NCBI GenBank assembly: GCA_964649985.1
Contig: CAZYQX010000006.1
Coordinates: 11,839 to 75,838 of the forward strand
Direction: 5' to 3'
Source: an uncultured Pseudomonadales bacterium
Lineage (GTDB): Bacteria; Pseudomonadota; Gammaproteobacteria; Pseudomonadales; CAZYQX01
Length of the DNA: 64,000 bases
Part shown: positions 1 to 64,000 of the stretch, in pieces
How the letters are laid out: the number at the start of each line of letters is the position of its first letter
How positions within the stretch are numbered: position 1 is the first letter of the stretch
Translations under genes and position numbers: made by a program
Notes under the pieces: generated by a model
What the model saw: the letters and a program-made list of their open reading frames with translations, nothing else
Told to the model about the DNA's origin: nothing
Databases searched by the model: none

Positions 1-2
1 AA

Positions 3-2042
3 GAGACCGACGACACCCCACAGATCGGCTTGCTGATGTACTGGCCCGCCATGCAGCAGAGCAGCGAGGGTCAGCCCCCTCGCTTCATCGGCTTTGCCTA
101 TGCGGCATTTCGCACAGCGGACCTGATGAATGCCATTCTGGACAAGGATCGCCCCCATTTTGGCCTGCGAATCGTAGATGTAGACGCATCGCCGTCCGAC
201 GCAGTGGCATACCAGAGCACATCCCCCACCGGCCCGCTCAAACGGACAGAGGAGCTTAGCGTGAGTGGCCGCATTTGGCGGATGGAGATCTATGCCACGC
301 CCACTTACATGGCCCGCCAGTCCCGTCACAATGCCGTCACAACACAGGCTGTTGGGCTCGCGCTAAGTGCCCTGATCGCCATGGTGCTCACCACCTATCT
401 CTACCAACGCGAAAATGCAGCACTGGCCGAAAGAGTGCGAGCACGGGAGCTCATCCAGCGGGAAACCCGCTTCCGCAGAATGATCGACACCATGCCTCAT
501 GGCGTGTTTGTGGTCGATCACCAGGGCGTCATCGAGCATGCCAATCAAAGCCTGCACAGGACCTTCGGCCACCCTGCCGGCTCTCTCATCGGCAGGCACC
601 TATCGGTGCTGTTGCCAGAAGAGCTGCGCACGCAGCACCAACAGCACTTTGCCCAGTACCTACTCAACCCGGGTGACCGCCTGATGGGCCAAGGCCGCGA
701 GCTGTTCGGCCTAGCCGCGAATGGCGCCATGATCCCGGTGGAAATCAGTCTTTCCCCTGTGCGCGACAACGGCCACCTCAGCATCCTCGCGGTGGTGGTC
801 GACATCACCCCCCGACGCACCGCAGAGGAACAACTCAAACAGCAAGCAGAAGCCCTCGCCCGATCCAACCACTACAAATCGGAGTTCCTGGCCAACGTTT
901 CACACGAACTAAGAACTCCGCTCAACAGCATACTGATCCTCAGCGAACAACTTCACCAGAACAAGGGTGGCCGGCTGTCAGAGCGGGAGGTGTTACACGC
1001 GCGGGTTATACGCCAATCTGGCACAGAACTACTGGCTCTGATCAACGACATTTTGGATCTCTCCCGTATCGAAGCTGGCCGCATGGAGCTGTTGAAGGAT
1101 CACTTTGCCATCAGTAGCTTGTCGGAGCGGTTGCTGGAGGGCCTTGGTCCCCTTGCCGATCAGAAGGGCCTGGAATTCTCCGTGGAAATTGCCGCCGATT
1201 GCCCAGGCATGTTGTTTACCGATCTGCAGCGGCTGTCCCAGATTCTGCGCAACCTCATTCAAAACGCAATCAAGTTCACTCACAAAGGGGGCGTGCAGGT
1301 GCAGATTTCTCGGCCCACGGAGCCCACCAGGAGAGAAGAAGGCTTTATTACCTTCTCCGTAAAAGACACCGGCATCGGTCTCCCAGCGGACAAACTTGAC
1401 ATAATTTTTGATGCCTTTCGCCAAGCCGATGGCTCGACGAGTCGGCGTTTTGGCGGATCCGGACTAGGCCTCACCATCTCCAAAGAGCTGGCTCATCTTC
1501 TCGGCGGCTATATCGAAGTAAACAGCCAAGAGGGAAAAGGCAGCATCTTCACATTGTGTATCCCATGCGGCCGCGACTCCAGCAATACCCTCCTGCCCAG
1601 CCCAGATGAAGCACAGCCCTCCGCCCCACACAGCGACTATCGCGATCAAGCTGTAGATGAGCGCGTGGCCCATGCGGAGCGCCATACCAACCCTGTGTTG
1701 ATCGTGGATGATGACATCCGCAACATCTACGCCATGTCAGCGCTCTTGGACGAGCTCGGCTTCGACAGCATTCCCGCCCGCCACGGCGAAGAAGCGCTCG
1801 CCTTGGTCAACCAGGCATCCTTCAGCCTGGTCTTCATGGATATCGCCATGCCGATGATGGATGGACCGACCACGATCAAAGCCCTTCGCGCACAAGGCTT
1901 CACCGCACCGATCGTGGTGGTGACAGCCCACGCCATGAAGGGTGACCGCGAGCAGTATCTGGCGCTCGGTGCCGACGATTACCTGGCCAAACCCGTGTCC
2001 CGCGCAGCAACCAGGGAAATTCTTGAAAAATGGGTCAAATAA
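3..2042 (+). CDS. Hybrid sensor histidine kinase (CHASE-like sensor, TM, PAS, HisKA, HATPase, REC); 5' end lies outside the window
   Basis: Frame open from position 3; H-box FLANVSHELRTPL, N-box RNLIQNAIKFT, G-boxes DTGIG and GGSGLGL, receiver FMDIAMPMMDG. Confidence 0.93.
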   Translation, partial: ETDDTPQIGLLMYWPAMQQSSEGQPPRFIGFAYAAFRTADLMNAILDKDRPHFGLRIVDVDASPSDAVAYQSTSPTGPLKRTEELSVSGRIWRMEIYATPTYMARQSRHNAVTTQAVGLALSALIAMVLTTYLYQRENAALAERVRARELIQRETRFRRMIDTMPHGVFVVDHQGVIEHANQSLHRTFGHPAGSLIGRHLSVLLPEELRTQHQQHFAQYLLNPGDRLMGQGRELFGLAANGAMIPVEISLSPVRDNGHLSILAVVVDITPRRTAEEQLKQQAEALARSNHYKSEFLANVSHELRTPLNSILILSEQLHQNKGGRLSEREVLHARVIRQSGTELLALINDILDLSRIEAGRMELLKDHFAISSLSERLLEGLGPLADQKGLEFSVEIAADCPGMLFTDLQRLSQILRNLIQNAIKFTHKGGVQVQISRPTEPTRREEGFITFSVKDTGIGLPADKLDIIFDAFRQADGSTSRRFGGSGLGLTISKELAHLLGGYIEVNSQEGKGSIFTLCIPCGRDSSNTLLPSPDEAQPSAPHSDYRDQAVDERVAHAERHTNPVLIVDDDIRNIYAMSALLDELGFDSIPARHGEEALALVNQASFSLVFMDIAMPMMDGPTTIKALRAQGFTAPIVVVTAHAMKGDREQYLALGADDYLAKPVSRAATREILEKWVK

Positions 2043-2061
2043 ACCAACGCGAGAGGCCGCC

Positions 2062-4146
2062 ATGCAGCAACTAAAATCCTCCCAGATCTCGCTGCCTGCA
2101 GTGCTACTGGTGGACGACAAACCCAGCAACCTACTGAGTTTGCAGGCAGTGCTAGATGAGTTGGGCACGCCCTTGCTCACAGCCAACTCCGGTGAAGAGG
2201 CATTGACCACATTGTTGCTGCACGACATCGCCCTTGTGCTACTGGACGTGCAAATGCCCGACATGGACGGCTATGAAGTAGCACGCCTGATGCGCTCCAA
2301 CCCCCGCACACGCAAGATCCCGGTAATCTTCATCACCGCCAACGCCCTCGACGAGCGCTCTGCCATGCTCGGCTATGAAGTCGGCGCGATGGACTACATC
2401 TACAAGCCCGTGAGCGGGAACATCCTGCGTAGCAAAGTGCGTGTAGTGCTTGAGCTTGAAGCCTCGCGCAAGGCACTGGTTCGCGCCAACCAAGAGCTGA
2501 CCGCTTCTCGCAGTTACTACTCCACCATTCTGTCAACGGCCGCCGAGGGCATCCTGGTGGTCAACCCCGAAGGCGTGATTGACTACGCCAACCCCGCCGC
2601 CAGCATGATGCTGAGTGAGGCGGCGGAGCTAGTCGGCACACCACTCCCCCAGCTCCTTACTCCCCCGGGGGAAAACCTGGTGCCTTGGAATGCCTCTGCC
2701 TACTATGCCAAGTGGCACCAAGGCCTGACTTACCGGCAGATGGACACCACCCTCTACACGCTGGACCACCGCTCAATTCCGGTCAGCCTTTCCTGCTCGC
2801 CCCTACCCATTCCACTCACGGGTATGGTGATCGTGTTCCAAGACATCTCCCTCGCCAAAGAGCTTCAACTGCGCTTGGAGCAGCAGGCCGTCACCGACTC
2901 ACTCACCGGATTGCTCAACCGGCACGGCTTCATGCAAGCACTGGCCAATACCATCGCCAGACACGAAAGAAGGCGGGAGAAATCACTCGCCCTACTCTAT
3001 CTGGATCTGGACGGCTTCAAAGTCGTCAACGACAGCCTGGGGCACGAAGCCGGCGACCAACTACTGGAAGTCTTCGCCCAGCGGCTACGAAAATGCCTTC
3101 GCCCCTACGACCTCATTGCCCGACTGGGTGGCGACGAATTCGCCGTGCTGGTCGATAGCATCGAGAGCAACGTCGACAGCGAGCGCATCGCCCAGAAAAT
3201 TCTTCGCACGCTACAGCATCCCATCGAGGTATTCGGCCATCAGGTCAACGTCGGTGCCAGCATCGGCATCGCCGAATACCACGAGGTTGGCAAATCACCC
3301 GAAGCGCTGCTGCAAGCGGCCGACATGGCGATGTATCAGGCCAAGCGCACAGAGCGCAATACCTACCGTTTCTTTACCCAAGAAATGAATTTCCAGGCAA
3401 GGGCTCGCCGCCTACTGGAGGAAAGCCTGCGCAATTCCATCGCTTCACACCGTTTCAAATTACACTATCAACCTCAGATCAACCTAGCCGACGGCAGCCT
3501 GCGTGGTCATGAAGCGCTGGTGCGGTGGGAGCATGAGGCCGCTGGCACTATCATGCCGAGCACATTCATCCCCCTGCTTGAAGAAACGGGCCTGATTCAT
3601 CAGCTCGGCCCCTGGATCATCCGCGAAGCATGCAAGCAAAACCTCGCCATGCAAAACGCCGCCATCGATAAAAAAATAATCGCCATCAACATCTCTGCCC
3701 ACCAGTTCACTCAGCGCGATCTGGTAGAAGACATTCGGATAATTCTGCAGGAAACCGAGCTGAACCCCGAGTTGATCGAACTTGAGCTGACTGAAGGCAC
3801 CCTGATGAAGGACGTAAGCAACACCAAGAAACAGCTCTGGGGACTGAAAAACCTGGGGCTTAAACTAGCCATCGATGACTTCGGAACAGGCTATTCGTCA
3901 CTCGCGTACTTGAAGCAATTCCCAATAGATGTGCTGAAGATCGACCGCAGCTTCGTCGTGCACTGTCACCACGCCAAACGCGACCAAGCGATTATCGACA
4001 CGATCCTGCAGCTGGGCCGCAATTTAGGCCTGAGCGTGATCGCCGAGGGGGTGGAGACGCGCGCCCAGGCAGATTGGTTGAAGCAGCATGGCTGCAGCAT
4101 CGCCCAAGGCTACCTGTTTGGCAAACCCTCCCCTGCCACACCCTAG
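2062..4146 (+). CDS. Response regulator diguanylate cyclase/phosphodiesterase (REC-PAS-GGDEF-EAL)
   Basis: ATG at 2062 after GAGAGG; REC LLDVQMPDMDG; RPYDxxxRLGGDEF (I-site and active site); HEALVRW; DDFGTGYSSL. Confidence 0.95.
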   Translation: MQQLKSSQISLPAVLLVDDKPSNLLSLQAVLDELGTPLLTANSGEEALTTLLLHDIALVLLDVQMPDMDGYEVARLMRSNPRTRKIPVIFITANALDERSAMLGYEVGAMDYIYKPVSGNILRSKVRVVLELEASRKALVRANQELTASRSYYSTILSTAAEGILVVNPEGVIDYANPAASMMLSEAAELVGTPLPQLLTPPGENLVPWNASAYYAKWHQGLTYRQMDTTLYTLDHRSIPVSLSCSPLPIPLTGMVIVFQDISLAKELQLRLEQQAVTDSLTGLLNRHGFMQALANTIARHERRREKSLALLYLDLDGFKVVNDSLGHEAGDQLLEVFAQRLRKCLRPYDLIARLGGDEFAVLVDSIESNVDSERIAQKILRTLQHPIEVFGHQVNVGASIGIAEYHEVGKSPEALLQAADMAMYQAKRTERNTYRFFTQEMNFQARARRLLEESLRNSIASHRFKLHYQPQINLADGSLRGHEALVRWEHEAAGTIMPSTFIPLLEETGLIHQLGPWIIREACKQNLAMQNAAIDKKIIAINISAHQFTQRDLVEDIRIILQETELNPELIELELTEGTLMKDVSNTKKQLWGLKNLGLKLAIDDFGTGYSSLAYLKQFPIDVLKIDRSFVVHCHHAKRDQAIIDTILQLGRNLGLSVIAEGVETRAQADWLKQHGCSIAQGYLFGKPSPATP

Positions 4147-4178
4147 CCAGCGGTTGAAATAGGCTCAAAGCCGGCTAA

Positions 4179-4196
4179 GGCAACTCTGAATAAGTC
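4179..4196 (+). repeat. Possible relic IS5-type terminal repeat GGCAACTCTGAATAAGTC preceded by CTAA
   Basis: 13/18 identity to the inverted copy at 6395-6412; YTAR-like flank. Confidence 0.3.
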
Positions 4197-4198
4197 CA

Positions 4199-5983
4199 TC
4201 AAAGCGATGATGGCGGCTGCAGCTTGCTCAATGGCTCATCGAGCAGCGCGATGCCCCTGCCCATGCTTTGCAATTGATACATGTGCTGGTAGAGCCCGTT
4301 CTGCGCCACCAGCTCTGCATGCCGGCCGCGCTGTGCAATACGCCCCTGATGCAACACAATGATTTCATCGGCCTCCACCACCGTCGAGAGCCGATGAGCA
4401 ATCACCACCACGGAAAGACGACCACGCAACGCCAGCAGCGAGCGCTGAATGATGGCTTCCGACGGCGAGTCGATGCTGGCGGTTGCTTCGTCCAGGATCA
4501 GCACATCTGGATGGCGCGCCAGCGCTCTCGCCATGGCCAGCAACTGGCGCTGGCCAGTGGATAAATTGACTCCCCGCTCACCCAGCGGCGTGTCGTAGCC
4601 TTCCGGCAAGCGGGCAACGAAATCGTGCAACCCTGCAGCACGCGCAGCGGCCTCAATCTCATCCGCAGACAGCCGCGCACCAAAGGCAATATTGTCACCG
4701 ATACTGGCGGCAAAAATGAACGGATCCTGCTGAACAAACACCACCCGTCGATGGAAGTCCACGGCGGCTATCTGCTCCAGCGGCAGACCTCCCAGCGCAA
4801 TGCCCCCCGCAGACGGGGTATACAACCTCATCAGCAGACTGGCCAAGGTGCTCTTGCCACTTCCGGTGTGGCCTACGAGCGCCATAAAGCGGCCAGCAGG
4901 CAGGAAGAGATCAATGTTTTTCAGCACCTGAACCTGGCCGTCGTAACTGAACGACACGTCCCTCACCCGCAAGTCAAGCCCACCCGGCGGAAGCGGCAGA
5001 TGTCCTCGCGGGGATTCAGGCAAATCCTGCAGTTCAAATACCCGCCCCCCTGCCACAATCGCCTGTTGTACCAGATTCAAGCGCTGGGTCATTTCAATCA
5101 CGGGTTCGGCAAAGCGTCCCAGATAGTTGATGAACACATAGATCAAGCCGATACTGGCCCCCGTCTCCAGCGAACGGGCGCCGAAGTAGAATAGCAACGC
5201 CGCCAAGGTCGCCAGCTGTAGCAGATCGATCAATGGGCGCAACAATGCCGCATCCAGCTTGAGATTTTGCACCCGCGCCCGATAGTGTGATGAGGAGACT
5301 TGCTCGAAATCAGACGCGAACCGTTGCGTCTGGGCAAATAGTTGCACCAGACGCATGCCTTGAATCGACTCCGACAAACGCGCATTGATCTCCCCCAGCC
5401 AGCTGCGCACCGCCTGCATTCTTGGCGCACTCAGGCGCTGATACGCCAGCATCACCCCCACCACAGCGGGCACAAAGACAGCGCAGGGCAACATCAGGCG
5501 CCAGTCCAATAGGGACATCGCCACAAGAATTCCCAACACCCGCACACCATTGCCGACAAAGGTACCCAACGCATTGACATAGAGTTCTTTGATGGCCTCG
5601 GTATCATTCGTCAGACGGGACGTCAGCTGACCCGAAGGGTGATGGTCGAAGTAGCTCATCGGATGGCGCAGCAAAGCCTCGAAGGCGGCATTTCGCACGC
5701 GCTCGATGGCTCCCAGCGCTATGCGGTGAAAGCTGAGCGCTTGCGCATAACCCGCCGCCGCCGCCACCAGATAAAGCAACACATAAGCACCGGCCAACAT
5801 CATCAGGGGGCCGATAGCCCAATTACCCGCAGTCACATGATTGTCAATGAAATGCTTGATCAATAGAGGCGCCGTGACATCGGCAGCGGTTGCCAACAGC
5901 ACCAGCACCATCGCTTGCCGAAACAAAGAACGATCAGCAGCGGCCTCTCGGAACAAGCGGCGGGAGACAGGAGAAAAAAGCAC
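4199..5983 (-). CDS. mdlB: Multidrug-type ABC transporter, fused permease/ATPase, MdlB-like
   Basis: ABC TMD then Walker A GHTGSGKS, signature LSTGQRQL, Walker B ILDEATA; SSGQLTSRLTNDTEAIKELY-type segment typical of MdlB. Confidence 0.85.
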   Translation of the reverse strand: MLFSPVSRRLFREAAADRSLFRQAMVLVLLATAADVTAPLLIKHFIDNHVTAGNWAIGPLMMLAGAYVLLYLVAAAAGYAQALSFHRIALGAIERVRNAAFEALLRHPMSYFDHHPSGQLTSRLTNDTEAIKELYVNALGTFVGNGVRVLGILVAMSLLDWRLMLPCAVFVPAVVGVMLAYQRLSAPRMQAVRSWLGEINARLSESIQGMRLVQLFAQTQRFASDFEQVSSSHYRARVQNLKLDAALLRPLIDLLQLATLAALLFYFGARSLETGASIGLIYVFINYLGRFAEPVIEMTQRLNLVQQAIVAGGRVFELQDLPESPRGHLPLPPGGLDLRVRDVSFSYDGQVQVLKNIDLFLPAGRFMALVGHTGSGKSTLASLLMRLYTPSAGGIALGGLPLEQIAAVDFHRRVVFVQQDPFIFAASIGDNIAFGARLSADEIEAAARAAGLHDFVARLPEGYDTPLGERGVNLSTGQRQLLAMARALARHPDVLILDEATASIDSPSEAIIQRSLLALRGRLSVVVIAHRLSTVVEADEIIVLHQGRIAQRGRHAELVAQNGLYQHMYQLQSMGRGIALLDEPLSKLQPPSSL

Positions 5984-6225
5984 GGCGTTAGGCCCTCAGG
6001 CCGCTCAGTGAGGCTAATTCAGCAAAAGCACGGCTAGACAGCCGAGTATTTTGCCACAAGCGGACCCGCGCTGCGGACACCACTGATCAAAGCGCCTGCT
6101 CTCAGGCACCAGGTCTGCGCCTTGGCGATCATCTGGGCGGTCTATGGAACAGTCACACCAAACGCTGCGGCAGCGCGCAAACGGCGAGGTGCCGGGCAGT
6201 CCTGTCGGCCCTGGCAACTCGCTTC

Positions 6226-6412
6226 ATCCAGCCGGCCCGCTCAAGACGGGGAAGACGTTTTAAACTGACGCTATGCGCCGCGCCCCTTCGGGCAGGGTCT
6301 CCGCTGCGCTTCGGCTCGCATGTTTTATGCCTCCACTGCGCTCAGCGCCCTGTGGGCGTGGCCTTCGGCTCGCCTAGCCCTCATCGGCTGGATCGACGTT
6401 TTCAGAGGCTCC
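6226..6412. repeat. MITE/REP-like structured intergenic element
   Basis: Inverted ATCCAGCCG (6226-6234) / CGGCTGGAT (6385-6393); internal repeats CTTCGGCTCGC twice and GACGTTTT twice; IS5-like end at 6395-6412. Confidence 0.45.
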
Positions 6413-6414
6413 CT

Positions 6415-6531
6415 GGCCATCGCAGGTGCTTAGCTCAGCCGCATTGGCATTCGGCGCCTGCAAACCAGGCGCGAGGCTGTCGGGATAGGCTATTCGCATG
6501 GCCGAGCGGTGTAGCGGCTGACTGAATGGCC
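6415..6531. repeat. Second nested inverted-repeat element
   Basis: GGCCAT/ATGGCC (6415, 6526), TCAGCCGC/GCGGCTGA (6435, 6514), GCGCCTG-caaac-CAGGCGC (6454-6472). Confidence 0.45.
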
Positions 6532-6535
6532 GCGC

Positions 6536-8101
6536 TCAAAATGGGTCAGGAAATTCCGCGCGCAGTTTCACGATCTGATCAAGCTGCTGTTCAAGCACCA
6601 TGATAACCTCAGGATCAAACTGCTTGCCTTCCTGGCCGCGCATATACTCCATCACTTTCTCCAGCGGCCAGGCCTCCTTATAGCAGCGCTTGCTGCCCAG
6701 CGAATCAAATACATCGGCCACCGTTACAATGCGGCACATCAGGTCAATTTCGTCCCCAGCCAACCCTTGTGGATAGCCGCTTCCATCCCAATGCTCATGA
6801 TGTTGTGCGGCGATTACCGCTCCCATCCGAAGCACTTCACTCTTTGCATTTTTGAGCATGTTGTGGCCAATCATGGCATGGGATTTCATGACCTCCCACT
6901 CATCTGGCTCAAACTTGCCGGGTTTGTGTAATACGGCATCGGGGATCGCCACTTTGCCTATATCGTGCAGCGGCGCCGCCAATTTGATCATCTGGCATTC
7001 ATCATCGCTGTAGCCAAGCGCCTGGGCCAAAATATACGCCATGTGCGCCATGCGTTTGACATGCCCGCCCGTCTCTTGGGAGCGCAGCTCCATGGACTCA
7101 CCCAGGATATAAGACAACTCACTCTGGGTATCGCGTACCCGCTCGCGCAGGATGATGCTTTCGTAGGCCACCGCTACATTGTGCGAGAACACATCCAATA
7201 ACTGGTAATCCATGGGCGAAAGCGGCTGAGACAACTTCACATACAGCACGTTTTCACTCCCGCGCCGGGTCGTGTAATAACCGACGAACTGATCACCCAG
7301 ATTCAGCGAATGGTGCTCCCCCAGCGCCAGGCGAATCTTGGTCTGTACCTCACGCGGAATGACGGCCTCGACCTCCCCGTCCGTTTCTTGAAAATAATTT
7401 GGCGTGGCCGCCAGAACCTCTAGTTTCCCCGGGGTTTCTTTTGAGGCAACCGCCGATAGCACGTTGCAATAAACGGCATCACCTTCCAACCCCAGCAGCC
7501 CTGTGATCTGGGTGAGCACGGCAGAGGCGAGCTCAACCAGATTGTTGCTTTCAAACACATGACCAATGGCTTCAATCGCCCGCTCAAGCCCTGCACGATT
7601 GCGCTCGATCGCAATGATGTCTCGGTAAGCACGCAGCGCTGCATAGAGCAGTGTCTTGAGTTTGATCGAGGTGAGTTCGGTCTTGTTCTTGTAATCGTTG
7701 ATATCGTAATCGCGAATCACCGACTCTTCTGGAGCCTGCCCCGGCTGGCCGGTGCGCAGCACTATGCGCACGGAGAAATTCTGTAATTCCTCCCTGATAA
7801 AGCGCACCAAGTTCAGCCCGGCGTGGTCCTCTTCCATTACCACATCCAGCAGTGCCAGGGCGATATCCGGATGCGCCAGCAAAATCTCCCTCGCCTCTGC
7901 ACCTGAGTAGGCCGAAAATATCTGCAGCGCCTGCCCGTCAAATCTGAAGTCACGCAGCACCATCTGTGTGACTTGATGAACCTCAGGTTCATCATCAGCC
8001 ACCAGAATCTTCCACCTATGACCGGCCTGGCCCGATTCAGCCAATACCGAAGCGGTTTCCTGCTGGGAACCATCGCCCGCAAACAGAAAATCATCGCTCA
8101 T
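6536..8101 (-). CDS. Response regulator HD-GYP c-di-GMP phosphodiesterase (REC, DUF3369-like, HD-GYP)
   Basis: REC LVADDE and LLDVVMEE; ETGGHVKR, LHDIGK, HHEHWDGSGYP, ADVFDSL. Confidence 0.93.
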   Translation of the reverse strand: MSDDFLFAGDGSQQETASVLAESGQAGHRWKILVADDEPEVHQVTQMVLRDFRFDGQALQIFSAYSGAEAREILLAHPDIALALLDVVMEEDHAGLNLVRFIREELQNFSVRIVLRTGQPGQAPEESVIRDYDINDYKNKTELTSIKLKTLLYAALRAYRDIIAIERNRAGLERAIEAIGHVFESNNLVELASAVLTQITGLLGLEGDAVYCNVLSAVASKETPGKLEVLAATPNYFQETDGEVEAVIPREVQTKIRLALGEHHSLNLGDQFVGYYTTRRGSENVLYVKLSQPLSPMDYQLLDVFSHNVAVAYESIILRERVRDTQSELSYILGESMELRSQETGGHVKRMAHMAYILAQALGYSDDECQMIKLAAPLHDIGKVAIPDAVLHKPGKFEPDEWEVMKSHAMIGHNMLKNAKSEVLRMGAVIAAQHHEHWDGSGYPQGLAGDEIDLMCRIVTVADVFDSLGSKRCYKEAWPLEKVMEYMRGQEGKQFDPEVIMVLEQQLDQIVKLRAEFPDPF

Positions 8102-8289
8102 CCAGCACTCCCTTTGCCCGGCATCCGGGTTTCAACAGATCAAGGCTAACTTCATTAGTTATAGACAATAACCGGCTGTTGGTCGAAGCAAAGGCCTAGC
8201 TAATGCAAAGGATGCTAGTCATGCGCGCCCGCCTAAGGTAGAGTAAGCAAGCACTAACAACCATAAACTAACATCGAGCCCGTTCTCTC

Positions 8290-11200
8290 ATGCCTGTCGC
8301 TGAGGCCCCCCAACAACGCGCCCATCTGTGGGTGGTTCGCGCCACTGCATGCACCCCCTCCGGCCTGTGGGATATGCTGCGTGCATGGGGTTTTGAAATC
8401 AGCTTTCATGACCTACCACCCCAGTGTGAGGCTGATCGGGCATGCGTCGTGATATACGAGCTGGCAAATGCCGAACAGGCCCGCGCACTTTGCCTCCAGC
8501 AACAGGCCCCCAAGACCAAACACCCCTGGATTGCACTCTGCGACCCGGTCGATACCGAGGCACTCACAGCGCTGGTGCTGGCGGGCATGAGCCAGCACCA
8601 CTGCCCGGCCCTTGCGGATGCACTTCTGCGTCAGATTGGCAGCACCAAGGCTCTGCAACTTCTCGGCGATCAGCCGCCGCTGGTGGCGCTGCTGGGAGGC
8701 GAGCAAATTCCGGGGCTTGAAGCCGCTCTGGAGCAACAAGGTCTGCAATGCCAAAACAGATGCTCACTGAGCGACTGGCTAGGCCTAGTGCGTGAAACAG
8801 CCCCGGCGCTGATGATCGTCGTCGGAAATTCCAACACGCAAGCCTTGTCGCACATCATGTACGCCGCACGCCAACAGCATCGGCGACGCCTCAACCTCAG
8901 CGCGATCATCTGGACTGATGACACGGCTCCCGGCGAGGATCTGCTCGAGGCAAGTGACCTGCTGCTGAGGCAAAGTGAACATAGCAACGCCGAGATGGCC
9001 GCATTACTTGCCCGCAGAGCATGGCGAGGCGTGAGGGAAAGTGCATTCCGACGCCATGACCAACAATTGGAGCGCTGTGGCAATCAATGGCTGATGGCCA
9101 GGGAGCACTTGCTGGTCACGCTCACCGACATCAACGGCAAACGCATCTACGTCAGTGAAAAGCTGTGCGAACGCACGGGTTATAGTGCTGCAGAACTACT
9201 GGGTCAGTCGGTCGAGGTCATTACCCACATGGCCGATATACCGAGCATTCGCAGCACCCTTAGCCACCAACACAGCTGGAATGGCATGCTGGAAACCGTG
9301 GCTGCCAATGGCGAACAAATCCTGTTCGAGACCCACGTAATCCCACTGCTGAATGAACTGGGAGAAGTCCATCAATACCTCGGCCTGCTGACGGACGTCA
9401 CCGAGTCCCACCGCTTGCAACAACAAGCATTGCAGCAAAACAACGAGTTACAGTCCATTCTGGATGCAATTCCGGCCATGGTGTTGCAAAAGGACCGGCA
9501 GGGCAAAATCATCCGGGTCAACCAGACCGCCGCCCAGGTGATGGCAAGTCAACGGGAACAGATGGAAGGGCGTGCGGTCGACGACGTGTTCACCCGCCCG
9601 GACAATCATCGACTCAGCGACAACATCATCCTCGAGCATCGCACGCCGGTTAACAACATTATCGATCAGCACATACACCCCGATGGTCGCACGGTGTGGA
9701 TGCGCACCGACAAGACCCCACTGCTCGGCCCCGACGGGGAAGTTAGCAGCATCGTATCCTGCGTGTTTGATGTTACCGAACAGCAGCGCACACTGGCGGC
9801 GCTGGCGGAAAGCGCCGAACGGCTACATCGAAGCCAGTCTTATGCGCAAGTAGGTACCTGGGACTGGGATCTGCAGACCCAGGAAGTACACATCTCGGAG
9901 GAGTATGCCTCGGTGTGTGGTTTGCCCCCTGGCACCAAGACCATACACAAAAGTGCCTTGGTGGAGCGCATGCCGCCAGAAGACCACCAGGTCATGATTC
10001 AAACCTTTCTTGGCCACCAAAACAGCGGCGAGCAGCAGCCGCGTTTCGAGGCCGATCACCGTCTGATAATGCCGGATGGCAGCCTGCGTTGGGTTCAACA
10101 ACGCGGGAATCTGTTGCGCGACAATGATGGCCGGCCATTGCGTCTGATGGGCATCTGTCAGGACATCACCCGCCGCAAGCTGGCCGAGGCAGAAGCGGAA
10201 CGCCAAAGCCAGCTGCTGGCGGTGCTTCACACGGCGGCATCCCGCTATGTCGAATCACTGCAAGCCGAAGAAACCTCCTCATTTTTAATCAGTGCCTTGC
10301 TCAAGCTCACCGGCAGCAGCTTTGGCTTCATCGCTGAAGTACTGCCCAATGAGCATGAGGCACCCGCACTGCGCATCGTGGCCGCTGGCGCACTCGACCC
10401 AGAAGAAAATGTTCACTGTGAAAAACTGATTGGTAAACGCCTTGCGTCTCACGATGCCTTTGTCCAACAAATCATGGTGCAAAGCCCGGCACTACTAGCC
10501 TCTGCGGAGGCCGAATGTGTCCAGGAAATCGGCAAAGCGCTGCCGGCTTTCAAACAGTTCATGGGCATTCCCATTTTTAGGGAATCAGCCTTGGTGGGCA
10601 TGCTCGCCATTGCCAATCGGGACGGGGGCTTTAGCGAAGCGCTGGTGGATTTCCTCGCTCCCTTCTGTTCCACCTGTGGCGTACTGATTCATGCCAGCCA
10701 GATGGAACACAGTCGCCAAGCCCAGCAGCTGGCCTTGCGTCAGGCCAAAGAGGATGCGGAAAGCGCCAACCGGGCAAAATCGAATTTTCTCTCCAGCATG
10801 AGTCACGAGCTCCGCACGCCGCTGAATGCCATCCTGGGCTTTGCCCAGCTCATGGATCCAGAGCAACTCGCCAGCGAGCAGCGCACTTATGTTCAGCAGA
10901 TCGAACAAGCTGGCTGGCATTTGCTTGAGCTCATCAACGATGTGCTCGACTTGGCACGTATCGAATCCGGTCGCCTTCAATTACAGCAGGACGCCATAGC
11001 GCTGGACGAGCTTCTGCGCGAGTGCACCACCCTGGTGAAACCGTTGGCAGAACAACACGGCGTGGATTTGCGCTATGTGTCGCCCCCCGCCGGAGGCTAC
11101 TTGGCCGGCGACCGCACCCGGATTCGGCAAATACTGATCAACCTGCTTTCCAACGCCATCAAGTACAACCGGCGCGGTGGCTGGGTAGACCTGAAGGTTG

Positions 11201-11943
11201 ACGAAAGCCCCCTTGCCGCGGGACCTGGCTGGCAAATCGAAATCCGCGACTCCGGCATGGGCATGAATGCGGAGCAGTTGAGCCAGTTGTTTGAGCCCTT
11301 CAACCGACTGGGCGCAGAAAAGCTCGGCATCGAAGGCACAGGTATTGGCCTTGCGATCACCCAGCGACTTCTCCAGCTGATGCATTCTGATCTACAGGTC
11401 GAAAGTAAGTTGGGACAGGGCAGTCGTTTCTGGTTCACACTGCCGTCTGCCGAACCGGCCATGAACATAGAGCCTTTAGCGGCGCCAATAGACAGCTTTT
11501 TTGAGACCACAGCTGTAACCGCCCGCACCGTTCTCTACGTGGAAGATAACGCCACCAACCTGTTTCTGGTAGAGAAGCTGCTGCGCCGGCTACCCGGCGT
11601 AACATTGCTATGTGCCAGCACGGCCGCCGAAGGGCTGGCGTTGGCAGAGGCCACCCCGCCAGATCTGCTGTTACTCGACATCCAGCTACCCGACATGAAC
11701 GGCTACCAGCTGCTGCACCAACTGCGGCAACGCCCCGCCACACAACATACCCCCGCCATTGCGCTCAGCGCTAATGCCATGCCCAAGGACATCGCTATGG
11801 GGCTGGAAGCCGGTTTCGCCGAATACATGACCAAACCCCTGCAGGTCACGGCTTTCCTGACGAGCATAGGCCGTGCCTTAGCGTGCACGGTGAAATCCAC
11901 CGCCGACGCTGAGAGTACTCATCAGCCCAGCGAGGTCTGCTAA
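8290..11943 (+). CDS. Multi-PAS/GAF hybrid sensor histidine kinase
   Basis: Three PAS/PAC repeats, GAF-like segment, FLSSMSHELRTPL, NLLSNAIKYN, GTGIGL, C-terminal REC LLDIQLPDMNG. Confidence 0.92.
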   Translation: MPVAEAPQQRAHLWVVRATACTPSGLWDMLRAWGFEISFHDLPPQCEADRACVVIYELANAEQARALCLQQQAPKTKHPWIALCDPVDTEALTALVLAGMSQHHCPALADALLRQIGSTKALQLLGDQPPLVALLGGEQIPGLEAALEQQGLQCQNRCSLSDWLGLVRETAPALMIVVGNSNTQALSHIMYAARQQHRRRLNLSAIIWTDDTAPGEDLLEASDLLLRQSEHSNAEMAALLARRAWRGVRESAFRRHDQQLERCGNQWLMAREHLLVTLTDINGKRIYVSEKLCERTGYSAAELLGQSVEVITHMADIPSIRSTLSHQHSWNGMLETVAANGEQILFETHVIPLLNELGEVHQYLGLLTDVTESHRLQQQALQQNNELQSILDAIPAMVLQKDRQGKIIRVNQTAAQVMASQREQMEGRAVDDVFTRPDNHRLSDNIILEHRTPVNNIIDQHIHPDGRTVWMRTDKTPLLGPDGEVSSIVSCVFDVTEQQRTLAALAESAERLHRSQSYAQVGTWDWDLQTQEVHISEEYASVCGLPPGTKTIHKSALVERMPPEDHQVMIQTFLGHQNSGEQQPRFEADHRLIMPDGSLRWVQQRGNLLRDNDGRPLRLMGICQDITRRKLAEAEAERQSQLLAVLHTAASRYVESLQAEETSSFLISALLKLTGSSFGFIAEVLPNEHEAPALRIVAAGALDPEENVHCEKLIGKRLASHDAFVQQIMVQSPALLASAEAECVQEIGKALPAFKQFMGIPIFRESALVGMLAIANRDGGFSEALVDFLAPFCSTCGVLIHASQMEHSRQAQQLALRQAKEDAESANRAKSNFLSSMSHELRTPLNAILGFAQLMDPEQLASEQRTYVQQIEQAGWHLLELINDVLDLARIESGRLQLQQDAIALDELLRECTTLVKPLAEQHGVDLRYVSPPAGGYLAGDRTRIRQILINLLSNAIKYNRRGGWVDLKVDESPLAAGPGWQIEIRDSGMGMNAEQLSQLFEPFNRLGAEKLGIEGTGIGLAITQRLLQLMHSDLQVESKLGQGSRFWFTLPSAEPAMNIEPLAAPIDSFFETTAVTARTVLYVEDNATNLFLVEKLLRRLPGVTLLCASTAAEGLALAEATPPDLLLLDIQLPDMNGYQLLHQLRQRPATQHTPAIALSANAMPKDIAMGLEAGFAEYMTKPLQVTAFLTSIGRALACTVKSTADAESTHQPSEVC

Positions 11944-12053
11944 GCAGCTGGCGAGCACAGGCCTAGCGCAGCGTTGCTCGCCGGCGTTGCGCTAGCGCTC
12001 AGATCACGGTGGCCGCCGAGTTTGGCGCGCGGCTTGGCCCAGCCCCACCCTGA

Positions 12054-12722
12054 TCAGGGCGCGTCGACATCGGACGAGTTAGCCACTGCACCCGGGGCAC
12101 CCGCCTTGTCGGACAAGCCCTGCAGCAACCACTCCAGCGGCGCCTGTAAGCGATCCCCCAAGGCGGCCTGCCCAAGCGCTGGCCAATGGGTGGCAACATG
12201 CGGAAACGCTGAGCAGACCCCGCCCTCAAACGCAGGCAAACGCCCGGCCAGGTGCCTTGAGAACGAAGCTTCCAGGCTGGCCGCGCCAATCACACACTGC
12301 ACCATGGCCAATTGAGCCTGCAACGCCAGAGACGGGCTGAAGCCATCCCGCATCATCACCACGATGCCCTGTTCCAATACCTGCAGTGCATGGGGGCCTA
12401 ACCTGACACGGCCAAACAAGGCAACCCAGCCAGGCTCGGCTTGCAGGGCCGTGTGCATGTGGCGTGCAACATGGCGCATCCACGCCTGCCAATGCATGTC
12501 TGAAGCAGGCAACACATCCGCCTGTTGAATAAAGCGATCCAACATGGCGGCTTGCAGGGTGTCCCAATCCTTCACGTGCCGATAGACGGCCATCGGCGTC
12601 ACGCCCAGGGCTGAGGCAATACGGCGTATGCTGAGCTGCTCAAATCCGTGTTCCCGCGCCAGTTGCAGACCGGTTTCGATCAACAGCTCAAGGGACAAGG
12701 CGCGCTTTACTGGCCGGGACAC
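12054..12722 (-). CDS. TetR/AcrR-family transcriptional regulator with TetR_C-like domain
   Basis: HTH LSIRRIASALGVTPMAVYRHV; start overlaps the P450 stop. Confidence 0.92.
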   Translation of the reverse strand: MSRPVKRALSLELLIETGLQLAREHGFEQLSIRRIASALGVTPMAVYRHVKDWDTLQAAMLDRFIQQADVLPASDMHWQAWMRHVARHMHTALQAEPGWVALFGRVRLGPHALQVLEQGIVVMMRDGFSPSLALQAQLAMVQCVIGAASLEASFSRHLAGRLPAFEGGVCSAFPHVATHWPALGQAALGDRLQAPLEWLLQGLSDKAGAPGAVANSSDVDAP

Positions 12723-14512
12723 GATGCTGCCTTCTCGCTATTGAGTGATGGCCCATTGTAAGCGCAGCAGGGTGCACACTCGAAGGCTAGCGGCATCGCC
12801 TTCAGGGTCCTGGCAAACATGCTGGCTTCAAAGGGCGTATCCCCCCGAATGGCAAAGCGGGTGGTACGCGCCAGCAGCCTAGTGATGACGATGCGGATCT
12901 CCATCCGCGCCAGCTCCCGGCCAATACACGCATGCACCCCGTGGCCAAAGGTGAGGTGTTTTTTTAGGTTGGGCCGGTCGATGTCGAACTCATCCGGCCG
13001 CTCCCAGAAACGCTCGTCGCGGTTGCCCGAGGCCCACATCAGGAATACCCGGCTGTTGGCGGGGATTTTCACCCCGTGCAGTACACTATCTCGCGTGCTG
13101 AGGCGAAAATGGCCTTGAAACGCCGCCTCGGTGCGGAAGACCTCTTCGATGAAATCTGGGATGCGCTCGGGCTCCCGGCGCAGCCGCTGCTCGATCTCAG
13201 GGTGCAATGCCAGCATGCGGATGGCATTGCCCATGGAGCTGGCCGAGGAGTCGGAGCCAGCGATCAGCAGCTGTAACATGATGGAGACGGCCCGGGCGTC
13301 GGTCATCACACTCTGCGGGTCTTTGGCCTGGCGCACCAACAAGCCGGTGAAGTTGTCGCCGGGTGCTCGCTGGGCCATCTGGTAGTGCCGCCACAGGTAG
13401 CGCATGAACTGGGCACTGGCACAGCCGGCGCGCAGCGACTCCGGCCCCCGCACCACGCCGCTGAGCTGGCGAATGCCAATCTCACACCAGCGTTTGATTT
13501 GGGGATAGTCCTGCTCCGGCAGCCCAAGCAGGCGAATGATCAGGCGCATCGGCAAACGCCAGGCGAAGTCCTGAATGAACTCCACCCTGCCCCGGGCCAG
13601 GAACTCGTCCATCATCTCGTCGCATAGCGCCACCACTTCTGGCTCCAGCGATTTAACGAAATGGGCATTGAAGCCGGTGTGGGCAATTTTGCGCTCTTGA
13701 CCATGAATGGGAGGATCTTGCAGCGCCAACACATCTGCGGGCAGGACGCCCCAAAGCCCCAGGCGCTCGGCCAAAGAGGGGCCAGTACGGTCCGGATCGC
13801 GGGGGCGGCCAGTAACCAGAATTTCGGTCAGATGCGACGAGAAACCCTCGGTATCCCTGGCCAGGGCGACGATATCCTCATAGCGGGAAATATTGAAGAA
13901 ATCCGTACCTGGCAGCTGGTACACAGGAAAACGATCCCGCAACAAGCGGTAGTAAGGGTAAGGGTCGGTGAAGTTATGCCTACTGAGGGGCTGAAAGTCC
14001 TCGGGCCGCTGAGGATCGAGAGGCGGAATGGGCGCTGCTCGGCGCGGTCGCGGCGGCGCGTGCAGCGCGCGCCAGGTCGCCCATCCCAGCAGCAGCTCGA
14101 TCGGTGCTAACAAGCCGTGCACCGACCACAGCGGCACGCCCAGGGCAAAGCCCAGCAGTCGACCGGCCGCCGAGCCCCAGGCCAGGGCGATCACCACCCA
14201 CAGCCCGGCGCGGCGCCCCTCGGGCTGACCGGCCAAGGCCACCAGCACCATGCCCAAAGCCAGCAGAAAACTGCCGTAGTAAGCGCGGATGTCGCCCAGC
14301 GCCACCGCCGACAACTGGCGGAAATCAAACACCTCGGCCATCGCTTGCGGGGCCAGCAGGAAAGCAGCCCCCGCCAACACACAGACCAACCCCACCCACA
14401 GCAACAGGCGAGACGGGCCGCGCACACCGATATACCAAGCCAGCAGCCGCATAGCCGCTTCAAAGGCCCAGGACGCCAGCCACCGGCGGGCATGAAACAG
14501 GAGATTAGCCAT
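12707..14512 (-). CDS. Cytochrome P450 with N-terminal DUF4345-like membrane domain
   Basis: Heme motif FGHGVHACIG (12920-12949), ExxR (EEVFR), I-helix LIAGSDSS; N-terminal about 150 aa has several hydrophobic helices and DIRAYYGSF...GRLLG. Confidence 0.88.
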   Translation of the reverse strand: MANLLFHARRWLASWAFEAAMRLLAWYIGVRGPSRLLLWVGLVCVLAGAAFLLAPQAMAEVFDFRQLSAVALGDIRAYYGSFLLALGMVLVALAGQPEGRRAGLWVVIALAWGSAAGRLLGFALGVPLWSVHGLLAPIELLLGWATWRALHAPPRPRRAAPIPPLDPQRPEDFQPLSRHNFTDPYPYYRLLRDRFPVYQLPGTDFFNISRYEDIVALARDTEGFSSHLTEILVTGRPRDPDRTGPSLAERLGLWGVLPADVLALQDPPIHGQERKIAHTGFNAHFVKSLEPEVVALCDEMMDEFLARGRVEFIQDFAWRLPMRLIIRLLGLPEQDYPQIKRWCEIGIRQLSGVVRGPESLRAGCASAQFMRYLWRHYQMAQRAPGDNFTGLLVRQAKDPQSVMTDARAVSIMLQLLIAGSDSSASSMGNAIRMLALHPEIEQRLRREPERIPDFIEEVFRTEAAFQGHFRLSTRDSVLHGVKIPANSRVFLMWASGNRDERFWERPDEFDIDRPNLKKHLTFGHGVHACIGRELARMEIRIVITRLLARTTRFAIRGDTPFEASMFARTLKAMPLAFECAPCCAYNGPSLNSEKAASCPGQ

Positions 14513-14524
14513 ACTCAGGCCTCG

Positions 14525-14562
14525 ATGTATACACCATATACACATGTATACACTGTATACAT
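14525..14562. promoter_or_regulatory. Tandem 19-bp palindromic operator, probably bound by the TetR protein
   Basis: ATGTATACA-C-TGTATACAT (14544-14562, perfect) abutting degenerate ATGTATACA-C-CATATACAC (14525-14543), 13 bp upstream of the P450 ATG. Confidence 0.75.
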
Positions 14563-14577
14563 TGTGCCGACAAGCCC

Positions 14578-16323
14578 TCAATGCCCGGCGCGCACCACCT
14601 CCTCCATTTGCTGGTAGCGCCAAGTGTGCGCATACCACCCCCCGGCAGCCAGCAATGCCTCGTGGCTACCACGCTCCAGCAGCTGGCCATGCTCCAGCAC
14701 CAGGATCAGATCCGCATCCTCCACGGCCGATAAGCGGTGACTGACGATGACCCGGGTCAGCCCCCGGCTGGCCTCGTTCAAGTGATCGAGAATGCGCCGT
14801 TCAGTGGCGGCATCCACCGCAGACAGGGCATCGTCCAGCAACAGCACTGGCGCCCCCATCATCAACGCCCGTGCGATCCCGACCCGTTGCTTCTGCCCAC
14901 CCGACAATGTCACGCCGCGCTCTCCTACACGGGTCCGATACCCCTCGGGGAAACGCCGGATATCATCATCCAGGGAGGCCAGCTGGGCACAGCGCTCCAC
15001 CTCGCTAGGCGACGCGCCCGGGCACCCCAGGGCGATATTCTCGGCAATGCTGGTGGAAAACAGGAAGGGGTCCTGAGGGACTACCGCCATCAGCCGGCGC
15101 AGGGCATCCAGGCGGTAGTGCTGCAATTGTTCACCCCCCAGATGAATCTGAACGCCGGGTGCCTCGTAGAGCCGCAGCAGCAGGTTCAGCAGGGTGGTCT
15201 TGCCGGCCCCCGTGGGCCCCACGATACCCAGGGTAGCCCCTGCCGGTAGCTGGAAGTGGATGTTCGCCAGTGCCGGGGGCAGCTCAGCGCGGTAGCGGAA
15301 ATCACTGATATCTACCCGCAGGCTGGCTTCGGCCAGCGTCTCCCGCTGCCCATCGTCCTGCATGGCAGGCGGCGTGTCCAACAACTCATTTATGCGGTTG
15401 TAAGCGGCGCTGCCGCGCTCCACCAGGCTCATCAGCCAGCCGTAGGCGAACATGGGCCAGATCAGTTGGGTCAGATACATGGTGAAGCTGGTGAGCTGGC
15501 CGATGCTGAGTTCGCCGCTATGGATCAGCCAGGCACCCCCGGCCACGCTGAGGCCAAAAGAGGCTCCCACGGTGAGCGAGATCACCGGGTCATAACGGGC
15601 ATCCACCCGCGCCACCGCCAGGTTGGCGCGCGAAGTGTCCGCCGCAATAGCGGCAAAGCGCTCGGCCGCCAGCGCCTCCTGGCCGAAGGACTTCACCGCC
15701 CGAATACCACCCACGTGTTCCTGCACACAGTCATTAAGCCGACTGAACTGCGCCTGAGCGCCATCGAAGGCCACGTGCAACTGCTCGCCAAACTGGTACA
15801 TATACCAGGCCATCACCGGCCAGGGCAGCAAAGCCAACAGCGTCAGTTTCCAGCTGAACACCAGGCTCATCACGCCTAGCACCAGGGCGCCGGTGAGCAC
15901 ACCGTCAAACAAGGTAAGCACCCCCTCCCCGGCCAATAATTCCACAGCGGTGACGTCATTAGTGGCCCTGGCCATCAGATCGCCGGTGCTCCAGCGTTGA
16001 TAGAACGCCGGGGACTGGCGCAGCAGTTGCTGATAGATGCGCTCCCGCAGCACTACCGCCAGCCGGTAAGACGTGCCATAGAGCACGCTGCGCCAACCGT
16101 AGCGCAACACATAGACCAGCACGGCGGTGGCGGCAATACCGCCGCTGGCCAAGGCCAGTTCACGCCCATCCAGCGTGCGGGCAGCCACGCCATCCACCAC
16201 GTAGCCCACCACCGCCGCGGGCACCAGATTGAGCACCGCCACACAGCTAAGCATGGCCACGGCAATGCCATAGGCGCGCCAGTGCTGGCGGAAATACCAA
16301 CTGAGGTTGAGAAAGGCTGTCAC
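14578..16323 (-). CDS. mdlA: Multidrug-type ABC transporter, fused permease/ATPase, MdlA-like
   Basis: TGDLMARATNDV, GEGVLTLFD, Walker A GPTGAGKT, LSGGQKQR, LLDDALSAVD. Confidence 0.88.
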   Translation of the reverse strand: MTAFLNLSWYFRQHWRAYGIAVAMLSCVAVLNLVPAAVVGYVVDGVAARTLDGRELALASGGIAATAVLVYVLRYGWRSVLYGTSYRLAVVLRERIYQQLLRQSPAFYQRWSTGDLMARATNDVTAVELLAGEGVLTLFDGVLTGALVLGVMSLVFSWKLTLLALLPWPVMAWYMYQFGEQLHVAFDGAQAQFSRLNDCVQEHVGGIRAVKSFGQEALAAERFAAIAADTSRANLAVARVDARYDPVISLTVGASFGLSVAGGAWLIHSGELSIGQLTSFTMYLTQLIWPMFAYGWLMSLVERGSAAYNRINELLDTPPAMQDDGQRETLAEASLRVDISDFRYRAELPPALANIHFQLPAGATLGIVGPTGAGKTTLLNLLLRLYEAPGVQIHLGGEQLQHYRLDALRRLMAVVPQDPFLFSTSIAENIALGCPGASPSEVERCAQLASLDDDIRRFPEGYRTRVGERGVTLSGGQKQRVGIARALMMGAPVLLLDDALSAVDAATERRILDHLNEASRGLTRVIVSHRLSAVEDADLILVLEHGQLLERGSHEALLAAGGWYAHTWRYQQMEEVVRAGH

Positions 16324-16412
16324 GGGATGGGGCTCCTGAGCAAAGAATCAGCCCGTATGATGGAGGCACAGAACGTATCCACCCGGCATACCAGGGTATG
16401 CAGGGGTATACG

Positions 16413-16436
16413 AAAAAGGGCGGCCAATGCCGCCCT
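16413..16436 (-). terminator. Rho-independent terminator after argG
   Basis: Minus strand AGGGCGGC-attg-GCCGCCCT followed by a T run. Confidence 0.75.
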
Positions 16437-16454
16437 CCTTCACTCAGCCACTGC

Positions 16455-17669
16455 TCAGAGCAGCTTGCGGCCCTTGCCGGCAGCAATGCGCATGCGCAGG
16501 GCGTTGAGCTTGATGAAGCCCTCGGCGTCCTTCTGATTGTAGGCGCCGCCGTCGTCTTCGAAGGTGGCGATGTTCACGTCGAACAGCGAGTCGTCGGATT
16601 GACGGCCGGCCACGATCACATTGCCCTTGTACAGCTTCAGACGCACCACACCGTTGACGTTCTGCTGGCTGTAGTCGATGGCCTGTTGCAGCATCTGGCG
16701 CTCGGGGCTCCACCAATAGCCGTTGTAAACCAGGCTGGCATAGCGCGGCATCAGCTCGTCTTTCAGGTGAGCCACTTCGCGATCCAGGCACAGGCTCTCG
16801 ATGGCGCGGTGGCCCTTGAGCAGGATGGTGCCACCGGGGGTCTCGTAGCAACCGCGGGACTTCATGCCCACGTAGCGGTTTTCCACCAGGTCCAGACGGC
16901 CGATGCCGTTGGCGCCACCCACTTTGTTCAGGTGCTCCAGCACGGTGGCGGGGCTCATTTCCACGCCATCGATGGCCACCACGTCACCGTGGCGATAGGT
17001 CAGCTCGATGTAGGTGGCCTGGTCGGGCGCCGCCTCGGGGGAGACAGTCCAGCGCCACATGTCTTCCTCGGCCTCGTGCCAGGGGTCTTCCAGGATCTGG
17101 CCTTCGTAGCTGATGTGCAGCAGGTTGGCATCCATGGAGTAAGGCGATTTCTTGCCGTAGCGGTCCACCGGAATGCCGTGCTGCTCGGCGTAGTCGAGCA
17201 GCTTCTCGCGGGACATCAGATCCCACTCGCGCCAGGGGGCAATCACGCGGATGCCCGGCTTCAGCGCGTAGGCGCCCAACTCGAAGCGCACTTGGTCGTT
17301 GCCCTTGCCGGTGGCGCCGTGAGAGATGGCATCGGCGCCCACTTCGTTGGCGATTTCCACCAGGCGCTTGGCGATCAGCGGGCGGGCGATGGAGGTGCCC
17401 AGCAGGTACTCGCCTTCATAGATGGTGTTGGCGCGGAACATCGGGAACACGAAGTCGCGCACGAACTCCTCGCGCAGATCGTCGATGTAGATCTGCTTCA
17501 CGCCCCACTGCTCGGCCTTGGCGCGCACCGGCGCCAGCTCTTCGCCCTGGCCGATATCGGCGGTGAAGGTCACCACTTCACACTGATAGGTGTCTTGCAA
17601 CCACTTGAGGATGACGGAGGTGTCCAGGCCGCCGGAATAGGCCAGCACGACCTTTTTGATGTCTGCCAT
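16455..17669 (-). CDS. argG: Argininosuccinate synthase
   Basis: [33 protein letters not shown]. Confidence 0.98.
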
Positions 17670-17757
17670 AGTTGTTTCGCTCCGGAAAAGCTGATCGCGC
17701 GCAAAGTCGCACATTGTAACGCCTGTGTGCGTTACTGGCACTCGCTTGGTGATTTGT

Positions 17758-20447
<2,690 letters not shown>

Positions 20448-20451
<4 letters not shown>

Positions 20452-22778
20452 GCGCGCCCCCCGCCAAAGTGCGCCAAACATTCCCCCAGGGCGTGCAGCG
20501 TCACCGGCTTGACCAAGCACGCGTCCATGCCCACGGCCAGGCACCGCACGCGATAGTCCTCCGTGGCATGCGCCGTCAGTGCGATCACGGGCAGGTGTCG
20601 CCCCGATTCATGGGCCCGAATGCGCCGGGTGGCTTCCAAGCCATCCATAACCGGCATTTCACAATCCATCAATACCAGATCCAAGCACGGGTCCTGCTCC
20701 AGTTTCGCCAACGCCTCGGCACCATTGAGGGCACGTTCAGCTTCGTGCCCCAAGCGCTTCAAGAGGCCGCGTGTTACACACCAGTTGACATCGTTGTCCT
20801 CTGCCACCAACACGCGCAAGGATCTTGCCTCAACCACAGAGTCCCGGGGTGCTGCTTGGGGCACCTCGTTCGGGCCAACCACCGGCAGCAGAGGAATCCA
20901 GAAGTGGAAGTCACTCCCCTGCGCCATGGCACTGCTGACACCAATCTCCCCGCCCATCAAGGTCACCAATTGGCGGCAGATCGAGAGGCCCAAGCCCGAT
21001 CCCCCTAGGCGCCTCGCGCCGCTTGATTCCAACTGTTCGAAACGGCTGAATAATCTTGCCATGTCATCCGGGCGAATCCCCATACCGGAGTCGCGCACTG
21101 AAAAAATCAGCCGATCGTTCTCAACCGCCACGCTGAGGTGCACCTGTCCGCGTTCGGTAAACTTGAACGCATTGCTCACAAGATTCACCAGCACCTGCCT
21201 CAAGCGCGAGGCATCAGCCTCCACCACCGTAGGCACGCCAGGTGCCACCGACATCTCAAGCGGCACATCGCGCTCAAGGCTCTTGGTGTAAAAGATATCT
21301 CGCACATCTTTCAACAATCGCTCGATGCTCACGGAGTCACGCACCAGCTGTAATTGCCCCGCCTCAATGCGCGAATAATCGAGAATATCGTTCACCACGC
21401 CCATCAAGGCTTGGCCCGAGGTATTGATCATCCCCAAGTACTTGCGCTGGTCTTCATTCAAGCGCGAGTCATCCAGCAATTGAGCCATACCCAGCACCCC
21501 GTTCAGCGGCGTGCGAATTTCATGGCTCATGCGCGCCAAAAAATCGCTCTTGAACTGGCTGTTAAGCACGGCCCGCAAGGCCTGGCGCTCGCTCTCCTGA
21601 TCCTGCCGCCTAAGCAGCACGAAGCGGTAGCCGGCGCTCGCGGTAAATAACACCACATTGATGCCCTGCTGCATCAAGGACAGCGCCATCAAATGATCCA
21701 AGTCTGATCGGAAAAAGGCGCTGGGCAGCACTTGCAATACAAACACCGCCAAAGAAAACAAGATGGATACCGCAATAAGCATGCCCCCGATACTGACAAG
21801 CTGCCGCCAGAGTATCACCAGGCCAATGGCGGGGGTCAGAAGTAGCCCCCCGGTTAGTGCGATCAACACCAGGGTCTGCCACATTAACGGTATGAATGGC
21901 AGCAACGACAGAAAGACCGCCATGGCCATCACCTGCCCGTTCGCAGCGCGTTCAAGCCAGGGGACTCTGGTGCCGACATTCAGCATTTGAAGAACAAATT
22001 TCACGTAGGCCATGCTGGTCAGGCCAGACGCCAGGGCAATGACATACTGTTGAAAGGCAGTGGCCTCTGGCCACCAGCGGTAGCCGTAACCATAGCCAAT
22101 CGAAATCAGAAGGCCGATGCCCAACACGTAGAGTAGAAACCAGCCATAGAGGCTCTCCCGCACCACCAACCACACCAACGCAATTGCCACCGCCACGGAC
22201 AACAGTGCCCCGGTGAGCAGACCAAACCGGCCATCACGGCGTGCAACCTGATCGACAAAGTGGTTCTCACCAAACAACATCATTTTGAAACGCACTATCG
22301 CCCCGCCGGAAATGCGCAGCAGATAGTCGCGCTCCCGACCCTCAGCAAGCAGCAGGGGAATGGCAAAGTTTGGCCCCAATATTGGGCGCCGGTGGTATGG
22401 CAAGGTATCGCCCACCTCGGCTAGCCGCAGGTAGCCACGCTCCGATTTCTCAAAAAGCTCAATGCGATCAAGCAGAGGATTGCTGATCATCAAAACTGCA
22501 TGGCGATCCGAGCCCGGCGACGCACCCACCCGAAAATGCAGCCACACGGGGGCGCGCGTGAAGCCAAGGTAAACATTAATTGGATCAGCTGGAGAAAACG
22601 CACCTTGGGCATAGCGGGAGGCGGCCCCCTGAACATCCAGCTGCTCACGATCGACCAGGTAAGCGGCGCCGGGCAGCAGGCTCTGCGCCGCGCCCACCGT
22701 CAGCAACTCGGCACGTGTGCCGCCAGCAAATAAGGCACTGAGCGCCAAGAGACAAAGCCAACCAGCTCTGCTCAACAC
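20448..22778 (-). CDS. 7TM-DISM hybrid sensor kinase, copy 2 (start approximate)
   Basis: [20 protein letters not shown], 7TM region, [28 protein letters not shown]. Confidence 0.88.
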
Positions 22779-23108
22779 GCCGAAAGCCTCATTCGCTCGG
22801 CATATGTGGCAACAGCGTATCCCTGTATCACCCGTCCCCCCATCGCGACCCGCCACGCTGATGCAGAGCAGGTACTCACAACAGCATTTATTGGGCGCCG
22901 CTAAAAAGCGGCCCCCCCACAGAAAACACCACAAGACGCCAGAAACGCCGCTGACAGAGTAATGTGCTGACAGACACCCCGCGCATACACAGATCCATGC
23001 ACATACCGGGAAACGTCCAATAACCTATTGCCGCTTGTGGCTCAGCGCCAGATGTTCCCTAACATCCAAGCATAGCCCGAACATTCCTAGGCGCACGGGC
23101 CTATAGAT

Positions 23109-25439
23109 CTACGGTTCCCGCGCCACATGGTTCAACCACGCATAGCGATTCAAGCACGCCCAGAGCACCTCGAGTGTCACGGGCTTAACCAAGCATTCAT
23201 CCATCCCCACCGCCAGGCAGCGAAGCCGATAATCTTCCGTTGCATGTGCGGTTAGCGCGATTACAGGCAGGTGACCACTCAACTCTGCCGCGCGTATTCT
23301 GCGCGTGGCGTCCAGACCGTCCATCACCGGCATCTCGCAGTCCATGAGTACCAGATCCACCCGCGCATCCCCCTCCAACAGGCGCAAGGCTTCTGCACCA
23401 TCACAGGCACGTATGGCGGAATGCCCCAGCTTCTGTAACAAGCCACGCGTGACCAGCCAATTGATATCGTTATCCTCCGCCACCAGCACCCTCAGCCCAC
23501 CCACGACCTGGCGATCAGCGGCAAGCACCTCCGCCGCTTGCCCCCCAGCCGCTTGCGCTAGCACCAGAGGCACCCAGAAACTGAACGTACTCCCCGCGCC
23601 TAGCTGGCTACTTACGCCGATCTGCCCCCCCATTAACTCCACCAGCTGCCTGCAGATCGCCAATCCCAGCCCTGTGCCACCGAAACGACGCGCCGTCGAA
23701 GCATCTAACTGCTCAAAATGTTCAAACAGTTTGCGCTGGTTCTCCGGGCTGATGCCCATCCCGGTATCGGAAACGGCAAAGCACAAACGCCCGTTGTCCA
23801 CTGAAAGCCCAAGTGTGACCTGGCCTTGCTCGGTGTATTTGAAAGCGTTGCTCAGCAAGTTCACCAGCACTTGTCGCAACCGGTTCAGATCGCCCTCGAG
23901 CCACAGCGGCACATCAGTCGATCGCTCGATGAGCAAGCGCACGGGTTTTTCCTGGCTCTGGCTGAAGAAGAGCCGTCTCAGATCCTCCAGCAGCGCATCC
24001 ACCGAAAATGACTCGCGCACCAGATGCACACGACCACTTTCTATACTGGTGTAATCAGCGATATCGCTCACCACGTCCGCCAGCATCTGACCGGAACTAT
24101 TAATCATCTCCAAGTATTTGCGTTGCGTCGCATTCAATGGCGTGTCCCACAGCAATTGGGCCATACCCATCACACCATTCAAAGGGGTGCGAATTTCATG
24201 GCTCATCCGCGCCATGAAGTCACCTTTGATCTGGTGTTGCAGTACTGCCCGCAGGGCTTGTCGCTCACTCGCCACAGCCTGCTCGCGCATGGCCATGAAG
24301 CGATAGGCCAAGGTAATGGCAAACAACGCGATATTCAGTGAAAGCGCCAATTGAAACAGCAGCAACGTAAATTCAAGCCCAATCAGGGCATACACCCCAG
24401 CGGGCATCTGCAGCCAATTTAAGATTGACATAAGCAGGACTGAAGCGCCGAACAACCAGTGCTTCTCGCCCGAACGCTGTGCAGCACACCACCAGGCCCA
24501 CATCAGCGTGATGGCGATGGCCATACTATTGATCGCCACCGCCAGAAACGTCTGCAGCGCCAATGACATGAACGGCACCAACAGCAAAAACAACAACAGT
24601 AACCAACTCTCCACTTTCACCAACAGGTCAACCCGAGGAGCGCTCGCGGCGAGCCCGAGTACCACCCGCGCAAAGCGCAGATAAGAAATTCCGGATGCCG
24701 CCACCGCCAGAGAAATCGCCATCTGCTGAAAATCAGGTGAATCAGGCCACCAGCGATAGGCGTGGCCAAAGCCAATCAAGCCGGTGAGGTGCATTGAAAC
24801 CGCGTAGGCAAAAAACCATCCATACAACGCATCCCGTGCGAGCCCCCACGCTAACAGCGCCAACAGTGCCACACTCCAGACGATGCCACTCATGACGCCG
24901 CGCAAAATCTCCTGCCAATGCAGACGCTGCAGGTAGCCGGGCTCATCCGCCAGCAGAAGACCCAACCTGACCATGGATTCGCCTGACAGCTTCAAATACA
25001 TATGCGAGGCATCTGGCCCCGCCATGATGGGCAACACAAACCCGGGCGCAAGAATCGGGCGGTGCGCGTAAGGCAAGGTATCCCCCACCAGCCACAGTCG
25101 TTCGAAGCGCCCCCCGTGATCAACAAACAATTCAATGCGATCCAGCAGCGCATTGTTGATCACCAACAATCGCGTCTGAGACGCGCCGGCAGGCGGAATG
25201 CGGAAATACAACCAGACGGGGCCGCGGGTGAAACCCAGCTGCAGATAGCTCGCCGGTGTTGGCTTGAAGTGACCCTCGGCCTGAAGCCGAGCCACCTCAT
25301 CGACCTTCAGCCCCTTTAAGTCCTCATAGTACGACGCGGATGACAACACATCCTCAACCCGCCCAAGCGCCTCCGCGGCCCATGACGGGTAACAGATGAT
25401 GTAGAGCAACGGCCACAGGTACCACCTAGACCCCTTCAA
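23109..25439 (-). CDS. 7TM-DISM hybrid sensor kinase, copy 1 (start approximate)
   Basis: [20 protein letters not shown], 7TM region, [28 protein letters not shown]. Confidence 0.88.
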   Translation of the reverse strand: MKGSRWYLWPLLYIICYPSWAAEALGRVEDVLSSASYYEDLKGLKVDEVARLQAEGHFKPTPASYLQLGFTRGPVWLYFRIPPAGASQTRLLVINNALLDRIELFVDHGGRFERLWLVGDTLPYAHRPILAPGFVLPIMAGPDASHMYLKLSGESMVRLGLLLADEPGYLQRLHWQEILRGVMSGIVWSVALLALLAWGLARDALYGWFFAYAVSMHLTGLIGFGHAYRWWPDSPDFQQMAISLAVAASGISYLRFARVVLGLAASAPRVDLLVKVESWLLLLFLLLVPFMSLALQTFLAVAINSMAIAITLMWAWWCAAQRSGEKHWLFGASVLLMSILNWLQMPAGVYALIGLEFTLLLFQLALSLNIALFAITLAYRFMAMREQAVASERQALRAVLQHQIKGDFMARMSHEIRTPLNGVMGMAQLLWDTPLNATQRKYLEMINSSGQMLADVVSDIADYTSIESGRVHLVRESFSVDALLEDLRRLFFSQSQEKPVRLLIERSTDVPLWLEGDLNRLRQVLVNLLSNAFKYTEQGQVTLGLSVDNGRLCFAVSDTGMGISPENQRKLFEHFEQLDASTARRFGGTGLGLAICRQLVELMGGQIGVSSQLGAGSTFSFWVPLVLAQAAGGQAAEVLAADRQVVGGLRVLVAEDNDINWLVTRGLLQKLGHSAIRACDGAEALRLLEGDARVDLVLMDCEMPVMDGLDATRRIRAAELSGHLPVIALTAHATEDYRLRCLAVGMDECLVKPVTLEVLWACLNRYAWLNHVAREP

Positions 25440-25644
25440 AGCACCCCCCAGGCATGCATCCGAGCACCATATGCCGATGCTGCAGCTCAGCCACACGCGC
25501 TTCTAACACATTTATTCTAGCGCCGCCCAACAACACTGCCCGCACATCCTGCGAATGCGCAAATATCCCGCTAGAATTGCTGCAGCAGCGCCCCCATCTA
25601 GGCTAGGATGCTGCCCCCAGACCGTTAGCTCACGCAGGCCCGAC

Positions 25645-26688
25645 ATGACCGAACTCACCATTACTCGCCCCGACGATTGGCACGTGCACTTGCGCGATGG
25701 CGAGGCCCTGCTCGACACGGTGAACGACATCTCGCGCTATTTCGGCCGCGCCATCTGCATGCCGAACCTGACACCGCCGGTGACCACCGCCGACGAGGCG
25801 CTGGCCTATCGCGAGCGCATTCTGGCCGCCCTCAAGCGCGCGCCCGAGGCGCACCACGGTTTTCAGCCCTTGCTGGTGCTGTACCTGACCGACCTCACCA
25901 GCCCGGAGGAAATCCGCCGCGCCGCCGCCACTGGCCATGTGTACGCCGCCAAGCTCTACCCGGCCGGCGCCACCACCAACTCGGCCGCCGGCGTCACCGC
26001 CATCGACAAGATCTACCCGGCACTGGAGGCCATGCAGGCCTGCGGCATGCCACTGTTGCTGCATGGCGAGGTGACTGACGCGGCCATCGACATCTTCGAC
26101 CGCGAAAAGAGCTTCATCGACCGCATCCTCAGCGACCTGGTGCAGCGCTTCCCGGCCCTGAAGATCGTGCTGGAGCACATCACCACCGGCGATGCCGTAG
26201 ATTTCGTGCGCAGTGCCCGCGAGGGCGTGGGGGCCACCATCACCGCCCACCACCTGCTCTACAACCGCAACCACATGCTGGTGGGCGGCATCCGCCCGCA
26301 CTACTACTGCCTGCCGATCCTCAAGCGCCGCGACCACCAGGAAGCGCTGATCCAGGCCGCCATCAGCGGCAATCCCAAGTTTTTCCTGGGCACCGACTCC
26401 GCGCCCCACGCCAAACACGCCAAGGAAGCCGCCTGCGGCTGCGCCGGCAGCTACACTGCCCACGCCGCCATCGAGCTGTACGCCGAGGCCTTCGAGCGTG
26501 CCGGCGCACTGGACAAGCTGGAAGGCTTCGCCAGCCACTTCGGCCCCGACTTCTACGGCCTGCCGCGCAACGCCGACCGCATCACCCTGCGCAAGGCCCC
26601 CTGGGAGGTACCGCAAACGCTCACCCTGGGCGACCATCCGCTGGTGCCCCTGTGCGCCGGTGAGACCCTGCAGTGGCAGGTGGTGTGA
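25645..26688 (+). CDS. pyrC: Dihydroorotase (type II)
   Basis: [29 protein letters not shown]. Confidence 0.97.
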
Positions 26689-27374
26689 TGAGCGAACCCC
26701 TGACCATGGCCGAGGCCGAGGCCTATCTCGACCCGGATCAGAAGAGCCCCCTGGCACGGCGCTTCCGTGGCTTTCTGCCGGTGGTGGTGGATGTGGAAAC
26801 CGGCGGATTCAACGCACGCACCGACGCCATCCTGGAAGTGGCCGCCACCACCCTCAATATGGGCGAGGATGGCATCTTAGTGCCAGATCAACACTTTGAG
26901 TTCCACATCGCCCCCTTCCCGGGTGCCAACGTGGAACAGGCGGCACTCGATTTCACCGGCATCGATCCCTACAGCCCGGATCGGGAAGCCGAAGCCGAGA
27001 GCGAGGCCTTCACCAAGCTGTTCCGCGAGGTGCGCCACGCGGTGCGCCAGCACGGCTGCACCCGGGCCATCCTGGTGGGCCACAATGCCAGCTTTGACCT
27101 GGGCTTTCTGAACGCGGCGGCGGAGCGCGCCAACATCAAGCGCAACCCCTTCCACCCCTTCAGCGCCTTCGACACCGCCAGCCTGGCCGCCTTGGCCTAC
27201 GGCCAAACGGTGCTGGCCAAGGCCTGCAAGACCGCCGGCATGGAGTTCGACGCGCGCCAGGCCCACAGTGCCGCCTACGACGCGCAGAAAACCGCCGAGC
27301 TGTTCTGCGGCATCGTCAACCGCTGGCGCGAGTTGGGGGGCTGGCCGCTGCCACCGCCCCCCGCCAAGGCCTGA
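26688..27374 (+). CDS. rnt: Ribonuclease T
   Basis: [38 protein letters not shown]; TGATG coupling to pyrC. Confidence 0.96.
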
Positions 27375-27394
27375 GCGACTCAGATGCACAAACA

Positions 27395-27421
27395 AAAACG
27401 GGCGCCATCGGCGCCCGTTTT
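27395..27421. terminator. Bidirectional terminator between rnt and acs
   Basis: AAAACGGGCGCC-atc-GGCGCCCGTTTT. Confidence 0.85.
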
Positions 27422-27434
27422 GCGTTAGCTCGGC

Positions 27435-29372
27435 TCAGGTATTCAGGCGGTGTGCAATCAGGCTGTCCACTACACTGGGGTCGGCCAGGGTGGAGGTATC
27501 ACCCAGCGTATCCAGCTCGTTGCAGGCGATCTTGCGCAGGATGCGGCGCATGATCTTGCCCGAACGGGTCTTCGGCAGGCCGGGCGCGAACTGCAGCAGG
27601 TCGGGCTTGGCGATCGGGCTGATCTCCTGGGAGACGAACTCGCGCAGTTCCGCCGCCAGGGCGGAAGAGGCTTCCACGCCATGCATCAGGGTGACGAACA
27701 CGTAGATGCCCTGGCCCTTGATGTTGTGTGGATAGCCCACCACACCGGCCTCGGCCACCGCCGGGTGCAGCACCAGCGCCGACTCGATTTCGGCCGTGCC
27801 CAGGCGGTGACCCGACACGTTGAGCACGTCATCCACCCGGCCGGTGATCCAGTAGTAGCCATCCTCATCGCGGCGGGCACCATCGCCGGTAAAATACATG
27901 CCCGGGTAGGTGCTGAAGTAAGTCTGCACCATGCGGGCGTGATCGCCGTAGACGGTGCGGATCTGGCTGGGCCAGCTGCTGGTGATCACCAGGTTGCCTT
28001 CGCAGGCGCCCTCCAACAGCTTGCCGTCGTTGTCGACGATGGCGGGCTGCACGCCGAAGAAGGGGCGTGTGGCCGAGCCGGGCTTCAGCGCCGTGGCGCC
28101 CGGCAGCGGGGTGATCAATACCGAGCCGGTCTCGGTCTGCCACCAGGTGTCGACAATCGGGCAGCGCTCCTCACCCACCACCTTGTGATACCACTCCCAG
28201 GCCTCGGGGTTGATGGGCTCCCCCACGCTACCCAGCAGGCGCAAGCTGCTGCGGGAGGTGTTGCGGACAAACTCGTCCCCCTGCGCCATCAGGGCGCGAA
28301 TGGCGGTGGGCGCGGTGTAGAAGATGTTCACCTGGTGCTTGTCGATCACCTGCCAGAAGCGCGACGCATCCGGATAGGTGGGCACACCCTCGAACATCAG
28401 CGTGGTGGCGCCATTGGCCAGGGGGCCGTACAGGATGTAGCTGTGGCCGGTGATCCAGCCCACATCGGCGGTGCACCAGTAAATCTCGCCCGGGCGATAG
28501 TCGAACACGTAATGGTGGGTCATCGCCGCGCCCAGCAGGTAGCCTGCCGTGGTGTGCAGCACCCCCTTGGGCTTGCCGGTGGAGCCGGAGGTGTAGAGAA
28601 TGAACAGCGGGTCTTCGCTGTCCATGGGCTCGGCCGGGCAGTCACTGCCCACATGCGCCACCGCCTCGTGATACCACACATCGCGCTTGGGGTCCCAGGC
28701 CACCGGGTGGCCGGTGCGGCGCACCACCAGCAGGGTGTGCACATTGGGGCACTGGCCCAGGGCCATATCGGCATTGGCCTTGAGCGGCACCTGGCGGCCA
28801 CCGCGCACGCCCTCATCGGAGGTGATCACCACCTGGCAGTCAGAGTCAAGAATGCGATCTTTCAATGCGTCCGGCGAGAAGCCGCCAAACACCACCGAGT
28901 GAATGGCGCCGATGCGGGCGCAGGCCAGCATGGCGTACGCGGCCTCGGGGATCATCGGCATGTAGATGCACACCCGATCGCCCCTCTTCACACCGCGTGC
29001 CTTCAGCACATTGGCCAATCGGCACACCTGTTCGTGTAGCTGGCCATAGGTGATGTGGGCCTGCTGGGAGGGTTCGTCGCCCTCCCAGATGATGGCCACA
29101 TCCTGGGCGCGGGCCGGCAAATGGCGGTCGATACAGTTTTCGGTGATATTGAGCTGGCCGCCGTCGAACCAACGCGCCTCGCCCTGGCTGAAATCGAACT
29201 GGCACACGCTGTCGAAGGGTTTACGCCAGCTGAGGAAGCTGTTGGCCTGCTCCGCCCAGAAAGCCTCAGGCGCCTCAATGGAGCGCCGGTACATGGCGTG
29301 GTACTGTTCGTCAGTCAGGTAAGTGGCGTGCTTGACGTGCTCGGGAACGGGATAGAGCTTGGCGTCGGCCAT
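27435..29372 (-). CDS. acs: Acetyl-CoA synthetase
   Basis: [30 protein letters not shown]. Confidence 0.97.
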
Positions 29373-29585
29373 GGGCGATCCTTGTGCAATCTTATTCGGC
29401 AAAAACAGGCACAAAGGATAGCGTGTTAGGGCGACAACTGCACGACCCTGCAGCAGGACAGTGGCACAGGCATGAAAAGTCCCTTCAGTGAAGTGATTCG
29501 TCCTTCACCTGGCGCGCGAGAATGGCATCAGAGGGAGCTTTACCCGCCCCCCTGGAGGGAGGCGGGCAACAGACGATCAGGCGAC

Positions 29586-29966
29586 TCAGGCCACCTGAAC
29601 CGGGATCGCGTTGGCCGCGTGATCCACGGTGTTGTCCGGGTTCATGTAGATCAGGCGAGGCTTGAAGTTGATCAGTTCAGCCGCCGTGTACATGGCATAG
29701 GCGCAGATGATGAGGATATCGCCCTCACCCGCTTTGTGCGCCGCCGCACCGTTCACGGAGATGATGCCCGAGCCCTCTTCACCGCGAATCGCGTAGGTGG
29801 TGAAGCGCTGGCCATTGCTCACGTTGTAGATCTGGATCTGCTCGTACTCCTGGATGCCCGACATATCCAGCAGGCGGCCGTCGATGGCGCAGGAGCCTTC
29901 GTAATCCAGCACCGCATGGGTTACCACAGCGCGATGGAGTTTGGCTTTGAGCATGATGCTGTGCAT
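29586..29966 (-). CDS. panD: Aspartate 1-decarboxylase
   Basis: [14 protein letters not shown] cleavage site, NGAAAH. Confidence 0.97.
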
Positions 29967-29994
29967 GGTACTAGCCTCCAGGGACAGCCAAGAA

Positions 29995-30855
29995 TCAGTG
30001 GGACTCGCTCAACACCACGGGCACGTTGTCGATCAGACGCGCGCGACCCAGAAATGCTGCAGCAAGAATAATCATATCAGTATCATACGGGCGCGCCTCG
30101 TCCAAGGTCTTGGCCTGGCGCACACTGAAGTAATCCCGGCGGAACCCTGCCTGCTCCAGCTGCTGCTGGGCTTCGTCCTCGATGGCCTTGAAATCCCTGC
30201 GGCCAGCCTTCAACTGCTCCACCGCCCAGTTCAGGCTGCGGTACAACTGCGGCGCCACCGCACGCTCGGCTTCACTCAGATAGCCATTGCGGGAACTCAG
30301 CGCCAAGCCATCCGCCGCGCGCGCAATGGGCGCAGGCGTGATGGTGATGGGAATGCACAGATCTTCCACCATGCGGCGGATCACCGCCAGCTGCTGGTAG
30401 TCTTTCAGGCCGAACACCGCCTCGTCCGGCTGCACGATGTTGAACAGCTTGCTCACCACCGTGGTCACACCCCGGAAGTGACCAGGGCGGCTGGCACCGC
30501 ACAGCACGTCGGTCATCACCGGCACTTCCACCACCGTCTGGTGCTTCATGCCGTTGGGGTACATCTCCTGCTCCTCGGGGCAGAACAGGTAGTCCACCCC
30601 GGCGGCCACCAGGCGCGCCATGTCTTCTTCCAGGGTGCGGGGATACTGGGACCAGTCTTCGTTAAGCGCAAATTGCAGCGGGTTGACGAAGATCGACACC
30701 ACCACCACATCGCAATTCTGCTGCGCCAGCGTCACCAGCTCCAGGTGGCCGTCGTGCAGATTGCCCATGGTGGGCACAAAGCCAATGCGCTTGCCAGCCA
30801 GACGCTCGGCATTGAGCGCGGCGCGAATCTCCAGAAAGCGCTGAAATACCTGCAT
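29995..30855 (-). CDS. panC: Pantoate-beta-alanine ligase
   Basis: [39 protein letters not shown]. Confidence 0.97.
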
Positions 30856-30997
30856 CGACCTCAACCCCACAAAGCACCCGTTGGCTGGCGCGAGTTTACA
30901 CGCCACACCCGGCACTGCCAATCAAGCTTTGGCGCACGAAAAACATGCATTTGTTACACCTCAGGGTATTGCCGAAACGGCCATCCCTGCGGTGGGC

Positions 30998-31789
30998 CTA
31001 CTTGAACGAGTGCTCCGGCCCCGGAAAAATACCCGCCTTCACCTCGGCTACATAGGCCTCCAGGGCCAGCTTGATCTCCCCGGTCTCGGCCAGATAGTTC
31101 TTGGAGAACTTCGGCGAGCGCGGCGAAAGCCCCAGCAGGTCATACACCACCAACACCTGGGCATCGGTGTCGGCGCCGGCGCCTATCCCCACCACCGGGA
31201 TGCGCAACTGGCGGGTGACTTCCGCCGCCAGGCTGGAGGGCACACACTCCAGCACCAGCATGTCGGCCCCCGCGGCCTCCAGTGCCTTGGCGTCCTCGAT
31301 AATGGCCTGGGCCTGATCGGAACCGCGCCCCTGCACCTTAAAACCACCCAATTTGTTCACCGACTGCGGAGTCAAGCCCAGGTGGGCACACACCGGCACC
31401 CCGTTCTGGGCCAGCCGGGTGTAGGTTTCGCACAGCCAGCTGCCGCCTTCGAGCTTCACCATATGCGCCCCGGCCTGCATCAGCCGGGCCGCATTTTCCA
31501 GCGCCTGCTGGGGGGTGTGGTAGGCCATGAAGGGCATATCGGCCACGATCAGCGAGCGCGGCCCGCCGCGCTTGACGCACGCCGTGTGGTAGGCCATTTC
31601 CTCCACCGACACCGGCACCGTGCTGTCGTGCCCCTGGATCACGTTGCCCAGGGAATCCCCCACCAGAATCACCTCGACCCCAGCATCGGAAGCCAGGCGC
31701 GCAAACGAGGCGTCATAGGCGGTGACCACAGCGAATTTGTCGCCATTGGCCTTCATTTGCCCGAGTGTACTGAGCGTGACGGTTTTCAT
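30998..31789 (-). CDS. panB: 3-methyl-2-oxobutanoate hydroxymethyltransferase
   Basis: [33 protein letters not shown]. Confidence 0.97.
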
Positions 31790-32457
31790 CGCGGTGATTG
31801 TCCCGGGTTGAAGTAGTGGCGGCCATGCTCGATGGTCAGCAGATAATCGAGCAACTGGCGATAATCATCATCGCAGTGCGCAAAATCTATGCGCTCAGCA
31901 TTCACGATCAACAATGGCGCGCCTTCATAGTAGTGAAACAGACGTGCATAGGCATCGTTCAGCTGCTCCAGGTAAGCGCGCTCTATACTGCGCTCAGCCT
32001 CAGACCCGCGCTCTCGGATGCGCTCGAACAACACATCCACCGGCGCCTGCAAATAGACCACCAGATCAGGGCGCGCTGCCTCAGGGGCAATTTTAGCGTA
32101 GATCTCTTCATACAGCGCCAGCTCGTCGGACGGCAACAGTACCTGGGCGAACAGGCGGTCCTTTTCCAGCAGGAAGTCGGAGACCAGGCCCGGCCCCGAC
32201 GCCGACTCGGCCAGCGCTTTCAACTGGCGCGCCCGCTGCAGCAGAAAAAACAGCTGTGTCTGCAGGCCAAACAGCGGCTTGTGGCGGTAAAAGCGCTCCA
32301 GGAAGGGGTTTTCCTCAGCACGCTCTCGCAACAGAGGCAACTGCAGGCTATCCGCCAGGCGCCGCGCCAGGGTGGTCTTGCCCACCCCGATAGGCCCCTC
32401 GATGGCGATATACCGTGGACGGATACAGCTCGGCTCCATCATCTCGCTCTCGTTCAT
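31786..32457 (-). CDS. Deoxynucleoside kinase (dNK family; start approximate)
   Basis: [14 protein letters not shown]-loop, [15 protein letters not shown], RGxxxE. Confidence 0.9.
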
Positions 32458-32592
32458 GCGGCTCCGGGCCCCAAGCCCCTGCGCCTTCTTACGACATCGC
32501 TGCAGGCTAGCCATACGCAGCGCGGTTATCCGCTTTTCATACCCTGGGAGAGCATGGCCCCCCGCACAGGCTCACACGCCTGCACGGAGGCC

Positions 32593-33093
32593 TCAACCGC
32601 CCCCGGCCTCGCCCTCCGCCAGCCGCACCAGCCCATCCCAACCACTGCTCTCCGCCACGGGCGACAGCGGTCGCCCGTCAGGCATGCAGATAGCGGGGGC
32701 GATCTCAACCAGCGGCTGCAACACAAAGTTGCGCACCAGCATCTGAGGGTGCGGCACGGTGAGCCTGGCGCTGTTGATGCACTGGTCACCATACAACAAC
32801 ACATCTAGATCGAGGGTGCGCGCGCCCCACCGCACCAGGCGCTCACGCCCCTGGCCATGCTCAATGCCTTGCAGAGCATCCAGTAGAGCTTCAGGTGCAA
32901 GGGAGGTATCCAGGCGCGCCACGGCATTCAGATAATCGGGTTGATCACCCGGCCCAATGGCGCGGCTGCGGTAGAAGGACGACACCGCTACAAGCCGGCA
33001 TTCAGGCAACACCGCCATAGCGTCTAGCGCCGCGCGCAGCTGCTGGGCGGGTTCCCCCAAATTGCCCCCCAGCCCGATATAGGCCGGAACCAC
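32593..33093 (-). CDS. folK: 2-amino-4-hydroxy-6-hydroxymethyldihydropteridine pyrophosphokinase
   Basis: AYIGLGGNLG, QPDYLNAV, RWGARTLDLD, LTVPHP. Confidence 0.96.
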   Translation of the reverse strand: MVPAYIGLGGNLGEPAQQLRAALDAMAVLPECRLVAVSSFYRSRAIGPGDQPDYLNAVARLDTSLAPEALLDALQGIEHGQGRERLVRWGARTLDLDVLLYGDQCINSARLTVPHPQMLVRNFVLQPLVEIAPAICMPDGRPLSPVAESSGWDGLVRLAEGEAGGG

Positions 33094-34499
33094 TAGGCTG
33101 GCCCGTTGCTATAGCGACGGTTGCGCCGCCGGGGCCGGCGCTTGCGAGCAGCGCCCTCACCACGTTCGGCATCCCGCGCCGCATGCATCAGCTGCTCGCG
33201 ATTTTCTGGCGCCCCGCGCTGGTACTCGGTCCACCACTTGCCGAGGCCACCGGTATTCTCACCGGCCGCTTCGCGCAGCAGCAGGAAATCATAGGCCGCA
33301 CGAAAGCGCGGGTGGGCAAACGTAGCCTCCGCACGTGCGCCCTGGCGGCGCGGCAAGCGCGGTTGCAGCTCCCAGATTTCCCGCAGCGGGATGGAGAAGC
33401 GCTTGGGAATGGTAACGAAGTCGCCCTGATCCAGCAGCACTTCGTGGGCCGCACGCTGGAAGGCCACAGCGGGTGCATCACCCTCGGCCTCGAAGCGCTT
33501 GCACAGGCGTTGCTGGGCAGGCCACAGCAGCGCGGCATACAGGAAGGCCGGGGTGACCGACTTGCCCTGGTGGATGCGCTCATCCGTGTTGCGCAGGGCC
33601 GCCTGGATAATGCCCAGTCCGTAAGGGTCGCCCTCGCGGATGGCCGCCTCGGTCATCGGGAACAACGGCTCAAACAGGCCGTATTGGCGCATCAGCGCAA
33701 AGGTTTCCACCCCGTGCCCGCACATCAACAGTTTGATCACCTCATCAAACATGCGTGCGGCGGCCACATCTTGCAGCAACTCAGCCAAACGGGGTATCGG
33801 CTCGGCGGTGGTGGGTGCCAGGGCAAAATCCAGCTTGGCGGCAAAGCGCACCGCCCGCAGCATCCGCACCGGGTCTTCACGGTAGCGCCGCTCGGGGTCA
33901 CCGATGATGCGCAACACGCGATTGCGCAGATCGTCCATGCCGTTGGCGAAATCGTGCACGGTGAAGTCCTTCACCGTGTAGTACAGCGCGTTGACGGTGA
34001 AATCGCGCCGGATGGCGTCTTCCTCCACCGTGCCATAAACGTTGTCGCGCAGCAGCATACCGCTCTCGGAAGCGGCGGCGGACTGGCCGCTCTTGCGGTC
34101 CTCGAACTCCTCAATCTCTTCCGCCGGGCCGTGATTGCCGCGAAAGGTGGTCACCTCGATGGTCTCAGCCCCACACATCACATGCACGATGCGAAAGCGC
34201 CGGCCGATGATGCGCGAGCGGCGGAACAACCCACGCACCTCTTCCGGGGTGGCGTTGGTGGCCACGTCGAAATCCTTGGGGTGTTTGCCCAACAGGAGGT
34301 CACGCACGCCACCGCCCACCAGATAGGCCTCGAAACCGCCTTTCTGCAGGCCGTAGAGCACATCCAGTGCGCCCCGGCTGATGTGCTTGCGGGAGATGGG
34401 GTGCTCGTCGCGCGACAGCACACGGCGCTGGGGCAACGGTTCGCTGCGACCACCGGAGAAAGGCAGGCGTTCGCTAAGATTTTTAAGCCATTTCAGCAT
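33093..34499 (-). CDS. pcnB: Poly(A) polymerase I
   Basis: LVGGGVRDLLLG, KDFDVAT, GRRFRIVHV, RRDFTVNAL, EDPVRMLRA, RFRAAYDFLLLR. Confidence 0.97.
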   Translation of the reverse strand: MLKWLKNLSERLPFSGGRSEPLPQRRVLSRDEHPISRKHISRGALDVLYGLQKGGFEAYLVGGGVRDLLLGKHPKDFDVATNATPEEVRGLFRRSRIIGRRFRIVHVMCGAETIEVTTFRGNHGPAEEIEEFEDRKSGQSAAASESGMLLRDNVYGTVEEDAIRRDFTVNALYYTVKDFTVHDFANGMDDLRNRVLRIIGDPERRYREDPVRMLRAVRFAAKLDFALAPTTAEPIPRLAELLQDVAAARMFDEVIKLLMCGHGVETFALMRQYGLFEPLFPMTEAAIREGDPYGLGIIQAALRNTDERIHQGKSVTPAFLYAALLWPAQQRLCKRFEAEGDAPAVAFQRAAHEVLLDQGDFVTIPKRFSIPLREIWELQPRLPRRQGARAEATFAHPRFRAAYDFLLLREAAGENTGGLGKWWTEYQRGAPENREQLMHAARDAERGEGAARKRRPRRRNRRYSNGPA

Positions 34500-34616
34500 G
34501 CGGCGCGACGAGGCATCCCTGGATCAGAGTGGTGACGGATTAAAATCCGCCCAAGTCTACCACAACGCCACCCCACACCGCATAGACCACCTACCGCGCA
34601 GGCCCAGGCCTGCGTC

Positions 34617-34813
34617 GAAAGACCGGGGGCGACCGCCCCCATCCATGCCTTGTGAGTTCTTCTTGTGCTGGAGAATCTTATTATTGTTGAGGTCGTTTTT
34701 ATTCTTTATTGTCGTTTTTGGCGGGTTATCAAGGAACCGCTTCTTCTTGTTTTGCTGTCAACCCGATTTTTATTCTTATTGGGCTGATGCGCTGTTATTT
34801 TTATGCTTGCGCG
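34617..34813 (-). ncRNA. CrcZ-like Hfq/Crc-sequestering small RNA (ends estimated)
   Basis: Six AANAANAA clusters (34657-64, 34678-88, 34696-706, 34741-51, 34767-80, 34795-802), sigma-54 promoter upstream, terminator downstream, directly upstream of pcnB. Confidence 0.78.
34625..34640 (-). terminator. Hairpin terminating the CrcZ-like RNA
   Basis: Minus strand GGGGGC-ggtc-GCCCCC then GGTCTTT; second hairpin CGCAGGC/GCCTGCG at 34597-34614. Confidence 0.55.
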
Positions 34814-34823
34814 AAATAATCAA

Positions 34824-34840
34824 AGCACGCCCCATGCCAA
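34824..34840 (-). promoter_or_regulatory. Sigma-54 (-24/-12) promoter
   Basis: Minus strand TTGGCATGGGGCGTGCT: GG and GC separated by exactly 10 nt. Confidence 0.8.
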
Positions 34841-34915
34841 CACACCCCACCCCCTGAAAGATCAGCACCTTAGCGTTTGTCAAGTTAGATTTTAGCAGCC
34901 GGCAGCACGCACAAC

Positions 34916-34964
34916 CGTTACGCCAGGCCACGCCCGGGTAACACCCCTCCGGGGAGAGCGTTAC
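34916..34964 (-). promoter_or_regulatory. CbrB-type upstream activating sequences
   Basis: Minus strand GTAACG-N15-TGTTAC-N16-GTAACG, about -103 to -151 from the predicted +1. Confidence 0.65.
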
Positions 34965-34981
34965 CCCCCGTATTCACAAAC

Positions 34982-35013
34982 AAAAAAAGGGCGGCACAGC
35001 AAGCCCACCCTTT
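34982..35013 (-). terminator. Rho-independent terminator after porin paralog 2
   Basis: Minus strand AAAGGGTGGGC-loop-GCCGCCCTTTTTTT. Confidence 0.75.
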
Positions 35014-35074
35014 CCAAGCAGAAGCAACACGTTATCCGCGTAGAGAACCCCAGCTGAAGCACACAATCGCACTG

Positions 35075-36481
35075 CTAGAACACAGAGTCCACACCGAAGG
35101 AGACGATTTGGTTACTATCACCCAGCTCTGCGCGAGCTTGATCCACCCCCGTTACCCCGGGGTAGGCGTCAAACACACCCAGGGTGCCATTCATGTCGTA
35201 GTAATAGGTGGATTCAAGCTTCAGGGCCACACTATCCAAAAGCTCGTAGCGCATGCCCAGCGTGATGGACTTCGATTCCTGCATGACCTCCATACCAGCG
35301 CCCGCCATACCACTCATCAGATCGCGCTTGGAAAAACCCGCCTGCGAGAGCATGCCGCCTGCCAGCCCATCATAAAAATCGTAAGCCCGATCTTCGTCAT
35401 CCTCACCTGACGTGAGCACCGCAAAGCTGGCATAGGGCATGAACTTCCCGACGCGGTAGCCCAGGGTTGCATATGCACTGGTGCCACCAACCCAAAAAGT
35501 ATCGTCATCAGCCTGCACATCCACCACTTCGGTCAGCGCCAACCACTGGCCATCGTCATAGCGCATCCCCAACGAAGCGTAGCCAAAGCCTACCGGCACT
35601 TGCTCACCCAGCCCCGGCATGTCGAACACCACCTCAGGCACGCCACTGTAAGACGCCCTCAGCGTCCACGCCCCCACGCTCGAGGTCAGCGCCATCGCCC
35701 ACAGATCTCGCACCTGGATACCCAAGCCTTGCACGGTTTCATCCATGGTGCCGACCCCAAACTGAACCTCGTGGCGCCACCCCCCCGAAGTGAAGGCATA
35801 GAGGGTGTCGACACCGCTGTAATTATTCAAACCGACCAGGTAGGACTCCATGGGAGGACGTACCCAGGGATAGGTGTACCCCACATCCATGGACTCCGAA
35901 TACATATAGAAGGGAGCACGCAAACGCCCTGCGCGTACCATCCAGCCATCAGCTACCTTGAAACGAAGAAAAGCCCACTCGGCGTCTATAGCGTAGTCTT
36001 CGTAGCCGTTGGCAGTGAGCTGTAACACCGCATCCACACTGTCGTTGACCCTGTAATCGAACTGCACACCCGCCATGGTATCGGAGCGGAACTGCTCATC
36101 ATCATCAAGTCCGATGGCTGAGAAATCGACATTTTTATCCGCATTCACCACATAGGCCGACATGAAGCCATGCACCTGAAGCTTTTCTTTCTGCTCTTCG
36201 AGCGTGCGCCTGACCAGCTCGTCGCGCTTCTTGGACTTCTTATCGACCTCAGTGAGCGCCGTCTCCAGCGCCGCGACTCGCTGCGTCACCGTGGAAGACG
36301 AGTGAGGCGCGCTCTGTGTCTGCAGCAGATCGAGTTCAGACTGCAGCGCACGCACCTCCTGCTGATGGCGCGCCGCCATCTTTTGCATCTCGACCATTAA
36401 CTCATCCACAGTTAAGGCCACCGCCGGCATTGCCGCCGCCCCCAACACCACCCCAAACACCATCTGTTTTGGCCGGATCAT
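35075..36481 (-). CDS. Outer-membrane beta-barrel (porin-like) protein with N-terminal coiled coil, paralog 2
   Basis: Signal peptide, heptad-like TVDELMVEMQKM, amphipathic strands, C-terminal SFGVDSVF; collinear with 37106-38683. Confidence 0.75.
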   Translation of the reverse strand: MIRPKQMVFGVVLGAAAMPAVALTVDELMVEMQKMAARHQQEVRALQSELDLLQTQSAPHSSSTVTQRVAALETALTEVDKKSKKRDELVRRTLEEQKEKLQVHGFMSAYVVNADKNVDFSAIGLDDDEQFRSDTMAGVQFDYRVNDSVDAVLQLTANGYEDYAIDAEWAFLRFKVADGWMVRAGRLRAPFYMYSESMDVGYTYPWVRPPMESYLVGLNNYSGVDTLYAFTSGGWRHEVQFGVGTMDETVQGLGIQVRDLWAMALTSSVGAWTLRASYSGVPEVVFDMPGLGEQVPVGFGYASLGMRYDDGQWLALTEVVDVQADDDTFWVGGTSAYATLGYRVGKFMPYASFAVLTSGEDDEDRAYDFYDGLAGGMLSQAGFSKRDLMSGMAGAGMEVMQESKSITLGMRYELLDSVALKLESTYYYDMNGTLGVFDAYPGVTGVDQARAELGDSNQIVSFGVDSVF

Positions 36482-36618
36482 GCTCATTCCTTTTCCCTGC
36501 ATGGAAGCCGCGCACCTAGCGGGCGGGCATTTAATTCAGTATAGCCAGCCCGCGCGCCAAATCAATTTAGAACCAACATTATCTTTTGTCGAGATCAGCC
36601 CGGTAACGTACCCGAAAC

Positions 36619-36655
36619 AAAAAAAGGGTGGGGGCCGCGAGGCCACCCACCCTTT
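36619..36655 (-). terminator. Rho-independent terminator after the small binding-protein gene
   Basis: Minus strand AAAGGGTGGGTGGCC-tcgc-GGCCCCCACCCTTTTTT. Confidence 0.75.
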
Positions 36656-36672
36656 CAAGCAAGGACTATCGA

Positions 36673-37092
36673 CTAAGGTACTTTCAACAGCACCTTAACT
36701 GAAGCATCCACCGACCCGGCATCCACATAGCCGATCGCGCCCGGCGTGGAGGCCACAGCGGCCTTCACTTCAGCACTATCCGCCACCGCTTTGGGCGGCT
36801 TACCCTTGCCGGTGAAAATTACCTGGGACCAGTAAGCCTTCAGCTGAGAGGCATTTTTCTGTGCCACCTTGGTGTAGAACTCGTCCCGCACCTCGGAGCC
36901 TTCCTCCTGATCGATCACGGTCACCTTGGAGCCGTCAGACAGGGAAGAAGACTTGCCCAGGAAGATATTGGCCGCTTCCTGAGCAGTCAGGGCCGAAGCC
37001 CCGGAGGCCGGATTGACGATCACCGCCACCTCGGCATTTGCAATACCTGCTGCCAGAAGACCGGCCGCCAGAGCAATACGTCGCTTCATCAT
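36673..37092 (-). CDS. Small exported periplasmic-binding-protein-like protein (PstS/PBP-like family)
   Basis: Signal peptide then AEVAVIVNP, NIFLGK, YWSQVIFTGKGKPP, PGAIGYV, a motif set typical of the porin-associated small PBP-like family. Confidence 0.75.
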   Translation of the reverse strand: MMKRRIALAAGLLAAGIANAEVAVIVNPASGASALTAQEAANIFLGKSSSLSDGSKVTVIDQEEGSEVRDEFYTKVAQKNASQLKAYWSQVIFTGKGKPPKAVADSAEVKAAVASTPGAIGYVDAGSVDASVKVLLKVP

Positions 37093-37105
37093 GGCTGATC
37101 TCTCC

Positions 37106-38683
37106 TTAGAACACCGAGTCTACGCCGAAAGACACGATCTGGTTGCTGTCGCCCAGTTCCTCACGCGTTTGATCATAGTCACCCGTGCTGAAGACGCCCT
37201 TTGTGCCATTGAAATCATAGGCATAGGTGGATTCAAGCTTAAGTGCCACATTTTCCAACACATCGTAGCGAATGCCCAGCGTGATGGATTTTTGCTCTTG
37301 CATAATCTCAAGACCTGGAAGAGTCTGGCCTAAACCAGCCACATACAACCCATTGTTGAAATCAGCCTTGGTAGCCGTCGCCGCAGATGCGTCATATGCT
37401 GCCGCTGCCAAATTTCCAGCTGCATCCAAAACGGCGTTTCGAGCGGCGGTCGCTGCCGCAACTCCCCCACCGATGTTTGCGGCATATTGCGCATCCGCCA
37501 GGGCCAGGGTACCAGCATCATTGCGGGCAGCATCAATCACACCAGCACGAGTAGCGCCCTGGTAGAAATCAAACGCCTTGTCTTCATCATCTTCACCCGT
37601 CATGGTCACGGCATAACTGGCGTAAGGCATAAATTTGCCTATGCGGTAACCCAAGGTGAAGTACGCGTTAGTGTTGCCCAAAATCGGGCTAGCATCGTCC
37701 ACGCCAAAATCCACCACCTCGGCAATCGCCAGCCACTGACCGTCGTCATAGCGACCACCCAGAGAGGCGTAGTAGGTGGAGACCGGGTCATATTCGTTCA
37801 GCTCCAGAGACGGCAGCAGGGTGTAGGAACCACGCAGCGTCCAGGGGCCGACACTAGAGGTCATCGACATACCCCAACGATCACGCACCTTCACAGTAAT
37901 GCCCTGAGCGTCTTCATCCATGGTGCCAACATAGAACTGTACGTCGTGGCGCCAATCACCCGTGTTGAAGGAATAGATAGTGTCCACGCCGTCATAGTTG
38001 CCCAGACCGACCACATAGGTCTCCATCGGCGGGCGCACCCAGGGGTAGGTGTAACCTACGTCCATGGACTCGGAGTACATATAGGTGGGCGAGCGCAGGC
38101 GGCCAGTGCGCACCATCCAGTTGTCCTGCAGCTTGAAGCGCAGGAAGGCCCACTCGGCGTCGATATCGTAGTTTTCGTAGCCGTTGGAGGTCAGCTGCAG
38201 CACCGCGTCCACGGTGTCGTTGACCTTGTAGTCGAACTGCACACCGGCCATGGTATCGGAGCGGAACTGCTCGTTGTCTTCGACACCAGTGTTGGAGAAG
38301 TCGACGTTTTTATCTGAATTGACGGCATAAGCCGACATGAAGCCGTGTACCTGGAGCTTCTCTTTCTGCTCTTCAACGGTGCGCTTGACCATATCGTCGC
38401 GCTTCTTGGACTTCTTGTCGACGTCAGCGACCTTCTTCTCCAGCTCGTCCAGGCGCTTGCTAACGGTGGGGGCTGGCGCTTCTTCGGCCTCGGCAACCGG
38501 GGCGGCCTTGGTTTGAGCGCGCTTGAGCTGATTGATCTGGGACTTCAGCTGCTTGAGCTCCTGCTCATGGCGCTGATTCATTTTCTGAATCTCAACCATC
38601 AGCTCGTCTACGGTGGCGGCGGTGGCCGGCATAGCAGTCACTGCCAAGGCAGCACCACATGCGATGTGTCGCAGGCTTTTCAC
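37106..38683 (-). CDS. Outer-membrane beta-barrel (porin-like) protein with N-terminal coiled coil, paralog 1
   Basis: GAGGA RBS before GTG; signal peptide; TVDELMVEIQKM coiled coil; C-terminal SFGVDSVF. Confidence 0.75.
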   Translation of the reverse strand: MKSLRHIACGAALAVTAMPATAATVDELMVEIQKMNQRHEQELKQLKSQINQLKRAQTKAAPVAEAEEAPAPTVSKRLDELEKKVADVDKKSKKRDDMVKRTVEEQKEKLQVHGFMSAYAVNSDKNVDFSNTGVEDNEQFRSDTMAGVQFDYKVNDTVDAVLQLTSNGYENYDIDAEWAFLRFKLQDNWMVRTGRLRSPTYMYSESMDVGYTYPWVRPPMETYVVGLGNYDGVDTIYSFNTGDWRHDVQFYVGTMDEDAQGITVKVRDRWGMSMTSSVGPWTLRGSYTLLPSLELNEYDPVSTYYASLGGRYDDGQWLAIAEVVDFGVDDASPILGNTNAYFTLGYRIGKFMPYASYAVTMTGEDDEDKAFDFYQGATRAGVIDAARNDAGTLALADAQYAANIGGGVAAATAARNAVLDAAGNLAAAAYDASAATATKADFNNGLYVAGLGQTLPGLEIMQEQKSITLGIRYDVLENVALKLESTYAYDFNGTKGVFSTGDYDQTREELGDSNQIVSFGVDSVF

Positions 38684-38847
38684 GTTGTAATCCTCATGTT
38701 CCCCAGTTGGAGCCCCGCTGCGCCATTCCGGCATCTAACATGGGCCTCTTGAGAGACTAGCAGGCATTTTTGGTCGCGCCAGTCATTTCGGCACATTTTT
38801 AGCGCCCATCATGTAAAATCGCACAAAAGACTCGCAACCCAATGATT

Positions 38848-38858
38848 AAGAACAACAA
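38848..38858 (+). promoter_or_regulatory. CA motif (Hfq/Crc-type) next to the thioesterase RBS
   Basis: AAGAACAACAA immediately 5' of AGGAG and 15 nt before the ATG. Confidence 0.55.
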
Positions 38859-38873
38859 TTTAGGAGCATAAAA

Positions 38874-39302
38874 ATGCCCCGTATCACGATCAATCCGCCT
38901 GCTGAACTGCCCTTCCAAACGGAGATCCAGGTTTACGTGAACATGATCAATCGGGGCAATCACCTCGGTAATCACAACCTGATTGAGGTGCTGAACGAAG
39001 CGCGCAACCGCTATCTGGACAGCCTGGGGCTGGACACCATGAACATCGCGGGGCACGGTCTCATCAACGCCGACCTGGCGGTGGAATACAAATCTGAGGC
39101 GGGTTACCCGGAAACCCTGAAGGTTGAAGTGGGGACAGGCGACTTCAACAAATACGGCTGCGATTTCTTCTATAGAGTCAGCGCCATGAGCGATGGCCGC
39201 CTGATTGCAGTCGCCAAGACCGGCATGTTGCTATTTGACTACAGCACCAAGAAGCTCGCCCCTGCACCGGAGGATTTCGCCACTTTTTTTGTGGCACCAT
39301 AA
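38874..39302 (+). CDS. Acyl-CoA thioesterase (hotdog fold, YbgC/FcbC-like)
   Basis: INRGNHLGN, EARNRYL, ADLAVEYKSEA, AKTGMLLFDY. Confidence 0.85.
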   Translation: MPRITINPPAELPFQTEIQVYVNMINRGNHLGNHNLIEVLNEARNRYLDSLGLDTMNIAGHGLINADLAVEYKSEAGYPETLKVEVGTGDFNKYGCDFFYRVSAMSDGRLIAVAKTGMLLFDYSTKKLAPAPEDFATFFVAP

Positions 39303-39346
39303 ACACCCCAATCACCTTGGAGTGATCGTGCTTTGCACATGGAGTA

Positions 39347-39376
39347 TTGACACCTCACCTCAATTCAACCGATAAT
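39347..39376 (+). promoter_or_regulatory. Sigma-70 promoter of rpsT
   Basis: TTGACA-N18-GATAAT. Confidence 0.65.
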
Positions 39377-39419
39377 CCCGCGCCTTAATCTTTTGACCAG
39401 TTTCCTGAGGAGTCACCCA

Positions 39420-39686
39420 GTGGCGAATTCAGCTCAAGCCAAGAAGCGCGCTCGCCAAGCTGAAAAGCATCGCGCTCACAACGCCAGCCAGCGTTCCATG
39501 ACGCGTACCTACATCAAGCGCATTGTTGCCGCCATCGCGACCGGTAACAAAGAGCAAGCTCAAGCCGCTTACGCCGCTGCAGTGCCCGTGATCGACCGCA
39601 TGGCCGACAAAGGCATCATCCACAAGAACAAGGCCGCTCGTCACAAGAGCCGCCTGAGCGCCCAGATCAAAGCCCTCGCTGCTTGA
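39420..39686 (+). CDS. rpsT: 30S ribosomal protein S20
   Basis: GTG start after GAGGAG; [25 protein letters not shown]. Confidence 0.98.
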
Positions 39687-39692
39687 TATCTG

Positions 39693-39738
39693 GCCAGCCA
39701 TAAAAAAACCGCCTTCGGGCGGTTTTTTTATGGCTGGC
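39693..39738. terminator. Bidirectional terminator with 21-bp perfect stem
   Basis: GCCAGCCATAAAAAAACCGCC-ttcg-GGCGGTTTTTTTATGGCTGGC. Confidence 0.92.
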
Positions 39739-39802
39739 GCCCCCACCAAGACGGGCAACCGCTCCATTCAAGCGGTAAGTAGAGCCCGCCCGAGATCGAC
39801 CA

Positions 39803-41734
39803 CTAATGTATGCCGAACGCGGTTCCAGTGGCGGAATCCCAGCGCCCCTTGTCCCCAACAACAGTTGACTGGGAGAAGCCAACGACTAAGCCCGCAAGGA
39901 CTCGCCTGACCGAAGCCACATCTCCACTATCACATGCAAGCTGCATACTTTTCAGCTGTTCGCTCAACTCAGGCCAGGAGAAGAACGGCTCCCTTGCCAA
40001 ACAGATCAGCGGGTGGTGAGTCCCCTCGCTGTTCTCCCCTATCAGCAATTCTTCATAGAGCTTTTCACCAGGGCGCAAGCCTGTCACACGAATTTCAATA
40101 TCGCCCGTTGGGTGAGCATCATCTTTAACCGTGAGTCCGGCAAGCCGGATCATGCCCCTGGCAAGATCCATGATCTTTACCGGCTCCCCCATATCCAGGA
40201 CGAACACCTCGCCACCCGATGCCATGGCCCCAGCCTGAATAACCAACTGCGCCGCCTCAGGGATCGTCATGAAATAGCGCGTCATTTCGGTATGCGTCAC
40301 GGTGAGCGGCCCGCCCTCAGCAATTTGCCGGCGAAATAACGGCACCACAGAACCGGAGGAACCCAATACATTGCCGAAACGAACCATTGCAAAACAGGTA
40401 GACGCAGAGCGTTCGGCATAGGCCTGCAGAACCAGCTCTGCACAGCGCTTCGAAGCCCCCATTACATTGGTTGGGCGAACAGCCTTGTCTGTGGAGACCA
40501 AAACAAAGCGCTCCACGCCATTCGCCATTGCCACATCAGCACACACCCAGGTACCAAACACGTTGGTTCTGATGCCTTCTATGGGGTTAGCCTCAACAAG
40601 CGGAACGTGCTTATAGGCCGCCGCATGAAAGAGTGTTTGGACGCGATTGGAACGCACAATATCGTCCATGCGAGCCCTGTCACCCACATTGCCCAACAGC
40701 GGAACCAGTTCAATCTCCAAACCACGTCGGAGACACACAGCTTCAAGCTCCTGGTGGATGGAATAAAGGGAAAACTCAGAGGCATCCAATAACAGCAGCT
40801 TGGCAGGGCCAGACAACAGGATCTGCCTCGCCAGCTCACTGCCAATTGAGCCTCCAGCTCCCGTCACCAAAACCACTTTGCCCTTGATACCGCGGGCCAT
40901 CAGCTCAGGCACAGGCTCAACGCAGTCACGCCCCAGGATGTCTTCGATACGAATTTCGCGAATCTGGGACACTGCCAAACGGCCACTTACCAGATCATTC
41001 AGGCAGGGAACTGTCTTGATCTCCACACCAAGTCGGTTAATCTCTGCAACAATCTCCGATCGCCGGCGCTGGGTCATGCGCGGCATCGCCAGCAGCACCT
41101 CACTGATGTTCAGATCAGCCAGTACAGACGCCATGCGCTCAGGGTTATAGACCCTCAAACCAGCCACATCCTGCCGTCTAGCCTGGGCACTGTCATCAAA
41201 AAACGCCATGGGCATGAAGTCTGGACTGTTGCGCAAAAACACCGCCAGCGCTCGCCCGGTTTCTCCCGCGCCATAGATCGCCACCCGCCTGCGCGGCTTA
41301 CCTGAGACGTGATCAAGAGAGCGCACAACACCCCGCGCCGAAAACCTGCTTGCCATCAGGTACAGCACGGCTAAACCACAGTAGATAACTACAGAGGTGC
41401 GTGGCACCCCCTCTACTCGCGTCACACCAATCACGGTAAAAAGTAAAACGGACGAAATCGCCACGCCCTGCACAATGGTGAGCACCACTTTTTCTTCCAG
41501 GTAGCGCACAACGGCTCGGTACAAGCCCAAACGAACAAAGGCCGGCACGGACAATATAGGAATAAGAACGAAGAGCCACCAGAAATGCCCAACCTGGGGC
41601 GTGAGGGTCCCAAAACGGAGTGCCACGGCGCACCAAAAGGCAAATGGCAACAGCAGCGAGTCTGCCAGCACCATCAGCAGGCGCTTTCTCTCACGCGGAA
41701 GCGCCAGTAACCAACGCGACAACCTCAGCAACAT
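39803..41734 (-). CDS. Membrane UDP-GlcNAc 4,6-dehydratase, WbpM/CapD-like
   Basis: N-terminal TM helices, IYGAGETG, VTGAGGSIGSEL, HAAAYKHVP, STDKAV, RFGNVLGSSGSV, RPGEKLYEEL. Confidence 0.93.
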   Translation of the reverse strand: MLLRLSRWLLALPRERKRLLMVLADSLLLPFAFWCAVALRFGTLTPQVGHFWWLFVLIPILSVPAFVRLGLYRAVVRYLEEKVVLTIVQGVAISSVLLFTVIGVTRVEGVPRTSVVIYCGLAVLYLMASRFSARGVVRSLDHVSGKPRRRVAIYGAGETGRALAVFLRNSPDFMPMAFFDDSAQARRQDVAGLRVYNPERMASVLADLNISEVLLAMPRMTQRRRSEIVAEINRLGVEIKTVPCLNDLVSGRLAVSQIREIRIEDILGRDCVEPVPELMARGIKGKVVLVTGAGGSIGSELARQILLSGPAKLLLLDASEFSLYSIHQELEAVCLRRGLEIELVPLLGNVGDRARMDDIVRSNRVQTLFHAAAYKHVPLVEANPIEGIRTNVFGTWVCADVAMANGVERFVLVSTDKAVRPTNVMGASKRCAELVLQAYAERSASTCFAMVRFGNVLGSSGSVVPLFRRQIAEGGPLTVTHTEMTRYFMTIPEAAQLVIQAGAMASGGEVFVLDMGEPVKIMDLARGMIRLAGLTVKDDAHPTGDIEIRVTGLRPGEKLYEELLIGENSEGTHHPLICLAREPFFSWPELSEQLKSMQLACDSGDVASVRRVLAGLVVGFSQSTVVGDKGRWDSATGTAFGIH

Positions 41735-41927
41735 AAACTCTTCTCCCATCCCTATTTCTACCCACGGTGAGACGTCACGGCAAGAAGACTCACTAGGGAA
41801 GCCCCGCTAAGTCACGGCAACCTTGCTGGCATAGTTGAAAACATGATCACAGCAGCCCACCAAGGATACCGGACGCCTAAGACCCCCGAAACGTGAACGC
41901 GCAGCGGTGAGCACGATGATCATTTGC

Positions 41928-41948
41928 GGCTAAAAATCATTTTTAGCC
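41928..41948. promoter_or_regulatory. Perfect 21-bp palindrome upstream of the dehydratase gene
   Basis: GGCTAAAAAT-C-ATTTTTAGCC. Confidence 0.45.
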
Positions 41949-42066
41949 CTAGGCGTTGCTCCCTGCCCCGGCAGGCACCGCCTCCATTGCACGCTAGCGC
42001 AACCGCTTTCACCTAGCCATCATAGACTTTTAGGAGATTGCACGGGCTGCGACAGCGCCTCCAGCA

Positions 42067-42627
42067 CTAATGCGAAACCCCCTCACTGCGCCAAACACGC
42101 ATAAATGTCAGCGCAATAATCTTGAAATCAAAGCACATGGAGCGCCGCTGCAAATACTCGCGATCCAGCTCGACTTTACGCGGGATTGGAAGTTCGTCAC
42201 GCCCATTGATCTGCGCCCAGCCCGTTAGACCCGGGGCAAGCAAATGTACGTTACAAGAAGTTCTCAGCTCTATCAGATCGGCCTGATTGTACAGGGCTGG
42301 CCGCGGCCCTACAAAGCTCATTTCACCTCGCAAAATACACCACAGCTGAGGCAGTTCATCCAAACTGGTCCTGCGCAAAAAGCGCCCCGCAGAGGTAATC
42401 ATCTGCTCAGGGTTCTGCAGCAGATGCGTAGCTACTGCCGGTGTATCAATGTACATCGAGCGGAATTTCGGCATGCTGAAAATCTTGTTATTGCGCCCAA
42501 CCCGATCCGACCAGTACAAGGCAGGGCCAGGCGAGTCCAAGCGAACCCACACCGCGATAAGTAACAGCAGCGGCAACAGGGGCAACAGAACAAGTACAGC
42601 CAACACGAGATCAAACAGTCGCTTCAA
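42067..42627 (-). CDS. Initiating phosphoglycosyl transferase (bacterial sugar transferase, PglC-like)
   Basis: KRLFD, KFRSM, LRRTSLDELPQL, SFVGPRP, PGLTGWAQINGR. Confidence 0.93.
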   Translation of the reverse strand: MKRLFDLVLAVLVLLPLLPLLLLIAVWVRLDSPGPALYWSDRVGRNNKIFSMPKFRSMYIDTPAVATHLLQNPEQMITSAGRFLRRTSLDELPQLWCILRGEMSFVGPRPALYNQADLIELRTSCNVHLLAPGLTGWAQINGRDELPIPRKVELDREYLQRRSMCFDFKIIALTFMRVWRSEGVSH

Positions 42628-42687
42628 ATTAAGCCCCTAACTCTAAATAACTAACGATCAGGATTCGAACGTTTGCCCAGTCAAACA

Positions 42688-43674
42688 TCACTTGGCGCGT
42701 CGGTACGCCCTCACGACCTCACACAACCCCTCGTCCACGGTACAGGGAGGGTGCCAACCCAGTACTCGCTGAGTTTCATCCATGTCTATTTGCAACGAGC
42801 CCGACAGGCGCTGGAACATGTCTGATCGCCCCAGCAGCCGGGCCCCCAATGACAGCAGAAACTCAGGCACGGGGAACGACATTGAAGGCCGCCCCAGCAC
42901 CTTGGCCACGCGACGCAGCAGCTGAGCAGTGGAAAGATCTTCCCCATCCGACACGAGAAAGGTCTGATTGGCCGCAGCAGGATGCGCGATGCAAACGCAG
43001 ATCAAATCAACCAGATTGGCTAATGCCACGAGGCTGCGTTTGTTATGAATACACGCCAACGGCAACGGGATACACCGATCAACCCAGCGCACCAGCGAAG
43101 CAAAATTTGCTTTTACACCGCCCCCATATACCAACGGCGGGCGAATGATAACGAATTCCATCGCCGAATTCGCCGCGACAGCCTTCAAACGCTGCTCTGC
43201 TTCCCATTTTGAACGGCCATAAGCATCCTGGGGGCTGGGCACGCTCAATGATGAAAACGGAGCCTCTGTCGTAGCTTCGCCATTCACCTTGATGGAGCTG
43301 ACGAAAATCATGCGTTTGACGCCCTGCTCGGCAGCCGCCAGCGCAAGCCGCTCCGTTCCCAAGGCGTTGGTTTCGAGATATGGCTCATCGCCCCCCCCTG
43401 CCTTATCCGCCATCATGTGCACGCGAGCGGCGAGGTGAATGACCACATCAATGTTTTGCAAGGCGTTGGTCCAGTTCGTCTTTGAGCCGATCTCCCCCAC
43501 CTCGATCACTGTCAAAAGGGGTGACATCGGCAAAGGGCTCAGCCCCTTACGCCTCACCGCCGCCGTCACCCGGTACCCGGAAGCGAGCAGTTCCTCACAC
43601 AACGCTCGCCCAACAAAGCCTGTTGCCCCCGTGACCAGTATGCGCGGCAAACTATCCAGTGTCTGATCTGTCAC
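42688..43674 (-). CDS. NAD-dependent epimerase/4-reductase, WbpV-like SDR
   Basis: LVTGATGFVG, HLAARVH, SSIKVNGE, YGRSK, IRPPLVYG. Confidence 0.9.
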   Translation of the reverse strand: MTDQTLDSLPRILVTGATGFVGRALCEELLASGYRVTAAVRRKGLSPLPMSPLLTVIEVGEIGSKTNWTNALQNIDVVIHLAARVHMMADKAGGGDEPYLETNALGTERLALAAAEQGVKRMIFVSSIKVNGEATTEAPFSSLSVPSPQDAYGRSKWEAEQRLKAVAANSAMEFVIIRPPLVYGGGVKANFASLVRWVDRCIPLPLACIHNKRSLVALANLVDLICVCIAHPAAANQTFLVSDGEDLSTAQLLRRVAKVLGRPSMSFPVPEFLLSLGARLLGRSDMFQRLSGSLQIDMDETQRVLGWHPPCTVDEGLCEVVRAYRRAK

Positions 43675-44822
43675 TGCATATCCCTCGTGAGCGCGACGCC
43701 AGGCAGACTCTTGTAAAGTGACAGCGTTTTTTCAGCAACCGCCCCCATGGAAAACTCACCCTCCACCATGGTTCGCCCGGCGCGCCCCATCTTCTCACAG
43801 ACTAACGGGTCTTCAATCAGCTGGCGCAAAGCAGGCACCAATGCTTCTGCACTTCTAGCCTCAACCAGCAAACCATTGACACCTGGCACAACAATTTCAC
43901 GACAACCTGGCACATCCGTGGCCACAATGGCGCGAGATGAAGCCGCTGCCTCCAACAGAGCCTTCGGCAGCCCCTCGCGATACGATGGAAGGCAGACAAT
44001 ACGGCTCTCAGCCATGACGGAGGACATGTCATCACACCAGCCTGACCACTCCACCACCCCCTCGTCCACCCAGGCCTGAAGTTGTTGCCGGGAAATGGCA
44101 GCGGGATTGGCATCATCAGCATCTCCCACCAGCCTGAAACGCGCTTCAACGCCTTGCTGCTGCAGCAAGCGAGCCGCCTCAACAAACTCCCCCACGCCCT
44201 TATCCCACAGCATGCGGGCGGGCAAAATCACAAGGGGGCGCCCCTGCATCGGTGGGCGCGCCGGAAACGCATCGAGATCGACCCCAGAGCCCCGTATCAA
44301 ACACAGCCTTTCCGGCGGCATCGCCAGGGACTCTCGCATGGCATCGAAATCATCGGGATTTTGAACAATCACACGGGTATTCGGCCTGGAGAACAGCAAG
44401 CGGAAGGCATATTTCACGACGCCGCGCAAAAGTGCTGTCTTGCGCGAGCCAGACACAAACAGGTAGCCAAGGCCCGCAATAGCGTTCACCACACCTGGAA
44501 CGCCTGCGCACCATGCCGCAACTGAACCATAAAGGACCGGCTTTATCGCTACATGATGGACGATAGAAGGCCGCAATCGCAGATATATTCTGACCAGCTC
44601 CAGCGTCGCCAACAACTCCGCAAAAGGATTCCGGCTACTGCGGTTCATACGAATAGGGATAAGCTTGATTCCAGCTTGCTCAATCACTTCACCATGCTTT
44701 TGCACCCGGGTCGCGACCGCCACGTCATAGCCGACGGCTACGGCCGCACGAGCCAAACATAGTCGATGAGATACGAAATACCAATCCTCAGTGACCACGA
44801 ACAACAGCAATGGTCGCTTCAT
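43671..44822 (-). CDS. Glycosyltransferase family 4 (CapM-like)
   Basis: FVVTEDWYFVSHR, RMLWDKGV, LPSYREGLPKALLEA. Confidence 0.92.
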   Translation of the reverse strand: MKRPLLLFVVTEDWYFVSHRLCLARAAVAVGYDVAVATRVQKHGEVIEQAGIKLIPIRMNRSSRNPFAELLATLELVRIYLRLRPSIVHHVAIKPVLYGSVAAWCAGVPGVVNAIAGLGYLFVSGSRKTALLRGVVKYAFRLLFSRPNTRVIVQNPDDFDAMRESLAMPPERLCLIRGSGVDLDAFPARPPMQGRPLVILPARMLWDKGVGEFVEAARLLQQQGVEARFRLVGDADDANPAAISRQQLQAWVDEGVVEWSGWCDDMSSVMAESRIVCLPSYREGLPKALLEAAASSRAIVATDVPGCREIVVPGVNGLLVEARSAEALVPALRQLIEDPLVCEKMGRAGRTMVEGEFSMGAVAEKTLSLYKSLPGVALTRDMQ

Positions 44823-45612
44823 ACTTGTCCCTCGTCTTTGCAACTCTCGTCATGCCCCAACAAATTAACCAATAACCCGCCCGCCATCGGAACAACGCTA
44901 GATGAACCATTTTAAAGATTATGAATAGCCACCATACTTTCATATGCCAGCAACAGCGCTTACAACAAGCTACTATCGGTCGGCAGGCAAATAAGGGGGA
45001 AGTAGAACACTAGGGAGTCCCTGATTGAACCGCCATGAGCAGGTAAAATTTACCCCGCCAATGAGCTTTGAAATGGACAGAACACGACAGGCAAGTTTTA
45101 AGGCATTGAGGTATGCGTCGAAAAAGCAGGAGACGCGCAAGGAAGGCAAGTGACCCAGCTTAGCCCGCTCTCCCGCCGGTGCTGTTCATGCCTCAGCCTG
45201 GACGCGCGAATCGTGTGCAACGCCTCCATGTAGACCCGATATTGCTGATAAAGCGCCAGAGTTCGAACGGAAAAGTGGACAGGCTTAGACGCTGACGCCT
45301 AGGCACCGATAACGCAGCTTGCGACGCAACAAGACACAGCCCCGCAAAGCAAGTCACCAATGTGGCCAGCCGACCAACACCTCAGGGATGATGCATGCAT
45401 ATGTGGTGCAGTCAGGCTTCACCCCTTGTGACGCTATTGAATTTCATCTGTAAGAGAGGCCCCAGCGCCCCCTGGCGGATCAGAAAATAACGCTGATAGC
45501 CTCTACGAAGTAATTGCTTCATAGCGATTTTCGGATACGACCATTGGAGCTAAGGAAGAGTAGTCTAGCGAACCAACATACTCGGCATCCAAAAGAGCCA
45601 AGACACTCGGAT

Positions 45613-47550
45613 TTACGACTCAATCGACTCAAGCCAGGACTGCAGCATCAAAACATCCCACAATTGGTACTGCCAATTCCGCTGCCCCGACAAATGTTCC
45701 CGCCACATGCGACGCACTGGCTGCGGATTCAGCAAGCCCGCTCGCTGGATTCCCCCCTCATCCAGAAGTGACTCGGCCCAATCCCGTAACGGGCCTCTAA
45801 GCCAACTGTCCAATGGGACACCAAATCCCATTTTCGGCCTGTCCATCAGGGACTTAGGGACATGGCGGTATAGCAACTGCCGCAAAACGTACTTACCCTG
45901 CCCGCCCTGCAATTTCATTCCAAGCGGCAGCTGCCAAGCAAAATCCATCATACGATGGTCAAGATAGGGCAGACGTGTTTCCAACCCAACGCTCATCGCC
46001 GCCCTATCGACTTTGCACAAAATGTCGTCCGGCAAATAACTCAACGCATCCACGACCATCATACGCGATGGGAAATCAACAAGGGCTGGCCAGCGAGCCA
46101 GATCGGTTACCAGGGTAAGCGGCTCCTTCCCCCCCCGTACCAAAGAGGTAGGCTCTCGACAATGAGAAACCAGCCCAAGATAAAAATCCTCTTGCCCAGT
46201 CGCACCCAAAACGCCGGCCAATTTATGTAGTTTATCGCCGGGATTACCGAACCGAAGGCGTGAGGGTAAGACTGTGGTCAACGCCCCCAAAACTGCATTC
46301 CACTGAGCAGGTGGAACACTAAGGAGTGCATTAGCAACTACACGGCGCAACCTTAAAGGAATTGAGGCAAGGCGCTGCCACAACCTCGCACCAATAAAAT
46401 AGCGGTTGTAACCACCAAATACCTCATCCCCCCCATCACCCGACAAGCACACGGTCACATGTTGGCGAGCCAACTTCGATACCAGCCAGGTAGGAATCTG
46501 AGATGAGTCAGAAAAAGGCTCATCGTAAATGGATGCCAATTGGGGGATCACATCTAAAGCCTGCCCTGCGGACACGCGCATTTCTGTGTGATCCGTCCCT
46601 AAATGCTTGGCAACCTCACGCGCATGGACTGCCTCGTCGTAACCCTTTTCATCAAAGCCGATGGTGAACGTTTTGACTGGCTTAGGTGCCTCCAATTGCA
46701 TGAGCGCTACTACAGCAGAGGAATCGATGCCACCCGACAAAAGCGCGCCAAGAGGAACATCCGCAAGCATCTGATCACGAATCGACTGGCGCAGCAAACG
46801 TTCTACTTCATCCACCGCCTCGGTTTCAGAGCCCGAAAACAACGCAATTTGGCCTGACTCCGCCACATGCCTTAGCGACCAGTACGGCACCGGTATCAAT
46901 TCATCGGTTGGTGATTGGAGGGTTAGTAGGCAGCCCGGCTCAAGCTTGCGAATACCCTGATAAATGGAGAAAGGCGCAGGGATATAGTTGTAGCGGAAAT
47001 ACAGTGATAACACGTCACGATCGATGTCCCCAACGAAGGCGGGGTGTGCTCGGAGAGACTTTAACTCAGAGCCAAACAGCAGAACACCGTTCTGCACACC
47101 GTAGTAGAGCGGCTTTTCACCCATCCTGTCACGGGCAAGCGTCAGACTAAGCTTGTGCCTATCCCACAAAGCAAAGGCAAACATTCCAACGACCCGCTTT
47201 AGCGCATCAGCTACTCCCCACCGCTCAATCGCAAACAGCAGAGTCTCTGTATCTGAATGGCCGCACCACGCATGAGGGCCAAGCTCCTTTCGAAGGGTAA
47301 GATGATTATAGATTTCACCGTTAAAAACGATAACATAGCGCCCAGATGCCGACTCCATGGGCTGATGGCCTGCTGGAGACAAATCTAAAATTGAGAGGCG
47401 GCGATGAGCAAGCACCACGCCATGATTTCTCTCATGCCAGACACCTGCATCGTCAGGGCCTCGGGAGCGAATAGCAAAGGCCATGCGCTCTGCTATCGAT
47501 TCTGCATCGCGCCCTCCTATTGGATTCCAGAAGCCGGTAATCCCACACAT
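45613..47550 (-). CDS. Asparagine-synthase-like glutamine amidotransferase (WbpS-like sugar amidation)
   Basis: MCGITG, RGPD, HRRLSI, LSGGIDSS, SGDGGDE, KVDRAAM. Confidence 0.92.
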   Translation of the reverse strand: MCGITGFWNPIGGRDAESIAERMAFAIRSRGPDDAGVWHERNHGVVLAHRRLSILDLSPAGHQPMESASGRYVIVFNGEIYNHLTLRKELGPHAWCGHSDTETLLFAIERWGVADALKRVVGMFAFALWDRHKLSLTLARDRMGEKPLYYGVQNGVLLFGSELKSLRAHPAFVGDIDRDVLSLYFRYNYIPAPFSIYQGIRKLEPGCLLTLQSPTDELIPVPYWSLRHVAESGQIALFSGSETEAVDEVERLLRQSIRDQMLADVPLGALLSGGIDSSAVVALMQLEAPKPVKTFTIGFDEKGYDEAVHAREVAKHLGTDHTEMRVSAGQALDVIPQLASIYDEPFSDSSQIPTWLVSKLARQHVTVCLSGDGGDEVFGGYNRYFIGARLWQRLASIPLRLRRVVANALLSVPPAQWNAVLGALTTVLPSRLRFGNPGDKLHKLAGVLGATGQEDFYLGLVSHCREPTSLVRGGKEPLTLVTDLARWPALVDFPSRMMVVDALSYLPDDILCKVDRAAMSVGLETRLPYLDHRMMDFAWQLPLGMKLQGGQGKYVLRQLLYRHVPKSLMDRPKMGFGVPLDSWLRGPLRDWAESLLDEGGIQRAGLLNPQPVRRMWREHLSGQRNWQYQLWDVLMLQSWLESIES

Positions 47551-48620
47551 TAATGATTAGGCCCCGCAAAAACGTCGTTCAACATATTGATAAGGCGAGG
47601 GGCTGCAACTTGCAGGCAATATTCATGCTCTACCAATTCCCGACCGCGCTGCCCCATTGCCTGGCGAATGAGAGAGTCAGCACAAAGCTTTCTTAGGGCA
47701 AGCAACCACTCATCAACAGACTCTGCAAGATAACCATTATCACCATCACACACCAAAGTAGCATTCACACCAACAGGCGAGGCAATCACAGGCACACCAC
47801 AAGCCATATACTGAATAAGCTTGTATCCACATTTGCCTTGTTCCCAGGGCGAATCTAGTAATGGCATCACACCTATATCAAACTGCTGAATCTCAGACAC
47901 CTCTGTCGCTTCACTCCACTCATGGCATTCCGTAGGCACGATCCCATCGCAGAATTGCGCTCCTACGACAACCAGTTTGATGGGAAAAAGCTCAGCGCAT
48001 GCTCTAATTGCAGGCTGAATAATTTCAAGGTATTTAACCGTTGAGGGCGATCCCATCCACCCGATAACCAGTTGGGTTTGAGGCGACTTTACCCTGACCG
48101 AGTAGCGATTAAGATCAATCACCGTCGGCAAAATATCTACTCGCCGCGCACCCGCTCGTTGCGCCCGCGCAGCCAGGTAGTTGTTGCCACACACAACGAG
48201 AGAGGCATAGCTCATGACCTTATCAATTTTTCGCGGCATAAGCCGCCTAAGACCGCTATGACTCAAGTCGTAACTGTGGAAAATTGCGTCATCATAATCG
48301 ACTACAAAAGGCACGCCACATACTTTCAAAAACAGCTCGAACCAGCTTGGCAGGTCGGGGAAAAGCTCCTTCTCAATCCAGAGCACGTCATATGCGCGAC
48401 TATCAAGTAGCGCATGAAAACGCTTCATGTAATCGATGAAAATTTGCTCCCATGCAGCTTTTTTTCCCGCATAAAGGCGAACCAAATATTCATCACGAAG
48501 CAGCGGGGAAAACACCACCTCGATATTGCTTCGTTGCAGATATGGAGCATATTGATATAAACGAAGTCGACTGCTGGCCCCCAAGCGACCATAACGACTT
48601 AATGCCAGCACGCGGAGCAT
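47550..48620 (-). CDS. Glycosyltransferase family 4-like
   Basis: YDYDDA-like VDYDDAIF, GKCGYKLIQYMACGVPVIASPVG. Confidence 0.88.
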   Translation of the reverse strand: MLRVLALSRYGRLGASSRLRLYQYAPYLQRSNIEVVFSPLLRDEYLVRLYAGKKAAWEQIFIDYMKRFHALLDSRAYDVLWIEKELFPDLPSWFELFLKVCGVPFVVDYDDAIFHSYDLSHSGLRRLMPRKIDKVMSYASLVVCGNNYLAARAQRAGARRVDILPTVIDLNRYSVRVKSPQTQLVIGWMGSPSTVKYLEIIQPAIRACAELFPIKLVVVGAQFCDGIVPTECHEWSEATEVSEIQQFDIGVMPLLDSPWEQGKCGYKLIQYMACGVPVIASPVGVNATLVCDGDNGYLAESVDEWLLALRKLCADSLIRQAMGQRGRELVEHEYCLQVAAPRLINMLNDVFAGPNH

Positions 48621-48622
48621 CG

Positions 48623-49570
48623 TCAAGCCCAAAGCATTAACTTGAGATTTCTAAGCCACCCTGACATCCAGAAACCATGGCGAAGAAGTAAATAGCAGCG
48701 CCGCATCAATCCAGACGAACCCAGTTTGATAAAGTCCTGTACCAGCATGCGCTGCCCTCCACTCATAAGTGAAGAACAATTAGCATAAAGCGCGCGAGCC
48801 TGCGCTATATGTGGAGAAAGATCAAATGGGCGCTGAATTTCTTTAGCTCGCCCAAGGAAAGCGGCTACACCATACTCTCTCACACCAATAGTGTTAGACC
48901 CATGCTGACGATAAAACACCAACTGTTCTGGAACGGGCTTTAACCCATCCTGTAGCGCAGCGACTAAAGCGAACCAATAATCATGCATGACAGCTTCAGA
49001 AGGAATGGGCGTAGCCACCTGGACCAACTCTCTATTTGCCAGCAGTGTACACCCTGTCACCGTATTTTGAATCAGCAGGTTACACAGGGAAACTCGTGTT
49101 GCATCCAAACGCTGATACCGCCACATTGAATCAGCTATTGGTTGCAACTGGTTTCCAACCACCCGCAAATCGGAATAAACCAGAAGCGGCATGTGAACCC
49201 CGCGAGATTGCTCCAGGGCATACATTCCCTGCAACTGCACTTCAAGCTTTCTTGCATCCCATACATCATCTTGATCGCAAAAAGCCACATAAGGGGCAGA
49301 TGAGATGCAGGCTAGCTTCGAAAAAGATTTCAGCGCCCCAAGACGCTCCTCATCCTGCAGAAAAAAAATTTTGTCAGGAAATTTTTCAACATAACGCTGA
49401 ATTAAGGCAACCGAACAATCTGACGATCCATCATCGCGAACAATCAGGCGCCAAGATGTCACTGTCTGAGACAGGATGGAATTAATCTGGGGCTCTAGAA
49501 ATGAGGCCCCATTATAGACAGACAGTAGAATATCAACCTTGACGCCTTCACACGTCTTTATGGCCGCCAC
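48623..49570 (-). CDS. Glycosyltransferase family 2 (start approximate)
   Basis: ILLSVYNGA, RDDGSSD, FCDQDDVW, MHDYW, YRQHGSN. Confidence 0.9.
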   Translation of the reverse strand: MAAIKTCEGVKVDILLSVYNGASFLEPQINSILSQTVTSWRLIVRDDGSSDCSVALIQRYVEKFPDKIFFLQDEERLGALKSFSKLACISSAPYVAFCDQDDVWDARKLEVQLQGMYALEQSRGVHMPLLVYSDLRVVGNQLQPIADSMWRYQRLDATRVSLCNLLIQNTVTGCTLLANRELVQVATPIPSEAVMHDYWFALVAALQDGLKPVPEQLVFYRQHGSNTIGVREYGVAAFLGRAKEIQRPFDLSPHIAQARALYANCSSLMSGGQRMLVQDFIKLGSSGLMRRCYLLLRHGFWMSGWLRNLKLMLWA

Positions 49571-50511
49571 ATGAGCCCCCGAATGCGACGAACGATAACA
49601 GCAAGGGATGACCCATAGTACCGATGGGAGAACTTTGCCTTCATTCTCCCTGCTCTCGACACCCATGGAGTTCCACTGTGCTTATGGATGCTACGGTAGG
49701 GTGGAACGTACCCTTCATCCATTTCCCGAGCTTTGGCAGAAAGAAGCAAAGCGTCCTCTAAACGATGCTCTAGCTGATAACCAAGTGAAGGCCTGAGCCA
49801 GCCTTTGCGAATATGGTCAAATACCATTTCTGACGAGATAAACCCGTTATCAATTGCTTCAAATAAGTCGCGCACCCAAAGATAACCAAATGGATGCCGA
49901 GCATAGATCCAAGGCTGGGTATCCATGTCAGTATAGTGCAGCAACTTTGTACGCCCCGGCACATAGGCTTCTAGCGAATTCCAATCGGCTGAAATACCAG
50001 CACGCTTGCGCGGTGCTACAACCATCTCATACATCAATTGTTCATAACTAAGCGTTTCACTATCAAGTTTCTGGATGATGTCTCTTATGTCCCACTTCAA
50101 CCCCTCACAGTTGAGAAGCATAACGCTGTATTGAGGCTTGCGCCCGCCTTCGGTCGGGTGATTGGCTGAAAGCAAATCATCACCGGCAAAATCTGTTTGC
50201 CAAAGCTCACTAATATCAGAAAAAACCTGCATATCTGAGTCGAGATAAATAGCTCGCCCCTGATGAGCGCATAGTTCGGGGATTATGAAGCGCTGGAAAG
50301 AAAATGGGGTGCGCGGCCAATTTTTCTGCTCACGAGGACGAGGTACTTCTATTCCTGCAGCGTGCATTGGAATAATTTCAACGGGCAATTTACTATGCTT
50401 AGCGATGGAGTACTCCAGCACCTTTACCGCAAGCATTTGCTCTTCCATGGTTGCAACAAACACACGCACAGGCCCTTGCATGCGCTGCTGCTCAGCATCA
50501 TGAAGATTCAT
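49558..50511 (-). CDS. GT8-like glycosyltransferase
   Basis: FSFQRF, RAIYLDSDM (DxD), SVMLLN, WNSLE, LLHYT, QPW. Confidence 0.75.
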   Translation of the reverse strand: MNLHDAEQQRMQGPVRVFVATMEEQMLAVKVLEYSIAKHSKLPVEIIPMHAAGIEVPRPREQKNWPRTPFSFQRFIIPELCAHQGRAIYLDSDMQVFSDISELWQTDFAGDDLLSANHPTEGGRKPQYSVMLLNCEGLKWDIRDIIQKLDSETLSYEQLMYEMVVAPRKRAGISADWNSLEAYVPGRTKLLHYTDMDTQPWIYARHPFGYLWVRDLFEAIDNGFISSEMVFDHIRKGWLRPSLGYQLEHRLEDALLLSAKAREMDEGYVPPYRSIHKHSGTPWVSRAGRMKAKFSHRYYGSSLAVIVRRIRGLMWRP

Positions 50512-50996
50512 CGTTCACCCCCAAAAAAAGCGTCACCCGTATCAAACTAGCGATTTTAAAACCATCCACCTCACTCACACCCGCCATATTACCGAAGCAG
50601 AAGCAAGCACGCACCTTATCAGGCACACAGATGCCTACCACTCACAGCAACCGTTAAAGCAGGGTCACTTGGCTTGGCCTGGCTGAGTAGCCTTGAGATA
50701 AACCAATACGCTTCATGGATAAACACCTCAAAAGGCAAAATACTGGCATTCTCCCAAGAGTAAGTCTCACCAGCACGAATACAATTCATGAAATCAAGGC
50801 AGACTTCGAGCACAGCATCAGCTTATCTAAAATGAAAACCTTTCCAAGCCGAATGCCACATTCACGACAACATAAACAAAGTTAGCATTCTCTTTAATTG
50901 GCTAGTTAAAGCAAAAACATGGTCGCCAAGAGAACCCCTTTCCTTATTGGGCAATTACCAAACTAAGCCAACATTAATGGCAAGGAAGAGCCCTTT

Positions 50997-52079
50997 TCAC
51001 TGCGGCAAACTCTGAACAAATCGCATCATTACAGAATAGGCCTCAATGGCCTTAGCTCTAACAGATTCAAAATCCGTGGCCAAACCCCGCTGCAAATCTG
51101 CTGGCTCGCAAAGAGGAAAACCAAGAAACTCAGACATGCCGACCGAACGCCCATCCACTGGCACGAGGACACTTCGAATAGCAAGGCTCAAACTCAGCAA
51201 GTGGGCATGAAGGCGGCTACCAACATGCAAATCAACACTGCGATATAACTCGCTACACTCATCAGCATTATGCGGGCACAGGATCCGATATCCTCGCCGA
51301 ACAGCATAATGCCTCAAACGCTGATATTGATTAGCCATAGGCCAAGGATGTGGCAGAACCTGCTGAAAAAATCGCTCATGGGGTTTGGGCGGTGAGTAAT
51401 TTTGGTGCAGCACAAGAAAACGTTCTGCCCTAGGAAACTCCCTTGCCACAAAATCAATCACGGCAGTTTCCCTCTCCCAAAAATCACCGCGCTCTGTGAC
51501 AGTGACCGCGACCCGCCGGGTAGCCGAAGAGAATGGAACGCCTTCCAATAAGGGTTGATCATATGCTACTGGGCACCCCGTCATAAGCAGCTGCCCAGAT
51601 AACTCAGGCATTTCGCGTGATAAAAACGCTATAGTCCGAGGGCAACGCCATGACGAATATTCAATATTCTCATGCATTGCACGGAGAACATCTTTGGTTT
51701 CACTAGACAAACAATCAGTTTTACCTGGCTCGCCATGCACCCCTATGGCAAACGGAAACAACCGCAACCGTCGATCCCGAATAAAATCTGCGGTCAATCC
51801 AGGCCAAACGGTATACCGATCATTTAGCTGATTTGCACCCGCTAAAATCACTCCGGGGGCAGCCGAAATCGCGGCTATCGCCGCCTCACTAAGCTCCACT
51901 CGCGGAGAATACGTAAGCGATTCATCAAACCTGCCCAACAACCGTTCAATGGCGCGCAAGATGAAACCATCGCCGAGGTTTACCACCTTTTGCTTTTTAA
52001 GAGAGTCCGGTATTTGGTATGGCGTTAAGACTGCAAGATGACTCGGCATCGCACGAACGAGATACTGCATAACATTCAC
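50997..52079 (-). CDS. Polysaccharide pyruvyltransferase family protein
   Basis: NLGDGFI near the N-terminus, GSRLHAHLLSL. Confidence 0.78.
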   Translation of the reverse strand: MNVMQYLVRAMPSHLAVLTPYQIPDSLKKQKVVNLGDGFILRAIERLLGRFDESLTYSPRVELSEAAIAAISAAPGVILAGANQLNDRYTVWPGLTADFIRDRRLRLFPFAIGVHGEPGKTDCLSSETKDVLRAMHENIEYSSWRCPRTIAFLSREMPELSGQLLMTGCPVAYDQPLLEGVPFSSATRRVAVTVTERGDFWERETAVIDFVAREFPRAERFLVLHQNYSPPKPHERFFQQVLPHPWPMANQYQRLRHYAVRRGYRILCPHNADECSELYRSVDLHVGSRLHAHLLSLSLAIRSVLVPVDGRSVGMSEFLGFPLCEPADLQRGLATDFESVRAKAIEAYSVMMRFVQSLPQ

Positions 52080-52627
52080 TTACGAGCAGCAGCGACAAGG
52101 TATGGATTTGGAAAGCGACGAACAATCACTTCATCAGTGACCTCCGCATATTCCTCAAAAAAAACCTCACGGACAGCTTGCTCACTGAACCGATAAAAAT
52201 CAGCGTTATATGCCATCCCATGGCGAGCATAGGTAAGGGTTGTATGCAGCTTATCGATGGGTAGGGTCATGTAGATTGGCACGCCAGCTACAAAGTATCC
52301 CCCAGGCTTCAATACGCGACGAATTTCAGCACAAGAGCGCCAAAAATATTTGTCGTGCTCAAGCATTGAACAGCTCAGTACACAGTCGAAACTTTCATCT
52401 TCAAACTGTAACGAATTGCAATTTCCAACCACCATCTCCGTTTCACGCAACGCGTCTGATATTTTGTCGAAACGCAAATTCAAAGCAACTTTACGGTAAC
52501 CGTCTAGCGCAGGTGCTGAAAGCAATGGTACTGAGCCAGCACCTACCTCCAAAACGGAAAGCCCGGAGCCCGAGCGCATTCTTGCACTCAAAATTTTTGA
52601 AAAAGCTTCAAATACCATTGGGCTCAT
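52076..52627 (-). CDS. Class I SAM-dependent methyltransferase
   Basis: VLEVGAG, FDCVLSCSMLEHD, RVLKPGG. Confidence 0.88.
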   Translation of the reverse strand: MSPMVFEAFSKILSARMRSGSGLSVLEVGAGSVPLLSAPALDGYRKVALNLRFDKISDALRETEMVVGNCNSLQFEDESFDCVLSCSMLEHDKYFWRSCAEIRRVLKPGGYFVAGVPIYMTLPIDKLHTTLTYARHGMAYNADFYRFSEQAVREVFFEEYAEVTDEVIVRRFPNPYLVAAARK

Positions 52628-53226
52628 ATTTCTACCTCTGTACTGGCCAAGCTTGCAGCTGGGTTAAACCTTTCAGACTTACAGAGCACAACCAGCGTCT
52701 TGTTCTCGTCTATAAGCTTGTATTCCTGGAAAGAAAAACCGTATAACCCAAGCTTTCCACCCAGTTCAAATTCACTCAGATGAGTGACCCACCCCAGAGC
52801 CTTCAGCTGCTCTTCGCTGTAATGTCCACCATTCTTAACCACGTGGCTAATCAGCAAATAAGGAGCGCTTTGGGCAGCACGCGACAATACATCATCAATA
52901 TTGTCGATATATTCCAACACACCAAGCATAACGATAGCGTCACCACCCGAGGGCAATTCGTCTTCACGAACATCGAATCGGGTTACGTCATCGGATTGAG
53001 GAAGTAAATCGTAGCCCCGATACTTTCCCATTACCCCTAGACGACTCAGTGCAATTTTTAACTTTTGATCACCGCAACCAATATCGGCAACATCAACGGG
53101 GCGCCCTAACAACCTTGATACGCGACCTAGGTAGTTAGCGCACAGCTCCGCTCGCTCCCACCATGGGGGCAAAGCTTGGTCACCGCAATTGAAACCTGGT
53201 TTAGCCATATGCTCTACAGCACTCAC
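52624..53226 (-). CDS. Class I SAM-dependent methyltransferase (start approximate)
   Basis: VADIGCG, YRGYDL, LGVLEYI. Confidence 0.8.
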   Translation of the reverse strand: MSAVEHMAKPGFNCGDQALPPWWERAELCANYLGRVSRLLGRPVDVADIGCGDQKLKIALSRLGVMGKYRGYDLLPQSDDVTRFDVREDELPSGGDAIVMLGVLEYIDNIDDVLSRAAQSAPYLLISHVVKNGGHYSEEQLKALGWVTHLSEFELGGKLGLYGFSFQEYKLIDENKTLVVLCKSERFNPAASLASTEVEI

Positions 53227-53256
53227 TTGAAATTATTCACCATGAAATGTCGACGT

Positions 53257-54573
53257 TTAAAACGTCTCCACATCCTCTATACAAAGATCATCCGCTTGAA
53301 CTTTTTCGATGATCTCACCGCCTGTAACGAACCAATCACGGGGCTGATAGTAGGCACAATTCTTCGCTCGACCGCTATCCCGCACCACTAATCGGTACTG
53401 GTCAACGACCGCCAAAATATCATGTACAGCACCTTGGGATATGCTGATCTTTACCCGATATACACCAGCTTTCAATCCTACGGCAGGTAATACCAAGCGG
53501 ACATCTAGCTCGCCTTCATTGAGCCTCATCCAGCCTTGATCACTGCTCGAAACCAGGAACAATACGGGTTCTGGCGACTGCGCTTCCAAATCGAATAGCA
53601 TGACGTTAATGCTGATTTGATCGCATGCGTGTGGGCACGAAAATGAAAGCACCATCTCTCCTGGCCGCCCGGTCAACCACCCTCCGAAATCTGCCGTGCC
53701 AGGAGTAGAAAATTTCAGGTTCGTAATCACCACAGGATCAGATCCCGCTTGCTGCGCTCCATCCACAAGTTTTTGACTTATCTGTGCATTGCCATCTTGA
53801 ATTCCAGCATGCATATCTTCGTCATATTCGCGCAGGACAGCACCAGGACTTCCTAGCGCCGCAATACGTCCATGCTTAAGGTAGAGACACTGATCGGAAA
53901 GTGTCTCGATCAAAATTGAGCTATGGGAGACCAACAACATTGATGTCCCCGACTTCCGAAGCTCATTTATGCGATTTCGACACTTCACCCGAAACTGAGT
54001 ATCCCCCACCGACAAAACTTCATCCACGACCAAAATCTGCGGATCAGTGTGCACCGCACAGGCAAACCCAAGACGCGAAAGCATGCCAGAACTATATGTT
54101 CCCAAGGGTGCATCTATAGCGTCCCAAAGCTCGGCAAAATCAACAATGGAATCAAATCTTGCTTGGATATCCTTGTAAGGCACGCCTAAAATTGACAGGT
54201 TAAGAAAAACATTCTCTCGACCAGACAGCACCGGTTTAAAGCCAGCACCTAGCGCTAGCATAGGCGCGATCCTACCTGCGACATCAATTCTACCGACAGA
54301 AGGATTCAAGATGCCTGCAATCATGCGCATCAGCGTGGTCTTTCCACTGCCATTGAGCCCTACAATACCTAGGCACTCACCTCGTTTGAGCTCAAACGAG
54401 ACATCTTGTACAGCCCAGAACTCCTTTTGACGCAGCGTAGGGTCGTCCTTACGCCCGGTGATGGCACGACACAAATCCTGTGCACCATAAATAAATGAAT
54501 GCTTTAGCGAGCGAGAAAACTTTTTGGAAACACCGCTGACCGAAACACAAACATCAGAAGCACTACCCATCAC
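53257..54573 (-). CDS. wzt: Polysaccharide ABC exporter ATPase with C-terminal Wzt_C-like extension
   Basis: GLNGSGKTT, YSSGMLSRLGF, VDEVLSVGD, VSH; about 190 aa beta-rich extension. Confidence 0.9.
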   Translation of the reverse strand: MMGSASDVCVSVSGVSKKFSRSLKHSFIYGAQDLCRAITGRKDDPTLRQKEFWAVQDVSFELKRGECLGIVGLNGSGKTTLMRMIAGILNPSVGRIDVAGRIAPMLALGAGFKPVLSGRENVFLNLSILGVPYKDIQARFDSIVDFAELWDAIDAPLGTYSSGMLSRLGFACAVHTDPQILVVDEVLSVGDTQFRVKCRNRINELRKSGTSMLLVSHSSILIETLSDQCLYLKHGRIAALGSPGAVLREYDEDMHAGIQDGNAQISQKLVDGAQQAGSDPVVITNLKFSTPGTADFGGWLTGRPGEMVLSFSCPHACDQISINVMLFDLEAQSPEPVLFLVSSSDQGWMRLNEGELDVRLVLPAVGLKAGVYRVKISISQGAVHDILAVVDQYRLVVRDSGRAKNCAYYQPRDWFVTGGEIIEKVQADDLCIEDVETF

Positions 54574-55373
54574 CGCCCCCCAAGCAGCATGCGCTCAATG
54601 AGGATAGGGGCTGCAACCCGAATCATCGTAAAGCCTAAGGTCACCAGGATTATTGCAACGGCCAATGTAGATAAAAACCCAGTAAGCTCGGTCAACGGGC
54701 TCCCTGCAGCGGCATCCCTCAGAGTAGCCATTAACGGCGACACCGGATTCAGTCTAACAATTTCGGCAAACAAGCCCTCCCGGCTCGGCACATACAGCGC
54801 CGGGGTCAAAAACAACCCATAGCTAATAAAAAGCTTCACCGCATTATGAATATCCGAGAACAAAATGGTGAACGGGGCAATAAAAACACCAAAACCAACA
54901 CCCAAAATCACTGTGCCAAGAAAGCATAAAAACATTAGCGCACTGCCAGGCACATCTACCCCAACATAGAAGGCGACCAGCGCAAGAGCCAAAACATACC
55001 TCACGAGCATATTAGTCAGCGACTCATATGACTGGGCCAACACAATCGCAACGCGGGAAAAATTAACTCGGGTCAAAAACGAGCGGGCGCTCTCAAATGC
55101 CTGGTGTGGCACATCCAAAGCTTCCGCAAAAACTTGCCACAGCAAAGTGCCTAAAAAAACAAATAACGGGTAAGGCAAAGAAATTTCACCATGACTAATA
55201 ATGCCCGAGCGGCCGGCTAGAGAAACGCCCCCGGTGATAAGGATCGCCGGGAACACCATCCAAAAATATCCGAGAAATGATTGCCTATATTTGGCACCAA
55301 TTGTATGAGAAAAAAGCCGCCACGAGAGCGAAATACTTTCTCTGGCCGCCGAAACAACTGATTGCATCAGCAC
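54570..55373 (-). CDS. wzm: Polysaccharide ABC exporter permease
   Basis: KYRQSFLGYFW, YPLFVFLG, FLTPALY, LNPVSPL; adjacent to wzt. Confidence 0.9.
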   Translation of the reverse strand: MLMQSVVSAARESISLSWRLFSHTIGAKYRQSFLGYFWMVFPAILITGGVSLAGRSGIISHGEISLPYPLFVFLGTLLWQVFAEALDVPHQAFESARSFLTRVNFSRVAIVLAQSYESLTNMLVRYVLALALVAFYVGVDVPGSALMFLCFLGTVILGVGFGVFIAPFTILFSDIHNAVKLFISYGLFLTPALYVPSREGLFAEIVRLNPVSPLMATLRDAAAGSPLTELTGFLSTLAVAIILVTLGFTMIRVAAPILIERMLLGGR

Positions 55374-56212
55374 CTCCTCCGCTGCAAATATTCAGAGCGT
55401 TTCTCTCTACATGCCAAAACGGCAAGTTTCAGCCTTGCCCATAGAGCATGCATTGCACCCGGCTTTACGCGAGCCTGAAAGAACAGCGGCATCAATCTTT
55501 TCCGCTTTCCTTTAAAATGGACAATTACTTTCCCCGCCAATCCTGCAGATATTGCTTGATACTTATTTTCAGGTGAAAAATTGTATACCTCGCAAGGCAA
55601 CAACAAAATACGGCACCCTCCAACGTTAACAATTTCCCGAGCGGACATTTCTGCTGGCGTTAAGCCAATAATATCGCGCAAAGCAAGCTGGTCACCATAC
55701 CAGTCCGCCTGCCCTGAATATCGCTCAATATACAATTCAGCAAACTGCCTGAAAAACTGCTTCGACAACTCGGGTCTGCGATTATTGAGGATCATGAAGC
55801 CGCCATTAAGCGGCATTTCATCATTGTCCCGCCACGTGAGCGCCACGTCAAAGTCCTTTTCGAGAACAGCATCAAGCTTGGCATTCACCAAAATATCTGA
55901 ATCCAGTATTATGATTGGGGCTATAAAACTGGAAGCCTCGATATACCCCATCTGAGCTTTTGTCCGATCCAGCATCAATGAAGCAGCTTTTACCTCACTA
56001 TTGAATCGAAAAAAAGGAACGGAAACGCCCTCCAAACTGGTGGTTTCATTAGTGAGAATTGCCGCGGTCATATCGGGGTGATGTATCTTGGCCGATTCAA
56101 GCATCATATCGATATTCGATATGTACTCCAAATGTGCCAAGGTCTTATTTGGGTGTACGCCTTCTCCCTGCGCCAAAGACACGTGAAATGTAACAAACTC
56201 AGCAAACGTCAC
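55367..56212 (-). CDS. Nucleotide-diphospho-sugar transferase (GT-A fold, GT77-like)
   Basis: LDSDIL (DxD), LNGGFM, GDQLAL, HFKG. Confidence 0.65.
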   Translation of the reverse strand: MTFAEFVTFHVSLAQGEGVHPNKTLAHLEYISNIDMMLESAKIHHPDMTAAILTNETTSLEGVSVPFFRFNSEVKAASLMLDRTKAQMGYIEASSFIAPIIILDSDILVNAKLDAVLEKDFDVALTWRDNDEMPLNGGFMILNNRRPELSKQFFRQFAELYIERYSGQADWYGDQLALRDIIGLTPAEMSAREIVNVGGCRILLLPCEVYNFSPENKYQAISAGLAGKVIVHFKGKRKRLMPLFFQARVKPGAMHALWARLKLAVLACREKRSEYLQRRRC

Positions 56213-57102
56213 TCGCCATGGCCTCCGCGCATAACATTAGGACGTGCGGCAAACAGCGTTACACGAGGCCCATTTCGCTGCACTGAATTTTTAACAATTC
56301 GAATTTCGCTAAACCCCGCGTCGACGAGCAGCGAAATAATATCATCCAGCAATAACCATTTCGCAAAATCGTACATACCGGAAAAAACTTCATTTCTCCC
56401 TTTTTCTTTATAGTTATAGTATCGGTATTCCTTCCCATTTATCGTATAAGCCCCATCTAGCATTTCTGGCAATGCATAATGAGTATCTAGCAACAGCCCA
56501 CTCCCGACGATAGCGTCAGTAAAATGGAGCAAGTGAGAAACCGGATCCTTCAAATGGTACAAAACTCCCACATGATGGACATAGTCCACGCGCGGCAATG
56601 TCGAAGCATCCTCGCGACTCTCGAGGTTACACACGCTAACCACGGGAGAGTACCCAAACAAATTTGCTCGCACCACAGTCTTTACGACGTTTTCAACTCT
56701 TGAGTCTATGGCAAAAACCTTTGCTGCCCGCTGACAAAGCGCTATCGTATGGATACCTTCAAAACACCCCACCTCGAGTACTGAGGCCGCGCGCAAGTCG
56801 AAAGCATCTGCCATGCTAACAATGCGAGGATCGGGAATAACCTGCGGAGTGTCGCGCTTCCCTTTCCATGCCACATTGCCAAAACGCCTTCCCTGGCGAT
56901 CAACGGTGAAGCAACTCCACGGTAACATCTCATTAAGACGCTGGAGATCAGCATCAGACAAGCGCTCTACCCCCCCTGAATCCACTCGATTTGAATCAAA
57001 CCCAGAGAACGGCACGACGCTCGCACGCCTGGACGAAGGCATATCATCCACGCCAGCAACAGAACGGAGCTTTGACAACCCTTTTTTCAATACGCCAATC
57101 AC
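56209..57102 (-). CDS. Class I SAM-dependent methyltransferase
   Basis: VLEVGCFEG, FAIDSR, HVGVLYHLKDP. Confidence 0.85.
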   Translation of the reverse strand: MIGVLKKGLSKLRSVAGVDDMPSSRRASVVPFSGFDSNRVDSGGVERLSDADLQRLNEMLPWSCFTVDRQGRRFGNVAWKGKRDTPQVIPDPRIVSMADAFDLRAASVLEVGCFEGIHTIALCQRAAKVFAIDSRVENVVKTVVRANLFGYSPVVSVCNLESREDASTLPRVDYVHHVGVLYHLKDPVSHLLHFTDAIVGSGLLLDTHYALPEMLDGAYTINGKEYRYYNYKEKGRNEVFSGMYDFAKWLLLDDIISLLVDAGFSEIRIVKNSVQRNGPRVTLFAARPNVMRGGHGE

Positions 57103-58289
57103 AGAGACGATCTCCCTTTTGCAACCGGTTTCAGTTTCAACCTATGGTTTCTTTCCGCTTCGCTAAAGACGTCGAATAGTTGTTTTACCAAACCATCCTG
57201 GGTATATTCTTCTTGCAAACGCCGCTGCGCATGCGAGACCATTTCATACCTCAGATCATCTCCATTTATTAGCTCTAGCAGGGCTTGCTCCCATTCACCG
57301 CTTAAAGCAAGTAATCCACACCCATCAGCACAACACTCGTCGTATATCATACCACGAGACGCCACTACCGCAGTGCCAACAGCGGTATACTCTATCCATT
57401 TATTGATATTTTTCACCCTATTAAACTCAGTTTCAGCCAATGGGCATATCCCAATATCCCACCGCCTTTCTGCAAGCGCTTGCAAAAATGCATCATATTC
57501 CGCCACCGGAGGCAGCACCTGCACCCGATCAGAAAACTCATCCAATATTGCTGGCTTCGGTATTTTCCCAAATAGCTCAAATCGGATATTCGGATAGCTC
57601 CTCATGACAGAAACCAAAGCAGGCAACACCACTTCAAAATCATGTGCATGATCAAAGCCCATATAGCCAATAACACCACAAGCACGACGCTCTGCAGGAA
57701 AAACAACCTCACCCGCACAAAATATTTTCCCCGACAGATATCTGCCATCCGGCACAGATAGCTCAAGACGAGCCTTAAGCCGCTCATTTGAGCAATACAC
57801 TACATCCACTGCCGTCAACAAATATCGCACCGCAGAAATGCGCGCTGGGTCATTGTGATACTCATATTTTGCCCTCCCAAGCTCTCGTGGAACACTCAGA
57901 AGATCATCATCGATACAATATATCGATGGCACACCATACTCCGATGCTAACCCCATAATATATTCGGCATAATCACCGCTATACCGGCAAAAAATTAGAT
58001 GGGTCGGATTAATCTTTGCAAACATCTTTCTCAGCCAGCCCTTGGCATCCCGAGAGAACACGCTTGCTGAGAGCCGAAACATATCTTGATCAGTAACAAC
58101 CGCAATCTGAACTCTCCCACTGGCCACCATATTTCGCAGCGGGGAAATCAAGCTTAACTGGACTGTCGGAATCATCGCGTTTGCAACAACAAGAAGCCTT
58201 AACGGGGCTTTCGAGCTACCAATGACCTTAACGTTGCGACTCGGCTTTATGCGCCGCACAATAGCCGATAACCAAGAACATCTATTCAT
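57099..58289 (-). CDS. Glycosyltransferase (GT-B, GT4-like)
   Basis: YCIDDDL, DIGICPL, KNINKWIEYTAVG. Confidence 0.8.
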   Translation of the reverse strand: MNRCSWLSAIVRRIKPSRNVKVIGSSKAPLRLLVVANAMIPTVQLSLISPLRNMVASGRVQIAVVTDQDMFRLSASVFSRDAKGWLRKMFAKINPTHLIFCRYSGDYAEYIMGLASEYGVPSIYCIDDDLLSVPRELGRAKYEYHNDPARISAVRYLLTAVDVVYCSNERLKARLELSVPDGRYLSGKIFCAGEVVFPAERRACGVIGYMGFDHAHDFEVVLPALVSVMRSYPNIRFELFGKIPKPAILDEFSDRVQVLPPVAEYDAFLQALAERRWDIGICPLAETEFNRVKNINKWIEYTAVGTAVVASRGMIYDECCADGCGLLALSGEWEQALLELINGDDLRYEMVSHAQRRLQEEYTQDGLVKQLFDVFSEAERNHRLKLKPVAKGRSSL

Positions 58290-58568
58290 GCAAGAGCCTC
58301 ATAAAACCATTATCCAGGCCACCACCGTTCAAATTTAAAGCCTCCCCCAAAAGAAATTAGCTAGACCCCTCCAAATAAAGCCATTGACGCCTGAAAAGCA
58401 CGAAATCAACTTACCTATATGCATATAAAATATAAAAATTGCTTGAATCTATAGTCATCAATCTTTCGGCTGGCCTTTTTATATGTAGGCCTGATATCTC
58501 ATATCATGTACAAGATGCTTTAAATTCACCTAGCCCATTTTAAAAACACCGGCACTGTTTAATAACTG

Positions 58569-60938
58569 CTAACTTTCCGCAAAAATAAGCGACTCACTTT
58601 TTAACTGCGCTAGTTCCAGCAAATTCTTTGCTATAGCCTCCGCAGCATCACCCTCTATTATGTTTCGCTCAACAAAGGCAGCCGACGCTGAACGAAGTCT
58701 ATCTAGGTCCCCGCTAGCCAAAACCGCCTTGACAAACCCCACCCAATCGGGCGCCACAACCAGCCGAGTCAGCGGCGCATAATTCTTCAAGCCAAGCCCC
58801 CCATCAACTACCGCAACTGGTAAGCCCATCCGAGCAGCGTCAACAGCAATCGTGGACGGCGTGGTGATCACCGCTGCCATATTCTCCATCAAAGAAGATG
58901 TCGAAAATTCACGCCATGCTACAGATGAAGGATCAACTACAACCAAATTACCAAATTCCAGCCCGCCCCCTGAATAGACTGAAGTCAACCACATCCCTGC
59001 ACTATGAGGCTTGAGCAAGAATACAACCTCAGGATACGCGGCCACCAAGGCGAGCAAGTCCGCCACAAACTCACGGCGATATTTATCTGAATAGCGATGC
59101 CAGTGAAGATTTTCAAAAATGCCGATCACAACTCTCCCCGGAGGAACCAATGACGACAAATCCGCCGGGTCACATCGCTCAGGCTTAGGACACCCTAGCG
59201 CCAAGCATTTAGATTTTGTTGAAGCCGGGATTCGCTCATGTAAAGTACTCTGCCCTCCCCACGTATAAATGACATCAGAAGAAAAGTTTACACGCTTGAT
59301 ACTGTGAATACTGTCGCTATACGTAAGGCCGACATTCTCAAAGCCATGCTGCATTGTCGCTGTATAAATTCCAGCTTTAACCGCTGCTTCGGTAAGGTAC
59401 CTAGCAAGCCTGTGTGGCCCCAAATTTGTTTCCGACGCGGTCATAAGTACGCGATTTTCATTCGCAAAGCGAATGCTATCAAAACCCGTAAGATGCTCTG
59501 GCAAAACCCATATGGAAACTTTTGCTTTATCTAATGCTTTTCGCACCCGAGGTGCACGTTGGAGCAATCCAGCACTACAACACACAGCAACTTGCACATT
59601 ATAAGAAATAAGTTTTTCCAGAACAGGCAATACCAAATCCAGATCCTGAACAAGCTGCATCAAAAGCACAATCTGAGCCCCTCCAGCAGGGTGCCTTATC
59701 TCATGACACAACTCATCGATGACCTTAGACCATGAATGCAAAATATAATTATCCCCATAGAGTTCATTGATTCTTTTTTTAGCCTTATCCAGGGACAACC
59801 TGACCGATTTTTCATCACTTAAATAAAGACGCAAACCACCAACAAAATCGTCCAGCACGATACAATCAGAAAGCGCTTCAAGAGCAGGGGTTGAACTCGC
59901 AACAACGGGAACCCCGTTCATTAGCGAAGAAACGGTTCTATTTGCAGATTTACAGACACTAAACTCATCATTACTGCTAGGTATAACAACCACATCGGCA
60001 CGAGAAAATTCTTTTGATAAATTTTCACTAGACCATTCTACATATCGCGTTTTTGCCTTGAATTTACGTATTTTTTTACTGTACTTTCTATAGTCGTTAC
60101 TGACCACAACCAGCTCGACATCAAATTCTTTCGCAATAGCTTCAATATCGGCCCTTATACGCAACAATTCCAGCATTCCAAAACTTGAATACTTTGCGCC
60201 ATGATTGCCAAACCAAAGGATTCTTCTTTTAGCCCCACCATAAGATTCAATTTTCCGACGATACCCATACGAATTAATTTTCTCTAAAGCGCGAACAAAA
60301 AAAACATCTAAATAATCAAACAGCTCTGATACGTATTTTTTTGCATGCCCCCCCAATAACCTGACTATTCCAGTGGCACCAACACCTTGATAAACCTCAA
60401 GTAAACGCCTTAGGCGTTTGGCATAAAGCGCGAACTTACTGTTGACATTTTTCTCAGCACCAGACGCCAACCGCATCAACTCTATGCACGCGTCAACCTT
60501 TTCTTCATTCTCAATTCCATCCGGAATCACATAGATAAAAACATCTTTTCCGACCACTTTTCTGACAACATCTGCTAGAGCATCGGTTGTCACGACAATC
60601 GCGGATGCCAAATAAGACATCGCAATGAAAACCTGCGAAGAGCGACCATAATCATATTCTTCAACAAATATGTTGTCGCACAAATCAAGAACAATAGGAA
60701 TTCCCCGCTGCACTGAATCCAAAGCCAGCAAATAATCACTACAGCTAAAGCTTTTTACAAATACTAGCGCCGAAAGATCATTTAAATCTTTTTCAGCAGG
60801 CGCCTCAAAAACTCGACAATTAAAACCTGCAGAGTTAAGCAGCAGCAATGGCAGGGCGCAACGATACCTAACGCTTGCAATATTTGCGTTCAGTGAAGTT
60901 ACCTTCCATCCAATTACCCCTTGCTTAACCATACTCAC
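58569..60938 (-). CDS. Two-domain glycosyltransferase (GT4-like plus a C-terminal QHG/KPH-motif domain)
   Basis: KSANRTVSSLMNGVPVV in the N-terminal half; TMQHGF, LLKPHS, TTPSTIAVDA in the C-terminal half. Confidence 0.7.
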   Translation of the reverse strand: MSMVKQGVIGWKVTSLNANIASVRYRCALPLLLLNSAGFNCRVFEAPAEKDLNDLSALVFVKSFSCSDYLLALDSVQRGIPIVLDLCDNIFVEEYDYGRSSQVFIAMSYLASAIVVTTDALADVVRKVVGKDVFIYVIPDGIENEEKVDACIELMRLASGAEKNVNSKFALYAKRLRRLLEVYQGVGATGIVRLLGGHAKKYVSELFDYLDVFFVRALEKINSYGYRRKIESYGGAKRRILWFGNHGAKYSSFGMLELLRIRADIEAIAKEFDVELVVVSNDYRKYSKKIRKFKAKTRYVEWSSENLSKEFSRADVVVIPSSNDEFSVCKSANRTVSSLMNGVPVVASSTPALEALSDCIVLDDFVGGLRLYLSDEKSVRLSLDKAKKRINELYGDNYILHSWSKVIDELCHEIRHPAGGAQIVLLMQLVQDLDLVLPVLEKLISYNVQVAVCCSAGLLQRAPRVRKALDKAKVSIWVLPEHLTGFDSIRFANENRVLMTASETNLGPHRLARYLTEAAVKAGIYTATMQHGFENVGLTYSDSIHSIKRVNFSSDVIYTWGGQSTLHERIPASTKSKCLALGCPKPERCDPADLSSLVPPGRVVIGIFENLHWHRYSDKYRREFVADLLALVAAYPEVVFLLKPHSAGMWLTSVYSGGGLEFGNLVVVDPSSVAWREFSTSSLMENMAAVITTPSTIAVDAARMGLPVAVVDGGLGLKNYAPLTRLVVAPDWVGFVKAVLASGDLDRLRSASAAFVERNIIEGDAAEAIAKNLLELAQLKSESLIFAES

Positions 60939-61896
60939 CCCGAGACCACAAAAGCAGACATTACATCATATCGTATAAAAAATGGCACGCCTACTTTACT
61001 GCTCTTGGGCGAATACTCAGCAGATGACTGGCGGAAATATTGCCGACCAAGGTGCTATCTCATTGATATTAATCATATATTTAACTGCGCCCTCCAATAA
61101 CAAAATCGCTCCCCAGCTATATGCATAATGGCAACCAGCAAGACTCAACCGCACACGTCAAGCACGCAGCCCCCTATGAAATACCCATAAATACAACCTA
61201 TCTTAATTTAAAATAATCTCCGCTATAATTAAAATATACGCACCTACAGCCAATTTAATAATGCGATTTTCGTTACATTTTCATATGTTATAGTTGACTA
61301 TAATAACCGAATAGCGCAGCGGATATTACAAGCCATAACACTGCACTAATATTATCACTGAGGCTTTTTCAATGATTTATCCAGGGGTTGCGGCGACTGC
61401 GGTTTCGTCTTGATACAGCGACCGGCTTTAGGATTGACGTGCACAATACCACTTGTTGTAGCACAAGGAGCTTGGCCATTGCTAACCCTTACCTTCAGAA
61501 ACCGGAAATTGGCTTTATCGCATCTATGCATGCTAGGCAGTTGCGAAGGCTGGCGCTGACGGATAACTGATATCTGCCGTGCCCCCAGATCACATCCCTA
61601 CCCTTATCGATTGCGAATAGCACATCGATATTTCAATGCAAATCTACCGAAATGAATGCTCATTCGGTCATCTTGATCTATGCCACCCCATCGTCGCGAA
61701 GTTTGCTCAGATGTTCTGCATTGCAGGGCATGCTCTGCGCCACGCGGCGTACGCCCACACAGGGAAGCTGGTGGCGCACGCGAAATATGTCAACTGGAGA
61801 GCTATAAACACCTGATCGATCAAACCGCCAAGCATTTCGTCACGTGCTGGTGGACGCCAATGAGGCACTGGGCGCCAGAGCCCTTGCTCAGTGTGT

Positions 61897-63504
61897 TCAT
61901 TCCACCCTAAACCGCTCCACCAACCCTCTCAGCTGCACCGCCAGGTGCTCCAGTTCGCTGCTGATATCGGCTGTTTGGGCGGCATCGCGCCGGCTTTCGT
62001 CGGCGATGTGGCGGAATTGATGGAGGTAGGTGTAAATGCGGGTGGAGCTGGCGTTCTGCCCTTCGGCGGTGCGTTTGATTTCGTCGCTCATGCTGGTGAG
62101 CTGCAGTACTTGCGCGGCAATGCCCTGCAGGGCATCGACGGTGGTTTCCACTTGGCTGACGCCGATTTCGGCGGTTTCGCCTGCCCGGCGCATCTGGTCG
62201 ACCGCCTGGCGGGCTTCGCCCTGCAGATCGGCGATCATGGATTCGATCTCCCGGGCGGAGTCGTGGGTCTTGGTGGCCAGGGCGCGCACTTCGTCGGCCA
62301 CCACGGCAAAGCCACGGCCCGACTCGCCGGCTCGGGCGGCTTCGATGGCGGCGTTGAGGGCCAGCAGGTTGGTCTGCTCGGCGATGCCCTTGATCACGCT
62401 GAGTATGCTGCCCACCGCCTGGCTGCGCACGTCCAGTTTGCGGATGACATCGGCGGCGGAGAGGATCTCCCGGTTCAAGGAGCGTATGGCTTCAATGACC
62501 TGGCGGGAGCCGGCCACGCCGCTTTCGGCGGCCTGACTGGCGTGGTGGCAGGCTTCGGCGGTCTGGCTGGACTGCTGCTCGATGCTCTGCACGCCGTGTT
62601 GCATATCGGACAGCGAGGTCTGGATGCGCGCGGCGCCATCTTCCTGGCGGGCCATGGCGTCGGCGGTTTTGCCGGCCACGGCGCGCAGGTTGCCGGAGGC
62701 ATCGGTGAGGCGGTAGACCTGCCCGAACACCTCGCCCAGGCTCTGCTGGAAGCGCTCCAGTAACTGGTTGATGGCCTCGCCGACCAGGCCGATCTCATCC
62801 CGGGTGCCCACCCGCACGCGCTTGCGCAGGTCGGCATTGGCGCGAATATCGTCCAGCTCATGGCACAAGGTGCCGATGCGACGGGTGACCACCTGGCTCA
62901 ATATCCACAACAGGCCTGCCGCGGCCAACAGGAACAGCACAAGCTGTACGCCAAGCCCTTTGTACATGGTGTGTTGCAGGTCGGCATACATGCCTTCCAG
63001 TGACAGCGTGAGCCGCACTGCGCCGAGCACGGTGCCCTCCTTGACCTGGTGACACGCCAGGCAGTTGACGGTGCTGTGGTCGCCGGTGGCCACCAGGGGG
63101 CGCAGTACGGTGATGGCGCGCTGCCCCTTGACGACGCGCTCTTCGGCCACCGTCTCGCCGGCCAGGCCGCGCCGGTCCAGCTCATCGCTCGCGCCCTCGC
63201 CATTCAGCCCGGGGCCGAACAGGCGCACCACATCTTCACCGCGGAGAATACGCGCCTCCAGCACGCCCTCGCGCGCGAGGATTTTGTCCTGCAGCAACTG
63301 GCGGCGTTGCATGGTGCCGGTGAGCATCATGGTGTTGACGCCATCGAAGTAGGCGCCGGCGGCTTCGTGGGCCTGGTGGGTGTAGGCCTCCACCAGCTGC
63401 GCTCGACTGCTGTCGTAGAACACCAGAGCGGTTGCTCCCAGCATGAGGGAGAACATGACCCCCAGGGCGATATAGAGTTTGCTCTTCAGCGATTGCGCAC
63501 CCAT
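61897..63504 (-). CDS. Methyl-accepting chemotaxis protein with periplasmic c-type heme (DUF3365-like) sensor
   Basis: TM1, NCLACH (63049-63063), TM2, HAMP (DEIG), hairpin [34 protein letters not shown]. Confidence 0.92.
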
Positions 63505-63710
63505 GCGAGGGTCTCCGGCAATGACCACATGCCCCACAACGCCAGGGGCCGGCAATAATCCAGTATAGATAATTGTTCACTGCGCCATGATCCAGAAACC
63601 ATGTTGATCTCAACGGCTTTTAGCGTCTGACACAGACCTGTAGCATGTGCGCGACGCCGCTCAGGCGCGGCGGGATGGATCACGCTATTCCTGAAAGGTA
63701 TCGGCCGCCT

Positions 63711-64000
63711 ATGAAAATTCATCAGCTCGGCATAGACGAGGCGCTGCACAGCATGGGTAGCAGTGCCAATGGCCTGACCTCCGCCGAGGCCGATCGACGG
63801 TGCGGCGAGTTTGGCCCCAACCGGGTGGAGGCGCGCCTGCAGCAGGCGCTGTGGCAACGCTTTGCCAAGGAGTTCGTACACTTTTTTGCCCTGATACTGT
63901 GGGCAGCCGCCGCACTCGCCTTTTTCGCCGAGTGGCGACAGCCCGGCGAGGGCATGGCCACCTTGGGCGCCGCCATTCTGGGCGTGATTCTGATCAACGG
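63711..64000 (+). CDS. Cation-transporting P-type ATPase (P2-type), N-terminus; truncated by the window end and absent from the ORF track
   Basis: Manual translation: MKIHQL...GLTSAEADRRCGEFGPNRV...FVHFFALILWAAAALAF...AILGVILING. Confidence 0.85.
   Translation, partial: MKIHQLGIDEALHSMGSSANGLTSAEADRRCGEFGPNRVEARLQQALWQRFAKEFVHFFALILWAAAALAFFAEWRQPGEGMATLGAAILGVILIN

Follow-up and report, generated by a model that had tools for sequence, protein, structure and literature searches.

A CYP1164-family cytochrome P450 with an embedded DUF4345 membrane domain and its own TetR repressor in an uncultured Pseudomonadales bacterium

Introduction

In the textbook view, bacterial cytochromes P450 are soluble and membrane anchoring is a eukaryotic trait, one that in practice hampers the biotechnological use of P450s. 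Eukaryotic microsomal (class II) P450s are made up of an N-terminal membrane anchor, a basic/proline-rich hinge and a catalytic domain that faces the cytoplasm. Bacterial P450s permanently joined to a second module are exemplified by CYP102A1 (BM3) and the CYP116B-type enzymes, which add soluble C-terminal redox domains. Regulation of the TetR/TetA and AcrR/AcrAB type relies on a TetR-family repressor encoded near its target gene, a palindromic operator and autoregulation. The closest solved structure to the protein analyzed here, that of CYP144A1 from Mycobacterium tuberculosis (PDB 5HDI), presents a class-I bacterial P450 fold, but this soluble enzyme lacks both the N-terminal helix and the membrane domain described below. 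CYP1164A1 (HDN1F_07780), from gamma proteobacterium HdN1, is named in the supplement of PMC7998510, with no function reported.

In this work we analyze a gene located in a 64-kb window (the whole stretch of DNA under analysis) whose product joins a four-helix DUF4345 domain to a complete P450. We consider it reasonably probable that the protein is an inner-membrane-tethered, cytoplasm-facing CYP1164-family P450 monooxygenase, encoded together with a dedicated TetR in a two-gene, inducible unit. Its layout parallels that of microsomal P450s, with an anchor followed by a basic/Pro-rich hinge and a predicted cytoplasmic catalytic domain, and one relative, from Ferrimonas, shares with them an adjacent flavodoxin-FAD-NAD diflavin-type reductase. 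Unlike microsomal P450s, it has a four-helix bundle with an extra helix ahead of it in place of a single transmembrane (TM) helix, and a catalytic domain that is bacterial class-I by sequence and fold, with a short and polar F-G loop; other relatives rely on FNR together with ferredoxin or rubredoxin. With a polytopic anchor, a class-I domain and a diflavin-type partner in the Ferrimonas locus only, the resemblance to class II systems, drawn by analogy, is functional and not one of membership. CYP102A1 and CYP116B-type fusions also differ, in that the module added here is a cofactor-less N-terminal membrane domain and separate redox partners would still be needed. The literature searched on DUF4345, CYP1164, gammaproteobacterial CYP144 and membrane-bound bacterial P450s does not describe the fused architecture, and it reports no function for DUF4345, fused or stand-alone.

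Results and discussion

The gene (12707..14512, minus strand) encodes a 601-aa CYP1164-family P450 with an internal-N-terminal DUF4345 membrane domain. In the ORF listing it runs from 14512 to 12707 as one uninterrupted frame, within a full open frame spanning 12707-14638 on the minus strand. The ATG at 14512 is preceded by a GAGG ribosome-binding site 7 nt upstream and fits the position at which homologs begin, about five residues ahead of a conserved [FY]HxRR motif, in agreement with the single 601-aa ORF of the original prediction. A GTG start at 14638 is unlikely, because a frame beginning there would share sequence with the ABC gene upstream and cross the operator. The encoded parts follow in the order conserved N-terminal helix, four-TM DUF4345 domain, Pro/Arg linker and complete class-I P450, and the full-length AlphaFold2 (AF2) model has a pLDDT of 91 and a pTM of 0.86, with a confident linker. 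As had been anticipated, a Pfam scan places both domains above their cutoffs, with DUF4345 (PF14248) at 37.2 bits over aa 36-144 (41.9 for the excised domain; cutoff 26.5) and p450 (PF00067) at 101.2 bits (cutoff 22.8).

That the fusion could be an assembly or annotation artefact, or the gene a decaying one, is refuted by the identical protein on three independent contigs and by the recurrence of fused homologs, leaving this reading with practically no probability. The frame is uninterrupted, and dozens of homologs from ENA, JGI, NCBI and Logan have the same architecture with conserved catalytic motifs; nothing was found in favor of an artefact, mis-called starts in some relatives (P0033, the TetR of L066) and fragmentary entries being the irregularities encountered. 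The fusion proposed originally is thus genuine. It is also recurrent: with homolog clusters from independent projects defined at 90% identity, about 45 share the architecture, of which 31 show 52-73% identity, 11 form a second clade and 3 are outliers. When a genome collection was scanned with the single protein, the only close relative to emerge was L009, a Spongiibacteraceae MAG (58%), the other matches being generic P450s. All named relatives are Gammaproteobacteria.

The catalytic domain (aa 170-580; 12773..14005, minus strand) is that of a class-I P450 and, as predicted, complete. Alignments to PDB P450s span aa 180-575, with CYP144A1 (5hdi) as the best sequence match (E 3.5e-61), and the heme loop FGHGVHACIG (aa 522-531; 12920-12949, minus strand), the ExxR motif EVFR (aa 457-460; 13133-13144, minus strand) and the I-helix motif AGSDSS, with Ser for Thr (aa 418-423; 13241-13267, minus strand), are all present, the Cys loop, ExxR and AGSDSS being invariant in a 55-sequence alignment. 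The AF2 model matches 5hdi (TMt 0.88-0.90, 30% identity), 3buj, 5xjn and other P450 structures with TMt of 0.86-0.91, and the CYP116B-type structures 6kbh and 6laa are among the PDB matches. The F-G loop (GVVRGPESL) is short and polar, without a hydrophobic membrane-dipping segment, and the domain looks like an ordinary soluble class-I P450; the substrate therefore need not come from the bilayer. The polarity of this loop is counted against the tether explanation.

P450 nomenclature sets the family threshold at >40% identity and that of the subfamily at >55%. Identity to CYP1164A1 is 50% over 441 aa, above the first and below the second, and identity to CYP144A1 is 30% in structural alignment. 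The family assignment called for in the original prediction is hence CYP1164 and not CYP144: judged by these identities, the P450 is a CYP1164 member in a subfamily other than A, with its formal name resting with the nomenclature committee. The automated "Cytochrome P450 144" labels borne by relatives do not amount to a family assignment, since 30% falls short of the 40% threshold. The protein shares with CYP1164A1 the [FY]HxRR N-terminal helix, the basic linker, the PEDFxP entry to the P450 fold and the AGSDSS I-helix, but CYP1164A1 is 468 aa long and lacks DUF4345, and HdN1 has no adjacent TetR.

Upstream of the catalytic domain, the DUF4345 domain (aa 34-151; 14060..14413, minus strand) comprises four TM helices, placed by hydropathy at ~36-54, 77-95, 104-124 and 128-148 and by AF2 at 34-53, 69-94, 97-123 and 131-151. 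PF14248 matches in 28 of 28 fused homologs; other Pfam matches (DUF2065, DUF4267) are weak and under cutoff. Modelled alone, the domain reaches a pLDDT of 96.8. Like stand-alone DUF4345 proteins (PF14248, ~120-140 aa), it has four helices, the T(D/E)xRAxYGG and GR motifs and a TM4 Glu, and it differs from them in being embedded in a P450; the motifs TDxRAYYG and GSAxGR, together with the TM4 Glu, are common to fused and stand-alone forms. With Pfam, hydropathy, AF2 and K+R counts in agreement, the ~150 hydrophobic residues noted as DUF4345-like are confidently predicted to be a polytopic membrane domain. The linker that follows (APPRPRRAAPIPPLDPQR, aa 152-169; 14006..14059, minus strand) is Pro/Arg-rich, has nearly invariant P167 and P170 in the homolog alignment and is modelled as a block with pLDDT of ~87-88.

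Ahead of DUF4345, aa 2-29 (ANLLFHARRWLASWAFEAAMRLLAWYIG; 14426..14509, minus strand) form a conserved helix, modelled by AF2 at 2-29 (block pLDDT 86-96), with a family motif [FY]HxRRxxxS..E that is found in fused and in ~90 unfused relatives. The claim of an N-terminal DUF4345 fusion is therefore upheld as regards the fusion but not as regards a simple N-terminal one, for DUF4345 lies between this family-specific helix, kept in the unfused relatives, and the linker. Given its low mean hydrophobicity (~0.17-0.18 in fused and -0.04 in unfused proteins) and its conserved Glu and Arg, the helix is not a TM helix. The same features set aside a Tat signal or a fifth TM helix that would make the P450 periplasmic, a reading raised by the conserved twin Arg; in a five-TM model, moreover, the linker rich in K/R would lie outside and loop 1, which is acidic, inside. 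Across 27 fused homologs, mean K+R counts are 5.0 for the N-terminus, 0.3, 1.1 and 0 for loops 1, 2 and 3, and 3.6 for the linker, a distribution that by positive-inside statistics gives an N-in/C-in topology, so that the P450 is predicted to face the cytoplasm.

DUF4345 as a route for electron supply, through quinol or heme binding, was considered as a main reading and rejected, because fused relatives keep adjacent soluble FNR, ferredoxin or rubredoxin genes and because DUF4345 conserves no Cys pairs and no paired His. The Fpr-type FNR gene adjoins the P450 in L005, rubredoxin, 7Fe ferredoxin and FNR genes in L065, and a rubredoxin-flavodoxin-FAD-NAD fusion in the Ferrimonas locus, L007. A tblastn search of the 64-kb window with six partner proteins from relatives found no redox partner, a circumstance counted against the tether explanation, and the 461-aa unannotated neighbor of the L005 P450 likewise had no tblastn match in the window.

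A different role for DUF4345 would be that of an active partner, able to sense, bind or gate a substrate, whether membrane-embedded or incoming, or to pass it on to the P450; the fusion would in that case show what the DUF4345 family as a whole does. Charged residues conserved within the helices (D74, R76, R118 and E138), in stand-alone members too, are more than a passive anchor needs and are counted against the tether explanation. In favor of an active role, the (near-)invariant polar residues in the helices (D42, R44, Y46-Y47-G48, G85-R86 and E107 in alignment A1) occur also in stand-alone proteins; the union with this single P450 lineage is found repeatedly across several divergent sub-lineages (the main clade, the P0121 clade, P0127, P0293 and P0380); the fused DUF4345 domains group together in a neighbor-joining (NJ) tree without support values; and the pTM of the model suggests a fixed domain arrangement. 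Against it, unfused proteins are nested within the fused clade in an NJ tree without support values, and since they retain the N-terminal helix, the DUF4345 module has, to judge from this nesting, been lost repeatedly and cleanly, at least three times within the main clade, with P450, helix and TetR kept. These unfused P450s have no separate DUF4345 gene beside them, as an HMM search of six-frame ORFs in all loci matched only inside fused genes. Moreover, four helices are few for a transporter, the intramembrane charges may do no more than stabilize the bundle, and a fold search of the DUF4345 model against the PDB gave no significant match, the best being human VKOR (E 0.95, TMq 0.45). On balance, we find it unlikely that the domain is an active partner of this kind, and hold equally doubtful its more specific form, in which DUF4345 would be a dedicated substrate-capture or hand-over module for membrane-embedded compounds and not a passive anchor.

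The P450 gene is followed on the minus strand by that of a TetR-family repressor (12054..12722), the start of which overlaps the P450 stop by 16 nt, indicating translational coupling. Pfam identifies TetR_N at 32.7 bits (cutoff 24), with TetR_C_1 at 19.7 bits, just under cutoff. Orthologs of this TetR are present in 10 of 13 distinct loci and, with 34-63% identity, adjoin the P450 in L004, L005, L007, L009, L064-L067 and L069. Other TetRs near these P450s are unrelated to the ortholog set.

The 65-nt region upstream of the P450 (14513..14577, minus strand) contains the ribosome-binding site and a putative promoter/operator. All three exact copies of the octamer TGTATACA in the window fall within this gap (14526-14533, 14545-14552 and 14554-14561, minus strand), against 0.3 expected per window, and the region includes a 19-bp palindrome, ATGTATACAgTGTATACAT. 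GTATAC repeats are kept upstream of the P450 in L003, L004, L005, L009, L064, L065, L066 and L067; in 9 loci, GTATAC-N3-GTATAC or TGTATACA repeats lie no more than ~100 nt upstream of the P450; and L069 has a related palindrome, AAAGGTTTACAtTGTAAACCTTT. A sigma-70 consensus scan of 11900-16600 detected no promoter; TTGTCG-N17-TATACA, upstream of the P450, is a possible one. The regulator thus has the N-terminal HTH domain of its family and, by comparison among relatives, a palindromic predicted operator conserved along with it. Because TetR orthologs occur in 10 of the 13 loci and GTATAC operators in 9, an inducible P450-TetR unit is well supported by comparative sequence data, and the self-contained unit of repressor and operator envisaged in the original prediction is strongly backed. 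As in TetR/TetA and AcrR/AcrAB modules, the repressor lies beside its target with a palindromic candidate operator in the promoter region, but here the target is a P450, and tetR is downstream and translationally coupled instead of divergent.

Directly upstream of this region, on the same strand, lies a gene for an SmdA/MdlA-like ABC exporter half-transporter (14578..16323, minus strand). NCBIfam PRK10789 (SmdA) is its best match at 704 bits, under the equivalog cutoff of 845, so we refer to it only as SmdA-like. The P450 was originally proposed to form a detoxify-and-export module with this MdlA exporter. In such a module, it would oxidize a toxic hydrophobic compound at the membrane and the pump would expel the product. 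The adjacency stands, with a 65-nt gap on one strand and no predicted terminator, and the arrangement is repeated in L004; the link as a module is weak, since this ABC adjacency is limited to the window and L004, its closest relative, and is absent from eight other loci. Furthermore, the operator lies downstream of smdA, from where TetR would not control it, and upstream of smdA there is only a single GTATAC hexamer. In E. coli, smdA and smdB are adjacent. Here, the SmdB/MdlB-like half-transporter gene (4199..5983, minus strand; NCBIfam PRK10790 SmdB, 579 bits, under the cutoff of 746) is separated from the smdA-like gene by P450-tetR and two signaling genes, encoding a PAS hybrid kinase (8290-11943, plus strand) and an HD-GYP response regulator (6536-8101, minus strand), a split that recurs in L004 and looks like insertion rather than design. 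Other envelope transporters are found near the P450 in relatives. In L007, genes for an RND pump (OEP-MFP-ACR_tran) come after that of the orthologous TetR on its own strand and form with it a unit divergent from the P450-reductase genes, so that one operator region could control both units; MMPL genes (L003) and TonB-receptor genes (L065, L069) are also present. This recurring, loose association keeps the general detoxify-and-export idea alive, but for a P450 working with an SmdA/SmdB-type exporter we regard it as improbable.

The substrate might instead be an endogenous membrane lipid or isoprenoid, the enzyme hydroxylating, for instance, a hopanoid, quinone, carotenoid or acyl chain and not acting on a foreign compound. 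Predicted membrane tethering would suit such a role, as would the lipid/steroid beta-oxidation-type neighbors in L005/L006 and L065 (ChsH2-like, acyl-CoA dehydrogenase, MaoC, thiolase, SnoaL, SDR and KstD-like FAD enzyme) and an FA_hydroxylase in L066. The patchy distribution and the dedicated, autoregulated TetR control are, on the other hand, typical of accessory inducible functions, and no lipid-biosynthesis genes are conserved beside the P450 or present in the window, which makes an endogenous substrate quite improbable. No common pathway was seen in the gene neighborhoods of the relatives, an observation counted against the tether explanation.

Our preferred reading remains that of a tethered, inducible P450. 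The N-in/C-in DUF4345 bundle, followed by the short basic Pro-rich linker, would hold the class-I domain at the cytoplasmic face of the membrane. TetR would bind the GTATAC-type repeats and repress P450-tetR until it is released by a small, hydrophobic ligand that is probably the substrate itself or a related compound. Electrons would come from a soluble ferredoxin or rubredoxin and an FNR-type reductase, encoded beside the gene in relatives and presumably elsewhere in this genome, and the compound oxidized by the enzyme would be one that either partitions into the cytoplasmic membrane or crosses it on entry. The membrane module would be dispensable for catalysis, given its several clean losses, in which the N-terminal helix and the association with TetR persisted.

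Conclusions

The fused design described here runs against the rule that bacterial P450s are soluble. Within a single bacterial P450 family, some members have a polytopic anchor and others lack it: fused clusters number about 45, unfused derivatives are nested among them, and the N-terminal helix is conserved in all. This natural comparison makes the effect of tethering on substrate access and electron transfer testable. The conserved TetR and its GTATAC operator offer a direct route to the substrate, in the form of a reporter-based screen for inducers, as well as a ready-made inducible expression switch. The fusion is also the sole hint to date at the function of DUF4345, a domain of roughly 900 representative clusters: a profile search of a representative library returned 892 at E<=1e-3, and among the best 150 almost all are stand-alone. 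Should the doubtful reading of DUF4345 as a substrate-capture module prove true, its recurrent, probably ancient union with CYP1164 would provide the first functional handle on this domain, and would reveal a prokaryotic membrane P450 system organized unlike the eukaryotic one.

The fused gene and its distribution

In the ORF listing, the P450 gene occupies a 601-aa frame on the minus strand, from an ATG at 14512 to a stop at 12707, with GAGG 7 nt 5′ of the start and homolog N-termini coinciding with the residue encoded by this ATG. An alternative GTG start at 14638 is unlikely: a frame opened there would extend into the upstream ABC gene and across the operator. Pfam reports both domains above cutoff, DUF4345 at aa 36-144 (37.2 bits, cutoff 26.5) and p450 with 101 bits; with hydropathy, an AlphaFold2 model and a complete P450 domain, this bears out the original prediction of a DUF4345-P450 fusion in one ORF. 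Since the identical protein was found on three contigs from different runs, and clusters share the architecture, the fusion is no artefact.

A protein search yielded 29 full-length and 2 N-truncated homologous clusters (90% identity; P numbers below) with DUF4345 plus P450, at 52-73% identity, together with ~90 relatives that lack DUF4345 (unfused; 460-480 aa) at ~50-55% identity. A DUF4345 profile search matched 892 representative clusters, the best 150 nearly all stand-alone proteins of 120-140 aa, and added the P450 fusions P0121 and P0127. Using P0121 as query revealed 11 clusters that make up a second fused clade, plus the outliers P0293 and P0380, in which Pfam had missed the membrane domain. 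The ~45 clusters obtained in total make the architecture recurrent, not rare. Every named member belongs to the Gammaproteobacteria (BD1-7 clade, Ferrimonas pelagia, Spongiibacteraceae MAGs and Pseudomonadales MAGs). P0122 (268 aa) carries two DUF4345 domains in tandem, and P0143 and P0154 are among several DUF4345 proteins with an Ala/Pro-rich N-terminal extension of 70-90 aa; DUF4345 is thus found in a few other architectures.

Catalytic domain and CYP family

The P450 catalytic domain (aa 170-580) is complete, aligning over its whole length with bacterial P450s of solved structure, and contains FGHGVHACIG, EVFR and AGSDSS, invariant in 55 homologs. Its predicted structure overlays CYP144A1 with a TMt of 0.88-0.90, at an identity of only 30%. 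Cluster P0112, the relative from HdN1, is named CYP1164A1 in the PMC7998510 supplement. Because identity to CYP1164A1 is 50% over 441 aa, and P450 nomenclature sets families at 40% and subfamilies at 55%, the protein is assigned on identity to the CYP1164 family, as a new subfamily; the "CYP144" labels of relatives are best-hit transfers. The literature searched assigns no function to CYP1164 or to DUF4345, and the DUF4345-P450 architecture, present in databases, is undescribed there.

Predicted membrane domain and topology

Hydropathy and AlphaFold2 concordantly place four membrane helices at aa ~34-53, 69-94, 97-123 and 131-151, preceded by a long N-terminal helix (aa 2-29) and followed by the linker APPRPRRAAPIPPLDPQR. 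The N-terminal helix was ruled out as a fifth transmembrane helix, and despite its twin arginines as a Tat signal, being non-hydrophobic with conserved Glu and Arg. Across 27 fused homologs, K+R averages 5.0 in the N-terminal segment, 0.3, 1.1 and 0 in loops 1 to 3 and 3.6 in the linker, a distribution that fits an N-in/C-in topology with the P450 on the cytoplasmic side; loop 1 averages 2.4 acidic residues. The full-length AlphaFold2 model is confident throughout (pLDDT 91, pTM 0.86, linker ~87), which suggests a fixed arrangement of the domains. That DUF4345 does more than tether the enzyme seems to us unlikely; at least a tether is the role we favour.

Evolution of the fusion

All family proteins, fused and unfused, open with the helix motif [FY]HxRRxxxS..E. 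In unfused relatives this leads directly into the basic linker and the PEDFxP entry into the P450 fold; in fused ones a four-helix module separates the helix motif from the linker. In a neighbor-joining (NJ) tree of P450 domains, a single clade holds all 29 full-length fused proteins from the first search together with the N-truncated P0004, and unfused proteins are nested in this main fused clade at least three times (P0030/24/29; P0033; P0054/38/39). The true start of P0033 lies upstream of the called one, and it encodes the N-terminal helix. P0121, 42% identical to the window P450, falls in a different, mostly unfused clade. In the DUF4345 tree, fused domains group together against stand-alone ones, excepting the long-branch P0035. 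As the NJ trees of both domains are without support values, we infer, as the simplest reading, that the fusion is old and that the module was later lost cleanly many times. No stand-alone DUF4345 gene was found near unfused P450s, so the module would have been lost, not split off. In the Sinobacterium caligoides locus (L067), the P0033 P450 is called too short, its true start MHETLYHTRRLTLSYLYEGL lying upstream.

TetR and putative operator

The tetR gene (12054-12722, minus strand) starts within the P450 gene, the two sharing 16 nt at the P450 stop. TetR orthologs adjoin the P450 in relatives' loci (L numbers) at identities of 63% (L004, the closest relative), 45% (L065), 43% (L064), 40.5% (L009), 37% (L069) and 34-36% (L005, L067, L007, L066); the remaining TetRs near P450 loci are not related. 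The gene lies downstream of the P450 in the window, L004 and L069, and is divergent in most relatives. The 64-kb window has three TGTATACA octamers, all of which fall in the 65-nt gap ahead of the P450 (14513-14577) and together form the palindrome ATGTATACAgTGTATACAT. GTATAC-N3-GTATAC or close variants occur ~100 nt or less upstream of the P450 in L003, L004, L005, L009 and L064-L067, with AAAGGTTTACAtTGTAAACCTTT as the L069 counterpart. Phylogenetic footprinting strongly supports these repeats as a putative TetR operator, which TetR presumably binds, and the predicted unit of P450, TetR and operator thus stands. In L066, the TetR call (5296-5982, minus strand) begins with MYTLYTQYTVYT, the GTATAC repeats translated; the real start lies ~20 codons downstream.

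Genomic neighborhood

Candidate redox partners vary among relatives. An Fpr-type FNR is encoded directly after the P450 in L005/L006, and rubredoxin, 7Fe ferredoxin and FNR in L065. In L007 (Ferrimonas pelagia) a 582-aa rubredoxin-flavodoxin-FAD-NAD(P) fusion (9767-11515, plus strand) overlaps the stop of the fused P450; this diflavin-type reductase with N-terminal rubredoxin is an unusual candidate partner. In L008 a CDGSH protein gene precedes the unfused P0030 gene. None of these partner types occurs in the 64-kb window.

The loci compared share no metabolic pathway around the P450 gene. Steroid/lipid side-chain degradation-like genes (ChsH2-like, acyl-CoA dehydrogenase, MaoC hydratase, SCP-x-type thiolase, SnoaL/NTF2, SDR, KstD-like FAD enzyme) adjoin the TetR-P450 unit in L005/L006 (3284-7153) and L065 (1-4541), a possible substrate hint; they were not seen in the window. 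Other neighbors include an RND pump adjoining TetR (L007), an MMPL gene ~2 kb downstream (L003) and TonB-receptor genes close by (L065, L069).

A SmdA-like ABC half-transporter gene (14578-16323, minus strand) lies upstream of the P450. Its SmdB-like counterpart (4199-5983, minus strand) is 8.6 kb away, and the stretch between them holds the P450-tetR pair, a PAS/GAF hybrid histidine kinase (8290-11943, plus strand) and an HD-GYP response regulator (6536-8101, minus strand). In E. coli, smdA and smdB normally stand side by side. The original prediction coupled the P450 to this MdlA/SmdA-type exporter in a detoxify-and-export module. L004 shares the split arrangement, but without the response regulator, and ABC adjacency was found in no locus compared other than the window and L004; we consider export coupling improbable. 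The L004 smdA-like gene (4911-6649, plus strand) is called as two overlapping ORFs of 265 aa (membrane) and 323 aa (ATPase), a frameshift, real or by assembly error. Directly after the argG stop (~16410-16450, minus strand), a GC-rich hairpin (GGGCGGCattgGCCGCCC) with TTTTT behind it, absent from the consensus scan's list, is a likely intrinsic terminator; smdA would therefore have its own promoter.

Other features of the window

The 474-aa ORF at 16398-17822 (plus strand), exactly antisense to argG (16455-17879, minus strand), is no gene but a shadow ORF of the kind typically seen in GC-rich DNA. As listed, argG opens ~70 codons ahead of its conserved MADIKK start. Signalling genes are unusually dense (30-4146 and 17758-25496), including a CHASE/PAS hybrid kinase, a REC-PAS-GGDEF-EAL protein, two 7TMR-DISM hybrid kinases in tandem and a TorS/BarA-like hybrid kinase; the density is raised further by the PAS kinase and the HD-GYP regulator beside the P450 unit. 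A long minus-strand run (~39800-60900) with a PseB-like sugar dehydratase fused to a polyprenyl glycosylphosphotransferase-like region, a glycosyltransferase and an XrtA/PEP-CTERM-associated (asparagine synthase-like) amidotransferase is probably an exopolysaccharide locus. The large ORFs at 37106-38734, 35075-36502 and 25630-26757 had no family match.

Proposed function

The reading we favour, with somewhat better than even confidence, is an inducible P450 that would be controlled by TetR, a class-I enzyme that DUF4345 would tether to the inner membrane, where it may act on a hydrophobic compound.

Follow-up and report, generated by a model that had tools for sequence, protein, structure and literature searches.

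The 64,000-nt stretch of DNA analysed here, which we call the window, carries on its minus strand, just ahead of the poly(A) polymerase gene pcnB, what is probably the gene for a non-coding RNA of about 190-200 nt that represents the positional orthologue of CrcZ of Pseudomonas, in a short and highly diverged form. The host of this orthologue would be, with a similar degree of confidence, a deep-branching, GC-rich, marine-type gammaproteobacterium. An earlier note on the same DNA had proposed a diverged CrcZ-like RNA at this place, and at the sequence level the proposal is now supported by a promoter, an upstream box, synteny, a set of relatives, and graded scores against the CrcZ model.

A porin-like gene (35075-36502, minus strand) and pcnB (Table 1) lie 575 nt apart, and the predicted RNA takes up part of the space between them. 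As had been claimed, the RNA is located directly upstream of pcnB, which is identified by its Pfam PolyA_pol domain and starts 118 nt downstream of the RNA. Eleven overlapping matches to AANAANAA, out of 51 on both strands of the 64 kb, fall on the minus strand between 34657 and 34802, hence within 146 nt, and elsewhere in the window, on both strands, at most three fall within any 200 nt. Because shuffling of the 197-nt region, which is 41% A, gave 0.77 +/- 1.0 matches against the 11 seen, and none of 5000 shuffles reached 11, the motif count is not explained by composition alone. Together the 11 make up six (ARN)n runs, with 4, 5, 4, 4, 4, and 3 triplets, which are the six A-rich minus-strand clusters that the earlier note had described; all of them were found at the coordinates it gave, as were the two said to be near-identical, AATAAGAATAAAAA and AATAAAGAATAAAAA. 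The description of an A-rich region within otherwise GC-rich DNA was also accurate, as the GC content is 38-44% in the RNA region vs. 55-70% in the flanks. The Hfq hexamer binds sequences of the (ARN)n type through its distal face.

Table 1. Features of the predicted RNA and its surroundings, in window coordinates.
Feature	Position	Strand	Remarks
Putative CbrB-box-like activator site, TGTTAC-N16-GTAACG	34916-34943 (core 34942-34917)	-	Pattern match
Sigma-54 (RpoN) -24/-12 consensus TGGCATGGGGCGTGCT, TGGCAT-N5-GTGCT	34824-34839	-	Pattern match
Predicted sRNA	34617-34813	-	~197 nt; six (ARN)3-5 runs
Hairpin 1	34789-34812	-	GCGC/GCGC stem; 16-nt loop with AUAAAAAUAA, A-rich site 1
A-rich run 1, AAAAAUAACAGC	start 34802	-	(ARN)n
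Hairpin 2	34758-34787	-	UCAGCCC/GGGUUGA stem; 16-nt loop AAUAAGAAUAAAAAUC, A-rich site 2
A-rich run 2, AAUAAGAAUAAAAAU	start 34780	-	(ARN)n, five ARN triplets
A-rich run 3, AACAAGAAGAAG	start 34751	-	(ARN)n
A-rich site 3, AACAAGAAGAAG	34740-34751	-	Single-stranded
Small hairpin GCGG-N12-CCGC	34721-34740	-	Between sites 3 and 4
Single-stranded A-rich tract	34656-34720	-	Sites 4, 5, and 6
A-rich run 4, AAGAAUAAAAAC	start 34706	-	(ARN)n
A-rich run 5, AACAAUAAUAAG	start 34688	-	(ARN)n
A-rich run 6, AAGAAGAAC	start 34664	-	(ARN)n
Near-identical A-rich blocks, AATAAGAATAAAAA and AATAAAGAATAAAAA	34780-34767; 34710-34696	-	
Closing hairpin GGGGGC-GGUC-GCCCCC, then GGUCUUUCG	34616-34640 (stem-loop 34640-34625)	-	Presumed terminator
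Extended -10-like element TG-G-TAGACT	34554-34562	-	Downstream of sRNA
pcnB, poly(A) polymerase I	33093-34499	-	Pfam PolyA_pol, PolyA_pol_RNAbd, PolyA_pol_arg_C

A sigma-54 -24/-12 consensus is located about 12 nt ahead of the RNA region, and it is the sole match to TGGCAY-N6-TGCW on either strand of the window (34839-34824). If transcription began about 12 nt past the GC of the -12 element, the 5' end of the RNA would be at ~34813, which is the upper coordinate given in the earlier note, while its 3' end would lie just past the GC hairpin and its UCUUUC tail. No sigma-70-like promoter was found by our scan near the RNA. The one terminator called by the scan overlaps the sigma-54 promoter and was discarded as spurious. 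Farther upstream, with its start 104 nt from the -24 element, is the only match to GTTAC-N10-20-GTAAC in the 64 kb, where 0.12 would be expected. The CbrB site of Pseudomonas reads TGTTAC-N12-14-GTAACA-N15-19-GTAACA (PMC8871633), compared to which the box of the window has two half-sites and an N16 spacer, 2 nt longer than N12-14.

In the minimum-free-energy fold (-41.3 kcal/mol, z = -1.8 vs. shuffles) all six A-rich runs are unpaired, being placed either in hairpin loops or in single-stranded linkers. This fold also contains the three hairpins reported before, namely a CAGCCC/GGGTTG stem with an A-rich loop (34787-34758), a GCGGTT/AACCCGC hairpin between two of the clusters (GCGG..CCGC, 34740-34721), and a GC hairpin that closes the region (34640-34625), after which a further hairpin follows (34613-34598). 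The closing hairpin, our terminator candidate, has a 6-bp GC stem and the tail GUCUUUCG, in which no more than three U's follow one another, and the terminator scan passed over it, its U tract being short; such a weak U tract, together with the lack of a call, makes read-through into pcnB possible. The sigma-54 consensus, the upstream box, and hairpin 1, which presents the first A-rich run, had been missed by the earlier note, as had the hairpin at 34613-34598 and the -10-like element that follows it.

Downstream of the RNA, the genes are arranged in the order pcnB-folK-(deoxynucleoside-kinase-like)-panB-panC, much as in Pseudomonas. Upstream, the window carries the porin-like gene and a periplasmic-binding-protein-like gene (PBP_like_2), and no regulator gene. 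No cbrAB, crc, hfq, or rpoN was found within the 64 kb, and no second copy of the RNA was seen in the window.

Among the sequences retrieved, two are closely related to this locus. The Logan assembly L081 (run SRR10083294) encodes an identical PcnB, and its aligned intergenic DNA is identical to that of the window; L162, an ENA metagenome contig found via the protein database, encodes a PcnB that is 84% identical. All other PcnB relatives are at most 63% identical (best range 55-63%), scans of genome and metagenome collections with PcnB returned no close relative (the best being 59%), and the nearest named relatives are those of Halomonas, Marinobacter, Mangrovitalea, Motiliproteus, and Oleiphilaceae. 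With all relatives but L081 and L162 at or below 63%, the host is an isolated lineage, and the earlier proposal of a lineage other than Pseudomonas is in agreement with these values.

The comparison with L162 is informative in several respects. The sigma-54 promoter is conserved (TGGCACGCCGCCTGCC), with a GTTAC-N16-GTAAC box 102 nt upstream of the -24 element, and the predicted RNA is 169 nt long with five A-rich runs, the core of site 3, CAAGAAG, being conserved. In hairpin 1 the L162 stem is GCAC/GUGC, where a G-C to A-U change affected both sides and the pair was kept, and the loop sequence is conserved. The equivalent of hairpin 2 in L162 (stem UACCGC/GCGGUG vs. CAGCCC/GGGUUG, loop ACAAUAAAUAUAAAAAC) has a loop similar to that of the window (AAUAAAUAUAAAAA in L162) and, starting from the loop-closing pair, two pairs changed on both sides and one changed on one side, as read by eye from the sequences, the stems being out of register in the MAFFT alignment. 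From the MAFFT alignment of the two sequences, RNAalifold confirmed no hairpin other than hairpin 1, and the covariation rests on a handful of pairs and one close relative. A shorter GC hairpin is found in L162 at the place of GCGG-N12-CCGC, and its terminator hairpin, CGGGGGC-UACAU-GCCCCCG, is followed by UGUCUUUCG, the tail GUCUUUCG being common to both sequences. Upstream, L162 also has PBP_like_2 and porin-like genes and no regulator among the called genes, in a flank too short to be included in the activator count given below.

Beyond these two sequences, we used PcnB to retrieve related loci from collections of genomes and metagenomes, and our counts are based on the 136 whose upstream flank measured 700 nt or more. 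A sigma-54 consensus and an A-rich cluster precede pcnB on the same strand in 72 of these 136, and in the distant loci the cluster of AANAANAA matches begins 12-45 nt after the consensus. The carriers of this module include Marinobacter, Oleiphilaceae, Motiliproteus, Zhongshania, Spongiibacter, Microbulbifer, Litoricola, Bermanella, Halomonas, Litorivivens, and many uncultured lineages, and the module was not found before pcnB in Alteromonas, Paraglaciecola, Pseudoalteromonas, Aliagarivorans, Vibrio, Plesiomonas, Xanthomonas, or the sulfur-oxidiser loci. An ORF for a sigma-54 activator (GAFTGA) lies directly upstream in 61 of the 62 module-bearing loci that could be judged in this regard, the sole one without it being the window's own sequence (L081); in the 44 loci without cluster or consensus, the activator was absent from 37, present in one, and not judged in six. 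Pfam recognized Response_reg and Sigma54_activat in seven of the upstream ORFs, and in the one locus scanned the activator ORF is preceded by the end of a HisKA/HATPase kinase. A GTTAC-N14-17-GTAAC box, 97-123 nt upstream of the -24 element, is present in about 45 loci, including L162.

A longer context could be seen in Marinobacter halodurans and Motiliproteus coralliicola, where a gluQ-like gene, a small ORF, a kinase, a regulator, the RNA, and pcnB-folK-panB-panC follow one another, with dksA ahead of the gluQ-like gene in the latter species. In these two organisms the small ORF encodes 56-58 aa, is hydrophobic, and overlaps the start of the kinase gene, and the kinase, 981-992 aa long, has 11 or more hydrophobic segments within residues 1-485, after which come PAS, HisKA, and HATPase domains; the gap from the sigma-54 response regulator to pcnB measures 840-960 nt and holds the RNA. 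The arrangement matches the order dksA-gluQ-cbrX-cbrA-cbrB-crcZ-pcnB of Pseudomonas. The cbrX-cbrA-cbrB-crcZ part of this order is documented for Pseudomonas (PMC8871633). Where terminators are clear, the predicted RNAs of the relatives cluster at ~105 nt, with 3-5 runs (Zhongshania type), and at ~275 nt, with 4-8 runs (Litoricola type), and the ~197 nt and six runs of the window RNA fall within this range. Two relatives, L052 and L084, carry a tandem second copy of the RNA.

The CrcZ model of Rfam (RF01675) has a length of 398 and a gathering threshold of 95 bits. At this threshold no Rfam match was obtained in the whole window or in 20 related loci, and between 34450 and 35000 the CrcZ model gave no match even at E <= 10; the window RNA is outside the current Rfam model for CrcZ. 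The high divergence anticipated by the earlier note is borne out, and so is its estimate that the RNA is about half as long as that of Pseudomonas (~197 nt vs. the 398 of the model). A PhrS match in the region (10.4 bits, E 3.4) was set aside as due to chance. Only four loci matched the CrcZ model, all at the right place and strand and all below 95 bits: the Marinobacter locus (L163) over the full length of the model, 1-398, with 58.9 bits (E 5.9e-13), L072 over model positions 280-375 with 33.1 bits (E 4.5e-5), and L027 and L001, both over the full length, with 24 bits (E 0.02) and 21.8 bits (E 0.089), respectively. Such graded scores, from Marinobacter down to no match in the window, mean that likeness to Pseudomonas CrcZ decays gradually with distance, and that the window lies beyond the reach of the model.

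As an independent check, a profile was made of the interval from -135 to +140 relative to the promoter in 29 relatives, the window, L081, and L162 being left out. On both strands of the 64 kb it matched only 34841-34749 (E 3.1e-7) and 34720-34618 (E 7e-4); L162 was matched too, at the expected position (E 3e-8), and no match was seen in 25 loci without the module. When limited to the upstream site and the promoter, the profile did not recover the locus and produced a spurious match at 61029 (E 0.03); the promoter alone hit the right promoter with a non-significant E of 1, and the upstream site alone had no match in the window. As only profiles with the 5' part of the RNA match, the signal derives from the promoter and this A-rich 5' part, which is of low complexity and can inflate profile scores.

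It could be argued that the A-rich region is instead a long, regulated 5' leader of pcnB, in which case the sigma-54 promoter would drive pcnB and Hfq would control translation or stability of the pcnB message. The adjacency of the RNA to pcnB does persist even where cbrAB moved away, and a closing hairpin with a weak U tract and no terminator call would suit a leader. Between this hairpin and pcnB, however, lies the extended -10-like element TG-G-TAGACT, which is probably pcnB's own promoter, a role we assign from its sequence and conservation: the block GTGTGGTAGACTTGGGCG is kept between the window and L162 within a spacer that is otherwise poorly conserved (52% identity in aligned columns from the hairpin to pcnB), and Zhongshania loci have tgtgctagaat at the same position. 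In the relatives, moreover, strong canonical terminators follow the A-rich block, and the corresponding block of Pseudomonas is an RNA in its own right (PMC8871633). We thus regard the leader as unlikely.

Equally unlikely, in our judgement, is that an Hfq-binding RNA of the same descent took on a changed role in this lineage, either as a sponge that works independently of Crc or under a different sigma-54 activator. What would fit such a change is that the window alone, of the 62 loci judged, is without an adjacent activator gene, that L162 shows none either among its called genes, that the spacer of the box is N16 rather than N12-14, and that the RNA is half as long as in Pseudomonas and has no Rfam match. 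In relatives that keep cbrB adjacent, however, promoter and box are conserved, and so is the distance between them, which argues for the same regulator being encoded elsewhere in the genome.

The shortness of the RNA relative to Pseudomonas CrcZ, the lack of an Rfam match, and the missing activator gene could also be read as signs that an ancestral crcZ, stranded once cbrAB had parted from pcnB, is decaying here without function. The six (ARN)n runs, though, are intact, promoter and box are intact as well and conserved with L162, stem pairs were kept through changes on both sides, and functional-looking relatives can be as short as ~105 nt, all of which makes decay a very improbable explanation. 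Hardly credible, lastly, is that the plus-strand ORF antisense to the region (34381-34857, 158 aa), whose translation the earlier note had named as evidence against the RNA, is a real gene: its frame is uninterrupted in the window as well as in L162 and the two products are 39% identical (BLASTP), but the opposite of A-rich tracts is T-rich, where stop codons are seldom seen, the similarity is confined to what lies opposite the pcnB coding sequence and the conserved RNA loops, with the middle unaligned, alignment gaps of 6, 4, 8, 1, and 2 nt break the frame locally, substitutions between the window and L162 have no codon-position bias (27/64, 26/63, and 29/64), and no Pfam match was found, so that with no sign of coding selection the ORF was rejected as a gene.

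A CrcZ-type RNA thus remains our preferred reading, and its similarities to known systems can be listed in some detail. Like CrcZ of Pseudomonas and Azotobacter (RF01675), the window RNA is directly upstream of pcnB-folK-panB-panC, has a sigma-54 promoter and a TGTTAC...GTAAC upstream site, carries multiple unpaired AANAANAA or (ARN)n tracts, and ends in a GC hairpin, and intermediate lineages tie it to the CrcZ model (Marinobacter with 58.9 bits, others with 22-33). Unlike CrcZ, it is about half as long (~197 nt) and has no match to RF01675 at E <= 10, it is not adjoined by cbrA and cbrB, with porin-like and periplasmic-binding-protein-like genes upstream in their place, its box has N16 instead of N12-14, and the U tract of its terminator is weak. 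CrcY and CrcX reside at other genomic positions than crcZ, whereas the window RNA is in the crcZ position beside pcnB. These two are paralogous sRNAs that titrate Hfq/Crc, CrcY being found in P. putida and Azotobacter and CrcX in P. syringae, and they share with the window RNA A-rich repeats behind a CbrB/sigma-54 promoter (PMC8871633). With the pcnB-upstream RNAs of the relatives described here, the window RNA has in common the promoter, the position of the box, the A-rich tracts, and the downstream genes; those RNAs differ in keeping adjacent cbrA/cbrB-like genes, and outside the A-rich tracts they are not alignable with it. In Acinetobacter baumannii, the Hfq-associated sRNA99 has three A-rich AAN motifs and was likened to CrcZ by the authors who described it, but the passage of that report considered here connects it with neither pcnB nor a sigma-54 promoter (PMC12802169), and nothing points to common descent of sRNA99 and the window RNA.

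If these similarities extend to function, a CbrB-type sigma-54 activator would bind TGTTAC-N16-GTAACG about 100 nt upstream and, by analogy with Pseudomonas, would turn on the sigma-54 promoter once the preferred carbon source is exhausted. The transcript, as predicted from its sequence, would then expose six (ARN)3-5 tracts, some within the loops of two hairpins and others within unpaired linkers, for contact with Hfq at its distal face, and might thus titrate Hfq, along with Crc if present, so that catabolic mRNAs are freed from translational repression. For the CrcZ of Pseudomonas and Azotobacter, it is established that Hfq/Crc titration relieves translational repression (PMC8871633).

Taken with its relatives, the window RNA also bears on the history of this module. 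We lean, with some reservation, towards a cbrX-cbrA-cbrB/CrcZ-type RNA/pcnB module ancestral to a wider group of marine gammaproteobacteria, in which the RNA would be fast-evolving, with a length that may vary from ~105 to ~400 nt; the window RNA, at ~197 nt, would be a minimal one that kept pcnB and lost the link to cbrAB. The wider group comprises Marinobacter, Halomonas, Motiliproteus, Bermanella, Oleiphilaceae, Zhongshania/Spongiibacter, Microbulbifer, and Litoricola. A link to pcnB that outlasted the one to cbrAB would hint that the sponge RNA and poly(A) polymerase are functionally tied.

The genera that carry the module are relatives of Pseudomonas, and its wider distribution is for this reason phylogenetically unsurprising. 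A 2022 review considered the CbrAB system and the synteny with crcZ unique to the Pseudomonadaceae, with Pseudomonas and Azotobacter as the sole genera in which they had been described (PMC8871633). In the open literature on CrcZ or CbrB in Marinobacter, Halomonas, and Alcanivorax we found no report outside Pseudomonas and Azotobacter, and in that on Acinetobacter CrcZ occurs only as an analogy to a different RNA, so that the wider distribution of the module appears not to have been described before. The kind of element is already known, and what is new is the copy in the window, which is very divergent.

Carbon catabolite repression in Pseudomonas has CrcZ-type RNAs as its output switch. The window and the 72 related loci indicate that the same switch is likely to exist in many ecologically important marine heterotrophs, and hydrocarbon degraders such as Marinobacter, Zhongshania, and Oleiphilaceae are among these. 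Rfam-based annotation misses the RNA in all these organisms, and a new covariance model could serve to annotate the family. With a defined RNA and promoter at hand, substrate preference in these organisms also becomes testable.

Upstream of the predicted CrcZ-type RNA, the window encodes a pair of putative outer-membrane proteins, paralogues that share 57% identity. In both, the N-terminal part is coiled-coil-like and the sequence closes with the residues SNQIVSFGVDSVF; neither matched any Pfam or NCBIfam family. Because the paralogue next to the RNA is missing in L162, a close metagenomic relative, it may represent a recent duplication. The terminator preceding the RNA, CCCTTTTTTTGTTT, is kept in both the window and L162.

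Coordinates of the features discussed (window positions unless a locus is named)
Feature	Location	Strand	Remark
Putative outer-membrane protein, paralogue 1	35075-36502	-	adjoins the RNA
Putative outer-membrane protein, paralogue 2	37106-38734	-	
Small PBP_like_2 protein	36673-37092		between the two paralogues
Conserved block TGTGGTAGACT	34554-34564	-	between the RNA and pcnB
Extra GGTAAC	34960-34965	-	16 nt upstream of TGTTAC half-site
Second sigma-54 consensus, then further A-rich block	L052:2395-2815		~330-400 nt past first
Second sigma-54 consensus, then further A-rich block	L084:2292-2712		~330-400 nt past first
cbrX-like small ORF, CbrA-like multi-TM PAS kinase, CbrB-like sigma-54 regulator	L163:1008-5537 (Marinobacter halodurans)		adjoin RNA and pcnB
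Same three genes	L164:1-5663 (Motiliproteus coralliicola)		adjoin RNA and pcnB
Hybrid histidine kinase 1	17758-20544	-	7TMR-DISM sensor domain (Pfam)
Hybrid histidine kinase 2	20448-22934	-	7TMR-DISM sensor domain (Pfam)
Hybrid histidine kinase 3	23109-25496	-	scanned against NCBIfam only
Exopolysaccharide-type cluster	39803-60938	-	
Cytochrome P450 ORF, 643 aa	12707-14638	-	

On the other side of the RNA, the conserved block has counterparts that read TGTGCTAGACT in L162 and tgtgctagaat in Zhongshania, and pcnB is probably transcribed from it as an extended -10 promoter. The extra GGTAAC forms an inverted pair with the TGTTAC half-site of the CbrB-box-like element. It may serve the activator as a third subsite or may have arisen by chance; it is unconserved in L162, the one close relative compared. 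In a Spongiibacteraceae MAG (L052) and a metagenome contig (L084), the repetition of the sigma-54 consensus and A-rich block suggests tandem duplicate genes for the RNA in two lineages.

Elsewhere in the window, three hybrid histidine kinases follow in succession (17758-25496), and the cytochrome P450 ORF, which carries ~220 N-terminal residues beyond the P450 match, is flanked by two SmdA/SmdB-type ABC exporter genes and adjoins a TetR-like regulator. The large exopolysaccharide-type cluster encodes a Polysacc_synt_2 protein, a sugar transferase, several glycosyltransferases, a PEP-CTERM-type asparagine synthase-like amidotransferase and an ABC transporter; several of its ORFs matched no family.

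Whereas this cluster lies upstream of the RNA in the window's lineage, relatives carry cbrAB there. Besides Marinobacter and Motiliproteus, such cbr-like genes were noted upstream of the RNA in L001, L014, L015, L018, L020, L034 and L072, related loci fetched with PcnB. CbrAB has been described in a review as unique to Pseudomonadaceae (PMC8871633); such a restriction is contradicted by genera of other families, in which putative cbrX, CbrA and CbrB counterparts sit beside pcnB and the RNA.

Follow-up and report, generated by a model that had tools for sequence, protein, structure and literature searches.

A probable CrcZ-type small RNA gene with a CbrB-type sigma-54 promoter, unlinked from cbrAB, in an uncultured wastewater gammaproteobacterium

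Here we describe a region that is probably the gene of a CrcZ-type Hfq/Crc-sponge RNA, transcribed from a CbrB-type promoter and unlinked from cbrAB. It lies in a 64-kb stretch of DNA (64,000 nucleotides) that was analysed as a whole and is referred to as the window. A sigma-54 promoter element and an array of three activator subsites, both of them unique in the window, stand at conserved positions upstream of an A-rich RNA in synteny with pcnB, and cbrAB is absent from the window. In Pseudomonas, the order in which carbon sources are used is governed by CrcZ-type RNAs, which titrate Hfq and Crc. CrcZ itself has an RpoN promoter that works with CbrB and IHF; it is also made by read-through from the cbrB promoter, and it sequesters Hfq via A-rich motifs (PMC8395346, PMC8871633). 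The CbrAB-CrcZ system has been described as exclusive to Pseudomonadaceae (PMC6296734, PMC8871633).

The sigma-54 promoter element

A sigma-54 -24/-12 element, TGGCATGGGGCGTGCT, is present on the minus strand at positions 34839-34824. Exactly 10 nt separate its GG (34838-34837) from its GC (34826-34825), giving GG-N10-GC in a TGGCAC-N5-TTGCW-like context, as is expected for sigma-54. A sequence-only reading of this DNA had described the element as correctly spaced, and the spacing, coordinates and strand agree with that description. The element is the sole match to TGGCAYNNNNNNTGCW (TGGCAY-N6-TGCW) within the 64-kb window. Given that about 1.3 matches to TGGCAYN6TGCW are expected by chance over the whole window, the -24/-12 motif alone is not significant and constitutes weak evidence. 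When a profile was built from 55 promoters of related loci and used in an nhmmer search, its best match in the window was this same element; the match is weak (E = 0.035) and spans the -24/-12 element plus the 5' end of the RNA. In divergent strains the GG and GC are invariant, and the spacer positions 34829 and 34831 are the only ones that vary inside the element. A promoter scan of 34400-35200 found no sigma-70-like promoter. We infer that the promoter at 34839-34824 is of the sigma-54 type and would depend on RpoN. The only call made by a terminator scanner was a hairpin on the -24/-12 element, which we judged to be spurious.

The activator subsites

Upstream of the -24/-12 element, the minus strand carries three GTAAC/GTTAC subsites. 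Subsite 1, GTAACG (34964-34959), has orientation R; subsite 2, TGTTAC (34943-34938), has orientation F; and subsite 3, GTAACG (34921-34916), has orientation R. They start 125, 103 and 82 nt, respectively, upstream of the TGG of the -24 element. Together they form the array GTAACG-N15-TGTTAC-N16-GTAACG (34964-34916), with centre-to-centre distances of 21 and 22 bp and with 76 nt of spacer between subsite 3 and the -24/-12 element. Relative to a +1 at 34813 they span -151 to -103, in agreement with the coordinates and distances originally reported for them. A triple pattern of the form GTWAC-N14-20-GTWAC-N14-20-GTWAC occurs once in the window, and 0 of 100 dinucleotide-preserving shuffles produced any.

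The published CbrB site reads TGTTAC-N12-14-GTAACA-N15-19-GTAACA in the order F1-R1-R2, with 20-25 bp between centres and the subsites on one helical face (PMC6296734, PMC8871633). Like published CbrB promoters of the Pseudomonas crcZ/crcY/PP2810 type, the window has three TGTTAC/GTAACA-type hexamers on one helix face upstream of GG-N10-GC, with centres 21-22 bp apart and hence within the published range. Its subsite 3, GTAACG, is identical to the R2 subsite 'GTAACg' of P. putida crcZ (PMC6296734). It differs from published CbrB promoters in its spacers of N15 and N16, in its orientation, which is R-F-R and not F-R-R, and in having no IHF consensus between the subsites and the promoter: no match to the IHF consensus WATCAANNNNTTR with at most one mismatch is present in 34840-34916, and the single match with two mismatches is unconvincing. 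The initial likening of the array to the CbrB site of crcZ thus stands as far as the hexamers and the spacing are concerned, but the pair on which it was based, TGTTAC-N16-GTAACG, corresponds by position to subsites 2 and 3 (R1-R2 in Pseudomonas) and not to F1-R1.

Elsewhere in the window, a second GTAAC-N10-GTTAC palindrome is found at 17716-17735, where argG meets a hybrid kinase gene. No sigma-54 element lies close to it, and it is probably a chance occurrence.

The A-rich RNA and its transcript

The CrcZ-like small RNA extends on the minus strand from 34813 to 34616, which amounts to ~198 nt from a start placed according to the -12 element to the first terminator. This terminator (34640-34616, minus strand) consists of the hairpin GGGGGCGGUCGCCCCC (34640-34625) followed by GGUCUUUC, which is a weak U-tract. 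A second, strain-variable hairpin, CGCAGGCCUGGGCCUGCG, follows on the same strand at 34614-34597 (-15.7 kcal/mol, z = -2.3). Between 34802 and 34657 the minus strand has 11 overlapping matches to AANAANAA, which form six clusters; the whole window has 51 such matches on both strands, so that 11 of the 51 fall within 146 nt on one strand. At least two of the clusters lie in hairpin loops of the predicted fold. Several A-rich AANAANAA motifs are therefore contained in one non-coding transcript, as is expected for a sponge RNA. A search with Rfam yielded neither CrcZ nor any other relevant family, whether at the gathering score or, for 34300-35200, at E<=10. We considered a 29-codon ORF that starts at 34646, in the 3' hairpins of the RNA, and rejected it as a coding gene, since its start lacks a suitably spaced ribosome-binding site and the ORF lies across the terminators.

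A discrete transcript is present at 34807-34582. It was recovered from wastewater metatranscriptome X11 as an assembled contig of 237 nt that lies on these positions with one mismatch (single run, unstranded) and includes the second hairpin. In this unstranded assembly the 5' boundary, 34807, falls 6 nt from the predicted +1 at 34813, and the 3' boundary falls ~35 nt beyond the first terminator hairpin. In 22001-42000 no other RNA piece of more than 40 nt matches at >=97% identity, and the same metatranscriptome search, at >=97% identity, gave no comparable RNA contig on pcnB or on the upstream ORFs. Two raw-read RNA runs of the same study, X17 and X18, yielded no reads in a sample of ~1/100 of their reads. 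The public runs that hold the window sequence are wastewater and aquatic metagenomes. Beyond 34582, the X11 contig has 11 extra letters (TCCTATATCGT, + strand) that match nothing in the window and may stem from an adapter, a chimera or an added tail.

Strain variation was read from related-strain contigs at ~93-99% identity. The changes miss the GG, the GC, the subsites and the A-rich motifs; the subsites are covered by one of these contigs, X9, in which they are unchanged. In the core of the RNA, 34616-34724, there is one change, and it falls at an N position of a AANAANAA motif. Strain X13 differs by 8 substitutions and 2 indels in the adjoining stretch 34592-34615. This pattern agrees with a functional promoter and with an RNA that is conserved as far as the first terminator.

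The gene that follows the RNA in strand order is pcnB, encoding poly(A) polymerase (33093-34499, minus strand; NCBIfam TIGR01942, 527 bits). It starts 83 nt beyond the end of the RNA contig at 34582, and folK, a nucleotide-kinase-like gene and panB come next. Pseudomonas has the same sRNA-pcnB-folK-panB gene order, and its RNA at the position before pcnB is a discrete sRNA (PMC8395346). With respect to the genomic position cbrB-crcZ-pcnB, the window has the pcnB-folK-panB side and lacks the cbrB side.

Related loci in other Gammaproteobacteria

Using the PcnB sequence as a query, we fetched 160 related loci from genome and metagenome collections. The closest retrieved relatives share only 58-59% PcnB identity with the window, and none lies above 59%, indicating that the lineage of the window is isolated in the collections searched and that there is no close outgroup with which to date the rearrangement. 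The relatives with the closest PcnB are Oleiphilaceae, Motiliproteus, Spongiibacteraceae, Zhongshania, Litorivivens, Microbulbifer and Halomonas, and not Pseudomonadaceae.

We looked for the promoter architecture in the 134 loci whose sequence upstream of pcnB is 700 nt or longer. In 54 of these, a strict sigma-54 consensus is accompanied by two or more GTTAC/GTAAC subsites that lie no more than 3 nt from -123, -102 and -80, as counted from the TGG of the -24 element; among them are loci from Zhongshania, Spongiibacter, Microbulbifer, Motiliproteus, Halomonas, Oleiphilaceae, Litorivivens and others. The modal subsite positions in the relatives are -122/-102/-80, compared with -125/-103/-82 in the window. 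Subsite 1 lies 120-124 nt upstream of the TGG in the relatives and is always F (49 of the 49 scored), so that subsite 1 of the window is inverted. Subsite 2 lies at 100-104 nt and is R in most loci and F in Motiliproteus, and subsite 3 lies at 78-81 nt. The order FRR, which is exactly the published CbrB arrangement, occurs in 30 related promoters and FFR in 7, and the others have partial patterns; R-F-R is absent from all 57. The promoter of Motiliproteus is F-F-R with cbrB adjacent, which shows that the orientation of subsite 2 can change while its position stays the same. Judged from these sequences, the comparison shows the position of the subsites to be conserved and their orientation not to be. 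This agrees with the model of one CbrB monomer per subsite put forward by Barroso et al., in which spacing counts more than subsite sequence and CbrB binds the subsites as monomers (PMC6296734). The spacer of the window is G-rich, unlike that of the marine loci, which is AT-rich and contains an IHF-like ATTGA motif.

Downstream of the promoter, the relatives have A-rich RNAs of ~100-500 nt with 7-18 AANAANAA matches per 300 nt. Several of these RNAs end in a ...CCUGGAUGGGGAA...UUCCCC terminator, and the motif that precedes it resembles GCAUGGAUGGGGGC of the window. The window shares with these unannotated A-rich sRNA genes, which lie between cbrB-like genes and pcnB in marine Gammaproteobacteria (L001-L161), the register of the promoter, the pcnB neighbour and the placement of the first A-rich motif ~15-25 nt into the RNA. 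With some of them, namely the sRNAs of L062, L013 and L005, it also shares the motif GGAUGGGG before the terminator hairpin. Loci from Alteromonas, Vibrio and Xanthomonas have neither the promoter architecture nor the A-rich RNA. When the 576-nt intergenic region was compared with 80 related loci by blastn, no similarity was found. Given this result and the profile E value of 0.035, homology is not claimable from alignment and rests on motifs, spacing and synteny. An Rfam scan of 11 related loci gave no CrcZ match.

A CbrB homologue lies directly upstream in all 51 of the promoter-bearing loci that have at least 2.2 kb of upstream sequence, and it ends 300-1340 nt before pcnB. These homologues have receiver, sigma-54 AAA+ and lid domains, and the regulators of Halomonadaceae have been named CbrB by a few submitters. 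Most of the relatives' cbrB genes are preceded by a gene for a kinase of ~980 aa with 11-14 TM-like segments and PAS, HisKA and HATPase domains, which is the architecture of CbrA.

The upstream side of the promoter

In the position that cbrB holds in the relatives, the window has a gene for a porin-like outer-membrane protein (35075-36502, minus strand), whose product is 65% identical to that of a porin-like paralogue at 37106-38734 (minus strand). The first of these genes ends in an intrinsic terminator at 35013-34982 (minus strand), a hairpin of -17.4 kcal/mol (z = -2.9) followed by UUUUUUU (U7). Both porin-like products have a signal peptide, an N-terminal coiled coil and a C-terminal ...SFGVDSVF, ending in Phe. 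Neither ORF has a direct sequence match in Pfam, NCBIfam or PDB, and distant homologues carry PF13609 Porin_4 or bear the name porin. Given the signal peptide, the coiled coil, the C-terminal Phe and these homologues, 'porin genes' is a reasonable label. The combination of coiled coil and barrel is reminiscent of the DcaP-type layout. Between the two genes lies a 139-aa ORF (36673-37092, minus strand) with a partial PBP_like_2 match (profile positions 90-190 of 267), whose product may be a truncated periplasmic binding protein.

The junction that runs from the porin gene through the terminator, the promoter and the sRNA to pcnB was recovered in independent assemblies (the X1 and X5 contigs and Logan contig L081). 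Since these contigs come from several samples and span the junction, it is no artefact of assembly.

No sigma-54 activator is encoded anywhere in the 64-kb window, and cbrAB is absent from the 29 kb upstream and the 34 kb downstream. A tblastn search of the window with CbrB returned receiver-domain matches only, and Pfam scans of the large ORFs on both sides and of the translated window ends revealed no cbrB. Likewise, none of rpoN, crc and hfq was seen in the 64-kb window. The sequence-only reading had placed a terminator at 34982-35013 and porin genes where cbrB would be expected, and had called the promoter orphaned from cbrAB. The hairpin with its U7 tract bears out the terminator, the paralogous ORFs with Porin_4 or porin-named homologues are in keeping with the porin genes, and the lack of any sigma-54 activator in the window, as against cbrB upstream in 51 of 51 relatives, upholds the orphaned state. 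With a terminator and porin-like genes in the place of cbrB, basal read-through from a cbrB promoter is impossible, and expression should thus depend entirely on the sigma-54 promoter.

The large upstream ORFs comprise the two porin-like paralogues, the PBP-like fragment, a polysaccharide cluster, a chemoreceptor and a P-type ATPase, and the other side has panBC, acs, pyrC, three 7TMR-DISM hybrid kinases and argG. The polysaccharide/O-antigen-type cluster (39803-61000) encodes glycosyltransferases, an ABC exporter ATPase, an asparagine synthase-like protein, a pyruvyl transferase, a sugar transferase and a PseB/FnlA-like dehydratase. The GC content of the cluster is as low as 44-48%, compared with 58-65% in the rest of the window, and points to horizontal acquisition. 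The three hybrid histidine kinases are encoded in tandem at 17758-25496 (minus strand), and each has 7TMR-DISMED2, 7TMR-DISM_7TM, HisKA, HATPase and receiver domains, which is the domain layout of RetS and LadS. At 12707-14638 (minus strand), DUF4345 and a cytochrome P450 are combined in one ORF, which adjoins a gene for a TetR-family regulator (12054-12722).

Comparison with CrcZ and proposed mode of expression

Like the gene of CrcZ in P. aeruginosa and P. putida (paralogues CrcY and CrcX), the RNA gene of the window lies directly before pcnB-folK-panB and has a sigma-54 promoter with CbrB-type subsites. As in CrcZ, the RNA has several A-rich AANAANAA motifs of the type bound by the distal face of Hfq (PMC8395346, PMC8871633). 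It differs from CrcZ (407 nt) in being ~200-230 nt and thus about half as long, and in escaping detection by the Rfam model. Unlike crcZ, its gene is not located beside cbrB, so that no cbrB-crcZ read-through transcript is possible. The hosts differ as well, that of the window being a wastewater gammaproteobacterium whose PcnB is <=59% identical to that of any retrieved relative.

We propose that sigma-54 RNA polymerase would bind the -24/-12 element at 34839-34824 and that a CbrB-type activator of the NtrC family would bind the three GTAAC/GTTAC subsites, two helical turns apart and about 80-125 bp upstream of the -24 element. This presumptive CbrB-type activator would be encoded outside the 64-kb window. 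It would open the complex, and transcription would start near 34813. The predicted product is an RNA of ~200-230 nt in which six A-rich (AANAANAA) clusters are displayed, some of them in hairpin loops. If it acts as CrcZ and CrcY do, the RNA would bind Hfq and Crc and would titrate Hfq (with Crc) off catabolic mRNAs, relieving carbon catabolite repression. With cbrB absent upstream and a strong terminator there instead, basal read-through expression would have been lost.

Other interpretations of the locus differ in the part of this proposal that they replace. The promoter and the RNA could be real with cbrAB lost or the site rewired, such that another sigma-54 activator reads the R-F-R array in response to a non-CbrA signal. 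We regard this as unlikely. It would account for the lack of cbrAB over 29 kb upstream and 34 kb downstream, for an R-F-R order that is unique among 57 related promoters, with subsite 1 inverted relative to 49 of 49 relatives, and for the failure to find an IHF site. However, the hexamers TGTTAC and GTAACG are perfect CbrB-type subsites at conserved positions and are retained in related strains. Moreover, the F-F-R array of Motiliproteus already departs from F-R-R with cbrB adjacent, and spacing outweighs sequence for CbrB, the monomers of which bind the subsites (Barroso et al., PMC6296734). A CbrB-type activator is the reading that we prefer.

If the sigma-54 promoter instead drove the pcnB-folK operon, the A-rich stretch would be a long regulatory 5' leader and not a separate sRNA. 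The weak U-tract (GGUCUUUC), an RNA contig that continues past the terminator to 34582, the start of pcnB only 83 nt farther on and the invariant linkage of sRNA and pcnB across taxa are all compatible with such a leader, which we nevertheless consider very unlikely: the RNA contig stops short of pcnB, the assembly contained no RNA contig for pcnB at >=97% identity, relatives have conserved both the terminator hairpin and the motif before it, and the Pseudomonas RNA at the same position is a discrete sRNA (PMC8395346). It is likewise very unlikely that the region is a relic decaying after removal of cbrAB by rearrangement, or a chance assembly of motifs with GGTAAC...GTTACC as a hairpin or REP-like element. 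Subsites 1 and 2 do form a palindrome that can fold at -18.8 kcal/mol, and similarity to relatives at the level of sequence is weak, but the palindrome folds no better than its shuffles (z = -0.6), the triple array never arises in shuffles, and its register to the -24 element agrees with 54 loci. In addition, the RNA is detected in situ, and strain variation avoids the functional positions. A CrcZ-type sponge RNA under a CbrB-type promoter is the interpretation that we consider probable.

Implications

The type of promoter and the class of RNA are both already known, and nothing in the locus is categorically new. What is new relative to the literature searched is the occurrence of the module far outside Pseudomonadaceae, the absence of its RNAs from Rfam and the existence, in this lineage, of an unlinked, re-oriented version. 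Since the same promoter grammar and an A-rich RNA occur at the same locus in many marine and wastewater Gammaproteobacteria, the published definition of the CbrB site, obtained in vitro and in vivo, is predictive for a much wider group than before. We tentatively raise the possibility, while leaning toward doubt, that the cbrA-cbrB-(A-rich sRNA)-pcnB module is an ancestral feature of a wide range of marine and wastewater Gammaproteobacteria and is not restricted to Pseudomonadaceae, and that the window, alone among ~50 natural cases, has an sRNA gene detached from its regulator genes and a re-oriented (R-F-R) array. The groups concerned would be Halomonadaceae, Spongiibacteraceae, Microbulbifer, Motiliproteus, Oleiphilaceae, the Litoricola group and others, with sRNAs that are absent from Rfam. 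If this is true, the detached sRNA would either be controlled by CbrB purely in trans, without basal expression from read-through, or be a sponge RNA captured by another sigma-54 activator.

The window can be regarded as a natural uncoupling experiment, in which the RNA gene retains its sigma-54 and activator sites and is transcribed in situ, but no longer has the cbrAB linkage or the read-through. For wastewater ecology, the RNA is probably a master switch that sets the substrate preference of an uncultured lineage.

Further arrangements among the related loci

A cbrA-like/cbrB-like pair together with an F-R-R sigma-54 promoter and an A-rich sRNA before pcnB can be seen in many marine Gammaproteobacteria other than Pseudomonadaceae, for example at L012:5300-6000, L002:5400-6000 and L018:4940-5900. 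Three loci (L014, L052 and L084) have two tandem sigma-54/subsite promoters, each of which is followed by an A-rich RNA; in L052 the promoters lie ~605 and 273 nt upstream of the pcnB match. The layout resembles that of a CrcZ/CrcY pair placed head to tail. The loci of the Litoricola/HIMB30 group (L033-L047, L078 and L100-L114) have a cbrB-like gene that follows a gluQ-like (tRNA-synt_1c) gene, without a cbrA-like kinase, and their subsites are ~10 bp apart (-136/-123/-113/-103). In L072, a single ORF (2166-4028) joins tRNA-synt_1c with PAS-HisKA-HATPase, and could represent either a fusion or an artefact of ORF calling.
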